From Patescibacteria group bacterium (GTDB lineage: Bacteria > Patescibacteriota > Gracilibacteria > UBA4473), in the NCBI GenBank assembly GCA_965660445.1, contig CBFIAK010000001.1:160001-224000 (forward strand): DNA of 64,000 bases, in the 5' to 3' direction. Made by a program: the position numbers and the translations under genes. The notes under the pieces were generated by a model. That model was not told the origin of the DNA. It saw only the letters and a program-made list of their open reading frames with translations, and did not search any database. Numbering within the stretch: the stretch's first letter is position 1; the number at the start of each line of letters is the position of its first letter. Shown piece after piece: positions 1 to 64,000 of the stretch.

Positions 1-323
1 CCTTTATAAAAAAGACACACAGGTGGATCTGAAGATTCTGCGAGTAATGCAGGATACTGTGGATCAGAGAGAATAAGTGTTTGTATGTCATATTTTTGAA
101 GCGTATCGAATATCTCAAAAGGAGATATGTTTTTTCTTTGAGCCAAAAATATTTCGATTGGTTTTGGAATTGATGAAAATAATGATAAAAACTTTTTTTC
201 AGATGCTCCAAAAACTGATTTCCAGTCACCATCAAAAGCGGTGTTTAGCAACTCAAATAATGGTTTTTTTAAAGGACAGAGAGAATGAAACGCGAGAAAA
301 AATGGAAGATTTGATGCAATCAT
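1..323 (-). CDS. dprA: DNA-processing protein DprA/Smf, N-terminal part (runs off the window start)
   Basis: Not in the ORF track. Manual translation from ATG at 323 gives MIASNLPFFLAF...TLILSDPQYPALLAESSDPPVCLFYKG, matching the DprA D-x-x-YP-x-L-x4-DPP-x2-LF-x-KG motif. Confidence 0.85.
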   Translation of the reverse strand, partial: MIASNLPFFLAFHSLCPLKKPLFELLNTAFDGDWKSVFGASEKKFLSLFSSIPKPIEIFLAQRKNISPFEIFDTLQKYDIQTLILSDPQYPALLAESSDPPVCLFYK

Positions 324-361
324 CAAAAAAAGTATGCCAAAAGCTCTCTGAAAAAACAAAT

Positions 362-400
362 AGAAAAAAAACCCTCTCTTATGAAAGAGAGAGGGTTTTC
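362..400 (-). terminator. Rho-independent terminator of the 426-1253 gene
   Basis: AAAACCCTCTCT-loop-AGAGAGGGTTTT stem, followed by a U-tract on the minus strand. Confidence 0.75.
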
Positions 401-425
401 GGAGGAGAGAAAACGAAGCCGAAGC

Positions 426-1253
426 TTAAGCCACTATGGGTTCGAATTCTACATTTTTTGTTTTTTTCATTTTTCCTTCCGTTTCAAATTCTTGTTTTAC
501 AAGAATGGTTACAGAAGAATGAACAACTGTGAGCATGGTAAAGATTTTTTGTTCGTTCCCTACAATATTCCGTTCATTCAACGGCATCATTTCTTGGATA
601 CTCAAAATCTGATTATTAAATTGCAAGAAGATATTATTTGAAAAATATTCTCGCTTATCAGAAGGTTTGATATCAAGGAAATTCATATTTGAAAACATCA
701 AATATTGAACCGTTGAATTCAGAATTATGAATGCAACAAAAAGCAAACCTTTCCATTGATCAGGTGTTATTTCTTTATTATTCATCTTACGACGAATAAA
801 GTTTAAAAACTTAAGAGATAATAAATGGTTCATAAGAGAAACCAATATCTTATTCTCTTTTTTAATAGATTCTAAAATCCCCCAAACAGTTGGTATATCT
901 TTATTATTACTTCCAAACTCTTGTATGAGTAAATTATTTATCTCATTATTTAAAGTTTGGAGTAAAGCATCATCTTGAAGAACTCCGCGCTCTGAACGCT
1001 TTTCAATGAGAGATTCAATTTGCCCTATCCTTCTCATTCTGTCGGCATTAAAAGGTTTTCTATTCGAAAACTCTTTATAAGCTATTTCCACTGCTTGAAA
1101 AGAAATATCGGGATATTCAAACAAAAACTCTGCAAAGAGGGGCTCCAAGTTTTTTAATACCCCCGAATACTGAACTGATTTGATCATGCTATCAAACCTA
1201 TATAAGATTGCAAGCTGTAAACTTGCAAACGAAGAGGAATCTGAATGCCTCAT
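426..1253 (-). CDS. Hypothetical protein, paralog of 1451-2284
   Basis: 275-aa ORF with AAGGAG RBS (1261-1266). Shares SSSFASLxLAxLYRFDSMxKSVQYS, KENKxL and QWxGL...YxxFSNxNFL with the neighbouring gene. Confidence 0.8.
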   Translation of the reverse strand: MRHSDSSSFASLQLAILYRFDSMIKSVQYSGVLKNLEPLFAEFLFEYPDISFQAVEIAYKEFSNRKPFNADRMRRIGQIESLIEKRSERGVLQDDALLQTLNNEINNLLIQEFGSNNKDIPTVWGILESIKKENKILVSLMNHLLSLKFLNFIRRKMNNKEITPDQWKGLLFVAFIILNSTVQYLMFSNMNFLDIKPSDKREYFSNNIFLQFNNQILSIQEMMPLNERNIVGNEQKIFTMLTVVHSSVTILVKQEFETEGKMKKTKNVEFEPIVA

Positions 1254-1346
1254 ACAATAACTCCTTATGATTATTTAAAAAAATGAAAAAGAACTGTTTC
1301 TCTGTTGTCTCTTTGTGATTACATCAAGAACAAAACAGAGATTGCT

Positions 1347-1375
1347 ACTATAATAACAATCAAAAAAAGAGTCAA
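1347..1375 (-). promoter_or_regulatory. Sigma70-type promoter
   Basis: TTGACT-17 bp-TATAGT on the minus strand. Confidence 0.6.
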
Positions 1376-1380
1376 CTTTA

Positions 1381-1418
1381 AAAAAAAGAGGTTGCCTGTT
1401 TTCAGAGGCAACCTTTTT
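1381..1418 (-). terminator. Rho-independent terminator of the 1451-2284 gene
   Basis: AGGTTGCCT-loop-AGGCAACCT stem flanked by A/T tracts. Confidence 0.75.
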
Positions 1419-1450
1419 ATAGAAAGAAGAGATAAAAATATAGTAAGAGA

Positions 1451-2284
1451 CTAATTTTGATCTACAAGTAGTTTTTTTTCTTTCGCAATAATATCGGCAC
1501 GTTTTTTTTGTCTTAATTCTTCAGAAATAAGAATCGATAGATTGGAATAAGATTCTTTTAAGAAAAGAAATACTATTCTTGGAAGTTCTTCAATATCCTG
1601 CTCAGGCACAATATTTTTGATATAACGCAAATGCTTTACATGCAATTCTATAAGTGATTCTGTGAGATAGACTCTATTTTCTGTCCGCTTATCTTCTAAG
1701 AAGTTTATATTTGAGAAAAGCATGTATTTCACAGAGCAATCTAAAATTTCAAAAACAAGAAAATGCAACCCCTGCCATTGATTCGATGATATATTTCCTC
1801 GTTTATATTTAAACTCCAGAAATTTAATAAAATGAAGAGAAAATAAATGCTGTAGAAAAACAATCAATGTTTTATTTTCTTTGTGAATTTTATCAAGAAT
1901 CATACGTGGATTAATAACAGTGATTTGATTAACATCAAGAGCTTCACATAATGTACGTGCTTCTTCTTCTAGAGTATCAAGAATCAATCTATCTGGACAA
2001 GATTTGCGATTCTCTTCTTCTGTTCGATTCACAAGGTCTTGTAACGCAAGAACAAGTTGAACCATTGCAGGTTTGCGTTCTGAAAAATGTCGATATGAAC
2101 TTACGACATCTGAGAAATCAAAAGAAATATCTTGTTGCAGAGGATACCGATACAAATATTCTTGAAACAAAGGATTCACGCTTTTTATGTAGCGAGAATA
2201 CTGAACCGATTTTGTCATAGAATCAAATCGGTATAAAAGTGCCAAATGCAAACTGGCAAACGATGATGAAATATCATATTTCAT
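1451..2284 (-). CDS. Hypothetical protein, paralog of 426-1253
   Basis: 277-aa ORF with AAGGAG RBS (2294-2299) and TTGACT-16-TATGAT promoter (2351-2378). Confidence 0.8.
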   Translation of the reverse strand: MKYDISSSFASLHLALLYRFDSMTKSVQYSRYIKSVNPLFQEYLYRYPLQQDISFDFSDVVSSYRHFSERKPAMVQLVLALQDLVNRTEEENRKSCPDRLILDTLEEEARTLCEALDVNQITVINPRMILDKIHKENKTLIVFLQHLFSLHFIKFLEFKYKRGNISSNQWQGLHFLVFEILDCSVKYMLFSNINFLEDKRTENRVYLTESLIELHVKHLRYIKNIVPEQDIEELPRIVFLFLKESYSNLSILISEELRQKKRADIIAKEKKLLVDQN

Positions 2285-2439
2285 ACAATCTAGCTCCTTA
2301 TATTAAATGAAAGAAATAAAAAAGAACACCCTTTTGAAAAAGGGGAATGAATCATAATAAAAAAAAATAAAAAGTCAATGAGGATAAACAAAAAAAGACC
2401 ATACTGGTCTTCTTTTGTAGCTATAAACAAAATATATAC

Positions 2440-3756
2440 TTATAACTTATCATAATCATGCATAACAAGTTGTGCATTTATACGTCGGATAATATCAAGA
2501 ACCACAGAAACAACGATAATCATCCCTGCACCTGATACAAAAAGAGAAACTGCGTTTGCATTCCCTCCTGAAAGCCATGCTTGAAAGAACAAAGGCACAA
2601 TGGCGACTACTGCCAAGAAAAGCCCCCCCCAAAAACAGAGTCGAGTTGTTACTTCTGTTAAAAAGTTTTCCGTTTCTTTTCCTGGACGATACCCTGGAAT
2701 AAATCCTCCACGTTTTTGAATATTTTCAGCCACTTTTTTTGGTTCAAACACAATAGAGACATAGAAATACGTAAACCCAAAAATAAGCAATGCATACACA
2801 ATATTATACCATAGAGTTGGTGAAGCCGGATTTAAATATAACTGAATAAATTCAGACGCTTTTACCATTGATGGATTTGTTGATTGTTGCATAAAGCTCG
2901 CCATAATAGATGGCATAGAAACAAGAGAAACAGCGAAGATAATCGGAATCATCCCAGCTTGATTAATTTTAAGAGGTAAAAAAGACCGTTGTTGTCCAGC
3001 TCCTTTTTTTCCAGCATAAATCACAGGCACTCGTCGGTCCGCTTCTGATACAAATACAATAAAGACTGTCAAAAGAAGTGTTGCTATAATGAGAGCAAGT
3101 ACGACTGGAAGATCTTGAGACTGAAACGCCGAAAATACTTGCAATGGAACCGTTGAAACAATTCCGGCAAAAATAATTAAAGAGATACCGTTTCCAATAC
3201 CTTTTTCTGAAATAAGTTCTCCAAGCCACATAAGAAATACGGTTCCTGCAGTGGCGATAAGCATCATTGGAAGTACGACTGAAAAATCTGACATATCCAC
3301 AATCGGTTGTCCTGACGGAACCGAAAATTGATTAATAAGCGCCATCATTCCGTAACTCTGCACAAATGCAAGCGGAACGGTTAAGAGTCGAGTGTACTGA
3401 TTTATTTTCTTTTGTCCTTGTTCCCCTTCTTTTTTAAGGTTTTCAATAGATGGGACAATCACCCCTAAGAGTTGCATAATGATTGATGCATTGATATAGG
3501 GTGTAAGCCCCATAAGAACAATTGAAAAACGTTCCATAGCCCCTCCTGTAAGTAAAGAAAATACCGCCATAGGACTTCCTGCAGATCCAGATTGAGCGGA
3601 TTGAACAAGTTCACGAATAGCATTCATATTTGCTCCTGGAATAGAGATATGAGACGCAACACGAAAAACAACAAGAATCAGAATTGTATAAATAATTTTT
3701 TTTCGGAGAGAAGGTGTTGTAAAAACACGTCGGAGAGTATCGAGAATATGTTTCAT
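2440..3756 (-). CDS. secY: Preprotein translocase subunit SecY
   Basis: About 10 TM helices; motifs GLTPYINASIIMQLL, GIGNGISLIIFAGI, AGMIPIIFA, FIPGYRPG. Confidence 0.97.
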   Translation of the reverse strand: MKHILDTLRRVFTTPSLRKKIIYTILILVVFRVASHISIPGANMNAIRELVQSAQSGSAGSPMAVFSLLTGGAMERFSIVLMGLTPYINASIIMQLLGVIVPSIENLKKEGEQGQKKINQYTRLLTVPLAFVQSYGMMALINQFSVPSGQPIVDMSDFSVVLPMMLIATAGTVFLMWLGELISEKGIGNGISLIIFAGIVSTVPLQVFSAFQSQDLPVVLALIIATLLLTVFIVFVSEADRRVPVIYAGKKGAGQQRSFLPLKINQAGMIPIIFAVSLVSMPSIMASFMQQSTNPSMVKASEFIQLYLNPASPTLWYNIVYALLIFGFTYFYVSIVFEPKKVAENIQKRGGFIPGYRPGKETENFLTEVTTRLCFWGGLFLAVVAIVPLFFQAWLSGGNANAVSLFVSGAGMIIVVSVVLDIIRRINAQLVMHDYDKL

Positions 3757-3813
3757 AAGGCAAAACTAAAAACAAGGAGACTGTACATACTTTTTCATTT
3801 TACGCAAGTTTTT

Positions 3814-4695
3814 TTACAAAGCAAAAAAGATACGCAATACATCATTCCATGTAATCACAACCATGAGAATCATTAAAAAAAGAAACCCTCCCACATGAAT
3901 AGCGTTTTCCCATTGAGCGGGTGGTTTCCGAAATGTGATAGCCTCGATAATTTGAAACAAAAACCGTCCTCCATCGAGAGCAGGAATAGGCAAAAGATTC
4001 ATAATCGCTAAAGAAAGAGAGAGAAGGGCTGTGAGTTTTAATAAAGCCATAATACCTTGTGGTAAAAGTTTATGAGTAGCTTCTGCGATTCCCAAAGGAC
4101 CAGAAATATCATCTGGAATCCCTTTTTTCTCATAGATTTCAATAGGCAGATGTGTTATTTTTTCAAATATAGCTGCAGAAATTCGCCCTGTTTCCGTCAC
4201 TGCAAATTCAAGTGATTGAGGAAACGGAAGCTTTATTTTTTGTATGTCAGTCACAAGCACAGAGCCGTCTTCTTGTGTTTCAGTTATAATAACACCGGAA
4301 TCGATCGCAGCATTGTATTCTTTTTCTGTCAGGATAAAAGGGTTTGTTCCAATAGTAAAAAGCAAAGTAAGAACAACAATAGTCAATACAAAATTCATAA
4401 ACACCCCAGCAAGCGTGATAATCATACGTTTCCACAAAGCTGCCTGAGAAAAACTGGCTGGATCTGGTGATTCTCCGTCTTCACCAAGCATTCGTACATA
4501 TCCACCAAAAGGTATTGCATTCAGAGAATACTCAACTCCGTCTTTTGTTGTACTCCATAGTTTCTTTCCCATACCTAAAGCAAATTCTTCTACCCGAACG
4601 CCGCTTTTTCGAGCAGCATAAAAATGTCCCCATTCGTGCACAAGAACTAAAACAGAGAAAATAACCAGAAAGACGAGTATAGAAAGAATTATCAT
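3814..4695 (-). CDS. Site-2 (M50) membrane zinc metalloprotease, RseP-like
   Basis: HEWGH zinc motif, PFGGYVRM, NLLPIPALDGG. Likely start is ATG 4695 (MIILSILVF) rather than the track start 4764, which overlaps ruvA. Confidence 0.9.
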   Translation of the reverse strand: MIILSILVFLVIFSVLVLVHEWGHFYAARKSGVRVEEFALGMGKKLWSTTKDGVEYSLNAIPFGGYVRMLGEDGESPDPASFSQAALWKRMIITLAGVFMNFVLTIVVLTLLFTIGTNPFILTEKEYNAAIDSGVIITETQEDGSVLVTDIQKIKLPFPQSLEFAVTETGRISAAIFEKITHLPIEIYEKKGIPDDISGPLGIAEATHKLLPQGIMALLKLTALLSLSLAIMNLLPIPALDGGRFLFQIIEAITFRKPPAQWENAIHVGGFLFLMILMVVITWNDVLRIFFAL

Positions 4696-4739
4696 GAAAA
4701 TCGATTGAACTATAAATAATTCATCAAAAAAATCAAACT

Positions 4740-5309
4740 TTACGACCGAGAAGACAAAAACCAAGTGACTAAGTCTTCTGCTGAAGAACTCTGATCGGCT
4801 TTTGAAAGTGATTCCTGTATATATGAAGGACTATAGCCAAGGTTTTCAAGTGCTTCACTTGCTTCTTTTAATGCATGTGACATCGGTGTTGCTGATTCTG
4901 GTGATTGAAGATCTATTTTTCCACGAAGTTCGATAATGAGTCGTTCGGCTGTTTTTTTTCCGAGTCCTGGAATACGAGTTAAAAATGAAACATCTCCGTT
5001 TTCAACCGCAGATAAAAACCGAGAAACTGGTAAAGACACCATTCCAATAGCAGTTTTGGGACCAATTCCAGAGACAGTAATGAGTTTTTCAAACAATGTT
5101 TTTTCATCTTTTGAACCAAACCCATAGAGTGATATTTCTTGTTCTTTGACAATAGTAGTAACAGGAAATGCGCAAGCTTCACCTTTTGATAACTGTGAAA
5201 GAAGTGATCCTGCCATAAAAACAGAATACCCAACACCACTATTCGTCATGCAAAGACAAATTTTATGATCTATATCCAACACCGTTCCCGAAAGATAACC
5301 AATCATCAC
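4740..5309 (-). CDS. ruvA: Holliday junction branch migration protein RuvA
   Basis: MIGYLSG, LYGF, VSGIGPKTA, IPGLGKKTAERLIIEL, ALENLGY. Confidence 0.95.
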   Translation of the reverse strand: MMIGYLSGTVLDIDHKICLCMTNSGVGYSVFMAGSLLSQLSKGEACAFPVTTIVKEQEISLYGFGSKDEKTLFEKLITVSGIGPKTAIGMVSLPVSRFLSAVENGDVSFLTRIPGLGKKTAERLIIELRGKIDLQSPESATPMSHALKEASEALENLGYSPSYIQESLSKADQSSSAEDLVTWFLSSRS

Positions 5310-5349
5310 TCTCTATCATAGCAAGGATGGGGAAAAAAGAACAATCAAA

Positions 5350-5377
5350 TTGACAAAATATTAAAAAAACATATAAT
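5350..5377 (+). promoter_or_regulatory. Sigma70 promoter of the RND efflux operon
   Basis: Consensus TTGACA-16 bp-TATAAT. Confidence 0.75.
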
Positions 5378-5414
5378 GATACGAATAAATAAAATCTATT
5401 TTTACAGGAATTCT

Positions 5415-7067
5415 ATGACAAATCCTTCTCATTCTTCATTCAAAACTATTTATCTTGTCCTTTACATATCTATTGGTGTTCTTTTTGTATGGCTTTTTTG
5501 GTTTTTTTCACAAGAGACAGAAATTGCCCCAAAACCAATATCTCAAACGGTTATTAAATCAACACCTGTGTTCGAGTTTGGATCATGGAGTCCGGATGAA
5601 AAAATTGAAATCTTAGGCACACTCGAGTCAACGGGAGATATTGATATTGTGGCTCAAACAAGTGGTATTGTTGCAGATGTTCGAAAAAATATTGGAGATG
5701 AGGTTTCAGCTGGAGAAGTTGTTGCCACAATCGAACAACAAGAAAATCTACAATCGCTTCAGTATCAAAATACACAATTAACACTACAACAAGTACGATC
5801 AACAACGACTCAAAGTATATTATCTGCAGAATTAGCACTCCAAAGTGCACAAGAAGAAGTAGCACAATTACAAACAAACGAAACACAAAACCGATCAAAA
5901 AATTGGGAAACGTTGTATACAACGGCTGTCAACAGTGAGTCAACGATTATACAGGTATCTAATTGGGCTGATGAAATATTAGGTTCTTCTGATCGGTATA
6001 GATATCAGCAAGAAGCAACAAAACGATATATTGGAAACAATGATACTATTCAAAGACAAAAAGCAAAAACACAACTCTCAACACTTCTACAAGAAATAAA
6101 TCAATGGGGCGAACCCCCTTCTCAATCAAACACACAAAATGTACTTTTTTTTGCAGAAAACAGACTTCAAGTCTTATTGGAACTACAGGATGTTGTTCGT
6201 ATACTTGATATTCTTATTCGAACAACAAATAACTCAAGTGTATTTTTAGAATCAGATAGAGCTCTATTACAAACAGAATCAAACGGCATGATGGGGCGAA
6301 TTGATGGGCAAATAACGAGTCTTAATAACAACATACAGGCAATAAAAAGTGATAATAATCGCGTTGATCTTTCCCTTATATCAGCAAAAAACCGTGTTAA
6401 AAACGCAAAAGCTCAATTAGAAGTAGTGAAATCAAATGCACAGTCTCAAATTCAAAACGCAGAAAACCAAGTACAAACTGCCTATATTAGTAAACAAAAA
6501 CTCACTATAAAATCGCCATTTTCTGGAGTTATTACTGATCGACATATAAACGCATTCTCGTTTATAAATCCAGGGCAAAAACTCTATAGTGTTTTATCAG
6601 AAAACAAAGGATGGAAAGTGGTTGGATTTGTGTCGGATCACGAACTCGATCAAATTTTAAAAAGCGAGACGATATTTATTCTGTATCAAGGAGAGAAGAT
6701 AGAAAATTTACCAACATCACAACTGAGTTATAAAACAGATGCCGGATCTCAGAAAATCAAAATAGAGTTTCCAATTCCAACATCGATCAAAACAATGAGA
6801 GTCGGAAGCTTTGCTTCTATTATTATTCCTGCCCAGACAAGTGAGTCTGATCTTATTCCTATTAGTAGTGTCTCATTTGAACCTGATGGAGCTGAAGTAT
6901 TGGTATTGAATCAAGACAACGAAGCAGAACGACGAAAAGTTCAATATGATCGTATTATTCGAAACAATATTCGAATAACAGGAGGATTGAACCAAAATGA
7001 TCGCATTATTCAGTTTCACAAACGCGTATATGCTGGTGATAGTATTAATCCTTTAGACGCAGAATAA
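5415..7067 (+). CDS. RND efflux membrane-fusion (adaptor) protein with long coiled coil
   Basis: N-terminal TM, lipoyl-like halves (SGIVADV...GDEVSAGEVVA; IKSPFSGVI), directly upstream of an AcrB-family gene. Track start 5376 overlaps the -10 box, so ATG 5415 is preferred. Confidence 0.85.
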   Translation: MTNPSHSSFKTIYLVLYISIGVLFVWLFWFFSQETEIAPKPISQTVIKSTPVFEFGSWSPDEKIEILGTLESTGDIDIVAQTSGIVADVRKNIGDEVSAGEVVATIEQQENLQSLQYQNTQLTLQQVRSTTTQSILSAELALQSAQEEVAQLQTNETQNRSKNWETLYTTAVNSESTIIQVSNWADEILGSSDRYRYQQEATKRYIGNNDTIQRQKAKTQLSTLLQEINQWGEPPSQSNTQNVLFFAENRLQVLLELQDVVRILDILIRTTNNSSVFLESDRALLQTESNGMMGRIDGQITSLNNNIQAIKSDNNRVDLSLISAKNRVKNAKAQLEVVKSNAQSQIQNAENQVQTAYISKQKLTIKSPFSGVITDRHINAFSFINPGQKLYSVLSENKGWKVVGFVSDHELDQILKSETIFILYQGEKIENLPTSQLSYKTDAGSQKIKIEFPIPTSIKTMRVGSFASIIIPAQTSESDLIPISSVSFEPDGAEVLVLNQDNEAERRKVQYDRIIRNNIRITGGLNQNDRIIQFHKRVYAGDSINPLDAE

Positions 7068-7069
7068 AT

Positions 7070-10000
7070 ATGAAAGAAAAACTCTCACTCTTCTGGACGA
7101 TTCTTTTGGAACGATTTAAGGTAACAAGCTTACTGGTTATTGCGATTCTTATCTATGGAAGTATTGCTTATTACACAATTCCTCGTGAAATCACTCCATC
7201 TATTGATATTCCTATTGCAAATGTAATAACTCTTTGGCCGGGAGCAAGTCCTGAAGACGTAGAAAAACTCATTACCAACAAAATTGAAGGAGAGATAAAA
7301 GATTTAGAGAACGTAAAAGAGTATACATCTCGATCCGTTTCTGGAATGTCTATTGTGACCATTGAGTTTGATATTAATTCAGATAAAAACAGGAATATTC
7401 AAAACTTACGAGAAAAAATAGAAACAACAAAAAAGGAACTTCCTCAAACAATTCTTGATGATCCAGAAATCAATGAAGTAAGTTTGAGTGACGAACCAAT
7501 TCTGGGATTAACGTTATCAGGTGATTTTTCATGGACTCAACTCAAACGGTTTGCTGAAGTGATTGAGTCTGATTTAAAATCAATTCAACAAGTAAAAGAT
7601 ATACGTATTGATGGGCTTCCTGAAGAACAAGTACACATTCTTGTAGACCCATTACAGATGAAAGCCCATGGGGTGAGTATTGGAGAAATAATTCAAACTA
7701 TTCGTGCACATCATATAGATATGCCATTAGGGCAAATTGATAGTAGCGGAGGAAAAATTGAAGTATCAGTACGATCTGAGATGAAGAACGTCAGTGAATT
7801 CTTGGCACTCCCAATTAAAAAATCTACATCTGGAGCAATTATCCGACTTGAAGATTTTGCTGAAGCGAGGCGGGAGTTTGATGAGTTTGCGGTAGAAACA
7901 ACTTTTGTGAATCAAAACGGAAACAAACCCGCTGTTTTTATCAATGTTATTAAGTCAGCTGCAAAAGGAAATATTATTACAATGGTAGAAGAAGCTATTG
8001 ACCGAATTGAAACACTTAAATCAGACAAAAAAATTCCTCAGTCCCTTAATACTGATATTACATTTAATCGTGCCGACGATATTAACGAGTCATTATCGAC
8101 ATTAGTGAATAGCGGAAAACAAACGCTTATTCTCATTGCACTTGTTATGTTTTTAGCACTTGGATGGAGAGAATCCATACTCGCATCAACGGCTATTCCG
8201 TTAGCAATGATGATTGGAATTATTGTTTTAAATATCTTAGGACGAACCTTTAATGGAATCTCATTATTTGCACTTGTCCTCTCTATTGGGTTATTAGTCG
8301 ATAATGCCATTATTATTGTAGAAGGTATTTCTGAAGCTATTCACGAACGAAAACGAACTCCAATCCAAGCAGCAAAAGAAACACTAACTCTTTTTCGTTG
8401 GCCTATTATTAGCGGAACGCTCACGACGATATTCGCGTTTCTCCCGATGTTATTTTATATATCAGGAATAAGTGGACAATATATTAGCGTGGTTCCTGTA
8501 ACGGTTATCACCATTTTAATAGGTGCTCTTTTTATTGCTCTATTTCTATTGCCATCGTTAAGTATTTATTTTTACAACGTATGGAAACCAAAACCCAAAA
8601 AGAATACACAACTAAAAAAAATACAAAACTGGTATGAATCAACAATGCGGAGCATCTTAAACTCTCGCATGAATATAATAAATGTGTGTGTACTCACGAC
8701 ACTTTTCTTTTTATTTTCTATTGGATTGGTGGTCAGTCGACAAGTGCCAATTGAGGTTTTTCCAGAAAGTGATTCTGTTGTGTTTGGGATTCAAGTAGAA
8801 TACCCCGAAGGAACGCCACTCGATCAAACAAAAGACATTATTCCGGCTATTGAGAATGTGTTGCATCCGTATATGGAATCAACAGAAAATAGATCTGCAT
8901 GGATTAAAAGTTTTATTTTCACTGCTGGGCAACCATCATCATCTATTCGAGGAGGTATCAATGGAATGTCGTTATCACAGAGTAATATTTTAGGAGTTAC
9001 AGTGAACTTAACAGATAAAGCGAGTAGGGAGACACCTTCATACGAAATTGTATCGATTATTGAAAAAGAGTTTCAACCGATTATTCCGTCACATGCTGAA
9101 TTAAAACTACAACAAGAACAAGGTGGTCCTCCAACGGGAGCACCTATAGAGATTCTCATTTTAGGGCCAGATATGGATCGTTTAGAACTGTTAAGCCAAG
9201 AAATAAAAAAGAATCTTGCACGTATTCCTGAAACAAAAAATATAACTGATTCTCAAAACAATAAGACCATTCAAATGAATTGGACATTGAAGCGAGATGT
9301 TATGACAAATCTGGGGCTTACGCCATCACAAATCATTGAACCATTACGAGCATCGATTAATGGAGTAACCGTGGTTCAGTTAACCGAAGGCGAAGACGAA
9401 GTTGATGTTGATATTCGTATTGACTGGGATGGGACAAAAGCATGGCAAACTGTTGAATCACTTGAACGAATTGATCAGATTCCGTTATTGACCCAACGAG
9501 GAGAAAGCATAACGTTTCGACAAATAGCAGAACCTGATTTAAGTGCAAAATCTTCACAAATAAATCATAAAAACGGGGAACGAATTGTAACCATTCAAGC
9601 AGACACTGAAATAGGTGTTGTGGTATCTCAAATTATGCCTCAAGTAGAGACAATCTTATCTGATATATCACTTTTACCAGGGGAACGAATTGAATTTGGT
9701 GGAGACTCAGAAGAAGGAAATCGAATTATGGGTGAAATGGCTCAATCGATGTTAATGGCCATTTTGCTTATTTTCTTAGTGTTAGTGTTTCAATTTAATT
9801 CATATATTCAACCATTGATTATATTGGCCATTGTTCCATTATCACTCACTTCTATTTTTATTGGGTTTTGGATTTTAGGTTTAGCCGTTAGTTTTCCAAC
9901 GATGATAGGAATTGTCGCTCTTTCTGGAATTATTGTAAATGATGCGATTGTTTTGATTGATAGGATTAACCAGTATCGACTTGATAATAATTCCTATATC

Positions 10001-10240
10001 GAATCGTATATACAAGCTGGAAAAGAGCGGATGCAACCTATATTTTTAACATCTATTACAACTGTTGTTGGGCTCTTGCCATTATCACTTTCTGATAAAG
10101 TATGGGCGGGGTTAGGGTTTGCTATTATTTTTGGAATGATGCTTTCAACCATTCTAACCTTATTATTGATTCCATGTTTTCTTATTATTGCTCGAAATGC
10201 AGAATCAAAAATAAAAGGGTTTTTTAAACAAAAATCGTAA
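7070..10240 (+). CDS. AcrB/AcrD/AcrF-family RND efflux transporter
   Basis: 1056 aa; PGASPEDVE, IGLLVDNAIIIVE, GIIVNDAIVLID, RMQPIFLTSITT. Confidence 0.95.
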   Translation: MKEKLSLFWTILLERFKVTSLLVIAILIYGSIAYYTIPREITPSIDIPIANVITLWPGASPEDVEKLITNKIEGEIKDLENVKEYTSRSVSGMSIVTIEFDINSDKNRNIQNLREKIETTKKELPQTILDDPEINEVSLSDEPILGLTLSGDFSWTQLKRFAEVIESDLKSIQQVKDIRIDGLPEEQVHILVDPLQMKAHGVSIGEIIQTIRAHHIDMPLGQIDSSGGKIEVSVRSEMKNVSEFLALPIKKSTSGAIIRLEDFAEARREFDEFAVETTFVNQNGNKPAVFINVIKSAAKGNIITMVEEAIDRIETLKSDKKIPQSLNTDITFNRADDINESLSTLVNSGKQTLILIALVMFLALGWRESILASTAIPLAMMIGIIVLNILGRTFNGISLFALVLSIGLLVDNAIIIVEGISEAIHERKRTPIQAAKETLTLFRWPIISGTLTTIFAFLPMLFYISGISGQYISVVPVTVITILIGALFIALFLLPSLSIYFYNVWKPKPKKNTQLKKIQNWYESTMRSILNSRMNIINVCVLTTLFFLFSIGLVVSRQVPIEVFPESDSVVFGIQVEYPEGTPLDQTKDIIPAIENVLHPYMESTENRSAWIKSFIFTAGQPSSSIRGGINGMSLSQSNILGVTVNLTDKASRETPSYEIVSIIEKEFQPIIPSHAELKLQQEQGGPPTGAPIEILILGPDMDRLELLSQEIKKNLARIPETKNITDSQNNKTIQMNWTLKRDVMTNLGLTPSQIIEPLRASINGVTVVQLTEGEDEVDVDIRIDWDGTKAWQTVESLERIDQIPLLTQRGESITFRQIAEPDLSAKSSQINHKNGERIVTIQADTEIGVVVSQIMPQVETILSDISLLPGERIEFGGDSEEGNRIMGEMAQSMLMAILLIFLVLVFQFNSYIQPLIILAIVPLSLTSIFIGFWILGLAVSFPTMIGIVALSGIIVNDAIVLIDRINQYRLDNNSYIESYIQAGKERMQPIFLTSITTVVGLLPLSLSDKVWAGLGFAIIFGMMLSTILTLLLIPCFLIIARNAESKIKGFFKQKS

Positions 10241-10244
10241 CCAC

Positions 10245-11114
10245 TTATTGTTTTTTATAAAATATTTGATCTGGGATACGCAAATCGATGTATTCAAAAC
10301 TATCAGAATACAAGCCTATACGCTCATCAGCTAGTTTGAGTTTTTGTATTTGTGGTAAAACATCTTGAGAAACATCTATCCAGAGGGCTATGTTTGATTC
10401 TGTAATAAAATGAACTTCTCTTGATATCAGAAAATAAATGATACTTTGAATCGGCAGATTCAGCTCTTGTTGTAAAAACTCTTGCACTAAGAAAAAGGAT
10501 TCAAGCACTGATTGTTCTATAAAGGGCTCTCCTATACGTATAGGTTTGGTGTATTGACGTATCGCAATAGTGGGGAGTGATTCATCGGCTCCCATTTGTA
10601 AAATAATACCGTCTTCAGAAACAACCCAAAAATTAGCTGTTTCTTCATTAAATATATTTACAAACGGAGGGGACATAACCATTTGTATTTCTAATTCAGA
10701 AGGCCATTTTTCTTTGATAGTGACGGTTCGCAATTCGGAAAACTCGCTTAAAAGGAGAGATTCTAGTTCTCTTGATTGAAATAAGAGCATATTCGTACCA
10801 TAATACGGCTCAACAATCGTTTCCATTTTTTCGATATTGAGTGATGGGTTATCTCGTGTAAACGATATTTTCTGTATATCAAAATAAGGAGAAAAAAACG
10901 AAAAAGCGATAAAAGAGACCATAAAAACGATAATTATCGTTTTTAAAACAGAGAACTGAAATATCTGAGGAATATTTTTTAAAAACCGAAACTGCAAAAG
11001 AAAAGCAAAAAATCGACTTTTAAATTTTCGATTCGACGATCGAATTGATTGATTAGTATCAATAAGAAAGCTTCGTCGTCGGTGCCGTGTTTTTTTACGA
11101 GAAAACCAAGACAT
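10245..11114 (-). CDS. ftsQ: Cell division protein FtsQ/DivIB-like
   Basis: Basic N-tail, single TM, POTRA-like segment (KEKWPSELEI), C-terminal YIDLR motif. Confidence 0.75.
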   Translation of the reverse strand: MSWFSRKKTRHRRRSFLIDTNQSIRSSNRKFKSRFFAFLLQFRFLKNIPQIFQFSVLKTIIIVFMVSFIAFSFFSPYFDIQKISFTRDNPSLNIEKMETIVEPYYGTNMLLFQSRELESLLLSEFSELRTVTIKEKWPSELEIQMVMSPPFVNIFNEETANFWVVSEDGIILQMGADESLPTIAIRQYTKPIRIGEPFIEQSVLESFFLVQEFLQQELNLPIQSIIYFLISREVHFITESNIALWIDVSQDVLPQIQKLKLADERIGLYSDSFEYIDLRIPDQIFYKKQ

Positions 11115-11128
11115 AAGAAAAAGAGAAT

Positions 11129-11668
11129 TTAGACAGAGAGTATATCAGTTTCTTTCTTTTTCGTAACTTCTTCTATTTTCTTATTATATTGATCTATTTT
11201 TTCTTGAACTTTTTTTTCTTGTGCAATGTAATCATCTTCTGAAATTTCTTTTTCATCTTTTTGATGTTTCAGTTTTTTCAAAACATCATGTCGCACATTT
11301 CGAACTGCTATTTTTGATTCTTCTGATATTTCTTTCACTTTTTTTGTAATTTGTTGTCTTCGTTCACCGGTAAGAGGAGGAACTGGCAAAAACACAGAGT
11401 CTCCCATATTTTGTGGATTTATACCAATATTTGCATCACGAATAGCTTTTTCGATAGTTCCAACCAATGATTTGTCCCACGGTTCGATACGAACTGTTTG
11501 AGGATCAGGACAAGAAACACTCGCTACTGATTTTATCGGTTGAGTTGATCCATAGGCAGTAACGTGGATATGTTCAACAAGAGCTGGATTTGCTCTTCCT
11601 ATACTAATAGAAGAAAATTCTTGTTGAAGGTGATGTATAATTTTATCAAGAGATTCGATGATTTCCAT
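11129..11668 (-). CDS. frr: Ribosome recycling factor
   Basis: GRANPALV, IEPWDKS, PPLTGERR, AVRNVR. Confidence 0.96.
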   Translation of the reverse strand: MEIIESLDKIIHHLQQEFSSISIGRANPALVEHIHVTAYGSTQPIKSVASVSCPDPQTVRIEPWDKSLVGTIEKAIRDANIGINPQNMGDSVFLPVPPLTGERRQQITKKVKEISEESKIAVRNVRHDVLKKLKHQKDEKEISEDDYIAQEKKVQEKIDQYNKKIEEVTKKKETDILSV

Positions 11669-11725
11669 GGGATATAAAAGTTAAAAACCGTACTCACAAT
11701 ACATCAAAAAAACCAAAAAAGAAAC

Positions 11726-12490
11726 TCAAATAATTTTCTTCGCGAGTTTCCAATAGTCTTGAAAAAGTGTTTTAAAAAGATCAGTAATAACTCGTCCTTG
11801 AAACACAAACCCCACTGGAAGATCTTTATCAAAAGTCATAACAGCTACTTTATCGCCATAGATACGGACTTCTCCATTTAAAGACGGAGCTTGGCTGATA
11901 GCCACTTCTCTTAACTTTTGTTCGTCATCACGAATCATCGATTCATTATAATTGTGGGGACAAATAACCACCATTTTTATACCTTTTTCGATACGATTTT
12001 GAATAAACTCGTCCATAAAAGGACCGAGTGAAAAATATGTATTTGAAAGATCTGTCCATGCATAAATAGTTTCTCCTGTTTGGAGTATGTCATCATAAAT
12101 AGAGCGGATACCATCGATTCCTTCATAATAGAGCACTCCGGGTTTCCAGATACTTTCTTGAATAAGAGTGAAGAAATCTTGAATATCGGTATTGGTTTGT
12201 TCATACAAATGGGCATATTTTTCTTCTTGGTGATCCACCCATTGCAAGAACGATTGTTCATCACAAATTTCAAAAACATCGTTCGAGAAACTCATAACAA
12301 GATTTCGAAACTTCAAATTCTCAAGAGCAAACCGAGTGGAATTATAAGCGAGGGCGGTATGTCGACTAATGGTTTTAATAGACGATTTCTTTTTGTGAAA
12401 CAAAAAATTAAGCACTTTGATTTCGTTATCAGAAAACCCAAGGTTTCGTAATACTTTTCGAATCTGAATATCGGAATAATGAGGACTCAT
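11726..12490 (-). CDS. TrmB-family transcriptional regulator (copy 2)
   Basis: LGFSDNEIKV wHTH, KPGVLYYEGIDGI linker, IYGDKVA C-domain. Likely start ATG 12490. Confidence 0.8.
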   Translation of the reverse strand: MSPHYSDIQIRKVLRNLGFSDNEIKVLNFLFHKKKSSIKTISRHTALAYNSTRFALENLKFRNLVMSFSNDVFEICDEQSFLQWVDHQEEKYAHLYEQTNTDIQDFFTLIQESIWKPGVLYYEGIDGIRSIYDDILQTGETIYAWTDLSNTYFSLGPFMDEFIQNRIEKGIKMVVICPHNYNESMIRDDEQKLREVAISQAPSLNGEVRIYGDKVAVMTFDKDLPVGFVFQGRVITDLFKTLFQDYWKLAKKII

Positions 12491-12498
12491 AAAAAAAA

Positions 12499-13242
12499 TT
12501 AGTGCCAAAAACTACGAAAAACCGCATGAAACAATTCACACATCCAATCACCTTCGAAAACAAATCCAATAGGAGGATTCGATCCTAGTTGTATCAGCGC
12601 CACTTTGTTACCATACATACAAATTTCACCTTGTATATCGAGTTTATTATTCGCTTGAATTGATTGTTGGGTTGATATATTAGATTTTTCATCTTCATTA
12701 TGAGCATTGATAGTATATAAATCGATACCTTGATCAATTCGTCTTTTATGGAAAGAATCCATATAGGACACACCGAGCACTTCATAAACAATATGAAGAT
12801 TTGTCCAACAATAGATGGGTTCTTGAGATTGAAGCATATCTTCATAAATATCCTGTATACCTTGAACTCCTTCATAATAAAGCAGGTCTGGTTTCCATGA
12901 AGATTGATCAATAGATGAAAAAAATCGAGAAAGTGTTGATTTTGCTTGTTCGTATTTTTGTTGGTGCTCTTTTTTCATTTCCAAAAGCCATTTTTGAAAA
13001 TGTTGCGACGAGATAGCTTGATAATGTTCTTCTTCTTGAGGGATAACAACAACAAGTCCTCTTCCTATTAAACTCGAAAGGGCATATTGAGTTGAAGTAA
13101 ACCCGAGTAATATATTTTGACTAATAGATCTGGTGGTTGCTTTTTTTTGTCGAAACAAAAACAAAAGTACTTTAATTTCATTATCAGAAAACCCAATAGA
13201 TTTCAAAGACTGACGAATCTTAAGGGTTGAATATTGAGACAT
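12499..13242 (-). CDS. TrmB-family transcriptional regulator (copy 1)
   Basis: IGFSDNEIKV, KPDLLYYEGVQGI, MYGNKVA; clear paralog of the downstream gene. Confidence 0.8.
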   Translation of the reverse strand: MSQYSTLKIRQSLKSIGFSDNEIKVLLFLFRQKKATTRSISQNILLGFTSTQYALSSLIGRGLVVVIPQEEEHYQAISSQHFQKWLLEMKKEHQQKYEQAKSTLSRFFSSIDQSSWKPDLLYYEGVQGIQDIYEDMLQSQEPIYCWTNLHIVYEVLGVSYMDSFHKRRIDQGIDLYTINAHNEDEKSNISTQQSIQANNKLDIQGEICMYGNKVALIQLGSNPPIGFVFEGDWMCELFHAVFRSFWH

Positions 13243-13328
13243 AGGTATAAAATTGAATAGAAAAACCTCCCATAAAATGAGGATTCTACAACGAAAAGAT
13301 ACAAGAAAAATATCAAAAAAGCAAGCTC

Positions 13329-13943
13329 TTACTGATTATTTTCGTATTCAGCAATAATTTTTTCGGCTTCGTTAATAAGATTCAGGTACATATCATGGTA
13401 CACAAAGCAAATAGTATGATAGTTTTCGATCATAAGGGGAATATATTGATTTTTAAGTTCTGATATCCATTGTTTTTGTTTTTCCGTATTCAGTCCATTG
13501 ATTGTTTGGGCATTGTGAAGCAAATCACCCATTTTAAGAAAAAAGACGGTTACATCCATATTCATAGCTTCCTTAAATTGGTTACAGTATTCTGTTTGGA
13601 TTTCATCGGGGTGTAAAAACGAGTTTTTTGTAACCGCTTGAACAAGAAAAAAAACATCTTCACCAAACTCACGGAGTATTTGTTCTTCAAGAAGTGGGCG
13701 CTGAGGAATATCACAATCTTCGAGCACATCATGCAGTAAAGCGGCACACAATATATTTTCATCACCGCCTATACGAAAGAGGATATTGGCAACTGACAAG
13801 GGATGCGTGATATAGGGTTCCCCTGATTTTCGTGTTTGATTTTTATGCACCTGAAATGCGATATGATACGCTTTTTCTAAAAGATCGATATCGAACCGAT
13901 CATTTTGAGAAATAATAGTGTTTTTTAGTGTATCAAAATCCAT
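13329..13943 (-). CDS. Standalone HD-domain (p)ppGpp hydrolase-like protein (small alarmone hydrolase)
   Basis: RKSGEPYITHP, ALLHDVLED, KMGDLLHN; no synthetase domain. Confidence 0.85.
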   Translation of the reverse strand: MDFDTLKNTIISQNDRFDIDLLEKAYHIAFQVHKNQTRKSGEPYITHPLSVANILFRIGGDENILCAALLHDVLEDCDIPQRPLLEEQILREFGEDVFFLVQAVTKNSFLHPDEIQTEYCNQFKEAMNMDVTVFFLKMGDLLHNAQTINGLNTEKQKQWISELKNQYIPLMIENYHTICFVYHDMYLNLINEAEKIIAEYENNQ

Positions 13944-14030
13944 CTCTGATTCAGAAAAAGAGTGATAGTTCTCATGGTATGAACGATTTTCAAAATTGTC
14001 AAAAAAATAGACATTTTCTCAAAAAAAAGC

Positions 14031-16073
14031 ATGATAGAAACGATGGAACATACACATATAAAAAAACCATCTCCTCATCCCGACATTCTTATACAGACTA
14101 TTATCGAAAGAGTTCGAGGGTATTATCCGTCGTTTCAAAAATCAGATCAATTATTGATAGAAAAGGCGTATGCCTTTGCAAAAGACGCACACGAAGGACA
14201 AGTAAGGGCATCGGGGTCCCCATACATAATGCATTCATTACGTGCAACGGAGATTCTTTTGTCTATTAAACCAGATTTAGAGACTATTTGTGGATGTATT
14301 TTACACGATGTTATTGGGGACACACAAAAAACAGCTGATGATATTGAGGCAGTTTTTGGGGGCGAGATTCGGTTTTTATGTGAAGGCGTAGAACGTATTA
14401 CACAAGTACGTATTACACAAAAAGAGAATCAATCTGAATACGAAAAATTCCAACAATTGTTTGTGGCTTTGGCGGACGATATTCGTATTATTTTTATTAA
14501 ATTAGCGGATAGAATTCATAACTTAAAAACGCTTCATTTCTTACCACGTGAAAAATGGAACCGTATTTTACATGAATCACAGGAAGTGTATTCCCCAGTA
14601 GCGGATAGACTTCGTTTATTTGAGTTTAAAACTTTAATCGAAAATTACTGCATTGAAATTCTACATCCAGAAATAAGTGCGAAGATAAAACAAGAAATTC
14701 ACGAGATAAAAGAGAGCAAACACAAATTCTTTGAAAAAGCAGAGCGAGAGATTCGACAAGTACTGGTTGATTACGAGATTGAGTGGAAAACTATTATGAG
14801 TCGAGAGAAGAGTCTGGAATCTATTTATAAAAAGTTTAAAACCAAGAATATAAACTCTGTGCATGAATTAAGTGATATTTTTGGATTACGTATTATTGTC
14901 ACAACAAAAGAAGAGTGTTATCACACATTAGGGGTACTTCATTCTGAGTTCCAGCCAATTCCAAAACGATTCAAAGACTATATTGCTGTTCCAAAACCAA
15001 ACGGATATCAGAGTTTACACACAACGTTATTGGGTGTTGCGGGAAACCATTTTCCAATCGAGGTGCAGATACGAACTGAAACAATGCACAATGACTGCGA
15101 ATATGGTCCGGCGGCTCATTGGGCTTACAAAAAGCTCAAAAGTTCATCGTTTGATAATGAATACTTAGAAAAAACACGATGGATTTCAGAAGAAGTTGAA
15201 CAAGAGAGGGCTCATGATCCAAAAAAGTTTTTTGAGGCTATTTCAAAGCGAGTACTACAAGAACAGATCTATGTATTTACTCGAAAAGGAGACATAAAAA
15301 TTTTACCACACGATGCCACTCCAATTGATTTTGCATACAGCATTCACACTGATATTGGTGATAGTTGTGTTGGAGCGAAAATAAACAACCATATTCGTCC
15401 ACTCGATTACCGACTTAAGTCGGGTGACATTATTGAGATTTTAACAAAAAAAGGACGAACTCCAAACCCTGAGTGGTTAGAGTTTGTGCAAACTTCAAAA
15501 GCAAAAAACAAAATAAAAGCTTTTGTAAACATGCAGAAAAAGGAAGAGAAAAAAGATTTGGTTGGAGTACAAAAAACAAGAGAGCGAGAACGAGAACGAA
15601 AACAATTTTTTGCAAACAGTCTAGAACCTTTAGATAATCGAGAATACTCATTGATTATTGATGGTGAGCAGAACATTTCATACAGAATTGCAAAATGCTG
15701 TCAGGCTGGTCCTAAAAAATCTATTATTGCGTATCATTCACGAGGACTTGGAAGTGTTATTCATGAATCTGGATGTGATGAAATTGAACGACTTGATTCA
15801 AAGAGACTGGTTGAGGCATATTTTGTAATACAAAAAAAGATAGAAGTTCTTGCAAAAGATCGATTTCAAATAACAAACCGAATTTCTCAATACATTACAA
15901 ATCGCAACATTTCGATTTGGGAAACAAAGATAAAACACATACAACAAAACATAATCCGGCTCCGGTTTACACTTCATGTAATGAACGATTTTGAGTTTGC
16001 AGCTTTGATAAAAGATTTATCGAGTATTGAAACCATTTTATCAATACGAGAACAAAAGATACGAAAACGCTAG
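14031..16073 (+). CDS. rel: Long RelA/SpoT homolog (HD-SYNTH-TGS-ZFD-ACT)
   Basis: KLADRIHN, RFKDYIAVPKPNGYQSLHT, EVQIRT, TPIDFAY (TGS), AKCC. True start may be 14043. Confidence 0.93.
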   Translation: MIETMEHTHIKKPSPHPDILIQTIIERVRGYYPSFQKSDQLLIEKAYAFAKDAHEGQVRASGSPYIMHSLRATEILLSIKPDLETICGCILHDVIGDTQKTADDIEAVFGGEIRFLCEGVERITQVRITQKENQSEYEKFQQLFVALADDIRIIFIKLADRIHNLKTLHFLPREKWNRILHESQEVYSPVADRLRLFEFKTLIENYCIEILHPEISAKIKQEIHEIKESKHKFFEKAEREIRQVLVDYEIEWKTIMSREKSLESIYKKFKTKNINSVHELSDIFGLRIIVTTKEECYHTLGVLHSEFQPIPKRFKDYIAVPKPNGYQSLHTTLLGVAGNHFPIEVQIRTETMHNDCEYGPAAHWAYKKLKSSSFDNEYLEKTRWISEEVEQERAHDPKKFFEAISKRVLQEQIYVFTRKGDIKILPHDATPIDFAYSIHTDIGDSCVGAKINNHIRPLDYRLKSGDIIEILTKKGRTPNPEWLEFVQTSKAKNKIKAFVNMQKKEEKKDLVGVQKTRERERERKQFFANSLEPLDNREYSLIIDGEQNISYRIAKCCQAGPKKSIIAYHSRGLGSVIHESGCDEIERLDSKRLVEAYFVIQKKIEVLAKDRFQITNRISQYITNRNISIWETKIKHIQQNIIRLRFTLHVMNDFEFAALIKDLSSIETILSIREQKIRKR

Positions 16074-16077
16074 ACGA

Positions 16078-16105
16078 TTGACAAAACCTATATTTTTATT
16101 ACTAT
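16078..16105 (+). promoter_or_regulatory. tmRNA promoter
   Basis: TTGACA-16 bp-TACTAT. Confidence 0.65.
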
Positions 16106-16140
16106 AAAGAACACAGTAGAGTATTGTTCTTTTTTATTAC

Positions 16141-16558
16141 GGGGGTGCTCGGCTTTGACAGAGAGACTCGAAATGTATTTCTTGCGTGCTCGGCGTGGTG
16201 CATTCGCCGGTAGATCCACTGCACAAACATAAATGCAAACTCTTTATTTGCGAAGGCTCGTAATGCTGTTGCGTCTCTTTTGAGTCCAGCTCCAGCATAC
16301 GCGGTTGCCTAAATACAAACCTTACTTGAACCTATTTGTTCGTAAGTGAATAATACTGATTGATTCGGTTGGTATTATTCAAACCTTAGAATCTCACTTT
16401 TTTTTACTTTGTCAGAAAAGAAAGGACATTTTTGACAGCCATTTTTTATATTTTTGTCTTATTTTATAAGTAAAAAATGGTATTAAATAAGACTACGCAT
16501 CGTAGACGGGAATAGGTTTCCTCTTTGGACGCGAGTTCAACTCTCGCCACCTCCACCA
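16141..16558 (+). ncRNA. ssrA: tmRNA
   Basis: 5' GGGGGTG pairs with 3' CACCTCC-A-CCA, including a G3:U wobble (Ala identity). T-arm GCGAGTTCAACTCTCGC. Tag ORF 16235-16312 encodes ANSLFAKARNAVASLLSPAPAYAVA*. Confidence 0.93.
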
Positions 16559-16661
16559 AACTCCACTTTTATATACATAACAACCTCGGAAGAGAAAATA
16601 AAACCAAGACTTTCTAGAAACCAAAGTTTGGCTTTTTAAGTATGGATTTGAGAAAAAAACC

Positions 16662-16986
16662 CGAGACCTGTCTCCACTTTATGTAAGTATAGATTGAAAA
16701 ATATATTTTTAAAACAGAAAACCGCATATTTAAGCCAAAAGTTGGAGACCGGTCTCCAACTTTCCGCATAAGAAAGGGAAAAAGAGTTTTTATTTTGAGC
16801 TGTTTTTCGAAAGGTTGTTTGTTTTTTTATGGGGTGCTTCAAAAAGTCCTCTTTTTTAAAACAGAGAAATCGCATAAATAAACCGCAAACAGGAGACCGG
16901 TCTCCTGTTTGTGCAGATATAGATTGAAATGTGTTTTTTGAAAACAAAAAACCGCATTTTTAAGCCAAAATTTGGAGACCGGTCTC
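16662..16986. repeat. REP-like cluster: two doublets of GAGACC(G/T)GTCTC palindromes
   Basis: Palindrome centres at 16668/9, 16750/1, 16898/9 and 16980/1. Each doublet is 82 bp apart with a similar linker (tatagattgaaa...accgcat.tttaagccaaaa). Confidence 0.9.
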
Positions 16987-17051
16987 TGAAAATGAAAGAT
17001 TTTTTATCTATTGCTTGAAGGGAAATTGTTTTTTGCTAGAGTAACAACGTA

Positions 17052-18293
17052 ATGCATCTTTTTTCTTCTATTCGGTTGTTGAGCATAGTATTCTGTTTTT
17101 TGGGAATGGTTCCCTTTTCGCTTGCGGCAACAGTTGATAAAACTATTGGTTTATCATTTAAACACAAAACCGTTTACATTTCTCCACAAATAAATACCGA
17201 TGTTTTTACATGGACCCCTATTGCGAATACACAGTTACAAAAAAATACTATTGCTATTGCGCATAGCACAATAAAAACTCCCTTCCAGATACTCAATTGG
17301 TCTTTTCAATCACAAAAAGAAGACTCTATGATTGCGTTCACCCATACTAATGCGCTCCAATCGTTTTTAAAACGATCCTCACTGATTGATGAATCCGAAA
17401 AACAAGATCCAGTACGTATTTATACAAAATCAGATGGAACCGTTGCTGTTGAAGGGACTCCTTATGAAGGGTTCTTAGTGGATCTTCCAAAGCTTGTACA
17501 CCGTATAAACATGGCCATGATGCAGGAAGTAAGCCATGTAGAAGTACCCTATCGACATTATTTTTCGCGTCCAATTGTGGAAAAAGAAATACAAGAAAAA
17601 CACGGTATATATGAAATTATCGCTATTGGAAAATCTGATTTTTCTGGATCATCAGAAAAACGAATTCAAAACATAACACGAGCTGCTGAAAAAATAAAAG
17701 GCACTTTTATTCCTCACAACAAAACGTTCTCATTTAATAAGACCATTCAATCCATAACAAAAGCTGATGGGTTTGCAGAAGAAAATGTCATTAAAGGAAA
17801 TACGACCGTCAAAGAAGTCGGAGGAGGGGTATGCGAAGTCTCTACCGCAGTTTTTCGATCTGCATTCTTTGGTGGATTACCTATTCCCGAACGATCAAAT
17901 CATTCGTTAGCACTTGAAAGCTATCTCCCCCATGGAATAGATGCCGCTATCTATTTAGGAGTTAAGGATTTACAGTTTCAGAACGATACACCCGGTGATA
18001 TCCTACTCGATACATTTGTTGATGATGATGAAATTCATGTCGTACTGTATGGAAAAAAAGACGGACGAATCGTGCACACTGAAGGACCATTTGTAAGCCA
18101 TGTTCGAAACCCACAAGCATATCTCATAACGAATGAAACTGATTTACCACAACGAGGATTTCATACACAATGGATACGTCGTATTGCAAAAGATAACGAA
18201 TCTCATGAAGAGTTCTTTACATCAATTTATAGACCTTGGGTTCAAGAAACAGTTGTCGCCCCACAAGAAACACAAATACTTACCGATTCTTAA
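17052..18293 (+). CDS. VanW-domain secreted protein
   Basis: Signal peptide; FSFNKT, VGGGVCEVSTAVF, ERSNHS, DLQFQNDT. Confidence 0.88.
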   Translation: MHLFSSIRLLSIVFCFLGMVPFSLAATVDKTIGLSFKHKTVYISPQINTDVFTWTPIANTQLQKNTIAIAHSTIKTPFQILNWSFQSQKEDSMIAFTHTNALQSFLKRSSLIDESEKQDPVRIYTKSDGTVAVEGTPYEGFLVDLPKLVHRINMAMMQEVSHVEVPYRHYFSRPIVEKEIQEKHGIYEIIAIGKSDFSGSSEKRIQNITRAAEKIKGTFIPHNKTFSFNKTIQSITKADGFAEENVIKGNTTVKEVGGGVCEVSTAVFRSAFFGGLPIPERSNHSLALESYLPHGIDAAIYLGVKDLQFQNDTPGDILLDTFVDDDEIHVVLYGKKDGRIVHTEGPFVSHVRNPQAYLITNETDLPQRGFHTQWIRRIAKDNESHEEFFTSIYRPWVQETVVAPQETQILTDS

Positions 18294-21200
18294 GCTTCTA
18301 ACTCTTCTTGTTTTTGCTGAAGCAGTACTTGCGCTTCTTCTAGCTCATTTTGTGTTGCCTCAACAAGATGTGGGGGGGCTTTTTCAGTGTAACTTGGATT
18401 CGCTAATCGTGTCTGTAAAGCCTTGATTTTTTGAAGAAGTACATCACATTCTTTCTGTAAAAGTGCCGTATCTTTTGGAATATCAAGATAGAATATATCA
18501 TTCACACAAACGATTGGTTGTACATTTTGAGACAAATGAAATTGTGACTGTATGTCTTGAATAGAAACAAGTGCTAATGATTCAATAAATGGTTTTACTA
18601 ACTGCGCTTTTGATATATCGTTCGTTTGAAAATAAACATTAAGCTTTGCTTTTGGGTTTACTTTTGCATCACTCTTTTGTTTTCGAATACGCGTAACAAC
18701 ATCTTGTATATACACAAATAATTCTGATGATTGAGTATGCTGAATATCAAAGGAAGCATAATCAAAATCCATAAGCATCATATCCTCACCCCACAAAGAC
18801 TGAAACACTGACTGAGTAACAAACGGACATAAAGGATGAATAAGAATTAATACTTCTGAAAAGACCCAACGAAGAAACAAAGGGTTTGAATCTTGTTTAG
18901 AAGCTTCAATATACCAATCACAAAACTGATCCCATACAAAATGATACATGATATCTCCCGCACGTGATATTTGGTATTCATCAAGGGCCGTTTGTACATC
19001 TTGTGCCACAAGAGCCAACTGATGCAAAATCCATTGATCCGCTAAATTCTTTGGTTCAGGTGGAGTTTCGCGAAGGTTTTTGAAAGAAATATCAGTTCCT
19101 AATTGTGTTTGCATTTGAACAAACCGACCAGCGTTCCATATCTTATTCACAAAATTCCGATATCCTTCTATTTTTGATTGCCCAAGTGCCATATTATTTC
19201 CCGCAGAAGTACCAATAACAAGAGATAACCGAACCGTATCAGCTCCATATCGATCGATTAAATCAAGAGGATCAATACCATTGCCTTTTGATTTCGACAT
19301 CTTTTGTCCTTTTTCATCAGTTACCATTCCATGTAAATAAATATGAGAAAACGGATATCGACCCGTTGCATATTTTCCAAACATAATCATTCTTGCCACC
19401 CAGAAAAAAAGAATATCATGTCCTGTTTCCATAAGCTGATTTGGATAAAATGTTTGAAAATCAGGATGAGAAGTATCAGGCCAACCAAGAGTTGAAAACG
19501 GCCACAAAGCAGAAGAAAACCATGTATCAAGTGTGTCTTCATCTTGAAAAATCGGTACCTCGGTAATTGGAGGCTGAAACACTGATATTGATTTCCATAC
19601 ACCATGAAGCGTTTTTTCATTTTTTGTTCGAGCTCGAATAAGATTTTGTGTGTCTTTTTTTCCTTTTCGAATATTTTCAAGCGCTGAAAATATTGACCGA
19701 TGCCCAATAATCAAAATATCTCCTTTTGAGTGACGTGTTTTTAGACTATTCCATGCTTTTTCAACACGTTCATAAACAACAGATGGATCTTCACCCGTCC
19801 CTTCTGCAAGAGCATGTTCTATAGCTGTTCCCGATGCATAATATTTACCTGTTATACTTCCAAAATCAATAGCTCGAAGATCATCACAAATTTCTATCTC
19901 AACCCCAAGAGATTGAGCCACAATTTCTGCAGTTTGCACCGCTCGACGAGAACTACTGGTAATAATATGGGTTACCGTATATTTATTTTTTAATTCCGCT
20001 GATAATTCATGAGCTTGAGCAATGCCAACATCAGAAAGCTCATCGTTTTGACCTTGTACTAAATGCTCTACATTTGCATTCGTCTCTCCATGCCGAGCAA
20101 GAATAAATTTCTGCTCATGTGGCATATAAGTATTTCCATTATTATCATACCATACTGGAATACGGTGTCCCCACCATATTTGTCGACTAATACACCAATC
20201 TCGAAGGTTTTCTATCCACTGATAATATGTTTTTTCAAACCGTTTTGGAATAACCTGTATATGACTATCCTTTACCGCATCAAGAGTGAGTTTTTTGAGT
20301 GTGGTTTTTCCAACACCTTCCACAAAAAATTCATTGTTAACGGCAATAAACCATTGCTTTGAAAGCATTGGTTCTATTACTGTTCCTGACCGATAACAAT
20401 GACCAACACTATGTGTGTATGGCTTTTTTTCAATCAAAAACTGGCTATCTTGTGTTATTTTTTTTCGACAATCTTCGCGTGATAACCCTTGAAATTCTTC
20501 AGGAACATATTCTGATGCCATCATATTTCCCTGAAAATCAATCACTTGAATTTGAGGTAAATCATGACGTTCTCCAATCTCAAAATCGTTTGGATCATGT
20601 GCTGGAGTAACCTTTAATGTTGCTGTCCCAAAATTCATATCTACATATTCATCACAAATAATAGGAATTTCACGAAGCGAAAACGGAGTTTTCACTGTTT
20701 TTCCTTTTAAACGTGCCGCTCTTTTGTCATCGGGATGAATAGCAATTGCAACATCTCCAAACAAAGTTTCAGGGCGAGTTGTTGCAACATGAAGCGTTTC
20801 CGATCCATCACTTAATTCATATGCAAATGTGTAGAGAAACCCTTCTTTTTCTTTATACTCTACTTCATCATCTGCTAACACTGATTGTGCTCCAATTGAC
20901 CAGTTTACCATTCGATACCCACGAACAATAAGCCCGTCTTTCCAGAGCATTTGAAACATTTTCTGAACAGCAAACTCACGTTCTTCATCAAGAGTATACG
21001 CTTCACGACTCCAATCCAACCATGACCCCATTTTTTTCGTCTGATTGATAATGGTGTCGTGTTTTTCTTGAGAAAAAGAACGACAAGCTTCAAGAAATGC
21101 TTCTCTTTCTAATGTGTCTCTCTTTTGAACACCTAAATGTTTTAAAACAACATTTTCAGTCGCAATAGCAGCATGATCGGTTCCGGGAACCCAGAGAACT

Positions 21201-21415
21201 TCATGTCCTGTCATTTTTTTATAACGCACAAGAATGTCTTCGATAGCAAGCATACAGGCATGCCCCATATGTAAAACTCCAGTTACATTTGGTGGAGGAA
21301 GAACAATGCTAAATGTTGGTTTTTTCGTATTCGCGTTCGCAAAAAGTCGACCCGATTTTTCCCATTGTTGATAAATAGCGTCTTCGAAAGCTTTGTGGTT
21401 ATAATTTTTCTCCAT
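18290..21415 (-). CDS. valS: Valine--tRNA ligase with inserted histidine-phosphatase domain
   Basis: PPPNVTGVLHMGH, WCISRQIWWGHRIP, DTLDTWFSS, KMSKS; insert carries ARHGET. Confidence 0.96.
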   Translation of the reverse strand: MEKNYNHKAFEDAIYQQWEKSGRLFANANTKKPTFSIVLPPPNVTGVLHMGHACMLAIEDILVRYKKMTGHEVLWVPGTDHAAIATENVVLKHLGVQKRDTLEREAFLEACRSFSQEKHDTIINQTKKMGSWLDWSREAYTLDEEREFAVQKMFQMLWKDGLIVRGYRMVNWSIGAQSVLADDEVEYKEKEGFLYTFAYELSDGSETLHVATTRPETLFGDVAIAIHPDDKRAARLKGKTVKTPFSLREIPIICDEYVDMNFGTATLKVTPAHDPNDFEIGERHDLPQIQVIDFQGNMMASEYVPEEFQGLSREDCRKKITQDSQFLIEKKPYTHSVGHCYRSGTVIEPMLSKQWFIAVNNEFFVEGVGKTTLKKLTLDAVKDSHIQVIPKRFEKTYYQWIENLRDWCISRQIWWGHRIPVWYDNNGNTYMPHEQKFILARHGETNANVEHLVQGQNDELSDVGIAQAHELSAELKNKYTVTHIITSSSRRAVQTAEIVAQSLGVEIEICDDLRAIDFGSITGKYYASGTAIEHALAEGTGEDPSVVYERVEKAWNSLKTRHSKGDILIIGHRSIFSALENIRKGKKDTQNLIRARTKNEKTLHGVWKSISVFQPPITEVPIFQDEDTLDTWFSSALWPFSTLGWPDTSHPDFQTFYPNQLMETGHDILFFWVARMIMFGKYATGRYPFSHIYLHGMVTDEKGQKMSKSKGNGIDPLDLIDRYGADTVRLSLVIGTSAGNNMALGQSKIEGYRNFVNKIWNAGRFVQMQTQLGTDISFKNLRETPPEPKNLADQWILHQLALVAQDVQTALDEYQISRAGDIMYHFVWDQFCDWYIEASKQDSNPLFLRWVFSEVLILIHPLCPFVTQSVFQSLWGEDMMLMDFDYASFDIQHTQSSELFVYIQDVVTRIRKQKSDAKVNPKAKLNVYFQTNDISKAQLVKPFIESLALVSIQDIQSQFHLSQNVQPIVCVNDIFYLDIPKDTALLQKECDVLLQKIKALQTRLANPSYTEKAPPHLVEATQNELEEAQVLLQQKQEELEA

Positions 21416-21478
21416 AACGACTCAAAAGAATGAAATATACGCGCGGGAGTATAGCGCTGTTCATAAAAAAGAACAACG

Positions 21479-22144
21479 TTAAAAACAAGAGACAAACTGA
21501 AACAAGTCTTCTTCTGGTGTTTTGCTTTTTGTAATGGCTGTTGCCACAAGAAACCCCTTTGCTCCTAATTCAAGCGCAATACGAACATCTTCTGGGGTAT
21601 TAATACCAGCCCCCACGCAAATATCAATACCGTGAGCAAGATCCACCGACTCACGAATAGATTCAGGATGTGCCGATGAAACGGAAAGCGTTCGAGATCC
21701 AATCAGTTCTGGTGGTTCAAACGCAAGCATATCTGGACGAAAATGAGAAAAATTATGAATTTCAGCAGGCGACTCTGCACACAATATTGTCTGTAAACCG
21801 GATAATTGTGCTTGTTGAATAATCTGAGGGATTATTTCTGGAGAAACTCGTTTTTCTGAATGATTTATAAGCGTACCCATTCCACCCCAAGTGCGAACAC
21901 TTTCAGGAAGAATAGATCCAGTAGAGCTTCCAAACGATATAGGATCGATATGTTGTACAAAAACAGGAATTGAAACCGCTTGTGAGACAGCATGCAAATC
22001 AAGCACTGAAACACAAACCGCTATACGAGCACCTGTTCGCTGAGCGACTTTTTCGTGAATACGAGCTAATTCTACTGCTTTTTTTCCAACTGCATCGGGG
22101 TGGTTTTTGAAATTCGTAATCCAGATTGGGTTTTTGTTTGTCAT
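21479..22144 (-). CDS. tpiA: Triosephosphate isomerase (short archaeal-type)
   Basis: NFK, NHSEKR, AFEPPELIG, GAGI; 221 aa. Confidence 0.92.
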   Translation of the reverse strand: MTNKNPIWITNFKNHPDAVGKKAVELARIHEKVAQRTGARIAVCVSVLDLHAVSQAVSIPVFVQHIDPISFGSSTGSILPESVRTWGGMGTLINHSEKRVSPEIIPQIIQQAQLSGLQTILCAESPAEIHNFSHFRPDMLAFEPPELIGSRTLSVSSAHPESIRESVDLAHGIDICVGAGINTPEDVRIALELGAKGFLVATAITKSKTPEEDLFQFVSCF

Positions 22145-22204
22145 ACTTCCAGTATAAATCCTTCATTCTTATTTGCAAGAGAAGGGTTTTTTGTGATAAT
22201 ACAT

Positions 22205-24673
22205 ATGATGGCAAACTCTTTTCTGTCCCCACTATTTATTACTGTATGGGTTTTTATAGGACTTGTTTTTTTCTTATGGGGAATGAGTCTCATTCGGAAA
22301 CGAAACGCATTTCGATCGTCTTTAGAATATACTTTTTTTCAAATCCTGATTCCGAAAAAAGAATCAAAAGATGATATGGAAAAAGAACGAGATCAAACAT
22401 CAGAGATGCGAAAAGTAGTCAGCATTGCTGATCATTTCTTTTCAACTGTTCATGGGATATATCGTGGAGGTCTTCAGCGATTTTTTGTTCCACAAGAAAC
22501 TCTTTCGTTTGAATATATTGCTCGAGAAGGAGATATTTTATTTTTCGTTGGATGCAGTAGAACTCTGGCACCTTTAATTGAAAAACAAATCACCAGTTTT
22601 TATCCAGAAGCTATTCTTACAGAAACAGAAAGCCCCCGACTTTTTAGCGAAAAAACATCACAGTCGGCTATCAGCTTAATAACCGGAAAAGAATTCTCCT
22701 TTCCATTAAAGACATACACTCAATTTGAATCAACTGATCCGATAAACAATATCTTAAACGCTCTATCCAATGCTTCTGATGAAAAAGGAGCTTCTGCTGG
22801 TATCCAGATTCTTATTCGACCCGTGCCTGACACATGGCAACCAAAAGCAAGAAAAAAAGCACGAGAACTCTCTGAAGGAAAAGGGTTAAATGGAAGCTGG
22901 AACCCTTTTGTATGGCTTATGAACGGAGTAAGTGTTTTATTTCGAGGTATCGAAAATAAAAACGAACAATCGAACAAAAAAGAGTCTGATGAATCGCAAG
23001 AAACAGTCAAAGCGATTGAATCTAAGTCTCAACAATTTGCATTCGAGACAGCAATACGAGTCGTAACATCTTCTCCTCAGAAACGACTACAAGAAATGCA
23101 TATGAAATCAATTACCAATAGTTTTTCTCAGTTTAATTCACCAGTACTCAATAGTGTCGGAACTGAGAAATGGGTTTCTAATCGATCTATTATACGACAT
23201 TTTTTATTACGATCGTTTCCAGAATCAATGCTTTGGAAAAAACGAAAAATGATTCTATCAACTGCAGAACTAGCAAGTTTATATCATTTCCCACACACAA
23301 AGTTTAATTCAATACCTGGCGTTGTATGGCAAAACTATAAAATTGTAAAAGCGCCAAACAATATTCCAAAAGAAGGTATTTTGTTAGGACACAATGTATA
23401 CCGAAACCAAAAAATTCCGATTCATATAAAAAAGAATGATCGATTTCGTCATTTTTATGTCATTGGACAAACAGGAACTGGAAAATCATCTATTTTCCAA
23501 TCGATGATACGACAAGACATGGAAAACGGAGATGGACTGTGTGTAATTGACCCGCATGGAAGTTTGATTGATAGTATTTTACCATTTGTGCCTTCTTCTC
23601 GAATAGACGATGTTATTATATTTGATCCATCTGATACAGAGCGTCCTATGGGATTGAATTTATTAGAAGCACAAACTGAGGAAGAAAGAGATATGGTTGC
23701 GCTTGATGCTATGAATTTAATGATTAAGTTATTTGATGAAGAAATTTTCGGACCTCGGATTCAAGACTATTTCCGAAACGGAGTTTTAACTCTTATGGCT
23801 GATCCACAAGGAGGTTCTCTCACGGATATCGTAAAGCTCTTTACAGATGAAGGATTTCAAAGAGCCAAAATTTCACATGTTAAAAACCCGATTGTCCGAT
23901 CTTTTTGGAATAATCAAATGGCAAAAACAGGGGCAAGAGAAAAAGCTGAAATAATTCCTTATTTTGCCGCAAAATTCGGAGCGTTTATTACAAATTCAAT
24001 GCTTCGTAATATCATTGGTCAAACAAAGTCAGCATTTGATTTTTCAAAAAGCATGCAAGAAGGGAAAATATTACTTATGAATTTATCAAAAGGAACAACT
24101 GGAGACATAAATTCAAAATTACTGGGATTAATTTTGGTATCAAAACTACAGATGGCAACGTTACGACGACAAAAACAACTATCAGAAGGGAGAACTCCTC
24201 GTGATTTCTTTTTATACATTGATGAGTTTCAAAACTATGTCACTGATTCCATTGAATCAATCTTATCTGAAGCTCGAAAATATCGCCTATCTTTAAACAT
24301 TGCACACCAATATATAAACCAAATAGACACATCAAACCAAAAAAAAGGGGTGAATTTAAAAGATGCAATTTTTGGAAACGTGGGAACAATGATGTGTTAC
24401 AAAATCGGTGCACAAGACGCAGAGTATATGGCAAAAGAAATGGCGCCCTCATTCACTGATCATGATTTAGTAAACATTGATAAATACCAAGCAGTAATCA
24501 AACTCTCAATCGATACACAACCCTCAAAACCATTTTCTATAACGCCACTCAACCCTTATATCGAAAGTGGAAACGAAGAAATGAAAATAGCCCTCAAACA
24601 AATTTCAAGACTCACTTATGGGCGATCTAAAAAGTTTGTTGAAAAAGAAATATTTACTCGACTTGATATATAG
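22205..24673 (+). CDS. Membrane-anchored TraD/VirD4/HerA-like coupling ATPase
   Basis: N-terminal TM, Walker A GQTGTGKS, IDPHG, Walker B LYIDEFQN, LSEARKY. Start placed at ATG 22205, after TTGCAA-16-GATAAT. Confidence 0.85.
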   Translation: MMANSFLSPLFITVWVFIGLVFFLWGMSLIRKRNAFRSSLEYTFFQILIPKKESKDDMEKERDQTSEMRKVVSIADHFFSTVHGIYRGGLQRFFVPQETLSFEYIAREGDILFFVGCSRTLAPLIEKQITSFYPEAILTETESPRLFSEKTSQSAISLITGKEFSFPLKTYTQFESTDPINNILNALSNASDEKGASAGIQILIRPVPDTWQPKARKKARELSEGKGLNGSWNPFVWLMNGVSVLFRGIENKNEQSNKKESDESQETVKAIESKSQQFAFETAIRVVTSSPQKRLQEMHMKSITNSFSQFNSPVLNSVGTEKWVSNRSIIRHFLLRSFPESMLWKKRKMILSTAELASLYHFPHTKFNSIPGVVWQNYKIVKAPNNIPKEGILLGHNVYRNQKIPIHIKKNDRFRHFYVIGQTGTGKSSIFQSMIRQDMENGDGLCVIDPHGSLIDSILPFVPSSRIDDVIIFDPSDTERPMGLNLLEAQTEEERDMVALDAMNLMIKLFDEEIFGPRIQDYFRNGVLTLMADPQGGSLTDIVKLFTDEGFQRAKISHVKNPIVRSFWNNQMAKTGAREKAEIIPYFAAKFGAFITNSMLRNIIGQTKSAFDFSKSMQEGKILLMNLSKGTTGDINSKLLGLILVSKLQMATLRRQKQLSEGRTPRDFFLYIDEFQNYVTDSIESILSEARKYRLSLNIAHQYINQIDTSNQKKGVNLKDAIFGNVGTMMCYKIGAQDAEYMAKEMAPSFTDHDLVNIDKYQAVIKLSIDTQPSKPFSITPLNPYIESGNEEMKIALKQISRLTYGRSKKFVEKEIFTRLDI

Positions 24674-25164
24674 GAGGCGCAGTGAAGTGAAAAAGGTTTT
24701 TCACTTCAGAATTATGAATTAAGAATTAGGAATTATGGGGGAAGAGCAGGAGCTACATGGAATCTTGAATCCAGAATCTAGAATCTAGAATAAATCACAG
24801 AAATCGCAGGAATCACAAGTCTTTGCAAAGCCTTATGATTGTTCCTTATTTCTCAAGCTGAATCTCAATCTTAATTCTTATAAAATAGAGACCGGTCTCC
24901 ATTTTTCGTAGATATAGACTGAAAAATAATAGAAGTTTTAGAGTTTGACATACAAAATCACATGTTTAAGCCAAAACTTAGAGACCGGTCTCCAAGTTTT
25001 GGCTTCACTGTGTGTTTTTTTGTTTTTTTAGAGTTATTGTATAACAATAAAATCTGGAATCTTGAATCTAGAATAAATCGCAGGAATCACAAAAAAATCA
25101 CAAGGATGTGCAAAGCCTTGTGATTTTCCCTTAATTCATAATTCCTAATTCATTATTCCAATTC
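24674..25164. repeat. Composite palindromic repeat mosaic between convergent genes
   Basis: Heptamer arrays (GAATCTA/GAATTAG), 30-bp hairpins at 24811-24840 and 25096-25125, GAGACCGGTCTC doublet (centres 24893/4, 24986/7). About 24720-25055 is the reverse complement of about 53220-53550. Confidence 0.9.
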
Positions 25165-26232
25165 TTACGCTCTTTTTTGACGACGACTATCAAGAGAAAA
25201 ATCATAATCGTACACCGCACGCCCAACACGAACAAAAAATGGATATTTCTGAAGGTTTAAAGAAATAGTTCCTAATCGAATATCTCGTTTCTTTAAAACC
25301 CCTTGAATAATATCCTGACGTTTCATAGGCCCCTTGTTTTCCTTTAATACAGAAATAATAACATCACATACCGTTCCAGCAGGCAGATTCCATTCTCGCA
25401 ATCCATACATCCCACGTCCCACTAAAATAAACTCTTCATGACGAATCAAATCATTATGAATAGCCTGTGCTGTTACTTTCTTTTTAGAACTAAAATCATT
25501 TAATACATGATCCACGATATCACTAAAGTGCATTGGCTTTCCTGATTTTCGCAAAGAAACCATGATTTTATCTTTAATTGATCGAGGGTTTATAGTTCTC
25601 CATGATTTAATTCCCCAACCATGATCGGTCTTTAAAAATTCCCAATGAACCATCAATAGAGAATGAATCATCTCTGGTGTATACTGATTTAATCTTGAAT
25701 TAAGTGATTCTATAGAAAGAGTATCTCCGTGCTTCTCAATGATTTGAGTTATTTTTTGAACAGCTGATTTAATTTCTTGAATTTTTAGGTCTTTTGTATA
25801 CCAAAAAGAACGAAAAAACTGATTTTTTTCTTGTTTCAAAATCTTATCAGAAACACAAATAGCCAACTTCATAGCATTTACATTCACATTGTTTGCATCT
25901 TTTAAATTTTTTAACATTTCAGAAATCAAACGATCCTCTGCCATTATTTTTCCATTCGCTACCAAAATACTGTGTGCCAAATCATGGATATAACGAATTG
26001 AAGGCTCCATTGATATACGAGCCAATTTCTTCATAGCAACAGATTCAATCTGCCGAACACGCTCACGAGTAATTGAATAACTTTTTCCAATGCTCTCAAG
26101 AGTCTCCTTTTTTCCGTTTTTCAATAAAAAACGCCGCTCGATAATACTTTTCTCTTTCGAGGTAAGCAAACCAAGAAGCGAATCCATTACCTCTGAAAAA
26201 TTAATCTTTTTTTGTAGCGTTTGTGCTTTCAT
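25165..26232 (-). CDS. Sigma70 region-4 HTH protein with C-terminal winged-HTH (HARE/delta-like) domains
   Basis: ETLESIGKSYSITRERVRQIE (sigma r4) without sigma region 2; GKPMHFSDI...FILVGRGMYGLREW wHTH. Confidence 0.8.
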   Translation of the reverse strand: MKAQTLQKKINFSEVMDSLLGLLTSKEKSIIERRFLLKNGKKETLESIGKSYSITRERVRQIESVAMKKLARISMEPSIRYIHDLAHSILVANGKIMAEDRLISEMLKNLKDANNVNVNAMKLAICVSDKILKQEKNQFFRSFWYTKDLKIQEIKSAVQKITQIIEKHGDTLSIESLNSRLNQYTPEMIHSLLMVHWEFLKTDHGWGIKSWRTINPRSIKDKIMVSLRKSGKPMHFSDIVDHVLNDFSSKKKVTAQAIHNDLIRHEEFILVGRGMYGLREWNLPAGTVCDVIISVLKENKGPMKRQDIIQGVLKKRDIRLGTISLNLQKYPFFVRVGRAVYDYDFSLDSRRQKRA

Positions 26233-26438
26233 ATTCAGAAAAAATTATATAAATATTCAATAATATAAAAAAATGTCATGAGAATAGTAAGACTTATTTC
26301 ACAAGTTGTCAATTTTTTCACTTGTCATATTTTATTATTATTTTTTATTATAAATAAGAGTAAAGAAAAAAATATCACAAAAAAACAAATACAAAAAAAG
26401 CAAAACAAAAAACAAACACATAAAAAAAAAGAAAATAT

Positions 26439-26466
26439 TTGACAGAAGAAAAAAAATTCATACCCT
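26439..26466 (+). promoter_or_regulatory. S10 operon promoter
   Basis: TTGACA-16 bp-TACCCT. Confidence 0.55.
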
Positions 26467-26516
26467 AACGAGGCTCTTTTAGAGTAAATCACTTTCTAGA
26501 ATTAGGAATAATTCAT

Positions 26517-26903
26517 ATGGTAAAAAATCAAAAAACGGATTCAGCTTCTTCCAGTAAAGCCACTAAGAAAGCAAGTGGTAAGAAAACGGAAGTTATTACT
26601 CAGAAAGTAAGAATCATTCTAAAGGCTTATGACTACATTGTAGTTGATAAAGCTGCACGACTCATTATAGATACAGCTGAACGAGGCGGGTCTTTGGTGA
26701 GTGGTCCTGTTCCACTACAAACAAAAATAAAAAAGTACACAATAAATCGATCATTCTTTGTAAACAAAGATGCTCGAGATCAATACGAAATTCGAATTCA
26801 CAAACGATTGCTTGATATAAAAGAACCAACACCTCAAACAATTGAATTGTTGCAAAACCTATCGCTCCCAGAAGGAGTTGATATTGAAATTAAAATGATG
26901 TAA
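26517..26903 (+). CDS. rpsJ: 30S ribosomal protein S10
   Basis: RIILKAYD, GPVPL, RDQYEIRIHKRL; Lys/Ser-rich N-terminal extension. Confidence 0.96.
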   Translation: MVKNQKTDSASSSKATKKASGKKTEVITQKVRIILKAYDYIVVDKAARLIIDTAERGGSLVSGPVPLQTKIKKYTINRSFFVNKDARDQYEIRIHKRLLDIKEPTPQTIELLQNLSLPEGVDIEIKMM

Positions 26904-26923
26904 CTCTCTTAAAACCTCCAGAA

Positions 26924-27511
26924 ATGAAAGGATTACTAGCTCGCAAAATCGGCATGACACACATCATTTCACCAGAAGATGGTGCTATGATTCCTGTGAC
27001 ATTACTCCACGTACCTGAAAACAAAATTCTTCAAGTGAAAACGGCGAAAACTGATGGATATTCTGCGTGTGTATTGGCATCATTTGAACGAAATAAAAAA
27101 TACAAAAACACGGGTCTACGTTACACATTTATAAAAGAAGTAAAAGGAGAGAATGAAGATTGGAAAAAAGATGCAGTATTAACTGTTGCTGATTTTGAAG
27201 GAGTTGAAAAAGTAAACATCACTGGTGTTTCAAAAGGACGAGGATTTGCTGGGGTTATTAAACGACATAATTTTGCTCGAGGGCGAGAAACACATGGTTC
27301 TCACCATCACCGAGAACCTGGTTCATCTGGGATGTGTGCAAAACCAGGTCGAATTATAAAAGGAAAACGAATGCCTGGACACTACGGAGTTGATCAACAA
27401 ACTATTCGATCAGTGAAAGTAGTAGATACGGATTCAGCGAATAACATTATCGCTGTTAAAGGAGCTGTTCCGGGGGCTCGAAATAGTTTTGTATCGATTA
27501 TCGCAGCATAA
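26924..27511 (+). CDS. rplC: 50S ribosomal protein L3
   Basis: KIGMT, SKGRGFAGVIKRH, KGAVPG. Confidence 0.97.
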   Translation: MKGLLARKIGMTHIISPEDGAMIPVTLLHVPENKILQVKTAKTDGYSACVLASFERNKKYKNTGLRYTFIKEVKGENEDWKKDAVLTVADFEGVEKVNITGVSKGRGFAGVIKRHNFARGRETHGSHHHREPGSSGMCAKPGRIIKGKRMPGHYGVDQQTIRSVKVVDTDSANNIIAVKGAVPGARNSFVSIIAA

Positions 27512-28146
27512 TGAACATAGATATTTATACCAGTACGGGAGAAAAAAAAGGTACTCAGTCATTACCAAAAGCTTTGTTTGAAGTAAATGTAAACGAAGGT
27601 TTGATGCATAGGGCTGTTGTTATGCGATTAGCAAACGCACGAAAGCCTATTGCTCATACAAAAACAAGAGCTGAAGTGGTTATGACTACGAAAAAAGCAT
27701 TTCGTCAAAAAGGAACTGGACGTGCTCGACGAGGAGCTTTGTCAACAAACTTATTACGAGGTGGGGGGGTGACACATGGTCCACGAAGCATACAAAGTTT
27801 TGCTATAGATATGTCAAAAAAAGAAAGACGATTAGCATTGTTTTCAAGTTTAACAGTGAAAGCAAATGAAAAAAGCATCTTTGGTTTAGAAGCGTTAGGA
27901 TATGAAATACCAAAAACAAAATCATTTTCTGATCTTCTTAAAAAACTTCCTGAAGCAAAAAAATATCTTTTTGTTATTCCAAAAAAAGATCCTATATTTG
28001 AGAAATCAGTTTCAAATATTCCAAATGTGTCTGTGTTATTAGCTCAGTATTTAAACCCACTTGATGTATTAAAAGCTGAAAAAATTTGTTTTGTTTCTGA
28101 TGCACTTCAATCCGCTGAAAGTATATTCTTATCTTCTCAAAAATAA
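27511..28146 (+). CDS. rplD: 50S ribosomal protein L4
   Basis: TKTRAEV, RQKGTGRARRG, GGGVTHGP. Confidence 0.97.
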   Translation: MNIDIYTSTGEKKGTQSLPKALFEVNVNEGLMHRAVVMRLANARKPIAHTKTRAEVVMTTKKAFRQKGTGRARRGALSTNLLRGGGVTHGPRSIQSFAIDMSKKERRLALFSSLTVKANEKSIFGLEALGYEIPKTKSFSDLLKKLPEAKKYLFVIPKKDPIFEKSVSNIPNVSVLLAQYLNPLDVLKAEKICFVSDALQSAESIFLSSQK

Positions 28147-28433
28147 TGGTACTAGTAGAAAACGTATTACGACGCCCAATTGTAACAGAAAAAACTGTTT
28201 CACAAAAAGACAAATTTTCTTTTGCCGTTCATGCAGATGCATCAAAAGCAGATATAGTGAAAGCAGTTCAAGAATTTTACGGGGTGAGCGCAGAAAAAGT
28301 AAATATTGTAAATCTTCCACAAAAAACACGAATCATTCGTCGTGGACAAGTAGCTCGAAAACGAGCACCTTTTAAAAAAGCAATTGTAACTCTTAAAAAA
28401 GGAGAAACTCTTGATTTTAACGCATTTAAATAA
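28146..28433 (+). CDS. rplW: 50S ribosomal protein L23
   Basis: PIVTEK, KKAIVTLK; operon position. Confidence 0.96.
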   Translation: MVLVENVLRRPIVTEKTVSQKDKFSFAVHADASKADIVKAVQEFYGVSAEKVNIVNLPQKTRIIRRGQVARKRAPFKKAIVTLKKGETLDFNAFK

Positions 28434-28442
28434 TCTTTCATT

Positions 28443-29282
28443 ATGGGAATTAAATTACTAAAAGCAACAACAAACGGACAACGTGACATGAGTTATGTTG
28501 ACGGTGCACAACTAGCTCCTTCAAAGAAGAAGTACAAACATCTTCTTGTGCCGGGTCGAAAAGTAACAGGACGTGGAAAACACGGAATCACGATTCGACA
28601 TCGAGGAGGAGGAACTCGTGCAGCATATCGAAAAGTAGATTTTTCAGGAGTTGATAAACTTGGAATTCCAGGAAAAATTGAAGCTATTGAATACGATCCA
28701 AATCGAACAGCTTATATTGCTTTGGTTTTATATGTTGATGGAGAACGACGATACCAATTAGCACATAAGAATGCAAAAGTGGGAGATGAAACTATTACCG
28801 ACACAAAAGCAAAAGTAAGAGAAGGGAACCGAATGCAACTCAAAAACATCCCTGTTGGTTTTTCTGTTTTTAATGTAGAAATAACACCAAACAAAGGGGG
28901 GCAAGTAGTTCGATCTGCCGGACAAAAAGCACAGCTCACATCACTTGATGGAGATATGGCACAAGTATTACTTCCATCAGGAGAAATTCGATTTGTAAAT
29001 AAAGATTGTTTTGCAACAATTGGAATTCTCTCAAACGAAGAAAAAAGTCTTGTTCGTATTGGAAAAGCTGGTCGAGTTCGACACACTGGTCGACGTCCTC
29101 AAGTTCGAGGAAAAGCGATGAATCCAATTGACCATCCACATGGAGGAGGAGAAGCTGCAAATTCTATTGGGCTTCGGTATCCAAAAACACCATGGGGAGC
29201 TCCTGCATTAGGAGTAAAAACAAGAAAACGTAGTAAAGATAACAAACTTATTGTTCGATCTCGACACCGAGCAAAAAAATAA
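28443..29282 (+). CDS. rplB: 50S ribosomal protein L2
   Basis: IEYDPNRTA, GKAGR, MNPIDHPHGGGE. Confidence 0.98.
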   Translation: MGIKLLKATTNGQRDMSYVDGAQLAPSKKKYKHLLVPGRKVTGRGKHGITIRHRGGGTRAAYRKVDFSGVDKLGIPGKIEAIEYDPNRTAYIALVLYVDGERRYQLAHKNAKVGDETITDTKAKVREGNRMQLKNIPVGFSVFNVEITPNKGGQVVRSAGQKAQLTSLDGDMAQVLLPSGEIRFVNKDCFATIGILSNEEKSLVRIGKAGRVRHTGRRPQVRGKAMNPIDHPHGGGEAANSIGLRYPKTPWGAPALGVKTRKRSKDNKLIVRSRHRAKK

Positions 29283-29318
29283 TATATTCCTTTATTTCTA
29301 TTTTAAATTCTATAATTC

Positions 29319-29597
29319 ATGACACGATCTGCAAAAAAAGGTCCATACATTGATCCTCGAGTTGAAAAAAAAGTGAAAACTTTAGATGCTTCAGGAGAAA
29401 AGAAAGTGATTAAAACATGGTCACGATCTTGCACCATAACTCCAGAGTTCGTTGGACACACATTTGGTGTACACAACGGAAAAGAACACATTCCTGTGTT
29501 TTGTACTGAATCAATGGTTGGTCATAAATTAGGAGAATTTTCTCCAACTCGAAAATTCCGAGGACATGGAGGAAAGTTAGCAAAAAAACAAAAATAA
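29319..29597 (+). CDS. rpsS: 30S ribosomal protein S19
   Basis: [26 protein letters not shown]. Confidence 0.98.
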
Positions 29598-29627
29598 TTT
29601 TATTTTTTAAAAAACGGCTTATACAGC

Positions 29628-29960
29628 ATGAAAGCACATTTAAGAAACATTCGTATATCACCCAAAAAGGCAAATATTGTTGCTGGACTCATCCGGAACA
29701 AATCTGCTGTAGAGGCATTGAATATACTCAAATTCACGCCGAAAAAAGCATCTCAATTACTCTACAAAACATTAGCTTCTGCTATTAGTAATGCAGAAAA
29801 TAATGAGAGTGAGAAAAGAGAATCATTGGTGATTCAAGAGGTTGTTATTAATAAAGGACCTGTATTAAAAAGATTTCTTCCTTCTACTCGTGGTCGAGCT
29901 TTACCATTACAAAAGCCAACCACTCATATTTCAATTTATCTTTCAAAAACTAATAATTAA
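29628..29960 (+). CDS. rplV: 50S ribosomal protein L22
   Basis: RISPKK, SAISNAENN, KPTTHI. Confidence 0.97.
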   Translation: MKAHLRNIRISPKKANIVAGLIRNKSAVEALNILKFTPKKASQLLYKTLASAISNAENNESEKRESLVIQEVVINKGPVLKRFLPSTRGRALPLQKPTTHISIYLSKTNN

Positions 29961-30613
29961 TGGGAAAAAAAGTATCACCGCATTCAATTCGTATAGGAAT
30001 AACTCGTGGATGGGATTCTATTTGGTTTGCAAAACGAGGATTTAAAGAAAAATTTCTTCAAGATATTGAAATTCGAAAAATGCTCGAAAAAAAGTTTGAG
30101 AAAGCAAAAGTAGCAAAAGTTGAAATCAAACGAGATGCAAAAAAAGCACGAGTTGTGATTCATTCTGGAAAACCAGGGCTTATTATTGGTCGGGGAGGAG
30201 AACAAATTCAAGAAATAGCAAAAGAACTTTCAGAAAAATATAATGATAAGTTTGATGTTTCCATTCAAGAAGTTCGAAAAGTTGACGGAAGTGCCCCACT
30301 TATTGCACAATCTATTGCGGATCAAGTTTCTCGACGGTTTCCATATCGACGAGTTGTAAAAATGGCTGTTGATAGAGCAAAGGAATCAGGAGTAAAAGGA
30401 ATAAAAGTTATTGTTTCTGGCCGATTAAATGGAGTTGATATTGCTCGAAAAGAAACCTATAACTACGGAAAAGTTCCACTTCACACACTTCGGGCAAATA
30501 TTGATTATTCAACAGCAGAAGCATCAACAATGTACGGAATTATAGGAGTAAAAGTTTGGGTGTATCATGGACTTGTGTTTAAAGAAAAAAGAGACGATCA
30601 ATTATTATTTTAA
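29960..30613 (+). CDS. rpsC: 30S ribosomal protein S3
   Basis: KPGLIIGRGG, SGRLNG, VPLHTLRANIDY, YGIIGVKVW. Confidence 0.98.
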   Translation: MGKKVSPHSIRIGITRGWDSIWFAKRGFKEKFLQDIEIRKMLEKKFEKAKVAKVEIKRDAKKARVVIHSGKPGLIIGRGGEQIQEIAKELSEKYNDKFDVSIQEVRKVDGSAPLIAQSIADQVSRRFPYRRVVKMAVDRAKESGVKGIKVIVSGRLNGVDIARKETYNYGKVPLHTLRANIDYSTAEASTMYGIIGVKVWVYHGLVFKEKRDDQLLF

Positions 30614-30616
30614 ATA

Positions 30617-30648
30617 AAAAAAAATCCCGAATATTCGGGATTTTTTTT
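30617..30648. terminator. Bidirectional terminator ending the truncated S10 operon
   Basis: Perfect inverted repeat A8-TCCCGAATATTCGGGA-T8 between convergent genes. Confidence 0.85.
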
Positions 30649-30674
30649 AACACAAATGAAATGATAATTATAAG

Positions 30675-31133
30675 CTATGCTGCTTTTTTAGCTTCTTTTG
30701 CTTTATTTGCTTTTCGATGAGCAGAATATGAAACAGCTCCTTTACCACCATCAACTACAACACCAACGGCACCACTGTGTTTATTATTTTTAGGGTTCTT
30801 TTTTCCAACAACCCCATGAGCAGTATGCAAAGCAGCTCCAGTTATATTTGTAGCAGCTCGTGATCCAGTTTCAGCAATAGATCCAACTACATTTTTTGTA
30901 AGGTTTACTCCCCCTTTAATAATAGGATGAGTAATACTTGGTGCTACTTTTAAAAGTGGAATCTTTTTGAGCACTTGATGCACTTTATCACTTACAAAAT
31001 CAACCGCTTTAAACGGAATATCTGTAACCGATCGAACACCTGAAGAAACCTTATCATGGATATCTACATTTTCTGCATTTTTATACAGATATCGGGTAGA
31101 TACCGATTGAGAAGAAAGAGAAATATTTTTCAT
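30675..31133 (-). CDS. Hypothetical small basic protein
   Basis: 152-aa ORF with upstream TTGACT...TATTAT and downstream terminator; Gly/Val/Ala/Lys-rich. Confidence 0.6.
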   Translation of the reverse strand: MKNISLSSQSVSTRYLYKNAENVDIHDKVSSGVRSVTDIPFKAVDFVSDKVHQVLKKIPLLKVAPSITHPIIKGGVNLTKNVVGSIAETGSRAATNITGAALHTAHGVVGKKNPKNNKHSGAVGVVVDGGKGAVSYSAHRKANKAKEAKKAA

Positions 31134-31201
31134 GAGAAAATGTTAAGATTAAATATTACAAATACATAATACAACAAAAAAAAACAAAAAGTCAATATAT
31201 T

Positions 31202-32047
31202 TTAAAGAACAATATTCATTTTTCCAACACTTTCTTGGGGTGAGTAATTTGATAATAGTATTTTAAAACATTCATCCACTAAATCATGGTCACCATTCTC
31301 AGCTCTTATGAAAGCATTTTTAGGGCATAAAAAAGGGATAGGGGGGTGTAGGGGTGATCGTGTAATAATCTCATCAGCTTGCTGAAAATGAATATCGTAA
31401 ATATGGGCGTTTGAAATAGAGATTGTCAAAAGTCCTACTGGAATATTTAATTTTTCTGCTAAAAAATAATTCAATAAAGCAAACCCTGCAACATCATGAG
31501 GGTTTCCAAGCATCATATCATTAGATCGAATAACAAGATGTAAACAAAGCCTTCCCCCAATAACTTGAACAGTAAATGTAAATGGACATGGAACATTTTT
31601 CTTTTTTGTTCCATTTGCAAGCCCATCATCAGAAGGATCCCACATTAAAATAACACCATGTCTTGATGATTGATCAGAAGAAAGAAGTTGCAAAAGTCCT
31701 TCTATTTGGTCTCTTTGAAAATGTTTTCTCCATCGATATCCATAAGCAGAAGAAACTATATTTCCTTTATCTGCAAAATCATCCCATATTTTTGTATATT
31801 GTTGTAAAAAATCTAATTCTCTTTTTCCTTGTAAAAACCAAACTTGCTCGGCAATAAATATTTTAAGAGGGATTTTACGAAGTGTTAAAAGAGGAAACCC
31901 TTTTTCTAAATCAAACTGCATATGAGCGCCTGCTATACTCTGACAGATATGTCCTGTTCTTTTATTTTTTTCTTGAAAACCTTCTTCTCGTATTTTTTTT
32001 AGAATTTCTTTATACTGAATATCGAACTCATTTATTAATTTTTTCAT
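31202..32047 (-). CDS. thyA: Thymidylate synthase family protein (atypical active site)
   Basis: RTG, GFPLLT, YGYRWR, catalytic PC (Cys154), RSND, AHIY. Confidence 0.88.
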   Translation of the reverse strand: MKKLINEFDIQYKEILKKIREEGFQEKNKRTGHICQSIAGAHMQFDLEKGFPLLTLRKIPLKIFIAEQVWFLQGKRELDFLQQYTKIWDDFADKGNIVSSAYGYRWRKHFQRDQIEGLLQLLSSDQSSRHGVILMWDPSDDGLANGTKKKNVPCPFTFTVQVIGGRLCLHLVIRSNDMMLGNPHDVAGFALLNYFLAEKLNIPVGLLTISISNAHIYDIHFQQADEIITRSPLHPPIPFLCPKNAFIRAENGDHDLVDECFKILLSNYSPQESVGKMNIVL

Positions 32048-32078
32048 TATAAATAAAGTGTAAGATATTTTTTTAAAA

Positions 32079-32339
32079 ATGACAAAACCAAACTCCCCCT
32101 ATTATACATTTACAGGTAAAGAAATATTATCAGATATTATGGATATAATCCCAGATGCATCTGAAATACTTCTTTCGCATGGTTTAGGATGTGCAGGGTG
32201 TCATTTTAATATGTTTGAAACTCTTGAAGAAGGGTTTCGTGGGCATGGATTTTCAGAAGAAGACCTTGAAAACGTATTAAATGATTTAAATGAAGCTGCA
32301 TATGATCTGCAAATACCCTTAAAAAAAGAGGAAAACTAA
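32079..32339 (+). CDS. DUF1858-like small CxxC redox protein
   Basis: GLGCAGC...ETLEEG..HG pattern. Confidence 0.75.
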   Translation: MTKPNSPYYTFTGKEILSDIMDIIPDASEILLSHGLGCAGCHFNMFETLEEGFRGHGFSEEDLENVLNDLNEAAYDLQIPLKKEEN

Positions 32340-32780
32340 AAAAAGAAGGAGTGTTTTAAGAAAGAAGATAAGAGAAAGAAAAAAGTAATACTCATTTCTT
32401 TCTTTTTTTTATATGTGTTTTTAAGGAGATATAGAAACAAAAAAACAAAAAAATAACAGATTCTTCTTTTCAAAAAGTTTTAAACATTTTTTCTTTGTTT
32501 TTAAGAGTATTTTTTTTAAAGACAAAAAACCTTTCTAAAAAAGATTTTAGTTGTATACATTTTTTTATAAATAAAAAGTATTCCTTTTTGCAAAAAAAAG
32601 AGAGAAAAAGCAAGTAAAATATAGTTTTTGTTTTTATAAAAAGGTTTCTTTGTTTTTAAACATATTTTTACTATTGTATTACTAATTATTTATATATATA
32701 TTTCTAAAAATAATACATATTATAGTTTTATATACGTAACAAAAAATATTTTCTTTCAAATATATATTTTTTTATTAAAA
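32340..32780. other. Extremely AT-rich non-coding region, candidate replication origin
   Basis: ORF-free and very low GC; coincides by eye with a C-rich to G-rich skew switch and with divergence of predominant gene orientation. Confidence 0.4.
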
Positions 32781-32783
32781 TAT

Positions 32784-32811
32784 TTGACTTTTTTTGTTTT
32801 ATTTATAGGAT
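32784..32811 (+). promoter_or_regulatory. rpoC promoter
   Basis: TTGACT-16 bp-TAGGAT. Confidence 0.55.
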
Positions 32812-32915
32812 TCTCAAGCTATATGAGAAATAGACATCTCTTCTTTCCGTATATTTCTTCTTAATAAAGGGCATTTTTATGTCTTTTTTCGAGTTTTTAT
32901 TCTTCTTTTTCATTC

Positions 32916-35900
32916 ATGGTACAAACAACAACTCCACATACTCAATCAGATACAGAATTTAATGCTATTGCAATATCAATTGCATCTCCTGAGGATATAT
33001 TACGTTGGTCAAATGGTGAAATAACAAAACCAGAGACAATAAACTACAGAACACAAAAACCAGAAAAGGATGGTCTTTTTTGTCAAAAGGTATTTGGTCC
33101 AGTTAAAAACTATGAATGTGGATGTGGAAAATACAAAAGAATTCGTTATCGAGGGATAACGTGTGAGGTTTGTGGTGTTGAAGTAACACGATCTATTGTT
33201 CGTCGGGAGCGAATGGGGCATGTAAAATTAGCAGTTCCTATTGCTCATACTTGGTTTTTACGATCTACTCCTTCTAAAATAGGTCTTCTTTTAGGTTTGG
33301 CAGTAAAAAAACTAGAACAAGTGGTTTATTTTGCTTCATATATTGTGGTTGATGTTGATGATGTGCAAAAAGAAGAGGAGTTGAAAAAATTAAATAAAGA
33401 ATATCAACAAGTTATAGAACGAGTGAAGGAGGAAAATAGTCAAAGTCTTCGAGCAGTTAAAAAAGCACTTAAAAATGGAGAAATGACAGAAGATCAAGTG
33501 CTTGAATTTGAACGATCACTTTTGGAAAAAGTTGAAGAAGTGAATCAGAATTTTGATATCGCAAAACGACAATTGAAAAGTATTATTCGTGGAGAAGTTT
33601 TAACAGAAACTGAGTATCGTGAAATTTCTTTAAAGTTTGGACATGTTTTTCGAGCTGGAATTGGTGCTGATGCTGTTCGTGAAATTCTTCAAAAAATAAA
33701 TCTTGAATCGTTTATTGAGGAAATGAAGGAGGATTACAAAGCTTCATCAGGACAAAAACAAAAAAAAATCGTAAAACGGATGCGATTAGCGGGTTCTTTT
33801 TTAAGAAGTAATATGAAACCAGAGTGGATGATTTTAACAGTTATTCCTGTTATTCCACCAGATTTACGTCCAATGGTTCAGCTTGATGGAGGACGGTTTG
33901 CTACTTCAGATTTAAATGATTTGTATCGACGAGTGATTAATAGAAATCAACGACTTAAAAAACTTATCCAATTAGGGGCACCTGAAATTATTTGTCGAAA
34001 TGAGAAAAGAATGCTTCAAGAAGCGGTTGATATTTTGATATCAAATCAAGTTCGAAATTCAAAAGCAGGAATGAATTATGTTCAAAAGAGAAAGTTAAAA
34101 TCTCTTTCTGATATGCTTAAAGGAAAACAAGGACGATTTCGTCAAAATCTTCTTGGGAAAAGGGTTGATTATTCAGGGCGTTCTGTGATTGTGGTTGGTC
34201 CTCAACTTCGATTACATGAATGTGGGCTTCCGAAATACATTATGATGGAACTTTTTAAACCATTTGTTATTTCTCGGCTTATTAAGTATGAACTTGTTTT
34301 TAATGTAAAAAGTGCAGAAAAAATGATTCGACTTGGAGAAAAAATTGTTTGGGATGTGTTAGAGGAAGTTATTAAAGGGAAGTGTGTACTTTTAAATCGT
34401 GCACCAACGCTTCACAGACTTGGTATTCAGGCTTTTTATCCTCGTATTGTTGAGGGAAAAGCTATTCAAGTGCATCCATTAGTTTGTCCAGCGTTTAATG
34501 CAGATTTTGATGGAGATCAAATGGCTGTTCATCTTCCTCTTTCGGAAGCAGCTCAAGATGAAGCTCGAAATATTATTCTTTCGTCAAAAAATATTTTAAA
34601 ACCATCAAGTGGGGATCCTGTTATTGATCCATCACAAGATATTGTGCTTGGGTGTTATTTTTTAACAGAAATAATGGATGGATTAAAAGGAGAAGGAAAT
34701 ATGTTTTTCTCTCTAGATGATGCTATTTATGCTTATAATGTTGGAAATATAGATTTAAAAGCAAAAATAAAAATCCGTATGAATGGAGAAATGCTAGAAA
34801 CATCAGTTGGTCGTGTTTTCTTTAATCAGATTTTACCGGAAGGTGTTGAGTTTCAAAACCAAGTGTTTAGAAAGAAATCATTGAGTAAGTTATTAGCTGA
34901 TATTTATACTCTTCATGGAACTGATCAAACAGCTATAGTTGCTGATGCTATTAAAGATATTGGGTTTAAGTATGCAACTATTTCAGGAGTTTCTATTTCT
35001 GCTTTTGATTTATATGGAGCAGAAGATAAAGAAAAAATGGTTGAAAAGGCAGATATTATTGTTGATCATATTAATAATCAGTTTCGACAAGGGCTTATTA
35101 CAAATGACGAACGCTATGAACACACTATTAAAATTTGGTCACGAGTAAAAAATGACGTGATGCAACAAATGGTGGGGCGGTATAAAAGTGGAAATGATAT
35201 CTTTACACAGGTGGATTCAGGGGCTCGAGGGAACTGGGGACAAATCACGCAACTTTCAGGAATGAAAGGGTTGGTATCAAGTCCATCAGGAAAAACAATT
35301 GAGTTACCTATTCGTTCGAACTTAAAAGAAGGATTTACTATTTTGGAATACTTTATTGCGACACATGGGGGACGAAAAGGAAAATCAGATACAGCGCTTA
35401 AAACAGCAGAGGCAGGGTATCTTACTCGACGATTGGTTGATTCCGTGCAAGATATCGTTGTTCGAGAAGAAGATTGTAAAACAGATAAATATCGTGTTAT
35501 TTCTCGGGTTCATTCGGCAAAACTAGGTATTCCGTTTGCAAAACGAATTTATGGTCGATTTTTGGCACAAGATGTTGTGGTTGATGGAAAGGTTGTTGTT
35601 ACAAAAGAAACACTTATTGATGATGCTATACTTCATGTAATAGAAGAGTCTCAGGTTGAATCAGTGGCTGTGTATTCGGTTATGTATTGTACAACGCTTG
35701 GGGGGATATGCCAAAAAACGTATGGATTTGATCTCAGTGCGAATAAAATAGTGAAAATGGGAACTCCTGTGGGGATTATGGCGGCTCAATCGATTGGAGA
35801 ACCTGGTACTCAGTTGACAATGCGTACATTCCACATGGGAGGTATTGCAACGGAGGGAGCGTCTATTACTCAAGGGCTTACGCGTGTAGAAGAAATATTT

Positions 35901-36740
35901 GAAGCACGATCTCCAGCTGCACCAGCTGTTGTTGCTGAAATTTCAGGGGTTGCGTCTGTGAAACGAGGAAAAAATGATACAAAAATTGTTATTGAGTCTC
36001 GTGCTGAAGAAGATGATGTATACGAACTTCGATATGCAATGGAACCAGTTGTTAAAGAAGGTGATGTGGTGAAAGAAAAACAAATTATTGCACGATCAAC
36101 AGAAAGTAAAGAAACAGTTAAATCGTTTTGTGCGGGAGTTGTGAAAAAAGCAGAAGATGATGTTATTATTATTCATCAAAACGAAAAACGACAAAAAACA
36201 TACAGTGTTTCAAATCGAACAACAATTCGAATAAAAGATGGAGATATGGTTAAGAAGGGATCAGCTCTTACGGCAGGGCATTTAGATCTTCGAGAGTTGA
36301 TGGATTTGGCTGGAGTTGATGTTGTTCAGGACTATGTTTTAAATGAAGTTTTGAATGTATATTCTTCTCAAGGACAAGATATTAATGAAAAACATATTGA
36401 GGTTATCGTGAAACAAATGTTTTCAAAGGTGCGAATTATTGATCCAGGAGATACTGATTTCTTACCAGGAGAAGTAAAAGACTATGTGGAGTGTTTGCAT
36501 ATAAATAATGGAGTTACTGATCCAAAGAAAAAAGTTCGATTTGAGCGACTTTTGTTAGGACTTACTCGTGTTTCTCTGTGGACTCAATCATGGCTTTCGG
36601 CGGCTTCTTTCCAAGAAACCACTCGAGTACTCGTTGATGCTGCTGTGTCTCGAAAGATAGATACACTTGACGGATTAAAAGAAAACGTTATCATCGGTCG
36701 GCTTATTCCTGCGGGAACTGGATATAAACACCAAAAATAA
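32916..36740 (+). CDS. rpoC: DNA-directed RNA polymerase beta' subunit
   Basis: KPETINYRT, zinc finger, [39 protein letters not shown]. Confidence 0.99.
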
Positions 36741-36793
36741 GCTCTAAAAATCATAAAAATACTTATTCTTACTTTTCATAAATATTTCATTTT

Positions 36794-37204
36794 ATGCCAA
36801 CAATTAACCAATTAATTCGAAAACCACGTACTGATAAGGTTAAAAAATCAAAAGCACCCGCTTTGAATTTTAAACTCAATAGTTTGAAAAACAAACAAAC
36901 GCTTTTATTTTCTCCTCAAAAACGAGGTGTTTGTATTAAAGTTTCGACAACAACACCAAAAAAACCAAACTCAGCATTGCGAAAAATAGCGCGTGTTCGA
37001 TTAACAAATGGGTATGAGGTAAATGCTTATATTATGGGAGAAGGACACAATCTTCAAGAGCACTCAGTTGTGCTTTTGCGAGGTGGGCGAGTGAAAGACT
37101 TGGTGGGGGTTCGGTATCACATTGTTCGAGGAGCTCTTGATACACAAGGAGTAACAAACCGAAAACAAGCACGTTCTCGATACGGAGCTAAAAAATCTAA
37201 ATAG
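36794..37204 (+). CDS. rpsL: 30S ribosomal protein S12
   Basis: [27 protein letters not shown]. Confidence 0.98.
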
Positions 37205-37227
37205 TGTCTTCTTTTCTTTAATTTCTT

Positions 37228-37716
37228 ATGACTACTGAAACAACGACAAAATCGGCAAAACCAAAAAAAACAACGGCAAAAAATCCGTTTTCTTATACAG
37301 ATCCGTTACAACAAAAATTTGTAAACTGTATTATGAAAGATGGGAAAAAAACAACAGCACAACGTATTTTAATGGATATGTTTGATGAGTTGTCACGTCG
37401 TGGTGAAAAAGATCCATTGAAAACATTTGAAACATCGTTATCAAACGTGACACCAACGATGGAAGTTCGTCCAAAACGTATTGGAGGGGCTGTGTATCAG
37501 ATTCCAGTAGAAGTTTCGTCTAAACGACAACAAACACTTTCTATTCGATGGATTTTACAATCAGCACGATCTAAAAAAGGACAACCTATGTATAAAGCAC
37601 TTGCTTCAGAAATTCTAGAAGCGTCTCAAGATTCTGGAAATGCAGTCAATAAGAAAAAAGAAGTGCATAAAATGGCACAAGCAAATAAAGCGTTTGCCCA
37701 TTTGGCTCGATATTAA
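37228..37716 (+). CDS. rpsG: 30S ribosomal protein S7
   Basis: MKDGKK, RIGGAVYQIP, HKMAQANKAFAH. Confidence 0.97.
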   Translation: MTTETTTKSAKPKKTTAKNPFSYTDPLQQKFVNCIMKDGKKTTAQRILMDMFDELSRRGEKDPLKTFETSLSNVTPTMEVRPKRIGGAVYQIPVEVSSKRQQTLSIRWILQSARSKKGQPMYKALASEILEASQDSGNAVNKKKEVHKMAQANKAFAHLARY

Positions 37717-37735
37717 ACAACAACAAGTAAATAAT

Positions 37736-37765
37736 AAAAAAACCTCGATTTTTCGAGGTTTTTTT
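37736..37765. terminator. Bidirectional terminator after rpsG
   Basis: A7-CCTCGA-loop-TCGAGG-T7 between convergent genes. Confidence 0.8.
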
Positions 37766-39521
37766 ATTCATACTCAACTAAGACTCGAAAGTTTTGGTCC
37801 ATCAGATCTATTGGGCGTCCGATATTCATGGTTTCTGCGGTAAATCTACCATCTTCGTTTGTTGATATGGTGTTGAAGAATGATGTTTTTTCTCGTCCGG
37901 AGGTGCCTTGCAATTGAAGAAAATAAGGACGAAAATCATAACTTCCTCTTTGGATACGGGTTTCGTATTCAAGAACAACCTCGCCTGTTTCATTTGGGCT
38001 TATAAAGAGTGGAATTTCAAATACATGAAAACCAGATATTTGTGTTTGATTTATTACTCCTGATGGGCTTTGACCGTTTAAAAAAAGTGTTTCTTTTGGG
38101 GTGAACACCCTGATAATTGTTCTGTTTTGCCCTCCTCCTAAAACCCATCGTAGTTCAGGGGTCAGAAGTGACTGAATGGTTGGATACCATGAATCATACC
38201 CCAGAAGATTTTCGAGTTCATTTGGTTGTATGGCATGAGTTCTGCGCAATCGTATTTTGTTTTTTACGGTTCCGTTTTTTTGTATATGACTATCGTGCTG
38301 TATCTTCGTCCAGACAAATTTTTCTGATTTATTAGCTCCAATATTTATAAAATCAAAATATAAAAAATTGTCTGCATTTGGGTTTTGTATGAGTCTGCCT
38401 GAAATTCCCAATGTATCATATTTTTTTTGGAGTTCTGGATTTTGCGCATAAAGCTGGATATGTTTTTTTTGAGTGAATGCGTTGAGGTTTATATTTTTTA
38501 TGAGTGCTTGAAGTGTTTGTGGTTCTTGTATGTGATTCCAAAGTGTTTTTGAAAGAAGTGCTATAGGGGCTCGAATATTAAATCGACCAGCAATACTTGA
38601 TCCTAGGAGAAATTGAAGCATGAGATCAATATTGTTGTGTGAAACTTCAATCCCCCATTCTTCAATAATAAATGGCTTGAGTGGTGCTATTATATCAGAG
38701 ACAATGTTTTGGTTGAGAGCGATGATATGGTTTGGTATTGGTTCACCAATAGACTCAAAAAATTTTTGGTACTGTTGAGCTGATGTTGGAAAATCGGGGA
38801 AGAAATTTGCATCCCGTAAAGATATATCTTTTGATAAATCATGAAAAAATTCAGGAGCCGGAATGAGTGATTCTTTCTGAATGAGCCTATCAAGTGCATA
38901 CATGTCTTCAAGTTTCCATTCTATATGCGTATCGGTAAAATCAATAATAACAAAACTTCCTACAAATCCACCAGTAGATCTGGGTTCGTTTGTGTTTTGA
39001 AGAAGTATAAGTATGCGTTCGTTATTTTTTTGTGCTTCGTGTTGTATATCAAGTATCGTTTGCAAAACAGTTATAAAAGGAGAAAGTGCTTGTACTCGAT
39101 TATCAAGGTTCTGTTTGAGTTCTTGGTATTGATAAGGAATAATGATCTGAGGGATGCGTTTGTGTTGGTTTTGCAGTGATATAAATGATGTTGTAAGGGT
39201 TTGTATATGGTGTATGACACGATTTAATTCTTCTTTTGGGAGTGTGTTATTTTCGATTATTATTTTTTCTTGTAGGAGTGTTTCTATGGTTTCCCCCACA
39301 GAAGCAAACTCAAACCCCATAGATCGAATAACACTCCATGGATAGAGAGGGGTTATTTTTTGTGATGTTTCTTTGATATTAGTCCATGACATATTCTTTA
39401 TGTCCTGAGTTTGAAACTGGTTTTTAAGCGTTTTAAGAAATGGTTGATTGTAGAGAAACAGACCACCTACCAAAACGGTTATAAAAATCAGTATAGAGAT
39501 TCCCCAAACGAGATATTTCAT
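37764..39521 (-). CDS. DUF4012-domain membrane-anchored protein
   Basis: N-terminal TM; LILLQNTNEPRSTGGFVGS, LRDANFFPDFPTSA, NIGANKS. Confidence 0.82.
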   Translation of the reverse strand: MKYLVWGISILIFITVLVGGLFLYNQPFLKTLKNQFQTQDIKNMSWTNIKETSQKITPLYPWSVIRSMGFEFASVGETIETLLQEKIIIENNTLPKEELNRVIHHIQTLTTSFISLQNQHKRIPQIIIPYQYQELKQNLDNRVQALSPFITVLQTILDIQHEAQKNNERILILLQNTNEPRSTGGFVGSFVIIDFTDTHIEWKLEDMYALDRLIQKESLIPAPEFFHDLSKDISLRDANFFPDFPTSAQQYQKFFESIGEPIPNHIIALNQNIVSDIIAPLKPFIIEEWGIEVSHNNIDLMLQFLLGSSIAGRFNIRAPIALLSKTLWNHIQEPQTLQALIKNINLNAFTQKKHIQLYAQNPELQKKYDTLGISGRLIQNPNADNFLYFDFINIGANKSEKFVWTKIQHDSHIQKNGTVKNKIRLRRTHAIQPNELENLLGYDSWYPTIQSLLTPELRWVLGGGQNRTIIRVFTPKETLFLNGQSPSGVINQTQISGFHVFEIPLFISPNETGEVVLEYETRIQRGSYDFRPYFLQLQGTSGREKTSFFNTISTNEDGRFTAETMNIGRPIDLMDQNFRVLVEYE

Positions 39522-40738
39522 GATATTGATTTTTCAAATATTCCACGCAAGACAATGAGAGGAAGAAATAAAAACGGAAACAGGAGCGAGTTTACAAAAA
39601 ATCCATGAACAAATAAAGCAGCTATGCCAGCAGAAAACCCTAAAAATTGATCATTTTTTTGTTTTTTATACCATTGGAGCGGATGAAAAAACAAAGCTCC
39701 AAAAAACCATAAAAACGGAATTATTCCGAGTATTCCTGTTGCTATAAGCACAGTAAGGTGAGTAGAATCAGATCCTCCGGACGAAAAATATGATTCATCG
39801 ACAATACCTTTTCGTGCTGCTTTGTATCGGTATGTATTATATCCAATACCTCCAATGGGGTTTTCTTTCCAAAGAGTGAGGCTTTGCGTCCAGCTTTCTA
39901 ATCGAAGCCCTGCGGTTGGATCTATCTCGGTGGTGCCATCAAAAACAAGTGAATAAGCAGTGCCTATGAGTTGAGAAACTCTTTCGCTTGCTCGTTTGTT
40001 TGAAGCAATTCCAATGCTTGTTACAAGAAGTCCTATGAGGATTATCTTGGGGTTTCGAAACAAGAAAAATATACCAAGTCCTGTTGCTGCTGCAAGGTAT
40101 CCGCTACGAGAATAGGTAAGAAAAAGAGCGCCAATAAAGAGGGCTATGATACCGGTGTAATACCATCGTTTTTTTGGGGTTTTGTACCATCCGCCGATAA
40201 GAATGGGCGTCATAAATGCAACAAACCCTGCTATAAAGTTTGGGTCAAGCCATGTTCCTAAGAGTCGTCCGATATGGGGATCTAATCCGCCTTCTGTAGA
40301 CCATGTGGATATATCGGGTACAAGAAAAAATTGAATGTATCCCAAAAGGATAACACAAAGAGAAATATATTCGATGCGAGTGAGTGCTTTTGTTTGTTCT
40401 TGTGGAGATGAAAACATTTCATACGCCGCCCACCCAAAGACAAGAAACGATGCAAACCGAACACTATAAGCACCAGAAAGAATTATTTCTTTGAGAGATT
40501 CTAGCTCAATAGATCCATACGTAAGACTCACAATTGCAATAGCAAGAAAAGTAAGTCCAGAAGGAAGGAAAAGAGGAAATGAGAACTTTTTTTGTTGTAT
40601 TATTTTGTTTCCAATCCAAAAAAATGTAAATACTGGTACAAGTATATCAGTGGCAAGTATTCCAGATCCGCCTATTGGTATGCGAATAAGAAGTCCGGGA
40701 ATAAGGAGAAACAAACAACTCCAAAAAAGTATTTTCAT
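39518..40738 (-). CDS. O-antigen ligase/Wzy-like membrane protein
   Basis: Multi-TM; RLLGTWLDPN, LTYSRSG, R..W...PIGGIG, HGFF.NSL. Confidence 0.85.
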   Translation of the reverse strand: MKILFWSCLFLLIPGLLIRIPIGGSGILATDILVPVFTFFWIGNKIIQQKKFSFPLFLPSGLTFLAIAIVSLTYGSIELESLKEIILSGAYSVRFASFLVFGWAAYEMFSSPQEQTKALTRIEYISLCVILLGYIQFFLVPDISTWSTEGGLDPHIGRLLGTWLDPNFIAGFVAFMTPILIGGWYKTPKKRWYYTGIIALFIGALFLTYSRSGYLAAATGLGIFFLFRNPKIILIGLLVTSIGIASNKRASERVSQLIGTAYSLVFDGTTEIDPTAGLRLESWTQSLTLWKENPIGGIGYNTYRYKAARKGIVDESYFSSGGSDSTHLTVLIATGILGIIPFLWFFGALFFHPLQWYKKQKNDQFLGFSAGIAALFVHGFFVNSLLFPFLFLPLIVLRGIFEKSIS

Positions 40739-40845
40739 ATGTTGTTATTTTAGTCTATTACTGATGGTTTGCAAACTGGTCTTCAAATCGAACATGACAA
40801 AAATTTTTTTTTCAGTATAAAGAGAGACGTCTTTTCATTTTTTTT

Positions 40846-42279
40846 ATGGTTATTGTTCGAATGCCACCATCTCCCACGGGATTTTTACATCTCGGTACGG
40901 CGCGTACGGCGCTTTTTAATTACTTGTTTGCAAAAAAACAGAATGGAAACATTATTTTCCGTTGGGAAGATACTGATAAAGAGCGTTCTCGTGCAGAGTT
41001 TGAACGAGAAATTCTAGATGGATTGCGGTGGTTGGGGATGGATTTTGAAAAAGAATCATCTTTGTTTTGTCGGCAAAGTGAAAACTTAGATGTCCATAAG
41101 CAGTGGTTGGGGCGTCTTTGGGAAGATGGAAAAGTGTTTCCGTGTTTTGTGACTCCTGAAGAACTCGACCATCAGCGACAAAAAGCACAAGAAAATAAAC
41201 AGAATTTTGTGTTTTGGTCTCCCTTTCGAGATAAAAACAAAGATGAATTAGAATCGCTGATGGCATCGGGAACTCCGTATGTTTGGCGACTTAAGTCTCC
41301 CCGTGATTTTAATACTCAGTTTACAGATTTGATTCGTGGAGACATTTCAGTTTCTTCGGAAACTTTAGGGGATTTTGTGGTAGCTCGATCTGATGGATCG
41401 GTTTTGTATTTACTCGCAAACGTTATAGATGATTGGACACAAGAAGTGACCCATGTTTTTCGAGGAGAAGACCATATTTCTAATACTCCAAAACAGGTGC
41501 TTTTATATAATGCATTAGGGGCTAAACCTCCTCAATTTGGGCATATTCCATTGGTATTAGATAAATCAAAACGGAAATTATCCAAAAGAAATGTTGATCC
41601 GGATGTTTGTGTGTTGATTCGAGATTTTCAGGCTTCTGGGTTTGTGCCAGAAGCTGTTATGAATGGGTTGGCATTAACGGGTTGGAACCCAAAAACAACA
41701 GAGGAAATTTTTTCGTTACAGGATTTAATTTCTCTTTTTGATGTTGCGGGTATTAACCCATCTGCAGCACAGTATAACTTTGAAAAAATGCAGTGGTTGA
41801 ATACGCAATGGATTCGATCACTTGATCTTGGTGTGTTGCGGGCTCATATGGAGACACTTTTTAATGAAGTGTTTGATGCTTCTATTGAACCAGCTTTGGA
41901 TATCGCTCGACAGAAATCACGGACACTCCATGATGTACGAGAACAGGTTTCATATTTTGTATCAGATCCGGGGATAGAGGTAGAAAACTTATGGCACGAG
42001 AAAATGGGTGTTGATATGCAAACAGTAAAAACAGTGTTCCCTGAGCTTATAAAAGCTTTACAAGAAGTAGATGATTCATCGTGGACTTTAGAAACGATTC
42101 GCGAAGTAAGTGTTGGAGTTATTGAGTCTTTGCAACTGAAAAATGGACAAGTATTGCACCCATTTCGTATTGCGTTATCAAACCATGCGGTAAGCGCACC
42201 TCCATTTGATATAGCAGAATATATCGGAAAAAAAGAAACTATTCGGCGTTTGGAGCGTGTACTTGAAAAGCTTTCGTAG
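40846..42279 (+). CDS. gltX: Glutamate--tRNA ligase
   Basis: PSPTGFLHLGTAR, RWEDTD, RGEDHISNT, KLSKR. Confidence 0.96.
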   Translation: MVIVRMPPSPTGFLHLGTARTALFNYLFAKKQNGNIIFRWEDTDKERSRAEFEREILDGLRWLGMDFEKESSLFCRQSENLDVHKQWLGRLWEDGKVFPCFVTPEELDHQRQKAQENKQNFVFWSPFRDKNKDELESLMASGTPYVWRLKSPRDFNTQFTDLIRGDISVSSETLGDFVVARSDGSVLYLLANVIDDWTQEVTHVFRGEDHISNTPKQVLLYNALGAKPPQFGHIPLVLDKSKRKLSKRNVDPDVCVLIRDFQASGFVPEAVMNGLALTGWNPKTTEEIFSLQDLISLFDVAGINPSAAQYNFEKMQWLNTQWIRSLDLGVLRAHMETLFNEVFDASIEPALDIARQKSRTLHDVREQVSYFVSDPGIEVENLWHEKMGVDMQTVKTVFPELIKALQEVDDSSWTLETIREVSVGVIESLQLKNGQVLHPFRIALSNHAVSAPPFDIAEYIGKKETIRRLERVLEKLS

Positions 42280-42282
42280 AAT

Positions 42283-43611
42283 CTAGTCAAGTTCACCATA
42301 AAGTATGTATCCATTTCGTTTTGTGATACGCACTTGTACTTCTTCTCCTTTAAGTTCTCGTCCGCTTGGAAAATAAACTTCAAAAAATTCACGACTTCGA
42401 CCACTGTTTGTGTAGAGTCCGTTTTCGTTTTTATCGGATTTTTCGACTAATATTTCAAGCGTTTCTCCAATAGATTTTTCTCGGTTTTCAAACGATGTCT
42501 CTTTAATGATTTCATCAAAAAGATGAAACCGTCGTTTTTTTTCTTCGCTATCAATGAAATCTTTTTTCATACGTGAGGCAGGGGTATTTTTTCGTGGAGA
42601 ATAGATAGCTGTATACGAGAAATCAAACTTCATTTCACGTGCAAAATCACATAAAATTTGAACATCCTCTTCTGTTTCACCAGGGAAACCAACGATAATA
42701 TCTGTAGCGAGTGTGGTGTTTGGGATTCGTTTTCGAAGTTGTTCGATTATTTTTTTATAGGTATCAATGGTATAGTTTCGGTTCATAAGACGCAGAACTC
42801 TATCTGACCCGTGTTGAACAGGAAGATGAACGTAAGGGCAAGCGGTTTTCATGGTTGCAAGAGCATCGATAACGTCATCGGTGAAATCTTGTGGGTGAGC
42901 TGATGTAAATCGAGTTCGTGATAATCCTTTTGTGTGAAGTTTGTCGACCTCAAGAAGGAGTTGGGCAAAACATTTTTTGCTTTCGTGTGTATACGAGTTT
43001 ACATTTTGACCAAGGAGTGTTATTTCTTTCGCTCCTTTTTCAACAAGGGTTTCACATTCTTTGATAATATCAGGCATGGGGCGTGAAAGTTCTCGCCCTC
43101 GAGTGTAGGGAACGATACAATAGGTACAAAACTTATCACAGCCTTGCATTATGGGAACATAAACTTGTGTTTTGTTTTTGACCTGTGGCACGATATTAAA
43201 ATAATTCTCAATGCTTCCGCTTCCGAAATCGTTTTCAAATGATGAGAAATCATGATTTGGAAAGAGTGGTTCGATCATTTTCGGGAGTCGAGCGGCGTCT
43301 TCAATTCGAAAAACGAGATCAATGGGTTCGTATTGAAGAAGTTGGTCTTTTGAATTACTTCGGTCTCCTGTTTGTCTTACCATGCATCCAGTAACAGCAA
43401 TGCACATATTTTTGTTTTTCTTTTTTTCATTCACGATAAATCCATAGGCTTTATCTTCTGATTTTTGTCGAACAGAGCACGTATTGACAATGAGTATATC
43501 GGCTTGATCGTCTTGTGTGGGAGCGAATCCTGATTTTTCTAAGATAGCGGCGACTCGTTCTGAATCAGAAACGTTCATTTGGCATCCGAATGTTTTAATT
43601 TTGTAGTACAT
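42283..43611 (-). CDS. miaB: tRNA methylthiotransferase MiaB
   Basis: TFGCQMNVSDSE, NTCSVR, radical SAM CDKFCTYC, DIIVGFPGET, C-terminal TRAM domain. Confidence 0.93.
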   Translation of the reverse strand: MYYKIKTFGCQMNVSDSERVAAILEKSGFAPTQDDQADILIVNTCSVRQKSEDKAYGFIVNEKKKNKNMCIAVTGCMVRQTGDRSNSKDQLLQYEPIDLVFRIEDAARLPKMIEPLFPNHDFSSFENDFGSGSIENYFNIVPQVKNKTQVYVPIMQGCDKFCTYCIVPYTRGRELSRPMPDIIKECETLVEKGAKEITLLGQNVNSYTHESKKCFAQLLLEVDKLHTKGLSRTRFTSAHPQDFTDDVIDALATMKTACPYVHLPVQHGSDRVLRLMNRNYTIDTYKKIIEQLRKRIPNTTLATDIIVGFPGETEEDVQILCDFAREMKFDFSYTAIYSPRKNTPASRMKKDFIDSEEKKRRFHLFDEIIKETSFENREKSIGETLEILVEKSDKNENGLYTNSGRSREFFEVYFPSGRELKGEEVQVRITKRNGYILYGELD

Positions 43612-43763
43612 GTGTTTAGAAAAACAAGTGAAATTTTCTTTGGTAGATTATTCAAATGTATAAAAATGACAAGTCATAATAAAGAAGCAAGGAAAAAAGA
43701 CAAAAGAGTTTTGTTTTCTTTATTGAGTCTCTATAATAAGAATGTTCTTAATCTTTTTTTCTT

Positions 43764-44768
43764 ATGGCTCATCGTATTGCTATTAATGGATTTGGTCGCA
43801 TAGGTCGTTGTGTGGCTCGTATTCTTTTAGAAACATATCCTGACAGTGTGGATATTGTTGCTATTAATGATCCTTCTCATGGTCATTCGAGTGCGTTTCT
43901 GTTTGAGTTTGATTCAAACTTTGGAGCGTATCCAGGGCATGTATCGTTTGATGAGTCTATGCAAGAATATGAGATAGACGGGAAACGAATTAAAAAGTTT
44001 GCTACTCGATCTATTGAAGAATTGCCATGGGGAGATCTTGATATTGATGTGGTGATTGAGTCAACAGGTGTTTTTACAAATAAAGATGATTGTGAAAGAC
44101 ATTTAAAACAGGGGGCAAAAAAAGTGTTATTATCGGCTCCGGCAAAAGGTGGAGGGTTTAAAACAATTGTGTTAGGCGTGAATGAACAGACGCTTTCTAC
44201 TGATGATCGATTGGTTTCAAATGCGTCATGTACGACGAATTGTTTAGCACCGGTAGCAAATGTATTACACCAAAAGTTTGGTATTGAGTCTGGGTTTATG
44301 ACAACGGTTCATTCTTATACAACAAGTCAGCGATTATTGGATATGGAAGACAAAAAAGATTTGCGTCGTGGGCGATCAGCTGGGCAGAATATTATCCCTA
44401 CCAGTACTGGTGCAGCGAAAGCGATTGGGCTTGTGATTCCTGATTTAAATGGAAAGCTAGATGGGATTGCTGTGCGCGTTCCGACTCCAACGGTGTCTTT
44501 GGTTGATTTAACAGTTCGGGTTTCTCGGGATGTATCAGTAGAAGAAATAAATAATGCGATGCGTGATGCTTCGTTTGAGAATCCGGTTGTGTTGGGGTAT
44601 GAAGAACGGCCGTTGGTGTCATCTGATTTTCGAAAAGATTCTCGGTCGTCTATTTTTGTGCCCAGTGAAACAAAAACAAATGGTTCAATGGTGAAGGTTT
44701 TGTCTTGGTATGATAATGAGTGGGGGTATTCGAGTCGGTTAGCAGATTTAGCGTATCGTATTTCATGA
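43764..44768 (+). CDS. gap: Type I glyceraldehyde-3-phosphate dehydrogenase
   Basis: INGFGRIGR, SNASCTTNCLAP, WYDNEWGYS. Confidence 0.98.
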   Translation: MAHRIAINGFGRIGRCVARILLETYPDSVDIVAINDPSHGHSSAFLFEFDSNFGAYPGHVSFDESMQEYEIDGKRIKKFATRSIEELPWGDLDIDVVIESTGVFTNKDDCERHLKQGAKKVLLSAPAKGGGFKTIVLGVNEQTLSTDDRLVSNASCTTNCLAPVANVLHQKFGIESGFMTTVHSYTTSQRLLDMEDKKDLRRGRSAGQNIIPTSTGAAKAIGLVIPDLNGKLDGIAVRVPTPTVSLVDLTVRVSRDVSVEEINNAMRDASFENPVVLGYEERPLVSSDFRKDSRSSIFVPSETKTNGSMVKVLSWYDNEWGYSSRLADLAYRIS

Positions 44769-45211
44769 GAAAAATATTTTTTGTTTTTATTTTTGGTGTT
44801 TTGTTGTGGGGGTGTGGATCCTCACAAGAAGAGGTTTTAGAAAACAAGAAATTAGATAATTTAGACACCGTTTCGGGGAGGTCTGGGTATCGGTATGCTT
44901 CAGATTTAGAGTGTAAAATTACAACGGCTACCGATCCATCAAAAGAGGGGGAGGTGTTCCATTTAAAAGGATTAGATTCTCCTATAAATACTATTTCGTT
45001 TGCACAAGACGATTTTCGTCCAATTGTGATGGAACGTGCAGGGATGGGTGTTCAGTTTCGTGGGTTTGTGATAATAAGTACATTGTATGGGCAGTCGTAT
45101 TTGTTGTTTGATGTTGAGACGGGAGTGTTTAGTTTATCGAGTCTTGATATTATTGAGACACTCGATAAAAATACGTATCGTGGGAACTGTGGTGCTTTAT
45201 TGGGTTCTTGA
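44765..45211 (+). CDS. Putative lipoprotein
   Basis: ATG at 44765 overlaps the gap stop (ATGA); MRKIFFVFIFGVLLWG-C lipobox. Confidence 0.7.
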   Translation: MRKIFFVFIFGVLLWGCGSSQEEVLENKKLDNLDTVSGRSGYRYASDLECKITTATDPSKEGEVFHLKGLDSPINTISFAQDDFRPIVMERAGMGVQFRGFVIISTLYGQSYLLFDVETGVFSLSSLDIIETLDKNTYRGNCGALLGS

Positions 45212-45222
45212 CTTTTTTTCTA

Positions 45223-48200
45223 ATGGTTTTTGTATTTCGTTTTTTATTAAGTTTTGCTCTTGTGATAGCATTTCCATTGTTATCACTTGCACAGTTAACG
45301 ACTGTAAAAACGGTGTATGTAAAACCCATAAATATGACCACAACGGTTTCAGAGGGAGTGCTTCATGGGGTGGGAAATGTTGAATTAGATCCAGAGGTTA
45401 TTGGGCGTTTGTATTGGACTATTACTGATGAGTATGGAGGGATTGTATGGAACGAAAACGTGCCATGGAAATCGGGATATGTTTCGGTTTCTGATAATGG
45501 TTATCCGTTGATAAAGGTTCCGTTTTCGTACGATTTTTCAGTAAAGAAATCGTATGGAGTGTTTAGTGTTCGGTTTTTTATACAAAACAAAGATGGTGCG
45601 CTGGTGGCGCAAGGTCATAAAAAGATAGAAGTTCGAAAAGAAGGCGCACAAACTCGTATTTCAAATCTGCGAGTAGAGACGGTTGGTGATGAATTTGATG
45701 TGTTTGGATTGGTGTTTCAGGAAAACGCGTATGTGTCGGATAAGGTTCGGTTTGTGCCTCGGCTAAAGGTGTATGAATATGAAATAGATGGGGTTGAGGT
45801 ATTGTCGTTATCGGGTGATATGGTGGAGCTTTTGGGGCGTACGAAAGAACAGGTCTCGTTTACGTTTCCGGTTCCAAAAGTACCGAAAGTATATGTAGTA
45901 GAAGTTTTTGCAGAAGATGAGTGGGGTGATCGTTTAACACCGTCTTTGCGGGAAACCTTTGTGATTGAGGGGGCGTTTGCACATGCTGATTCGTTTTCTT
46001 CGAGTCATGCTCAGTTTGCTGAAACAGGTAATATGGTTGATTTTGAAATACGTGGGTTGGTGCGGCGTCCGCGTGATCCTTTGTTAGTGCAGGCGACGAT
46101 TCAGCAATTTTATGGAGACAAAAAAATAGAATCGGTGACGACTCAGCAGACGTTAGAGTTGGAAGAATCTCGTTTTCTAGCTCAATTTGAATACGAGGTG
46201 GTTGAGCAAGGGGCGACTCATTTTGCGGTATCGGTTCGATTGTTGCAGAATGGAGAAGTTTTGGAAGAATCATCGTTTATAACTGATAGATTTGAAGCTG
46301 CTGAAATAGAAGAAGTCGAAGGATGGTCTTGGGGGATTTTGTGGGTGTGTGTGTTTGGAATTTTTCTGTTTTTGGCGTGGTTTTTCTTTGTGAGGAAGGT
46401 GTCGGTAAAGTTGCCATTGGTTTTGCTTGGTGTTTTTATTCCGTTTTTTAGTGTTTTAGCAGAACCTTTACAAGGGAGTATGGATTCATCGGATTTGGTT
46501 TTTGAATGGTTGTATCCTCAGGTCGATACGCATTTCAGTACAAACCCAGAAAGAAGTTCGTTTCGGTATTTGTTTTTTCAGGGCAGATTCGTGAATTCAA
46601 TCACAAATAGTGGAGCGTTGCGGTCTGATACTCGAGTAAGCGTTCGGTTGCGGCATGAGTCTACGGATGTATTGTATGTAACGAAAGATATGAATGTGCA
46701 GTCATTGCATTTTGATATTGTAAAGAATGATGATGGAGATGTGATGGTTGTGGATGATGATTTTCGTCGGTTTTCATTTTTGATACCGACGGTTGATGGT
46801 GAGATTGATATTGTTGAGGATACAAATGGAAACGATGTATACGACATTGCTGATACTGTGGTTTCTTGGCAAGGCTTGCCTGATGGGTCATATGAGATGA
46901 GTTTGGTTTTGAGGAGTACTGCGAGTAATGCAGACCCTTTGCTTACTGATACTCAGCATGTTGTCCTTGATAGGGACAAACCATTGGTTCGGTTTTTGTT
47001 TGAACGAACACAAGACGTGTTTGATTTTGAAGAAAATCGATCGGAACCGCCTATATTTTTTGTAAATGATGATCGTGGGGTTCGGACGCGTGTTGAGTGT
47101 CAGGACGATTCGGGATGTTTTGATCCAGATGGAGATGTTGTGTTTGGTGGGACTGGTGCTTTGGCATCGCAGTGGTATCCAGAATATTTTGTGAAAGGAA
47201 ACTTTTGTGACAGTGGTGATGACTATTGTTATGCAAATGAGAAGATTCGTGGGTTTGAGGTATGTGATGTGGCGGGAAATTGTACGGATTACACGCAGGC
47301 AGAATCACAGATTATGATTCGGTTTTATGACCCACAGTCTCCGGAATGGCAAGAGGAACCGTTGGTGATAGAACAGGAAAGAGAATATAACAATCGAGAC
47401 TATAACCAGAGTCAGGGGGGGGCAAGTCGTGATTATTTGTATGGAGAAGGACGAGCGGGGGCAAGTGCTGCTGAGCAGTCTCGGTTATCATTTGGGGTAC
47501 AAGATGGAACAAGTTCGAGTATGGTGTTGGATCAAACACCATGTGAGCCAGCATCTCAGTCTTCTTTTCGGCCTTATCCGGGGTCTGATCCGCAGTATTG
47601 CGGAATGAGAATGTATCCGTGTCGGCAGTTTTCAGTTTTAGGGGAACGAGTTGTGCCGGTATCGATAAATGGTGATTGTAATTCTGGAAGTTTTGAGAAC
47701 CCTGATGAGTTTTCAGATGATGGGGAGTGTTGTCATTGGCGGTTCCCATATTGTTTACCAATTTATTTTGGCACACCTCCTGATCATTGTAGTGGAGGTG
47801 ATAATACGGATTCCAGTTGTGAATCACCTACACCGTCAGGGGTAGGGGTTTCGAGTACAGTTGTGGGGAGTCCGAGTGGAGAAGATGTTGCATGGCAAGC
47901 AGGAGACTCTGGGGGAGCATGTTTTGTGGAATGTAGTGCGGGGTATGTATGGCAAAATGGTCAATGTGAAATATCAAATAGTAATAGTTGTGAATCACCT
48001 ACACCGTCAGGGGCAGGGGTTTCGAGTACAGTTGTGGGGAGTCCGAGTGGAGAAGATGTTGTATGGCAAGCAGGAGACTCTGGGGGAGCATGTTTTGTGG
48101 AATGCAGTGCGGGGTATTATTGGAATGCGGTTAATAGTGCGTGTGAACAAGAGTTAACTTCGGGGTGTGAAGACCCAGATATTGCCTTGGGGGGATACTT

Positions 48201-50136
48201 TTGGGCTTCGTGTAATGCAGGTGCGACAGATGTATATGATGGACAAACGATTCGAACAAGTGCGGGAGATAGCACGGTGCATGCCTCTGATCGTTCATTT
48301 TTTGGAGGGTATTATCAATGGAGTAGAAACCAGAACGTTATGAATACAGGAACACTTTTTGCTGGTCCAGTAACTGAATCAGTGGCCAATAGTACAACAC
48401 AATTTATTCGTAATAGTAATGGTGCTGGAGATCGGTTTGATTGGGTTACTCCAGTTGGTTCGGTTCGTATTTGGCAACTTGCAGATACGAGGCAAGGGCC
48501 GTGTGCAGATGGGTATCAGGTACCAAGTTCTAGTGTGTGGCAATCAGCGATAAATGATGCGGGGTCTGTAAATACAGTTGGAACACGGTTAAAATTACCA
48601 AAGATGGGGTTATTCCGTTATAATTATGGACATGTGGGTAATACTGGAGCGTATTGGAGTTCTTCAAGTGGAGGGTATACAGGGCAGGCAAGAGCGTTTG
48701 TGTTTGGTTTTGATCCTCGTTCTAGTGGGTTGGGTGTAAACCCAAATTATCATCGGTGGGATGGTTTGCCGGTACGGTGTGTAAAAACACCCTTAGAGTG
48801 TAAGGGATCTGTTCCGAGTAATGCGAACTTGTGTAGTGGTGATAGTAATTTATTAACATCCGATACACCAGTCCGGTTGACCGATAGTTGTTCAGCGGCT
48901 CATAAATGTGAATACGTGTGCAAATCTGGGTATGTGTTAGAAAATGGGGCGTGTGTGCAAGATTTGAGTTGTGCTTCTCCGATGCCTTCGGGTATTGGTG
49001 TTTCTAGTACGGTTGTAGGAAACCCTTTGTCATCTGGGGTTGCATGGCAAAATTCAAATAACACTCAAGCTTGTTTTGTTGAGTGTAGTGCGGGGTATGT
49101 ATGGCAAAATGGTCAGTGTGAAGAGCTTCCAAAAGAGTGCAGTGGGACGATTTGGTCAAACTCAGTTGAATGTAATGGGTATGAGGTTGGGTTATCTCAG
49201 GATAGAACGACATCACTTTTAAACGCATGTACCTCCTCAACGAGTGATCATTGTCATCGAACATGTGCGGAAGGGTATAGAAAACGCATGAATTGGTGCG
49301 AGGCAATTCCAGGATATTTTAGTTGTGATGATACAACGAAGCCATCGGGTGGTGTTGTTTTAAATGAAAACAATCCTTCATCGGTAAATGTTGAATGGCA
49401 ACGATCGAACTCTTCGGGAGAATGTTATTTCCGTTGTGATACGAATCACACGTATAATGAATCGACTAATACATGTGAACCAGACGTTCAATATCGAAAT
49501 TGTCTGCGTCCATCTGGAATGGGGCAAACTGATTTCACAGTTAATTCGGTAACCACTGTTAATCTGAGAGCAAAATATCAATGGACATCAGGAGATAATC
49601 ACTTAGGGGGTGGTAATCCAGGATATATTGGACAATATCGCTCTGTGTGGAATGCTCAAACACGTACATGGAGCGGATCTCCTACTCCAACGTTTAGTCG
49701 AACTCCAAAAGTAACGGATCAAGACTGTACGTATTCTTGTGCAGGGTGGCGAACAGAGAATTCTTTAGGTATATACGGACCCGATTCTCATGCAAATCTT
49801 CGATATAATACTATTTCAAATGCAGGGTCTCGTTGGAATGGAGGGAACACATGTGTTGAAAACTTCTTTCAAGAGTCATGTAATACAGCAGAAACATTGG
49901 CAAGTTTACCAGATAATGCGGTTATGGTGAGTGGGGAAACAGTTGCGAAAACTTATGTATGGAATAATTCTGATAGTCTTGTGACAACGCTGCCTACTTC
50001 ATTTCCGGGTTTAACAGATGAGTATGTCTGGCCATCGCAATGGGTTCATAAATCACTTGATATCTATAGTGGTCGATGTTCGTTTGAGTGTGCATCAGGA
50101 TATACTTGGAATAGGAATACATACCGATGTGAGTAG
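45223..50136 (+). CDS. Large surface protein with internal TM pair, Cys-rich repeats and a FISUMP-like domain
   Basis: Signal peptide (ATG 45223 preferred to TTG 45208), hydrophobic pair near 46324-46460, C-F-V-E-C-S-A-G-Y repeats, GGYYQW...GPCADGYQVP...YWSS...PVRCVK. Confidence 0.8.
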   Translation: MVFVFRFLLSFALVIAFPLLSLAQLTTVKTVYVKPINMTTTVSEGVLHGVGNVELDPEVIGRLYWTITDEYGGIVWNENVPWKSGYVSVSDNGYPLIKVPFSYDFSVKKSYGVFSVRFFIQNKDGALVAQGHKKIEVRKEGAQTRISNLRVETVGDEFDVFGLVFQENAYVSDKVRFVPRLKVYEYEIDGVEVLSLSGDMVELLGRTKEQVSFTFPVPKVPKVYVVEVFAEDEWGDRLTPSLRETFVIEGAFAHADSFSSSHAQFAETGNMVDFEIRGLVRRPRDPLLVQATIQQFYGDKKIESVTTQQTLELEESRFLAQFEYEVVEQGATHFAVSVRLLQNGEVLEESSFITDRFEAAEIEEVEGWSWGILWVCVFGIFLFLAWFFFVRKVSVKLPLVLLGVFIPFFSVLAEPLQGSMDSSDLVFEWLYPQVDTHFSTNPERSSFRYLFFQGRFVNSITNSGALRSDTRVSVRLRHESTDVLYVTKDMNVQSLHFDIVKNDDGDVMVVDDDFRRFSFLIPTVDGEIDIVEDTNGNDVYDIADTVVSWQGLPDGSYEMSLVLRSTASNADPLLTDTQHVVLDRDKPLVRFLFERTQDVFDFEENRSEPPIFFVNDDRGVRTRVECQDDSGCFDPDGDVVFGGTGALASQWYPEYFVKGNFCDSGDDYCYANEKIRGFEVCDVAGNCTDYTQAESQIMIRFYDPQSPEWQEEPLVIEQEREYNNRDYNQSQGGASRDYLYGEGRAGASAAEQSRLSFGVQDGTSSSMVLDQTPCEPASQSSFRPYPGSDPQYCGMRMYPCRQFSVLGERVVPVSINGDCNSGSFENPDEFSDDGECCHWRFPYCLPIYFGTPPDHCSGGDNTDSSCESPTPSGVGVSSTVVGSPSGEDVAWQAGDSGGACFVECSAGYVWQNGQCEISNSNSCESPTPSGAGVSSTVVGSPSGEDVVWQAGDSGGACFVECSAGYYWNAVNSACEQELTSGCEDPDIALGGYFWASCNAGATDVYDGQTIRTSAGDSTVHASDRSFFGGYYQWSRNQNVMNTGTLFAGPVTESVANSTTQFIRNSNGAGDRFDWVTPVGSVRIWQLADTRQGPCADGYQVPSSSVWQSAINDAGSVNTVGTRLKLPKMGLFRYNYGHVGNTGAYWSSSSGGYTGQARAFVFGFDPRSSGLGVNPNYHRWDGLPVRCVKTPLECKGSVPSNANLCSGDSNLLTSDTPVRLTDSCSAAHKCEYVCKSGYVLENGACVQDLSCASPMPSGIGVSSTVVGNPLSSGVAWQNSNNTQACFVECSAGYVWQNGQCEELPKECSGTIWSNSVECNGYEVGLSQDRTTSLLNACTSSTSDHCHRTCAEGYRKRMNWCEAIPGYFSCDDTTKPSGGVVLNENNPSSVNVEWQRSNSSGECYFRCDTNHTYNESTNTCEPDVQYRNCLRPSGMGQTDFTVNSVTTVNLRAKYQWTSGDNHLGGGNPGYIGQYRSVWNAQTRTWSGSPTPTFSRTPKVTDQDCTYSCAGWRTENSLGIYGPDSHANLRYNTISNAGSRWNGGNTCVENFFQESCNTAETLASLPDNAVMVSGETVAKTYVWNNSDSLVTTLPTSFPGLTDEYVWPSQWVHKSLDIYSGRCSFECASGYTWNRNTYRCE
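47815..48117 (+). repeat. Near-identical in-frame tandem repeat (171-bp period)
   Basis: Units start at 47815 and 47986 and differ by a few T/C changes over ~130 bp; diverged third copy at about 48967-49122. Confidence 0.9.
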
Positions 50137-50230
50137 TTCAGCCTTATTTGACATTCATTGTAAAACAGTGTAAATATTTATTATAAGAATACGATATTCT
50201 TGTTGTTTCACATTTTTTTGGGGGTCTCAT

Positions 50231-50746
50231 ATGAGATTTTTCTGTCTTTTTTTAGGGCTTTTTTGCACAGAGTTTGTGTTAGCTGATGAGTGCGAGGTTC
50301 GCACAGCGGAATTGTTAAAAATGGAGCATGACACTGTTGTTATACAACGGAAAAAAGAATGGTCTGTGGTAAACCAGATTGTTTTTAATCGAGTGCTTCA
50401 TACTCACGAAGAGGATTTGGACTATATTATCTGTAGTGAGTCGATTATTATTCGTCGAAACATTATGCCTTTTGGGAACCTTTTGGTTCGTCAAGTGGGG
50501 TATAAGATGCAATATATATTTTCAATGCCTGACGATGGAGGGCATTGGTTTTATTTTGAAATCGATGTCTTCTCTGATGCTATTTTGCGCGATTATCAAG
50601 AAAAGAGGGAAAATGATGTTTACATGGCAACACAAGACAACATAAACATCTTTTTTTCTAGAGATTTTCCTCATGATTTATTTTACGGATCTTTTTTGAA
50701 TGATACGTCGGCTTCGGTTGATCGTGTCTTTAAACATTTCCGTTAA
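50231..50746 (+). CDS. Hypothetical secreted protein
   Basis: 171-aa ORF with signal-peptide-like N-terminus, followed by a terminator. Confidence 0.6.
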   Translation: MRFFCLFLGLFCTEFVLADECEVRTAELLKMEHDTVVIQRKKEWSVVNQIVFNRVLHTHEEDLDYIICSESIIIRRNIMPFGNLLVRQVGYKMQYIFSMPDDGGHWFYFEIDVFSDAILRDYQEKRENDVYMATQDNINIFFSRDFPHDLFYGSFLNDTSASVDRVFKHFR

Positions 50747-50752
50747 ACTTAT

Positions 50753-50784
50753 AAGCTTTGGTTGAAAAAACCAAAGCTTTTTTT
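50753..50784 (+). terminator. Rho-independent terminator
   Basis: AAGCTTTGGTT-loop-AACCAAAGCTT followed by a T-tract. Confidence 0.7.
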
Positions 50785-50817
50785 ATGAGTTTTTATAGAG
50801 TAAATGGCGGACGAAAT

Positions 50818-50831
50818 GGAGACCGGTCTCC
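50818..50831. repeat. Solitary REP-like palindrome
   Basis: GGAGACCGGTCTCC in the intergenic space between convergent genes. Confidence 0.8.
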
Positions 50832-50905
50832 TGTTTTGGGATAATAAAAAAACCATTTTCTCATTTATTTCAGAATATTGAAAGCGTGAGAAAATGGTTT
50901 CGGTG

Positions 50906-51388
50906 TTATTCAATAAGTTTTCGGGCTTCCTCTCTATTAATTATTGTTATTGGAAGTTGTTTAAATTCAATAACCTTGTTATGGTTATTTTTATCATGAA
51001 CATAATACAACTTCCTTCTGCCTATAAGAAATTGACAATATTGAATAAGAAATTCGTTAGAGGGATTTTCGATGTCTGTGTGAGAGACTCCAAATAAATC
51101 ACCTAAAACTGGATCACCATAAAATACAAATTTCCAGAAAGATTCTGTTTCTTGCAAAACAATAAAGAGTTCATCTTTGTGTATGTTTTTCATTATATTT
51201 CGAATGTCTTGAGGGGAAAGATCCCCCCATCCTATTTTATAACCTTTTTTGTTGTACCAGCTTGTGTTTTGAATGAATTTTTGAGAGCGTGTTTGACTCG
51301 TTATAAGTCCAAAGTGATAAGGCTTCCCGTCTCGATTATAAAAAGCGCCCTTTTCAAGGCGAATATTTTGGAGTATGTGCAGACTCAT
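50906..51388 (-). CDS. Hypothetical protein
   Basis: 160-aa ORF with globular composition (WYNKKGYKIGWGDLS); family not recognised. Confidence 0.65.
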   Translation of the reverse strand: MSLHILQNIRLEKGAFYNRDGKPYHFGLITSQTRSQKFIQNTSWYNKKGYKIGWGDLSPQDIRNIMKNIHKDELFIVLQETESFWKFVFYGDPVLGDLFGVSHTDIENPSNEFLIQYCQFLIGRRKLYYVHDKNNHNKVIEFKQLPITIINREEARKLIE

Positions 51389-51594
51389 AGATTTCTGAAT
51401 CCTTTATATTGTTAATGAAGAATGATGATGTGTTCATTCTTAAAAATAAAAGAAATAAACACGAGTATCTAACGAAATAAAAAAGAACCCCAATAATGTA
51501 AACACTATTGCATTAGCTCTTATATTATAAAAAAAGTAGTGCGTCAACAAAAAAGCCTGTTTCCGAGAAAGAAATTGGGCTTTTAATTGTGTTC

Positions 51595-51679
51595 TGGTGG
51601 GCAGGACAGGATTCGAACCTGTGAAGGCTAAGCCGGCAGATTTACAGTCTGCTGCGTTTGACCGCTCCGCAACCTACCC
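51595..51679 (-). tRNA. tRNA-Tyr (GTA)
   Basis: Minus strand GGGTAGG...GCAGACTGTAAATCTGC...GGTTCGAATCC...CCTGCCCACCA; long variable arm, encoded CCA. Confidence 0.96.
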
Positions 51680-51870
51680 TTTTGTGGTAAAAAGCTACAG
51701 AAGTCTAATTTTCTTCTCAAAAAAGTCAAGCAAGAGAAGTATTGTGATTTTTTTGAAAACGATACATTCGTATTCCTTTATAAGGACGCTAGTGATTTCT
51801 TTGAATAATCACTATTTTATGCATAAATCGAGAAAATTTAGTTTTTTTGCAAGAGGGTGAGAATCTCTTT

Positions 51871-51898
51871 TTGACCTTTCTCTAAAAAATTATATGAT
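51871..51898 (+). promoter_or_regulatory. Promoter of the RAYT gene (near-leaderless)
   Basis: TTGACC-16 bp-TATGAT, 8 nt before the ATG. Confidence 0.55.
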
Positions 51899-51906
51899 TT
51901 TTATGT

Positions 51907-52503
51907 ATGGGATATAGATCTGTTCCTTTTCAAACAAATACGTACTACCATATTTATAATAGGGGGTGGAATAAGCAGCGTGTTTTTTTTGATAAAAATG
52001 ATTATAATCATTTTTTTGATCTTATTACGAAATATAGAAAAAAAGAACAATTTCAGAACATTGTTTTTATAGCATATTGTTTTTTACCAAACCATTTTCA
52101 TTTCATTCTTAAGGAAGAAGTAAAAACGAATGAATCTGTTGAGAACAAAGAAATTTTGCATTCAGGAGAAGAAACAAAAAATATATCTGAATTTATGCGA
52201 TATTTATTGGTTTCGTATGCAATGTATTTCAATAAACGGCATGGAGAAGAAGTAAAACCTGAAAAAAAAGCACCTGTATTTGAAGGAAGATTTCAGTCTC
52301 GTATTATTGGCCATGAAGATTATCTGAACTATGTGCATACCTATGTCGAGTATAACGCTATAAAGCACGGGCTAGTAGAACGACCAGAAGACTGGCCGTA
52401 TTCAAGTTTTCAGTTTCGGAAACACCAAACAGAAACAGATGAATTATTTCAGGATATCCTTGATAAAATGAACAGAGATGTTTTTGATCCAGGATTCATA
52501 TAG
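51907..52503 (+). mobile_element. REP-associated tyrosine transposase (RAYT/TnpA-REP; Y1 HUH family)
   Basis: YYHIYNRG, AYCFLPNHFHF (HUH), VFEGRF, YVEYNAIKHGLV-x-PEDWPYSS (catalytic Tyr region); no tnpB; palindromic repeats start 42 bp downstream. Confidence 0.9.
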
Positions 52504-52544
52504 GTAACTTGACTTCTCTTTTTGAAGATGTGTTATTTTATTAC

Positions 52545-53630
52545 AATGGAGACCGGTCTCCATTATGTGTAGATATAGATTCAAAAAAATATTCTAAAAA
52601 AACAAAACCGCATATTTAAGTCAAAAGTTGGAGACCGGTCTCCAACTTATTGGGATTCAGGTTGAGAAATAAGGAACAATCATAAGGCTGTGCACAGTCT
52701 TGTGATTTTTGTGATTCCTGCGATTTATTCTAGATTCTAGATTCTGGGTTCAGGATTCCATGTAGCTCCTGCGCTTCCCCATAATTCATGATTCTTGCTT
52801 TATAATTCTGAAGTGAGAAAAACTTTCTCACTTTACTGCACTTCCTCTGTCTTTCTGTTTGTCATTTTTTGACCACCAAAAAAGAACGAAAAAAGGTGGG
52901 CGACGGTTCTCTATACATGGGAATGAAATGATTCATCAGTGGGAAGCTCTGAACTCCAATTTTTTCATAAATTTAGAATCACAAAAGAAGAGAAAAATTG
53001 TCAGACAGCAGAGCTTCATTATTCCACTGCTTTCATCAATCATTCGCATGTCTTTCGAAAGTCGCGAAAAAAGGAACAGATTAGAATACGGAATCTTGAA
53101 TCTAGAATCTTGTTTCCATCACAAAAATCACAAGGCTTTGCAAATCCTTGTGATTCCTGCGCTTCTTGCGATTTTACCAAGATTCAAGATTCCAGATTCT
53201 AGATTCTCATTTAGATTCTAGATTCTATTATTATACAATAACTCTAAAAAAACAAAAAATATTATAGCAAAGCCAAAAGTTGGAGACCGGTCTCCAACTT
53301 TTGGCTTAAATATGGGTTTTTGTGTGTCAAACTCTCAAGTTTCCATTATTTTTCAGTCTATACCTACGAAAAATGGAGACCGGTCTCCATTTTATAAGAA
53401 TTAAGATTGAGATTTAGATTGAGAAATAAGGAACAATTATAAGGCTGTGCACAGTCTTGTGATTCCTGTGCTTCCTGCGATTTATTCGAGATTCCAGATT
53501 CTAGATTCAGGATTCCATGTAGCTCTTGCTCTTCCCCATAATTCCTAATTCATGATTCATACTTCACTATTACTATACAGTAACCCAAAAAAACACACAG
53601 TAAGACCAAGAATACGAGACCTGTCTCGGG
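52545..53630. repeat. RAYT-adjacent mosaic of palindromes, hairpins and heptamer arrays
   Basis: GAGACC(G/T)GTCTC centres at 52554/5, 52636/7, 53288/9 (38-bp perfect palindrome 53270-53307), 53381/2 and 53621/2; 30-bp hairpins at 52678, 53126 and 53435; (T/A)AGATTC arrays. Confidence 0.92.
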
Positions 53631-53637
53631 GGGGGCT

Positions 53638-54669
53638 TTATCGTTTTATTTTTTCTTCGATATCACCAATACTCGCTTGTCCGCATTGGGCCCCAAATTT
53701 TTGAATCACAAACCCTGAGCTCCAAGCTCCCCATAACAGTTGTTCATCAACGGGTTTTTCTAAAAGAAGGGATGTGAGTATTCCAACCGAAAACGCGTCT
53801 CCTGCCCCAAGGGTGCTTTCTATCGGTACGTCAGGAGCGCATACGAAAAAATGGTTTCCATCATTATCAAAAAGTTGTGCTCCTCTATTGCTATCAGTAA
53901 TCACCACTTTTCCAACTCCCGCATCAAGGAATTTTTGAGCAATCGAACGCATATCAAAAACATGCTCAGGAATGAAAGGAGGATTTATAGATATGTTTTT
54001 TCCACATATCGATTCATCCAAGTCTTTAAACGAAACTTTTTCAGCTGTTTGTTGTGTAAAATATTCACTCTCTTCTTTATTGAGTATTAGCACATCAATT
54101 ACCGGAAATACTTTTTTAAAATGATCAAATCCGTATTGAAACTGAGTTTTTCCTGGGTTCCACCCAATAAGACTTTTCAGGTTGTTTGTCTTCCATTGCG
54201 GAAGCGCTAACAAAAAATCATCAGATTTATCTGTAAGATGTCCTATATAAAGAGATCTCGTCGATGGAGCATTGAACAGATGCGATGGATTAAAATCTTC
54301 TTTTGGGTTTTTGTAATTCAGAACGCTTCGGTGTCCGTCTTGAGCGTTTAAAATAACCGATAAACTCGATTCGCTTTTTTGAGAAATAGTAATGTGAGAG
54401 GTGTCAACCCCTTCTCTGCCGAGCATGTGTCGGATAGTATGCCCTACCGTGTCATCACCCAAAAACCCAAAAGTCGCCGTGCGCATACCAAACTTTAAAA
54501 ACCCAACACTTGCATTTGCCGATGACCCCCCACAAGATTGAGAAATTTTTTGTAACAATATTTTTTCTCCTACCGGAATGATAAAGTTTTCATTCGTTTC
54601 AAGCGGTGTTTGAGGTGTTACAAACACATCAAGTGTAATGGATCCGAAAGTGAGTACATCGTATGTCAT
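53638..54669 (-). CDS. PfkB/ribokinase-family carbohydrate kinase
   Basis: GSITLD, GGSSAN, WNPG, LNKEE, STLGAGDAF. Start ATG 54669 lies 6 nt after TTGACT-17-TATAAT (54676-54704). Confidence 0.9.
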   Translation of the reverse strand: MTYDVLTFGSITLDVFVTPQTPLETNENFIIPVGEKILLQKISQSCGGSSANASVGFLKFGMRTATFGFLGDDTVGHTIRHMLGREGVDTSHITISQKSESSLSVILNAQDGHRSVLNYKNPKEDFNPSHLFNAPSTRSLYIGHLTDKSDDFLLALPQWKTNNLKSLIGWNPGKTQFQYGFDHFKKVFPVIDVLILNKEESEYFTQQTAEKVSFKDLDESICGKNISINPPFIPEHVFDMRSIAQKFLDAGVGKVVITDSNRGAQLFDNDGNHFFVCAPDVPIESTLGAGDAFSVGILTSLLLEKPVDEQLLWGAWSSGFVIQKFGAQCGQASIGDIEEKIKR

Positions 54670-54743
54670 CCTTGTATTATAAAGAAAAATAAGCAAAAAG
54701 TCAATTTGACGGTGAGAAGATATTTCTTTTAAGATACAAGAGA

Positions 54744-57350
54744 ATGAAAAAAATAATACTTCTCGCTTTTGTCTCTCTTGTGCCTTTCCTCGTGAACGCA
54801 TCAGAACTTGGAGGATTTACCACTCACACCATTAACCCAAGCGTCTTTGATGTTCTTCTTGGAAAAACTGATTTTGGTGGAGATTATGACACAGAAGTCA
54901 GCTCAACTGAGCGTATCACAGCTGAAGAATACGACGGAATCGTACTCAAACTCAAAGCAATCAATGATATTTTGTTTCCTGCTGATTGTGACGACGGTTC
55001 AGTGCTTGTGTGGGATGCAGATGTGTCTTCTTGGGAATGTGGAGCTTCGGAAAGCGGTGGCGGGAGCAGCAGTGACGCATGGATTGTTGATGAAGATAAT
55101 ATGTATGCGAATGTGTCCGGAAATGTTGGAGTGGGAGTTTCTGACCCACTCGCGAAACTTCATGTTGTTTCCGATACAGCAAATCCTATTCGTCTTGAGG
55201 CGGATATTACCAATACTACTGGCTCGACTCAAATTGATATTTTTAATGATGATGCCACTCGTTGGGCATTGGGAGTGAATAGTTCAGCGCATCCAACTCA
55301 TCCTGGTGATGGGTATCTGTGGGGGTACCAAGCAGAAGATTTTCGGTTTGGTGTGCAGGGAACAGAAATACTGAAACTCGGTGCTGATGGAACAATTTCA
55401 ATTCCTTCTTTAGGAGAATGCGGAACTCTTTATACTGATAGTGATGGGGTCCTTACCTGCGGTTCTGGCGGAAGTGGTACCGATGTGGTGTGTAGTGAAG
55501 AAGGTGAAGTTCTGAAATGGATGAATACCGCAGAAGAAGGTGATCCGCAAGTGTATGGATGGGTGTGTGCGGTTGATGAATCATCGTATGCATCTGAAGC
55601 TTTATCACTTGGGTTTTGTGTCGTTTCAGATGGAAATATGCCCAATACTCAATGGATTGCAGGGAGTGGGCCTGTGTTTCGGAAAACTGATGATGAGTCT
55701 GATCCCATGAAACCAGCTCGGTTTTTTCCAGATAAAAATCTTTATGATGGATCGGATTGTGCGTTATCGTGTGCCGATGGATACTCTTGGGATGTCGATA
55801 GAGGATCGTGTGTTCTCCCAAAAAGAATGTGCGGAGAAGGAGAATTCTTAGTTGGGTTTGATGGTATGGGAAATGTTGTGTGTGAATCAGTACGAGAGAT
55901 GACCAGTTATATGACATTTATCGATTCTTTGGGGGCGTGTTCTTCCGTGTCAGATATTCAAGTGATGTGTATGGGGCCTCCAAAAATGCCAATGCCTTAC
56001 CCAAACCCAACACCAGAGTATCCAGACCCCATGCGTGACCCAAGAAACTGTGGAAACCCTCTCGATATTGCGTTTTTTACTCAAGATGATCGAGATTCAA
56101 AAATGTATCGAGTGTTATCTGTAGGCAACGATTGCTGGATGGCTGAAAACCTCAATTTTGATCCGGGAGGGGGGAGTCGGTTGTGTGACCCCGATTCAGG
56201 CGCACCAAATGGGAATTGTACGCTTGGAGGGTTGTATAGTTTTGAAACTATTTTGGGGAATAATGTGAATACGGATGATTTTGATTTTACGTGTGGACAA
56301 AATGGGTGTTATAGAGGAAGCGGAAACCCCAAGTCAGCAGTTGCACCAGTGCGAGGTATTTGTATGCAAGGATGGCATATTCCTACAAAATCTGAGTTTC
56401 AAGGGCTGTCTGGGTATTTACAAACAGAATCGGCAACGGTGGAACGGTTTGGTGTGAATGAAGACGGTGGATATGCTTATTATGATACTATAAATAATCC
56501 TGCGGGGTGGCAGTTTTGGGATTTTTCTGATAAATACTGGGCTGCCTATAGAAACGAATGGACTGATACCAATAATGATAGACTTATTGAGCTTCAGTAT
56601 TTAGAAACAGAAGATGATAATTTTTCATTAGAATCTCTTATGACATCGTTTAGTCAGTTGGGATCGAATGATCCAGATAACTATGCTTATGCACTTCGGT
56701 GTGTCAAAGATCGATCAAATACACAGTATGAATGTAGTGGTACTTTGCCACAAGGGGCTGAGTATTGGGATTGGAGCGACGGACAAACCCCCACGACTCC
56801 AAATGAATCAAAACGGCATATTTTTAATTACGCTGCTAATTATACGCAAGACGCAAACCGGTTTGATTTGCGATGTGATTGGAAATGTAAACACGGAGAA
56901 TATGGGTATTATTACGACTCAAATGTGGGGCAGTGTGTGAGTAATACACCGTTTTGTAATCGACCTGATGATACTGTTTTCTTGGATCCCCAAGGAGAAT
57001 GGAACGATAATGGTGAGTGGCGACGTATGCAACCTGGGATTAATTATACGAATGTACAAACACGGAGTTTATCAGGAACAGGGCAACCATTGAGTTGTCA
57101 GACTCGTTGTTTTGATGGGTATGATCTCACGCAAAACGGGTGCGTGGAACGTCAACCTATGCAAAACCGGTTTGGTTGTGGTTGGTTACCTCCAAACGCT
57201 AACTGGGTTCGTGATGGGCGATATACCACTCCAAATGAGCGACGATGGAAACCGTTTTATGACCCTGATAATGACGACGATGATGCCTGTGCTTATTACT
57301 GTACTGGAAGCACTGAGTTTACTGGGAATAACACATTGGGGTGTCGGTAA
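54744..57350 (+). CDS. Secreted Cys-rich protein with fibre-like segment and FISUMP-like domain
   Basis: Signal peptide; GNVGVGVSDPLAKLHV fibre-type motif; WMAENLNF...GGLYSF...GICMQGWHIPT...LRCVKD; C-x3-C-x2-GY modules. Confidence 0.8.
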   Translation: MKKIILLAFVSLVPFLVNASELGGFTTHTINPSVFDVLLGKTDFGGDYDTEVSSTERITAEEYDGIVLKLKAINDILFPADCDDGSVLVWDADVSSWECGASESGGGSSSDAWIVDEDNMYANVSGNVGVGVSDPLAKLHVVSDTANPIRLEADITNTTGSTQIDIFNDDATRWALGVNSSAHPTHPGDGYLWGYQAEDFRFGVQGTEILKLGADGTISIPSLGECGTLYTDSDGVLTCGSGGSGTDVVCSEEGEVLKWMNTAEEGDPQVYGWVCAVDESSYASEALSLGFCVVSDGNMPNTQWIAGSGPVFRKTDDESDPMKPARFFPDKNLYDGSDCALSCADGYSWDVDRGSCVLPKRMCGEGEFLVGFDGMGNVVCESVREMTSYMTFIDSLGACSSVSDIQVMCMGPPKMPMPYPNPTPEYPDPMRDPRNCGNPLDIAFFTQDDRDSKMYRVLSVGNDCWMAENLNFDPGGGSRLCDPDSGAPNGNCTLGGLYSFETILGNNVNTDDFDFTCGQNGCYRGSGNPKSAVAPVRGICMQGWHIPTKSEFQGLSGYLQTESATVERFGVNEDGGYAYYDTINNPAGWQFWDFSDKYWAAYRNEWTDTNNDRLIELQYLETEDDNFSLESLMTSFSQLGSNDPDNYAYALRCVKDRSNTQYECSGTLPQGAEYWDWSDGQTPTTPNESKRHIFNYAANYTQDANRFDLRCDWKCKHGEYGYYYDSNVGQCVSNTPFCNRPDDTVFLDPQGEWNDNGEWRRMQPGINYTNVQTRSLSGTGQPLSCQTRCFDGYDLTQNGCVERQPMQNRFGCGWLPPNANWVRDGRYTTPNERRWKPFYDPDNDDDDACAYYCTGSTEFTGNNTLGCR

Positions 57351-57397
57351 ATAGGTATACAAAGAAATATTTTTAGGTCATTGCAAGCAAAACAACC

Positions 57398-57436
57398 AAA
57401 AAAAGAGAAAACAGATGTAACGTTTTCTCTTTTTTT
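57398..57436 (+). terminator. Rho-independent terminator
   Basis: AAAAAAGAGAAAAC-loop-GTTTTCTCTTTTTTT. Confidence 0.7.
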
Positions 57437-57472
57437 ACGTTATAGAAACTGGTAATACGTACGAAAAATAAT

Positions 57473-57500
57473 TTGATTTTTTCTGTTTGATTCGTATGAT
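57473..57500 (+). promoter_or_regulatory. Candidate S-layer gene promoter
   Basis: TTGATT-16 bp-TATGAT, about 325 nt upstream of the ATG. Confidence 0.5.
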
Positions 57501-57824
57501 TGCCGAGGTTTGAACAGCTTGTGGCATTCTGGCTTAACTCCTGTTCCGCTTCATGCGCAAAAAGATCTCAGCTCTTTGACACAGACGACAAAAAGAAAAA
57601 GCTTGTGTTTCAGTATAGACATCTTCGAAAGAAGACGAAAGAAACAACACACACTTTTTTTAGAAAAAGCATGCAGATGTATCAGATGGTATTTCCAGTT
57701 GTTATTGCACGCTTCATCACAAAGAACGAGAAAGACAGAAAAAAACAAATCAGACATTTTAAGAACGAGATACTCCAAATATATATATCGCTTTTTCTTT
57801 ATTATTTTTTAATTACTACTAAAA

Positions 57825-60800
57825 ATGGGATTCTTTACGAATATTAAACAAGGAATTGCATCAGTAGCATTAGGAGCTATGGCATTTGCGGTTTTACCGT
57901 TGAACGCACAAGCACAACTTATGTTCTCTGATGTAATGGAAATTCCTTCTTGGTCTGTGGAAGCTATTGAAGAGCTTATGGATCAAGGAGTGATTAGTGG
58001 GAACGACGATGGATCTTTTGCACCAAATCGACAATTAAATCGAGCAGAAGTTTCAAAAATTATCGTTCTTGCGACTGGTCTTCCAATTGACACATCAGGA
58101 GGTTCTGCCTTTCCAGATGTAACAGAAGGAGATTGGTTTTATGACTACGTTGTAACAATGTATAACTACGGGTACATCAATGGATACCCTGATGGACTTT
58201 TCCGACCAGGTGTTGGGATCAACCGAGCTGAAATGGCTAAAATGGTTGTGAACGCATTTGAATTGGATCAAGACCTTTCAGGAGCTCCTCATTTTGGAGA
58301 CGTATCATCAAGTGATTGGTTTTACGGATTCGTTGAAACAGCATACAACGCAGGTCTTATGCGAGGATACGGTGATGGTTCATTCGGACCAGCAAACGCT
58401 GTAACTCGTGCTGAAACTGTAAAAATTGTATACGATGCTCAGTTAGCAGTTATGGCTCCAGTTGGACCAGCTGACGGAACATTGGAAGTGGCTTTGTCTA
58501 TGGACACACCACGAGGAACAAACATTCCTTACAACGCAACTTCAGTGCCATTCTTGACTGTTGAAATGACTGCATCTGATGATAGTGATGTAGAAGTTTC
58601 TTCTATGACTTTCACTCGACTTGGTTTGGGTGACAACGACGATTTCAAAAAGGTATGGCTTGAAATTGACGGGTTCAAAATCGGAAACGATAAATCAGTA
58701 AACAATGCTGACATCGCAGAACTTCGGTTTAATCCTCCAATCGTTATTCCAGCTGGAATGACATTGATGGCTGACTTGGTAGCATCTACTAAGTTCACTG
58801 GTGATGATCAAAATGTTGGTCATTACAACCGATTTGCTGTTGTATCAGCACAAGACATTGTATCTTCTGCATTAAATGTTGTAGGAGACTTCCCAATTGA
58901 AGGGGAAGAAATGCAAGTAACATCATACGAAGTTTCACAACTTCGATTCAGCGCTTTGGGATCAGACACGACTATTGAAGTTGGAAACAGCTTTGTAGAA
59001 GTTGGTAAATTCCGAATCTTAAACGGTTCGAATACAAACAAAGACGTTGAGCTTCGAGCTATTACCTTCAAAAACGATGGTACAGCTGAAGTAGCTGATG
59101 CATTTGAAAACTTGTCATTGTATGTTTCAGGAGAACAAATTTCAGCTGAAACAATCATTGACGGAGACTACGTTACATTCCGACTCGATAACGGTATCAC
59201 TGGTGGATACGTTGTAGAAGACGGAGACAGCCGAATTTTCTCTATTCGAGCTGATGTAGTTTCTGCTGAACGAAACGACACAATCAACTTCAAAGTTGAT
59301 AACTATGAAGACATTGTAGGTGTTGAAATCGGAACAGCATTTGGTGTTCGAGCAGTAGCTGGAGACGCAGGACGATCTTTAAGCACTTCAAATAACGCTC
59401 AAACAACAGCAACATCTCCGGCTTGTGTGGCAGGAACAAACGTTGCTGAAGACAACTGTGCACGTTTATACATGTACAGCGTTGATTCAGGAGACTTGAA
59501 CGTTTCTCGAGACCCAGCGTCTTTAGGAAACCAAGAATACGCTCCAGGATCAAACGATGTTGTGTTTATGACGGCACGATTGGTAGTTGACCAACCGCTT
59601 TTGGCTGATGGAGTAAACCTTTACATCGCTTCAGGATCTACGGTTGACGGAGACGACAAATTGACTGAATTCAACAACCGATTCGATAACTTCCGATTGT
59701 ACTTAAACGATCGAATGATCGATAGTGAAAACGATTTCGTAGGTGATACTGATTGTACAGTTACGGCAACGTCATGTTACCTTGAATTCGATACAACATT
59801 CGAAATCGCAGGAACATCTATCTTGAAATTGGTTGGGAATATTACACAAAACGCTGAAGACGACGATCAAATCAAATTGAGCGTTTCAGCAACAAACTTC
59901 TCTTCAGTAGAATACATTTCTACAGGAGACCAAGTGTCTACATCTCAATTATTGGGATCAGCAACGTCTTCATTTGTTCAAGTACAACAATCAAGCTTGG
60001 TTATTTCTCGAACAGATGGTCTTCCATCTGGGCAAGAGCTTGTAGCAGGGGTTGATGACATGACATTCTTAGGGTTCGTTTTGGATAACAACGATTCAGG
60101 AGATGTAAATGTAACATCAATCACTATTGCAGCTGATACAGATGCCAATACCACTAATGCTGGTGACGGAGTTTCTGGTTCGGCTCGAACATACTCTAAC
60201 TTTACAGGAGCAATCTTTGTAGACGGAGTACAACAAGGTTCTGCGAAAAACTTTACCTCTACTGGTTCAGCTACTTTCAACGACCTTTCAACTGTGATTC
60301 CTTCGGCTTCACAAAAAGAATTCACTCTTGTAATTGATACAATTGAGGCTTCTGCAACTGATATTGCAACAACTATTAGCGATGCTGGTGGTGCTGTAGC
60401 AGAATCAGGAGTAGCTACATGGACTGTAACAAGTACAACTGGTATGACTGTTGGTGACCTTTTGGTTGTAACTGATGGTACAAATACTGATGTACGAGCT
60501 ATTACAGCAATTGTAGATGCTGATAGTGTGACTGTGGATTCTGCAGCTGGTAATAACTATGCAGCAGGAGATACAGTAACTATTCGACACCAAATCAAAT
60601 TCGACGTTAGTGACGTTGATGCTGATAACGTTGAAAACGGACAATCAGTTGAAATTACACCAACTTCTATTGATGGGAATCTTTTCGTTCTTGTTGATTC
60701 AGGAAGCTTAACTGTAAGTATGGGTTCAACTGTGTTCTCAGATATTATCGTTGCTGGTCAAAAAGAAGTTGAAATTGGACGAATCCGATTCAACGCTTCA

Positions 60801-62102
60801 GATGATGAAGTACATATCAAAGATATTCGTCTTGAAAACGACGTAAATGCTGATGGTACTGTTGATAATGAAGGTGCAGGGGATCGAGTTGATTTCAAAC
60901 TCTACAACGAAGCTGGACAACTCATTCAAACAAAACAAATGGTAAATGGAGCATTGCACTTCCAATTGGCAAATCAAGACCGAATTCGAGTGCCAAAAGA
61001 TGATTCAACATTTGTAACGATGAAAGTTGATGCTCGAGCAATCACTCAAGCCGCTCAAACTGGTGCACGATTAGCACTTTCTTTGGATGAAGGTCATCTT
61101 ACGAAGGGTATCGAAGCTATTACTGCCGCTACTGGTTCAGATATTTCTACTCCAGCAGCAGCTGCAGGATGGCAATCAGCTGCACAAGATGTAACGACTG
61201 AAGACTTTGTTATTTACCGAAGTCAAATCAGTGTAAATCATGCATCTGCACAACCAAACTTTCAAGATCCATCAACAGCATCTCAAGAAATTTACCGATT
61301 TACGGTAACTTCTGATGCGGCTCGACAAACAGAACTTGGTCGAGCAACATTCCGAATTGATCTTTCAGGTATGGAAACAGCAGCTAATGCATCATTTGTT
61401 GTTCGACAAGTGAAAGCAGATGGAACTATTGATAATAGTGCAAACGTAGCGACAACTTCAGATACTTTCACTGCAGCGTCAGATGTATCTGGAAACGTAA
61501 CTGTTTCATTTACAAATCAAAAACTTTCAGCTGGTGAGTCACGAACATACGCACTCTTCATGGATCAAACTACCAATACTGGTGGTGGAGACGCTGATGA
61601 TGATGCGGTGTCTGTAACAATCTTGCAAGATACAACATATGCAGCTCCAAATACACGAACTGCACAAGCATTAGTTGGTACAACATTAACTGTAGCAGGT
61701 GCAACACTTGATGCAGATCCTGCAGCAGGAAATATTACAGTTGGTGGTCAAACTATTGCAGTTGATATGCCAGACTTTGCAACTACAGCACAAATGGCTA
61801 CTACAATTGCAGCTGCAATTGACGGTAATGCAAATTTCTCTGCATCAGCTAATGGATCAGTTGTAACTATTACTTCAGTAGATACCAAAACTATTACAAG
61901 CTCTACTATAGATACTACAGCACTTATTGCCGCTATCTATGCAGCAGATGGTACTGATGATCAAACAATCACTGCTGATCAAACAGCAACACGAATGATT
62001 TGGTCTGATGAATCAAGTTCAGCTCATTCTGATACGACAGCTGACTGGTTGAACGGATACCTCATTGATGTTGATACAACTGCGAACGTAAATGCAGACT
62101 AA
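57825..62102 (+). CDS. S-layer protein with three N-terminal SLH domains
   Basis: Signal peptide; three G-x2-DG-x-F-x-P...(N/T)RAE repeats; acidic Thr/Ser/Val-rich body; strong high-expression codon bias. Confidence 0.9.
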   Translation: MGFFTNIKQGIASVALGAMAFAVLPLNAQAQLMFSDVMEIPSWSVEAIEELMDQGVISGNDDGSFAPNRQLNRAEVSKIIVLATGLPIDTSGGSAFPDVTEGDWFYDYVVTMYNYGYINGYPDGLFRPGVGINRAEMAKMVVNAFELDQDLSGAPHFGDVSSSDWFYGFVETAYNAGLMRGYGDGSFGPANAVTRAETVKIVYDAQLAVMAPVGPADGTLEVALSMDTPRGTNIPYNATSVPFLTVEMTASDDSDVEVSSMTFTRLGLGDNDDFKKVWLEIDGFKIGNDKSVNNADIAELRFNPPIVIPAGMTLMADLVASTKFTGDDQNVGHYNRFAVVSAQDIVSSALNVVGDFPIEGEEMQVTSYEVSQLRFSALGSDTTIEVGNSFVEVGKFRILNGSNTNKDVELRAITFKNDGTAEVADAFENLSLYVSGEQISAETIIDGDYVTFRLDNGITGGYVVEDGDSRIFSIRADVVSAERNDTINFKVDNYEDIVGVEIGTAFGVRAVAGDAGRSLSTSNNAQTTATSPACVAGTNVAEDNCARLYMYSVDSGDLNVSRDPASLGNQEYAPGSNDVVFMTARLVVDQPLLADGVNLYIASGSTVDGDDKLTEFNNRFDNFRLYLNDRMIDSENDFVGDTDCTVTATSCYLEFDTTFEIAGTSILKLVGNITQNAEDDDQIKLSVSATNFSSVEYISTGDQVSTSQLLGSATSSFVQVQQSSLVISRTDGLPSGQELVAGVDDMTFLGFVLDNNDSGDVNVTSITIAADTDANTTNAGDGVSGSARTYSNFTGAIFVDGVQQGSAKNFTSTGSATFNDLSTVIPSASQKEFTLVIDTIEASATDIATTISDAGGAVAESGVATWTVTSTTGMTVGDLLVVTDGTNTDVRAITAIVDADSVTVDSAAGNNYAAGDTVTIRHQIKFDVSDVDADNVENGQSVEITPTSIDGNLFVLVDSGSLTVSMGSTVFSDIIVAGQKEVEIGRIRFNASDDEVHIKDIRLENDVNADGTVDNEGAGDRVDFKLYNEAGQLIQTKQMVNGALHFQLANQDRIRVPKDDSTFVTMKVDARAITQAAQTGARLALSLDEGHLTKGIEAITAATGSDISTPAAAAGWQSAAQDVTTEDFVIYRSQISVNHASAQPNFQDPSTASQEIYRFTVTSDAARQTELGRATFRIDLSGMETAANASFVVRQVKADGTIDNSANVATTSDTFTAASDVSGNVTVSFTNQKLSAGESRTYALFMDQTTNTGGGDADDDAVSVTILQDTTYAAPNTRTAQALVGTTLTVAGATLDADPAAGNITVGGQTIAVDMPDFATTAQMATTIAAAIDGNANFSASANGSVVTITSVDTKTITSSTIDTTALIAAIYAADGTDDQTITADQTATRMIWSDESSSAHSDTTADWLNGYLIDVDTTANVNAD

Positions 62103-62161
62103 TCAATGGATATGATATCTATCATGCCAATCTTCCTTGCCTAAAACACAAGGAAAACCAC

Positions 62162-62198
62162 AAAAACCCCCAGCGCCTTCGGGCACTGGGGGTTTTTT
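62162..62198 (+). terminator. Strong terminator of the S-layer gene
   Basis: CCCCCAGCGCC-TTCG-GGCACTGGGGG followed by T6. Confidence 0.85.
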
Positions 62199-62200
62199 GT

Positions 62201-62343
62201 GAAGCGCAGGAGCGCTTTAGCGCTCGAATCTTGAATCTTGAATCTAGGGAAAATCACAAGGTTTTCTAAAGCCTTGTGATTTTTGTGATGGGAACAAGAT
62301 TCTAGATTCAAGATTCTAGATTCTCATTTAGATTCAAGATTCC
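62201..62343. repeat. Heptamer-flanked hairpin element (left of glyA)
   Basis: GAATCTT array, hairpin 62252-62281, AGATTC array; inverted relative to 63675-63814. Confidence 0.88.
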
Positions 62344-62413
62344 TACTTCTCTCTTGTTATTCCTTTTTTCATTTCTATAATACAACTAACACATTCCTTT
62401 CCCCTTTTCTTCT

Positions 62414-63655
62414 ATGTCTCTTCAATCCCAAGACCCCGCCGTATACAGCGCTCTTCAAGGCGAAATTGAACGCCAAAGCACAGGGCTCGAACTTATCCCG
62501 TCAGAAAACTATGTGTCTCAAGCCGTGCTTGAAGCATCTGGTTCTATACTTACCAATAAATACAGCGAAGGATACCCTGGACGTCGTTACTACGGAGGTC
62601 AAGAATATACCGATATCATCGAAAACCTTGCCATCGAACGAGCGTGCAGTCTTTTCAATTGCCAATACGCAAACGTGCAACCTCATTCTGGTGCTCCTGC
62701 CAATATCGCTACCTATTTTGCGTTGCTTCAACCCGGAGACACTATTTTAGGAATGGATCTTTCCCATGGTGGGCACCTAACCCACGGACACCCCGTGACT
62801 CATATTGCCAAAATTTTTCGGTTTGTACGATACGGTATGAAAGATATTACTACCGGAGAAATAGACTACGAAGCTCTTCGCCAAACAGCCCTCAAAGAAA
62901 AACCAAAAATGATCTTAGCCGGGTTTTCCGCCTACCCGCGTGAACTCGACTACCAAAAATTTGCCGATATCGCCCAAGAAGTCGGCGCTTATGCCGTTGC
63001 CGATATCGCCCATATCGCCGGACTTATCGCCGGAAAAGCACTCGCAAACCCGTTTGACTACGGGTTCGATGTGATGCTCTCAACAACCCATAAAACCCTT
63101 CGAGGTCCTCGAGGTGGGCTTATACTCGTGAAAGAGAACCCCGATATCATTAAAAAAATTAATAAATCAGTGTTCCCTGGGTTCCAAGGCGGTCCACATA
63201 TGCACCAAATTGCCGCTAAAGCAGTCTGCTTTGCAGAAGCACAAGATCCGTCGTTTCAAACCTATGCTCAAAACGTTATCCAAAACGCCAAAGCGATGGC
63301 AGACGTGTTTCTGCAAGAAAAAATTCGACTCATCACAGGAGGAACGGATAACCATCTTTTACTGGCGGATGTCTATAGTTCGCTCGGGGTTACCGGAAAA
63401 GAAGCCCAAACTGTGCTTGATGAAGTAGGAATCACCCTCAATATGAACGCTATCGCCGACGATCCACGCCCCCCCCTTGATCCATCAGGAATACGGTTTG
63501 GTACCCCAGCCATAACAACACGAGGGTTTGGTGTAAAAGAGTCAAAACAAGTCGCTCACGTGATGATTAACGTCTTAAGAGACAAAGATAACCCCGAAAC
63601 TAAAAAACGCGCTCGAAACGAAATTTTAGCGTTGTGTGAGGAGTATGCAGTATGA
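62414..63655 (+). CDS. glyA: Serine hydroxymethyltransferase
   Basis: LIPSEN, NKYSEGYPGRRYY, GGHLTHG, TTHKTLRGPRGG. Confidence 0.98.
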   Translation: MSLQSQDPAVYSALQGEIERQSTGLELIPSENYVSQAVLEASGSILTNKYSEGYPGRRYYGGQEYTDIIENLAIERACSLFNCQYANVQPHSGAPANIATYFALLQPGDTILGMDLSHGGHLTHGHPVTHIAKIFRFVRYGMKDITTGEIDYEALRQTALKEKPKMILAGFSAYPRELDYQKFADIAQEVGAYAVADIAHIAGLIAGKALANPFDYGFDVMLSTTHKTLRGPRGGLILVKENPDIIKKINKSVFPGFQGGPHMHQIAAKAVCFAEAQDPSFQTYAQNVIQNAKAMADVFLQEKIRLITGGTDNHLLLADVYSSLGVTGKEAQTVLDEVGITLNMNAIADDPRPPLDPSGIRFGTPAITTRGFGVKESKQVAHVMINVLRDKDNPETKKRARNEILALCEEYAV

Positions 63656-63674
63656 ATCTCTGATTCATACTTCA

Positions 63675-63814
63675 GAATCTTGAATCTAGAATCTAAATTA
63701 GAATCTGGAATCTTGAATCTAGAATCTTGTTCCCATCACAAAAATCACAAGGCGTTGCAATGCCTTGTGATTTCTTCTAGATTCCAGATTCTAATTTGAG
63801 CTCTTTAGAGCTCC
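63675..63814. repeat. Heptamer-flanked hairpin element (right of glyA)
   Basis: 63708-63753 is a perfect 46-bp reverse complement of 62271-62316. Confidence 0.88.
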
Positions 63815-64000
63815 ATAATATACCAAAAATTCACTTTGGCTCCCTTGGGTGGTGCTGAAGTGAATTTTTTCCTTTTTAAAAGGGGGTATTCTCGATTTAT
63901 CGAGATATAGAGGGGGAAATGGTTTCCCCCTCTACCCCCTTTACTGTATCTCAATCAACTCCACCTCAAATTGTAGCGGAGATCGTGGTGGAATAACGGG

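What the first reader, a model, noticed from the sequence alone, without database searches (positions are those of the whole stretch)
31202..32047. Thymidylate synthase homolog with Asp at the dUMP-specificity Asn: possible dCMP (hydroxy)methylase
Seen: RSNDMMLGNPHDVAGFALL in place of canonical RSxDxxLGLPFNIASYALL. Asp185 (31493-31495) is 31 residues after catalytic Cys154, the same spacing as E. coli C146 to N177. The His after the Cys is also replaced (PCP). Known: this Asn selects dUMP; Asn-to-Asp mutants of E. coli and L. casei TS methylate dCMP, and T4 dCMP hydroxymethylase has Asp there. Inference: this cell may make 5-methyl-dCMP, either as an alternative route to dTMP via deamination or as a modified-base precursor.
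Basis: partly seen in the sequence, partly recalled or inferred. Interest (0 to 1): 0.72.

Follow-up and report, generated by a model that had tools for sequence, protein, structure and literature searches.

The report
Cytosine-methylating thymidylate synthase in CPR bacteria
This tiny bacterium's only thymidylate synthase gene has the active-site changes of phage enzymes that methylate dCMP instead of dUMP, and it travels with three partner genes, so the cell probably makes thymine by methylating cytosine nucleotides first and deaminating them afterwards.

Summary
Window 31202-32047 (-) encodes a 281-aa thymidylate synthase (TS) homolog. Asp185 sits at E. coli Asn177, Pro155 at His147 and Asn151 at Leu143. 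The segment around the catalytic Cys reads K-N-V-P-C-P, as in the phage Xp12 TS homolog, which a preprint reports to make 5-methyl-dCMP.

It is the only TS homolog found in a 991-kb, 100%-complete genome. No thyX, thymidine kinase or deoxynucleoside kinase was found.

The main new result is gene co-variation:
- In 37 of 41 genomes of its family, this Asp-type TS co-occurs with a dCTP-deaminase-like protein whose catalytic Glu is Pro, and with a zinc deaminase. A DHFR-like gene often lies in the same operon.
- Sister families keep the canonical Asn-type ThyA together with the Glu-type dCTP deaminase.
- The same cluster appears in 43 other Patescibacteria loci, but in only 11 of 298 sampled genomes of the phylum outside the family.

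Best reading (0.6): an Xp12-like route in a cell, dCTP -> dCMP -> 5-methyl-dCMP -> thymidine nucleotide. Nothing was assayed. Whether 5-methylcytosine also enters the DNA is open. My searches found no paper describing this in cells.

The parts
31202..32047 (-). Asp-type thymidylate synthase homolog, 281 aa (P0001); predicted dCMP C5-methylase (5-methyl-dCMP synthase)
   Evidence: ORF. PF00303 at 5.5e-54. Only PF00303 match in the genome. 34% identical to the Xp12 TS homolog, E 2e-52.
31493..31495 (-). Asp185 codon (GAT), at the position of E. coli Asn177, the pyrimidine-specificity residue
   Evidence: DNA. Alignments. Asp in 120 of 120 close homologs.
31583..31588 (-). Cys154-Pro155 codons: the catalytic Cys (E. 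coli C146) followed by Pro in place of His147
   Evidence: Pro in 120 of 120 close homologs. Positions 177 and 147 are the two top discriminators of modified-cytosine phage contigs in eLife PMC8670742 (passages).
31595..31597 (-). Asn151 codon, at the position of E. coli Leu143. Same residue as in the Xp12 TS homolog; T4 gp42 has Asp here.
   Evidence: The rule that a hydrophobic residue goes with methyl and Asp/Glu with hydroxymethyl comes from NAR 2026, PMC13326640 (passages).
31658..31660 (-). His130 codon, at the position of E. coli Arg127 (phosphate-binding Arg contributed by the partner subunit)
   Evidence: His in 120 of 120 close homologs. Among 150 representatives: Gln 77, Arg 49, His 20, gap 4.
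62420..63562 (+). Serine hydroxymethyltransferase (glyA), the source of 5,10-methylene-THF for the TS homolog
   Evidence: PF00464 at 2.1e-151 at G000:C1:222420-223562, which is window 62420-63562.
32079..32339 (+). 86-aa redox-disulfide-domain protein, transcribed divergently from the TS gene. Longer versions (175-180 aa) sit in the same place in relatives. No functional link is known.
   Evidence: TIGR03980 at 4.4e-15. Same divergent neighbour in G073, G093, G112 and G103.

Best explanation
The gene encodes a TS-fold enzyme that methylates dCMP, not dUMP, at C5 with 5,10-methylene-THF. The products would be 5-methyl-dCMP and dihydrofolate.

It works in a four-enzyme module that replaces the classical route dCTP -> dUTP -> dUMP -> dTMP. 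The proposed steps are:
1. A dCTP-deaminase-like protein that has lost its deaminase Glu (P0271, G000:C1:231222-231881) removes pyrophosphate without deaminating. It either supplies dCMP from dCTP or returns 5-methyl-dCTP to the monophosphate.
2. The Asp-type TS methylates dCMP.
3. A DHFR-like protein (P0272, overlapping the start of P0271) recycles dihydrofolate. SHMT (in the window) reloads the folate.
4. A zinc deaminase (P0273, G000:C1:458181-458918) converts the 5-methyl-deoxycytidine nucleotide into a thymidine nucleotide.

So the same three chemical steps run in a different order: dephosphorylate, methylate, deaminate. This is the thymidylate route described for phage Xp12, here as the only recognisable thymidylate route of a cell.

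Shown here: the residues, the gene content, the co-occurrence, the operons, the fusions and the phylogeny. Inferred: every substrate and product.
For: 1. Active site. D185 = N177, P155 = H147, N151 = L143, F91 = W83. The catalytic Cys146 and R21, E58, W80, Y94, R126, R166, S167, D169, H207 and Y209 are kept. The segment K-N-V-P-C-P and the insertion before it are shared with the Xp12 TS homolog.

2. Literature, passages only.
- N177D switches TS to dCMP, and positions 177 and 147 are the top discriminators of cytosine-modified phage contigs (PMC8670742).
- The Xp12 TS homolog and 5 of 7 tested deaminase-linked Asp-type homologs made 5mdC in vivo. The linked deaminase mSCD-B5 converts 5mdCTP to dTTP (10.1101/2024.12.05.627091).

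3. Tree. One Asp-type clade of 132 rows (SH-aLRT 99) holds the query, its family, other CPR sequences and the Xp12/Mallos/ZQG1/DoCa5 phage enzymes.

4. Sole route. There is 1 PF00303 match in a 100%-complete genome. No thyX (15), no TK (19), no dNK beyond the tmk gene scoring below cut-off (97). DHFR-like (16, 64), SHMT (22), tmk (21) and RNR (81) are present.

5. Co-variation within the class.
- 14 of 14 family-f1 loci are Asp-type and 16 of 16 loci from other families are canonical (CH..PFN, R127, W83).
- The DCD-like partner has Pro at the catalytic Glu in 14 of 14 f1 loci and Glu in 16 of 16 loci from other families.
- Across 53 Pro-type and 16 Glu-type sequences the split is 100% against 100%.

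6. Co-occurrence within family f1, 41 genomes.
- Asp-type TS in 37.
- Pro-type DCD-like in the same 37.
- The deaminase in all 37 (35 of the short type, 2 of the long type, G000 among them).

7. Operons. TS-DHFR-DCD-like(-deaminase) clusters occur in G073, G093, G112, G027, G063 and G103.

8. Other Patescibacteria. All 43 further loci carry C-P and P-x-D. Within 5 kb, 38 have a DCD-like gene (Pro in 36 of 36 readable), 36 the deaminase and 35 a DHFR-like gene.

9. Fusions.
- dCMP-deaminase domain + Asp-type TS (P0142) and PRA-PH NTP pyrophosphatase + Asp-type TS (P0178).
- Deaminase + thymidylate kinase next to an Asp-type TS in L143.

10. Phage parallel. Mallos, ZQG1, DoCa5 and Xp12 carry hydrolase - Asp-type TS - dCMP deaminase - DHFR cassettes.
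Against: - No activity was measured for any of the four proteins.
- The gene context fits the classical order equally well (dCTP -> dCMP -> dUMP by a dCMP deaminase -> dTMP by TS). Only the TS active site and its clade separate the two orders.
- 2 of the 7 Asp-type homologs tested in the preprint gave no 5mdC.
- The query is only 34% identical to the Xp12 enzyme. It sits in the sister subclade, not among the tested phage enzymes.
- G000 keeps an ordinary dUTPase, so it can make dUMP.
- In G000 the four genes are dispersed (191 kb, 231 kb, 458 kb). Its deaminase is a divergent 245-aa form that Pfam barely sees (E 0.043), so its link to the module rests on distant homology.
- The CPR deaminases show no significant BLASTP similarity to the phage deaminases, so 5mC preference cannot be transferred from the phage enzymes.
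- The protein passes one NCBIfam thymidylate synthase equivalog cut-off (TIGR03284, 138.8 against 108.35).
- Asn at position 143 is neither the hydrophobic nor the acidic state of the published rule.
Confidence: 0.6

Rival explanations
1. Same enzymes, different purpose. As in phages Xp12 and PaMx74, the module mainly serves to put 5-methylcytosine into the cell's own DNA in place of some or all cytosine. The Pro-type DCD-like protein acts as a dCTPase that depletes dCTP. Thymidine nucleotides are a side branch made by deaminating part of the 5-methyl-dCTP pool.
For: - The phage cassettes with the same logic belong to viruses reported to replace C entirely by 5mC (passages).
- The characterised phage deaminase works only on triphosphates, which implies a 5mdCTP pool that polymerases can use.
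- A dCTP-directed pyrophosphatase is what exclusion of C from DNA would need.
- No C5 DNA methyltransferase (PF00145) was found in G000.
Against: - No cellular organism is known to do this (my recall).
- No data on base composition of the DNA were available here.
- The deaminase + thymidylate kinase fusion fits a monophosphate route to dTMP at least as well.
- The CPR deaminases are unrelated at BLASTP level to the phage triphosphate deaminases.
- The module is missing from one family member that keeps canonical genes (G136). That is easier to square with an exchangeable metabolic route than with a genome-wide base change.
Confidence: 0.15
2. It is an ordinary thymidylate synthase that still uses dUMP in spite of Asp177. 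The operon is a classical dCMP-deaminase route: a DCD-like dCTP/dUTP pyrophosphatase, a dCMP deaminase making dUMP, then TS and DHFR.
For: - It is the only TS homolog in a complete genome that also has DHFR-like, SHMT, tmk and dUTPase genes.
- It passes TIGR03284.
- All catalytic residues other than 177 and 147 are kept.
- A protonated Asp could in principle make the same hydrogen bonds to uracil (my inference).
- The CPR literature treats thyA as ordinary (PMC12455944 and PMC11974145, passages).
Against: - N177D/N229D mutants switch to dCMP (cited).
- The Asp-type clade holds enzymes reported to make 5mdCMP.
- This reading gives no reason why N->D and H->P in TS should coincide, in 37 of 37 family genomes, with loss of the deaminase Glu in DCD and gain of a separate deaminase, while 16 of 16 loci from sister families keep both canonical forms.
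- It scores below 7 of 8 NCBIfam TS cut-offs.
Confidence: 0.17
3. It is a dCMP hydroxymethylase (T4 gp42-like) or a 5-hydroxy-dCMP synthase, making a precursor for further DNA hypermodification.
For: - Asp177 is shared with T4 gp42.
- Asn143 is polar and might admit water.
- In the quick tree T4 gp42 falls within the CPR-containing subclade, but on a very long branch (3.75), so its place is unsure.
Against: - Position 143 is Asn as in the Xp12 homolog, not Asp/Glu as reported for hydroxymethylases. D169 is kept, whereas 5-hydroxy-dCMP synthases have D169N.
- A DHFR-like gene is operon-linked. It is needed only if dihydrofolate is produced (established TS chemistry).
- No glycosyl- or other transferase was seen in the clusters.
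- The hydrophobic C-terminus (..IVL) resembles that of ThyA.
Confidence: 0.05

Closest known systems
Deoxycytidylate methyltransferase (5-methyl-dCMP synthase) of Xanthomonas phage Xp12 and PaMx74-like Bradleyvirinae, with its linked 5mC-selective deaminase and DHFR
   Same: - TS fold, Asp177, Pro147, Asn143 (K-N-V-P-C-P) and Phe83, with a shared insertion before the catalytic Cys.
- Same Asp-type clade.
- Gene linkage to a pyrophosphatase-type hydrolase, a zinc deaminase and a DHFR.
- The logic 'methylate cytosine, then deaminate to thymine' (Kuo et al. 1982 seen only as a citation).
   Different: - 34% identity, and a sister subclade.
- Arg127 is His and Tyr176 is His.
- The host is a cell, not a virus, and this is its only TS.
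- The pyrophosphatase partner is a Glu-less dCTP-deaminase homolog rather than a HAD or MazG-type hydrolase.
- The deaminase belongs to a different subfamily.
Canonical thymidylate synthase ThyA (EC 2.1.1.45), e.g. E. coli
   Same: The fold and nearly all catalytic and folate-binding residues. A hydrophobic C-terminus. DHFR and SHMT partners.
   Different: Asn177 -> Asp, His147 -> Pro, Leu143 -> Asn, Trp83 -> Phe, Arg127 -> His. Below 7 of 8 NCBIfam equivalog cut-offs.
Engineered N177D (E. coli) and N229D (L. casei) TS dCMP methylases
   Same: The single change that these mutants carry is the natural state here (cited; the original papers were not read).
   Different: A natural enzyme with further co-adapted substitutions, conserved across a large clade.
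T4 gp42 dCMP hydroxymethylase and MilA CMP hydroxymethylase
   Same: TS fold, catalytic Cys, Asp at position 177 (MilA from passages and the abstract listing).
   Different: T4 gp42 has Asp at 143 and Thr at 147. These enzymes yield THF, not DHF (established chemistry). Here position 143 is Asn and a DHFR-like gene is linked.
dCTP deaminase (Dcd) and bifunctional dCTP deaminase-dUTPase, for the partner protein P0271
   Same: PF22769 at 1.7e-29. Passes TIGR02274 (99 against 92.8). The Ser/Arg motif and the Asp of G-x-I-D are kept.
   Different: The catalytic Glu is Pro in 53 of 53 sequences. His121 is Asp, Phe130 is Tyr, and a G-R insertion is present. An archaeal DCD-like dUTPase without deaminase activity is a precedent that I recall; its NCBIfam model NF002598 scores only 46.6 bits here.

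Membership tests
Thymidylate synthase superfamily (Pfam PF00303) | Significant match to the family model over its curated cut-off | tested here: met
   183.5 bits against a cut-off of 24.3, E 5.5e-54. Best solved structure 3ix6_A, E 3.2e-38.
Thymidylate synthase superfamily (Pfam PF00303) | Catalytic Cys146 and the core residues R21, E58, W80, Y94, R126, R166, S167, D169, H207, Y209 | tested here: met
   All are present in P0001 and in 120 of 120 close homologs.
Canonical ThyA (dUMP -> dTMP) | Asn at position 177, which selects uracil | tested here: not met
   Asp185 aligns here.
Canonical ThyA (dUMP -> dTMP) | His at position 147 | tested here: not met
   Pro155.
Canonical ThyA (dUMP -> dTMP) | Score above the NCBIfam equivalog cut-offs | tested here: inconclusive
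   Below the cut-off for 7 of 8 models. Above it for TIGR03284 (138.8 against 108.35).
Canonical ThyA (dUMP -> dTMP) | Methylates dUMP; complements a thyA deletion | not testable with these tools
   Needs an enzyme assay or a complementation test.
Xp12-type 5-methyl-dCMP synthase | Asp177 together with a non-His residue at 147 | tested here: met
   D185 and P155, the same residues as in the Xp12 TS homolog.
Xp12-type 5-methyl-dCMP synthase | Non-acidic residue at position 143 (methyl rather than hydroxymethyl product) | tested here: met
   Asn151. Xp12, Mallos, ZQG1 and DoCa5 all have Asn; T4 gp42 has Asp.
Xp12-type 5-methyl-dCMP synthase | Falls in the same clade as the enzymes of reported activity | tested here: inconclusive
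   Same Asp-type clade (132 rows, SH-aLRT 99). But it lies in the CPR subclade (35 rows, support 91), which is sister to the 80-row subclade holding Xp12 (support 99). Quick tree only.
Xp12-type 5-methyl-dCMP synthase | Gene linkage to a deaminase and a DHFR | tested here: met
   Operons in relatives. Co-occurrence in 37 of 37 family genomes. In G000 itself the genes are dispersed.
Xp12-type 5-methyl-dCMP synthase | Product is 5-methyl-dCMP | not testable with these tools
   Needs LC-MS of the reaction products.
T4-type dCMP hydroxymethylase / 5-hydroxy-dCMP synthase | Asp or Glu at position 143 (hydroxymethylase), or Asn at position 169 (5-hydroxy-dCMP synthase) | tested here: not met
   Asn at 143 and Asp at 169. 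Rules are from NAR 2026 passages.
dCTP deaminase (Dcd), for the partner P0271 | Catalytic Glu (E138 in E. coli numbering, recalled; the 'TLE' motif) | tested here: not met
   Pro in the alignment to 2qxx. Pro in 14 of 14 f1 sequences against Glu in 16 of 16 from other families. 53 of 53 against 16 of 16 in the larger set.

The most novel reading that the evidence does not exclude
A whole family of free-living or epibiotic ultra-small bacteria, and scattered other Patescibacteria, build their own chromosomes with 5-methylcytosine in place of much or all cytosine, using a phage-style dCTPase / dCMP-methylase / deaminase module. That would let a DNA-scavenging cell tell its own DNA from host or prey DNA. 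It would be the first cellular organism with a wholesale base replacement.
Probability: 0.15. Interest if true: 0.97.

Novelty: new variant of a known kind. Interest (0 to 1): 0.8.

Why it matters
Thymidylate synthesis is taken to run through dUMP in all cells, by ThyA or ThyX. The route 'methylate dCMP, then deaminate' is known from phage Xp12 and its relatives.

Here the same logic appears as the only recognisable thymidylate route of cellular organisms. It is fixed in one Patescibacteria family and scattered through the phylum. It comes with a previously unremarked partner, a dCTP-deaminase homolog that has given up deamination.

If this is right, several things follow:
- Genome annotation pipelines misname at least two enzymes in these genomes ('thymidylate synthase', 'dCTP deaminase').
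- Metabolic reconstructions of CPR nucleotide metabolism are wrong at this step.
- The cells may avoid uracil deoxynucleotide intermediates.
- The question of whether some cells carry 5mC-substituted DNA becomes directly testable.
- It also offers a natural set of cellular dCMP methylases and possibly 5mC-selective deaminases, which are of interest as methylome-sequencing tools.

Tried and rejected
- Genetic code. The class includes TGA-recoded lineages (TGA inside matches), so I tested table 25. I rejected it for this genome. Long genes have no in-frame TGA, 55 of 418 long ORFs end in TGA, and DHFR ends and DCD-like starts in an overlapping ATGA. The TS gene holds no TGA and ends in TAA.

- 'No deaminase in the genome.' PF00383 found nothing in G000. 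This was misleading: tblastn with the operon deaminases of relatives found a divergent homolog with HAE and CxxC motifs.

- PF00383 matches in family f1. Many are RibD, not nucleotide deaminases.

- An idea I dropped: that the DCD-like protein itself deaminates 5-methyl-dCTP. It lacks the catalytic Glu in 53 of 53 sequences and a separate deaminase is linked. This is not excluded experimentally.

- 'General CPR trait.' Rejected. Only 14 of 301 sampled genomes of the phylum (11 of 298 outside f1) have a close Asp-type match at E <= 1e-60.

- Expression. The look-up of sequencing runs listed no RNA holder.

- Promoter and terminator scan around the gene: not above shuffles (17 found against a mean of 12.9).

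- Structure prediction, fold search, complex prediction and the protein atlas were not run. The tools return no residue-level superposition, so they could not test the N177 mapping better than the ungapped alignments do.

- Literature searches that found no report of a cellular dCMP methylase or of this module in Patescibacteria. The library lacks most subscription journals. The supplements of the papers I read are closed, including Supplementary Figure 1E of the preprint, which lists the tested TS homologs.

- Papers: what I saw of each.
  - PMC8670742, PMC8543423, PMC13326640, 10.1101/2024.12.05.627091, PMC12455944, PMC11974145: passages only.
  - PMC5175136: search listing and start of the abstract only.
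  - Hardy & Nalivaika 1992, Liu & Santi 1992, Graves et al. 1992, Kuo & Tu 1976, Kuo et al. 1982: seen only as citations.
Full report
THE OBSERVATION

Window 31202-32047 (-) is an open frame of 281 codons that ends in TAA. The protein (P0001) matches Pfam Thymidylat_synt at 5.5e-54. It matches solved thymidylate synthases at up to 3.2e-38.

In those ungapped alignments the stretch RSNDMMLGNPHDVAGFALL lies on RSADIFLGVPFNIASYALL. Asp185 (GAT, 31495-31493) therefore takes the place of E. coli Asn177, and Pro155 the place of His147. An alignment with E. coli K-12 ThyA, taken from its own record, gives the same mapping. It adds Asn151 = Leu143, Phe91 = Trp83, His130 = Arg127 and His184 = Phe176. 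Cys146, Arg21, Glu58, Trp80, Tyr94, Arg126, Arg166, Ser167, Asp169, His207 and Tyr209 are kept.

IS IT CHANCE?

No. I aligned 270 proteins. They were the query and 119 close homologs (64-73% identical), plus the 150 best representatives of 50%-identity clusters.
- All 120 close sequences carry Asp177, Pro147, His127, Phe83 and His176.
- Among the 150 representatives, 122 have Asp, 23 have Asn and 5 have a gap at that column.

So the query belongs to a large, old, conserved group of Asp-type TS homologs.

WHAT THE ASP-TYPE GROUP IS

All literature here was read as passages only.
- The eLife MetaGPA study found positions 177 and 147 to be the two residues that best separate TS homologs on cytosine-modified phage contigs from those on unmodified contigs. 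It cites the N177D/N229D mutant work.
- A 2024 preprint reports that the TS homolog of Xanthomonas phage Xp12, and 5 of 7 tested deaminase-linked Asp-type homologs, make 5-methyl-dC in vivo. It states that Xp12 and PaMx74 replace C by 5mC. [quoted passage not shown]
- A review cites Kuo et al. [quoted passage not shown]
- A 2026 NAR paper gives product rules. A bulky hydrophobic residue at 143 goes with methyl, Asp/Glu at 143 with hydroxymethyl, and D169N with 5-hydroxy-dCMP.

My best phage matches (33-39% identity) are Bradleyvirinae. Mallos, ZQG1 and DoCa5 carry cassettes of hydrolase - TS - dCMP deaminase - DHFR, and their TS are Asp-type. Xp12 has the same cassette.

P0001 is 34% identical to the Xp12 enzyme (E 2e-52). 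It shares the segment K-N-V-P-C-P and the insertion before it. T4 gp42 reads S-D-F-M-C-T at the same place.

A quick maximum-likelihood tree of 163 sequences shows:
- one Asp-type clade of 132 rows (SH-aLRT 99);
- within it, a subclade with the query's family and other CPR sequences (35 rows, support 91);
- an 80-row subclade with Xp12, Mallos, ZQG1 and DoCa5 (support 99);
- T4 gp42 on a very long branch, so its place is unsure.

THE GENOME

The window is G000:C1:160001-224000 of a 991,330-bp, 5-contig genome rated 100% complete. It uses the standard code.

Present:
- one PF00303 match, this gene;
- a DHFR/RibD_C-like protein, P0272;
- SHMT, inside the window at 62420-63562;
- thymidylate kinase;
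- a ribonucleotide reductase;
- a classical dUTPase.

Not found:
- thyX;
- thymidine kinase;
- a deoxynucleoside kinase, other than the tmk gene scoring below cut-off;
- a C5 DNA methyltransferase.

So this gene must either provide thymidylate or be part of whatever does.

THE PARTNER THAT CHANGED WITH IT

Directly downstream of the DHFR-like gene, overlapping it by ATGA, lies a dCTP-deaminase-family protein (P0271, C1:231222-231881).

In the alignment to the M. tuberculosis enzyme (2qxx), its 'LMIPILN' lies on 'ITLELSN'. The catalytic Glu is Pro. It still passes NCBI's dCTP deaminase model (99 against 92.8 bits), so pipelines will call it dCTP deaminase.

CO-VARIATION ACROSS GENOMES

In 151 genomes of the class:
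- Close relatives of P0001 (66-73% identity) occur only in the window's own family, f1. All 14 f1 loci fetched are Asp-type.
- The 16 loci fetched from other families are canonical (CH...PFN, Arg127, Trp83, C-terminus ..VAV).
- With P0271 the picture is the same: 14 of 14 f1 loci have Pro and 16 of 16 loci from other families have Glu.

In a family-level sample of 41 genomes:
- The Asp-type TS is in 37.
- The Pro-type DCD-like protein is in the same 37.
- G136 has canonical-type genes instead.
- G128, G152 and G156 (96, 89 and 74% complete) gave no TS match.

Over 53 Pro-type and 16 Glu-type sequences the Pro/Glu split is complete. It comes with other fixed differences: His121 -> Asp, Glu108 -> Tyr, Phe130 -> Tyr and a G-R insertion.

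THE FOURTH GENE

In relatives the genes form operons. G073 has TS - DHFR - DCD-like, and G093 and G112 have the same with one small ORF between. In G112, G027, G063 and G103 a ~155-aa zinc deaminase (HAE ... CCExC; PF00383 at 6.7e-15) follows the DCD-like gene.

This deaminase is present in 36 of the 40 other family genomes. G000 and G120 instead carry a divergent 245-249-aa form (P0273, C1:458181-458918) with the same HAE and CxxC motifs. Hence 37 of 37 Asp-type genomes have a deaminase of this kind. The earlier 'no PF00383 in G000' was a sensitivity failure.

BEYOND THE FAMILY

A scan of one genome per species found 317 relatives. The best 80 split as follows:
- 37 are of the f1 kind, labelled Peribacteria, Gracilibacteria or Altimarinota.
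- 43 are from other Patescibacteria: Saccharibacteria, Parcubacteria, Kaiser-, Nomura-, Doudna- and Woesebacteria, and Minisyncoccia. Some MAGs are labelled Gammaproteobacteria. Identity is 52-57%.

All 80 carry C-P and P-x-D. Of the 43, within 5 kb:
- 38 have a DCD-like gene (Pro in 36 of 36 readable);
- 36 have the deaminase;
- 35 have a DHFR-like gene.
Several of these loci are cut by contig ends.

The module is nevertheless a minority trait. Only 14 of 301 sampled genomes of the phylum, 11 of 298 outside f1, have a match at E <= 1e-60. The patchy spread, against a canonical background in the same class, suggests horizontal movement of the module (my inference).

FUSIONS

- P0142 joins a dCMP-deaminase domain to an Asp-type TS.
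- P0178 joins a PRA-PH NTP pyrophosphatase to an Asp-type TS.
- In locus L143 the deaminase is fused to a thymidylate kinase domain (PF02223 at 1.8e-18) next to an Asp-type TS.
- In L133 the deaminase carries a nucleoside 2-deoxyribosyltransferase-like domain, at the Pfam threshold.

The first three link pyrophosphate removal, methylation, deamination and phosphorylation of a 5-methylpyrimidine nucleotide.

HOW IT MOST LIKELY WORKS

The classical route deaminates (Dcd), removes pyrophosphate (Dut), then methylates (ThyA). The module appears to run the same chemistry in another order.
1. The Glu-less DCD-like enzyme removes pyrophosphate without deaminating. It acts on dCTP to feed dCMP, or on 5-methyl-dCTP to keep it out of DNA. 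I cannot tell which.
2. The Asp-type TS methylates dCMP. DHFR and SHMT recycle the folate.
3. The zinc deaminase turns the 5-methyl-dC nucleotide into a thymidine nucleotide.

The joint change N177D in TS and Glu -> Pro in DCD makes sense only if the TS substrate must stay a cytosine. That is the strongest argument against the ordinary-TS rival.

Methylase is preferred over hydroxymethylase for three reasons: Asn143 as in Xp12, the retained Asp169, and the operon-linked DHFR.

Every substrate and product is inferred. Nothing was assayed. The gene context alone would also fit the classical dCMP-deaminase order.

WHAT STAYS OPEN

I could not test whether 5-methyl-dCTP accumulates and enters the DNA, as it does in the phages with the analogous cassette. 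I give that 0.15.

The CPR deaminases are not specifically related to the phage 5mC-selective deaminases. Their level of action (mono- or triphosphate) is unknown.

NOVELTY

The enzyme kind and the pathway logic are known from phage Xp12. I found no report of the following in five literature searches:
- the module in cells as their sole recognisable thymidylate route;
- its fixation in a bacterial family;
- the recruitment of a deaminase-dead Dcd homolog.

Two CPR papers treat thyA as ordinary. The library is incomplete and supplements were closed.

Noticed in passing
G000:C1:231222-231881 (about 7.2 kb beyond the window's end); L005:1327-1986 (-): A dCTP-deaminase-family protein with Pro in place of the catalytic Glu, translationally coupled (ATGA overlap) to a DHFR/RibD_C-like gene. 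It forms a conserved subfamily (53 of 53 with Pro) that NCBI's dCTP deaminase model still accepts.
   Followed up: yes
L143:1339-2625 (-); L133:6973-7935 (+); proteins P0142, P0178, P0149: Domain fusions near or within Asp-type TS genes: deaminase + thymidylate kinase; deaminase + nucleoside 2-deoxyribosyltransferase-like domain (at the Pfam threshold); dCMP deaminase + TS; PRA-PH pyrophosphatase + TS; HNH_3 endonuclease + TS.
   Followed up: partly
window 28443-30613 and 32916-36740: The ribosomal protein run rplB-rpsS-rplV-rpsC stops after rpsC. It is followed by two minus-strand genes (a 152-aa protein with no family match, then the TS gene), a small redox-domain gene and then rpoC. This order is unusual. 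I named these genes by eye from the translations.
   Followed up: no
window about 24000-34000: Cumulative GC skew reaches its minimum near 24-26 kb, stays low to about 32 kb and then rises strongly. The 32-34 kb bin has the lowest G+C of the window (0.287), and 32340-32915 is a 575-bp gap without a listed ORF. This may be a replication origin or a strand switch.
   Followed up: no
window 30675-31133 (-): A 152-aa ORF just downstream of the TS gene has no Pfam or NCBIfam match. A promoter-like site lies between the two genes.
   Followed up: partly
window 16141-16558 (+) and 51598-51679 (-): A tmRNA (105 bits) and one tRNA are the only Rfam matches over gathering score in the window.
   Followed up: no
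whole genome G000 and relatives: G000 uses TGA as a stop, while several other families of the same class show many in-frame TGA in conserved genes. G000 also lacks the RibD that most family members have.
   Followed up: partly
window 44000-50000: A stretch of raised G+C (0.40-0.44) and very strong GC skew (0.27-0.36) stands out from the rest of the window.
   Followed up: no

What the first reader, a model, noticed from the sequence alone, without database searches (positions are those of the whole stretch)
51907..53630. RAYT-like HUH transposase with its own family of loopless palindromes spread as fixed-geometry doublets
Seen: an intact Y1/HUH transposase gene without tnpB, followed by GGAGACC|GGTCTCC palindromes. 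I count 12 copies of GAGACC(G/T)GTCTC in the window (cores near 16663, 16745, 16893, 16975, 24888, 24981, 50819, 52549, 52631, 53283, 53376, 53616), all intergenic. Ten form five doublets with constant centre-to-centre spacing (82 bp three times, 93 bp twice) and a shared linker (tatagaYt...tttaagYcaaaa). Outer arms differ between copies yet stay self-complementary (AAAGTT/AACTTT, CAAACA/TGTTTG, AAGCCAAAAGTT/AACTTTTGGCTT). Known: RAYT/TnpA-REP enzymes bind and cut ssDNA REP hairpins, and REP doublets (REPIN/BIME) are the mobile unit in Gammaproteobacteria. Inference: a REPIN-like system in a reduced CPR genome, with an unusual zero-loop palindrome and no canonical GTAG at the foot of the stem.
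Basis: partly seen in the sequence, partly recalled or inferred. Interest (0 to 1): 0.85.

Follow-up and report, generated by a model that had tools for sequence, protein, structure and literature searches.

The report
RAYT-like nuclease with private palindrome repeats
A small marine bacterium of the candidate phyla radiation carries one domesticated-transposase gene (RAYT type) next to its own family of about 33 short palindromic repeats, an ordinary kind of system that does not seem to have been described in this group.

Summary
All 12 GAGACCNGTCTC sites, the five doublets (82 bp three times, 93 bp twice) and the shared linker are at the stated coordinates. The genome has 34 such sites; one looks like a chance match. 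The gene at 51907-52503 is an intact, single-copy Y1/HUH nuclease, closer to E. coli TnpA-REP than to IS200 transposases by profile, fold and tree. No TnpB was found.

The RAYT-REP reading is supported mainly by comparison. Orthologues in related genera sit next to different palindromes, and these are multi-copy in four genomes. In two genomes they are inserted in frame inside the gene. A complete relative without the gene has no such family.

There are four caveats:
- Eight of 11 doublets are inner parts of a larger composite repeat.
- That composite carries a second palindrome family of 38 copies.
- Three orthologues have only a single palindrome beside them.
- One relative has palindromes but no detected gene.

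Mobility itself is inferred, not shown. Zero-loop palindromes without GTAG also occur beside homologues in other phyla. I rate this a new member of a known kind.

The parts
51907..52503 (+). RAYT-like Y1/HUH nuclease gene, 198 aa, single copy in the genome
   Evidence: ORF. Pfam Y1_Tnp 29.2 bits. NCBIfam REP_Tyr_transpos 58.4 bits, below the cut-off of 80. tblastn and a family search each find one copy. Profile hit to PDB 4ER8 at E 5.6e-11. The AF2 model's top Foldseek hit is 4ER8.
51871..51898 (+). Promoter-like site (TTGACC-16-TATGAT, 10 of 12) just upstream of the start codon
   Evidence: Consensus scan. This is a pattern match only. The region as a whole has no more such sites than its shuffles.
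52549..52642 (+). 82-bp doublet (P1 then P2) with unique flanks, starting 46 nt after the stop codon
   Evidence: Folds as ssDNA at -19 kcal/mol, z -4.6.
53283..53387 (-). 93-bp doublet (P2 at 53283, P1 at 53376), the inner part of a composite repeat
   Evidence: ssDNA fold -30.1 kcal/mol, z -8.3.
50819..50830 (.). Single palindrome 1.1 kb upstream of the gene, just after a separate terminator-like hairpin (50753-50779)
53616..53627 (.). Degenerate single palindrome (GAGACCTGTCTC), 11 nt from the end of the pfkB-like gene
16663..16756 (+). 82-bp doublet with unique flanks, about 100 nt after the tmRNA gene
16893..16986 (+). Second 82-bp doublet of the same cluster
24888..24992 (+). 93-bp doublet inside a composite repeat (about 24672-25167)
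52649..52808 (+). T module: heptad repeats plus the second palindrome family H (52680-52705)
   Evidence: Direct repeat D1/D2. H sites. Heptads.
53080..53230 (+). T module (H palindrome at 53128-53153, AGATTCT heptads at 53180-53227)
53406..53565 (+). T module, 88% identical to 52649-52808
   Evidence: D1.

Best explanation
This is a REP/RAYT ('REPtron'-like) system. A resident, single-copy Y1/HUH nuclease of the TnpA-REP/RAYT class is paired with its cognate, genome-specific palindromic repeat. The repeat core is TGGAGACCGGTCTCCA. There are about 33 copies, occurring singly or as P1-linker-P2 doublets of 82 or 93 bp.

The likely mechanism, inferred from the solved E. coli enzyme, has three steps. 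The palindrome folds into a hairpin when the DNA is single-stranded. The nuclease binds the hairpin. It then cuts and rejoins nearby DNA through its tyrosine, so that copies spread, exchange parts and are lost in non-coding DNA, mostly behind gene ends.

Shown here:
- the gene is intact;
- its family placement is nearer TnpA-REP than IS200;
- it is single copy;
- the repeats sit next to it and are over-represented;
- the same pairing, with different palindromes, occurs in related genera;
- the composite repeats are mosaic, with breakpoints at the palindrome cores.

Inferred, not shown: binding, cleavage, and that this enzyme rather than recombination moves the repeats.
For: PROTEIN
- The only NCBIfam hit is REP_Tyr_transpos, for the query and for 32 of 32 aligned homologues.
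- A profile of the 32 hits E. coli TnpA-REP (4ER8) at E 5.6e-11, against ISDra2 TnpA at E 0.03.
- The model (pLDDT 83.9) has 4ER8 as its top Foldseek hit: E 6e-8, TM 0.70 by target. IS608 and ISDra2 TnpA follow at TM 0.53-0.64.
- In a tree, 11 IS200 transposases from the same phylum sit on one side of a branch with SH-aLRT 99. The query, its homologues and E. coli RayT sit on the other.
- The IS200 model gives no match in this genome.

COPY NUMBER AND INHERITANCE
- There is one copy in G000.
- There is one match in each of G001, G004, G014, G015, G016, G017 and G024.
- In five relatives (G015, G016, G001, G019, G024) and on G017's short contig the gene lies directly upstream of a RecF-like gene. 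In G015, G016, G001, G019 and G004 a second conserved gene lies on its other side.

REPEATS IN G000
- There are 29 perfect and 5 variant sites. They lie almost entirely outside ORFs, although about 92% of the genome is covered by ORFs.
- The P1 16-mer is the most frequent 16-mer in the genome, with 19 occurrences. It flanks only 18 of 809 ORFs of 100 aa or more, and the RAYT gene is one of them.

COMPARISON WITH OTHER GENOMES
- The 14-mer core occurs in 1 of 41 genomes, G000 only.
- A 24-nt degenerate pattern has 0 hits in two public collections.
- GAGTTCGAACTC flanks the orthologue in G024 (22 copies) and G017 (14 copies).
- ACCCGGGWTCTAGAWCCCGGGT flanks it in G004 (6 copies) and G001 (4 copies).
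- In G017 and G019 the palindromes are inserted in frame inside the orthologue. This includes the variable stretch between the HuH and Tyr motifs, the published hallmark of tnpAREP subclass 2.4 (PMC6006769, passages read).
- G013, a complete 1.02-Mb relative without the gene, has no GC-rich palindrome family.
- Two more distant CPR genomes have 8 and 5 copies of their own palindrome, clustered on the gene.

STRUCTURE AND EXCHANGE
- The five doublets folded as ssDNA give z-scores of -3.3 to -8.3.
- Five single sites are the composite repeat lacking exactly the 93 bp between the two cores.
- Identity of the inner 81 nt is uncorrelated with identity of the flanks (r -0.04 and 0.28). One pair is 98% identical inside and 81-84% outside.
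Against: - The protein scores 58.4 bits, below the NCBIfam equivalog cut-off of 80.
- There is no GT[AG]G foot. The residues aligned with E. coli W94 and Q95, reported to read GTAG, are F and E here (PMC6006769).
- The Tyr motif reads Y---NA, not the class-2 signature Y---NP.
- The palindromes beside the orthologues in G015, G016 and G014 are single copy. The whole G015 contig has only a 4-copy AAGTTCGAACTT.
- G018 has 10 + 4 palindromes but no gene was found with the profile. It is 95% complete, in 120 contigs.
- Eight of 11 doublets are inside a larger composite repeat. Its other module (the H family, 38 copies) is as abundant and as genome-specific, so the enzyme's true substrate could be H, or neither.
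- All 30 family sites on C1 lie in two stretches, 144-288 kb and 802-815 kb. They are not dispersed like classical REPs.
- Copies are 72-98% identical, so spread is mostly not recent.
- In G000 the upstream palindrome is 1.1 kb away, beyond a tRNA gene and an ORF, so the gene is not tightly bracketed.
- No filled and empty site pair could be compared, and there is no expression evidence.
Confidence: 0.7

Rival explanations
1. The palindromes are one module of a composite intergenic repeat: heptad repeats, the H hairpin, then the doublet. This repeat spreads and is reshuffled by homologous recombination, slippage or an unidentified agent. On this reading the nuclease gene merely lies in a repeat-rich region and does not act on the palindromes.
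For: - Eight of 11 doublets are embedded in a composite of 350-440 nt.
- The T/H module occurs at many places without any P site.
- All 30 family sites on C1 lie in two stretches, which looks like regional spread.
- Single and double forms differ by a deletion between two identical 14-16 bp cores, which slippage alone could produce.
Against: - The same gene-palindrome pairing recurs with unrelated palindromes in G024, G017, G004 and G001, and in two more distant CPR genomes.
- Palindromes are inserted inside the orthologous genes themselves.
- Three doublets stand free with unique flanks, one of them directly behind the gene.
- The H pattern was not found in any of the 40 relatives searched, including those with orthologues.
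Confidence: 0.17
2. The palindromes exist chiefly as functional RNA or DNA signals, such as transcription terminators, mRNA-end stabilisers or protein binding sites. They are alike because of selection on that function.
For: - No locus lies between divergent genes. I count 6 convergent and 7 tandem contexts (my tally).
- P1 is an A-tract, GC stem, T-tract arrangement.
- Two of the 6 P sites in 50400-54000 are flagged terminator-like.
Against: - Four of those 6 sites are not followed by a T-run.
- The site at 50819 sits right after an independent, better terminator (50753-50779).
- Ordinary terminators do not share a 16-nt core or fixed 82/93-bp pairs with a conserved linker.
- About 33 sites cannot serve the roughly 800 ORFs of this genome.
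- A secondary role of this kind is known for REPs and does not exclude the best explanation.
Confidence: 0.08
3. The gene with its flanking hairpins is an autonomous IS200-type insertion sequence, and the doublets are its deleted, non-autonomous derivatives (PATE-like).
For: - The Y1 fold is shared with IS200/IS605 TnpA.
- In G024 palindromes lie on both sides of the gene within about 630 bp.
- A doublet can be read as a left end plus a right end.
Against: - The gene is single copy in G000 and in seven relatives.
- It holds a conserved position beside a RecF-like gene across genera.
- The IS200 model does not match.
- The tree separates it from IS200 genes of the same phylum, several of which are multi-copy in their genomes.
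- The motif is Y---N, not Y---Q (PMC6006769).
Confidence: 0.05

Closest known systems
E. coli RayT/TnpA-REP with REP and BIME elements (PDB 4ER8; REPtron)
   Same: - A single-copy Y1/HUH nuclease with private palindromic repeats beside it and spread through non-coding DNA behind genes.
- Two repeat subtypes (P1 and P2, like Y and Z) paired at fixed distances with conserved linkers, like BIME classes.
- Best sequence-profile and fold match.
   Different: - Only 18% identity in the structural alignment.
- Below the NCBIfam equivalog cut-off.
- No GTAG foot, and the residues aligned with W94/Q95 differ.
- The palindromes are perfect with no unpaired centre.
- About 33 copies rather than hundreds, clustered in two regions.
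tnpAREP subclass 2.4 / RAYT Group 4 (Quentin et al. 2018, PMC6006769; Bertels et al. 2017, PMC5581495)
   Same: - The NH[IFV]H form of the HuH motif and a length near 194 aa.
- A variable insertion between the HuH and Tyr motifs, with REP sequences inserted in frame in the gene (seen here in G017 and G019).
- Long symmetric 'double foot' REPs.
- A scattered distribution including Cyanobacteria, Bacteroidota and Chloroflexota among the homologues.
- Modest flanking 16-mer counts: 19 here, against the published 14 for Group 4.
   Different: - The W motif is FE/FQ rather than WQ, and the Tyr motif is Y---NA rather than YIxNNP.
- No reference sequences of the subclass were available. The assignment rests on published motifs and features, not on a tree.
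REPINs of Pseudomonas fluorescens (Bertels and Rainey 2011, PMC3116915)
   Same: Doublets of a short palindrome with a fixed spacer that can fold into one long hairpin. The minimum-energy fold pairs P1 with P2 in 2 of 5 doublets.
   Different: Each half is itself a perfect palindrome, so 'inverted orientation' has no meaning here. Most doublets are embedded in a bigger repeat. Replication as a unit is not shown.
IS200/IS605 TnpA and PATE elements
   Same: The same fold and the same logic of recognising hairpins in single-stranded DNA.
   Different: Not multi-copy, no TnpB, no match to the IS200 model, and a separate side of the tree.

Membership tests
RAYT / TnpA-REP (class 2 TnpA-Y1) | Y1 HUH fold with an HuH motif and a catalytic tyrosine | tested here: met
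   H63-F-H65, Y139 and Y146 lie in columns invariant across 32 homologues. Pfam Y1_Tnp is above its cut-off. The model's top hit is 4ER8.
RAYT / TnpA-REP (class 2 TnpA-Y1) | Tyr motif Y---NP (class 2) rather than Y---Q (IS200), as given in PMC6006769 | tested here: inconclusive
   The query reads Y146-VEY-N150-A. The N is invariant in 32 of 32 sequences. By my count from the alignment the P is present in 9 of 32. There is no Q at that place.
RAYT / TnpA-REP (class 2 TnpA-Y1) | One copy per genome, inherited vertically | tested here: met
   One copy in G000. One match in each of seven family relatives. The position beside a RecF-like gene is conserved in relatives. In G000 that synteny is broken: one former neighbour lies 8 kb away and the other 268 kb away.
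RAYT / TnpA-REP (class 2 TnpA-Y1) | Flanked by palindromic repeats that are over-represented in extragenic DNA | tested here: met
   The flanking 16-mer is the most frequent in the genome. This is matched in G024, G017, G004 and G001. It is not met in G015, G016 and G014, where the palindrome is single copy.
RAYT / TnpA-REP (class 2 TnpA-Y1) | Score above the NCBIfam equivalog cut-off (NF047646, 80 bits) | tested here: not met
   58.4 bits. It is the only family matched, but the protein is not an equivalog of the proteobacterial enzyme.
RAYT / TnpA-REP (class 2 TnpA-Y1) | Binds and cleaves its REP hairpin in single-stranded DNA | not testable with these tools
   Needs purified protein and oligonucleotides.
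Canonical REP | 5' GT[AG]G tetranucleotide at the foot of an imperfect hairpin | tested here: not met
   The feet read AATG (P1) and GTTG (P2), symmetric on both sides. The palindromes are perfect through the centre.
REPIN | Two REPs in inverted orientation that replicate as one unit | tested here: inconclusive
   There are 11 doublets with fixed spacing. Only 3 have unique flanks. The inner segment has its own history relative to the flanks. No insertion event was observed.
IS200/IS605 insertion sequence | Multi-copy, often with tnpB, matching the IS200 transposase model | tested here: not met

The most novel reading that the evidence does not exclude
The palindrome centres are the actual exchange points of the enzyme. 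On this reading the 81-nt inner segment (P1 right arm, linker, P2 left arm) is a cassette that is cut out of, and pasted into, the centre of existing palindromes. Single and double forms would then interconvert by a precise 93-bp step, and inner and outer parts would have unlinked histories. If so, this would be a very small, natural 'palindrome-into-palindrome' single-strand recombination system. It would also be the first worked example of a REP/RAYT pair that has expanded in an ultra-small CPR genome. Such pairs seem common there but mostly at low copy: by record title, 34 of the 80 best homologous loci are from CPR lineages.
Probability: 0.25. Interest if true: 0.65.

Novelty: new member of a known kind. 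Interest (0 to 1): 0.45.

Why it matters
REP/RAYT systems have been studied almost only in Proteobacteria with large genomes. Published surveys report that tnpAREP-like genes favour larger genomes (PMC6006769, passage read). Here a 0.99-Mb genome, about 92% covered by ORFs, keeps such a gene and about 33 cognate palindromes, plus a second repeat family.

Relatives show the whole range of states: no gene and no repeats, a gene with a single palindrome, a gene with dozens, and palindromes inserted in frame in the gene. That gives a compact natural series for asking what these domesticated nucleases do for or to their hosts.

The system also offers a short, symmetric, easily synthesised substrate for biochemistry. 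In addition, the repeats explain why the Logan contigs of the one public run that holds this locus break here.

Tried and rejected
RESTRICTION-SITE IDEA. The core contains GGTCTC. The hexamer is not avoided in the genome: 113 and 131 occurrences, against about 113 expected from base composition (my arithmetic). I dropped this idea.

KNOWN RNA FAMILIES. Rfam gives only the tRNA and tmRNA at gathering thresholds, and only sub-threshold chance hits at E up to 1 in 50700-53700.

REPLICATION-STRAND BIAS. By my tally, elements point 15:4 to the + strand. They do so on both sides of the GC-skew minimum near C1:180-200 kb. No lagging- or leading-strand rule follows from this.

CLOSE RELATIVES FOR FILLED AND EMPTY SITES. 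None is available. There is no genome of the same genus among the 40 relatives. The 24-nt pattern has 0 hits in genome contigs and in metagenome contigs, although the own genome may be left out of those scans.

SEQUENCING RUNS. One DNA holder was found, kept as contigs, and no RNA holder is listed. The laid contigs break inside the repeats, and the 'joints' are cross-matches between repeat copies. This gives no evidence on excision or polymorphism.

BROADER LOCUS SCAN.

COMPENSATORY CHANGE. Only one arm position shows a two-sided change (G..C against C..G in P2 arms). This may be a single event and I give it little weight.

Supplementary files of the papers could not be opened. The subclass reference sequences and REP tables of PMC6006769 and PMC5581495 are there and might settle the subclass assignment.
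- Passages read through 'find': PMC5581495 and PMC6006769, including Table 1.
- Search listing and abstract start only: PMC3116915, PMC3337134, PMC3479197, PMC8266576.
- The statement that no paper describes RAYT/REP in CPR rests on two searches. They returned only incidental co-occurrences.
Full report
WHAT IS THERE. The window is C1:160001-224000 of a 991,330-bp, five-contig assembly with 36.7% G+C. The genome reads well under the standard code: ORFs of 150 codons or more cover 92% of C1. None was found in any of 100 shuffles. The five doublets have the stated spacings.

Genome-wide, the looser pattern GAGACNNGTCTC gives 34 sites, 29 of them the perfect GAGACCGGTCTC. One variant (C1:744121) lies inside a 154-aa ORF and has no arm complementarity, so I treat it as chance. 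In a crude ORF calling, 26 of the 34 sites lie outside any ORF of 60 aa or more. Seven lie in short ORFs made of repeat sequence.

Grouping the sites into loci, I count 6 between convergent genes, 7 between tandem genes and none between divergent genes (my tally). All 30 family sites on C1 lie in two stretches, 144-288 kb and 802-815 kb. The remaining four are at the ends of contigs C2 and C4.

ANATOMY OF THE REPEATS. There are 11 complete doublets, plus one cut by a contig end. Each has a short-armed palindrome, P1 (AAAATG-core-CATTTT). Each also has a long-armed one, P2 (AAGCCAAAAGTTG-core-CAACTTTTGGCTT). An oriented linker joins them.

Three doublets have 82-bp spacing and unique flanks. 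Two lie just after the tmRNA gene, and one starts 46 nt after the stop codon of the nuclease gene. The other eight have 93-bp spacing and are the inner part of a composite repeat of 350-440 nt.

The composite's outer 'T' modules contain AGATTCT-type heptads. They also contain a second palindrome family, H (TCACAAGG-N10-CCTTGTGA). H has 38 copies at up to one mismatch in this genome and none in 40 relatives. About half of the H copies lie far from any P site.

Five single P sites (C1:246390, 273728, 802908; C2:140357; C4:8450) are the same composite lacking exactly the 93 bp between the two cores. Their arms are hybrid (P1 left, P2 right) and not self-complementary.

Among the eight composites, identity of the inner 81 nt is not correlated with identity of the flanks (r -0.04 and 0.28). 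For example, 803318 and 815333 are 98% identical inside and 81-84% outside. The palindrome cores therefore behave as breakpoints between exchangeable modules.

As single-stranded DNA, the five doublets tested fold far better than shuffles (z -3.3 to -8.3). They fold either as two hairpins or with P1 paired to P2.

THE PROTEIN. The gene at 51907-52503 encodes 198 aa. It matches Pfam Y1_Tnp and, as its only NCBIfam hit, REP_Tyr_transpos. That score is 58.4 bits, below the cut-off of 80. The closest homologues that carry a source name are labelled Candidatus Gracilibacteria.

In an alignment of 32 homologues, the HuH histidines, Y139, Y146 and N150 are invariant. All 32 match only REP_Tyr_transpos. 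The profile hits E. coli TnpA-REP (4ER8) over its full length at E 5.6e-11, and ISDra2 TnpA only at E 0.03.

An AlphaFold model (pLDDT 83.9) has 4ER8 as its top Foldseek hit (E 6e-8, TM 0.70 by target). IS608 and ISDra2 transposases follow.

The gene is single copy by tblastn and by family search. No TnpB domain was found. The IS200 model does not match in this genome, although it is over its cut-off in 18 of 201 sampled genomes of the phylum, several with multiple copies.

In a quick maximum-likelihood tree, 11 such IS200 proteins lie on one side of a long branch (SH-aLRT 99). The query, its homologues and E. coli RayT lie on the other. The E. coli branch is long, so its exact place is unsure.

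By the published motif table (PMC6006769, Table 1, read), the protein has the class-2 type of Tyr motif, with A in place of P. It has the NHFH form of HuH and an 'SS' tail motif. The residues aligned with the GTAG-reading W94/Q95 of the E. coli enzyme are F and E. This fits the absence of a GT[AG]G foot.

COMPARATIVE TEST. The protein has matches in 18 of 41 genomes searched, including 11 of 24 relatives of the same family. The orthologues at 40-51% identity are single matches per genome.

In five relatives (G015, G016, G001, G019, G024) and on G017's short contig the gene lies directly upstream of a RecF-like gene. In G015, G016, G001, G019 and G004 a second conserved gene lies on its other side. 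It is therefore a resident gene, not a wandering insertion sequence. In G000 this neighbourhood is broken up.

Every orthologue has a GC-rich palindrome beside it, different from genus to genus. These palindromes are multi-copy in four genomes:
- GAGTTCGAACTC: 22 copies in G024 and 14 in G017.
- ACCCGGGWTCTAGAWCCCGGGT: 6 copies in G004 and 4 in G001.
In each case several copies lie beside the gene.

In G017 the palindrome is inserted in frame twice inside the gene: once between the HuH and Tyr motifs and once near the C-terminus. In G019 a perfect copy lies about 45 nt before the start codon. Many degenerate copies fill the variable region and the tail. In-frame insertion of this kind is the reported hallmark of tnpAREP subclass 2.4 (PMC6006769).

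Results against a simple rule:
- The palindromes beside the genes of G015, G016 and G014 are single copy.
- The whole G015 contig has only a 4-copy AAGTTCGAACTT.
- G018 has 10 + 4 palindromes but no gene was found even with the profile. It is 95% complete, in 120 contigs.

G013, a complete single-contig relative without the gene, has no GC-rich palindrome family. Only one distinct 16-mer there reaches 8 copies, against 138 in G000.

Further afield, the 80 best loci from a species-level genome collection include 34 that by record title are CPR lineages. The rest include Chloroflexota, Cyanobacteria, Bacteroidota and others. In 51 of the 80, a GC-containing hairpin lies within 500 nt of the gene. 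In 29, its stem recurs within the locus. Several of these are zero-loop palindromes. Three CPR genomes checked in full have 8, 5 and 1 copies.

INTERPRETATION. The best reading is a REP/RAYT pair: the nuclease recognises the folded palindrome in single-stranded DNA and cuts and rejoins there. Two findings fit that activity: the mosaic structure with breakpoints at the cores, and the precise single/double forms. Both can also be produced by recombination or slippage between identical cores.

A role of the hairpins at transcript ends is possible and is not exclusive. Only 2 of the 6 P sites in 50400-54000 look like terminators.

Which of the two palindrome families is the enzyme's substrate is not settled. 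P is the one next to the gene and the one with analogues in relatives.

NOVELTY. RAYT genes are routinely annotated in CPR genomes (source names). Atypical and symmetric REPs are described for related subclasses. I found no paper that treats REP/RAYT systems in CPR. I therefore rate this a new member of a known kind. Its points of interest are the small genome, the expanded repeat family and the informative series of relatives.

Noticed in passing
window 52680-52705, 53128-53153 and about 36 other places in the genome: A second genome-specific palindrome family, H (TCACAAGG-N10-CCTTGTGA, centre partly palindromic around TGCA). It has 38 copies at up to 1 mismatch in G000 and none in 40 relatives. 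It often sits 73-75 nt from a P site but also occurs far from any. Some copies are followed by a T-run and look like terminators.
   Followed up: partly
window 52830-53110: A third repeat of about 280 nt, 94.7% identical to C1:793864-794144 (opposite strand). It is also present at the end of contig C4 (8488-8564). No Rfam match was found, and an ORF of 120 aa overlaps it. Its nature is unknown.
   Followed up: no
window 52727-52745, 53091-53112, 53180-53227, 53484-53517 and many T modules: Short tandem arrays of a 7-nt unit (AGATTCT / GAATCTT and variants) flank the H palindromes. 16-mers from these arrays are among the most frequent in the genome, at 12-16 copies.
   Followed up: partly
C1 about 180-200 kb (window about 20000-40000): The cumulative GC skew of contig C1 has its minimum here and its maximum near 640 kb. 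A replication origin may therefore lie inside the window, 10-30 kb from the nuclease gene. dnaA itself is at C1:509 kb.
   Followed up: partly
window 16141-16558 and 51595-51679: A tmRNA gene is directly followed by two P doublets. A tRNA-Tyr gene lies on the opposite strand 228 nt upstream of the nuclease gene.
   Followed up: no
L011 (G004:C25:46675-47163): The orthologue in G004 has one in-frame TGA. This means either a broken gene or a relative that reads TGA as sense, as some Gracilibacteria do. G000 itself uses TGA as a stop.
   Followed up: no
L010 (G017) and L013 (G019): REP palindromes are translated as part of the nuclease itself. In G017 this gives SSNSSSNL twice. In G019 it gives repeated PGF / NPGS stretches, for a 302-aa protein.
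   Followed up: yes
window 50906-51388 (-) and 50231-50746 (+): Two ORFs of 160 and 171 aa beside the locus have no Pfam match.
   Followed up: no
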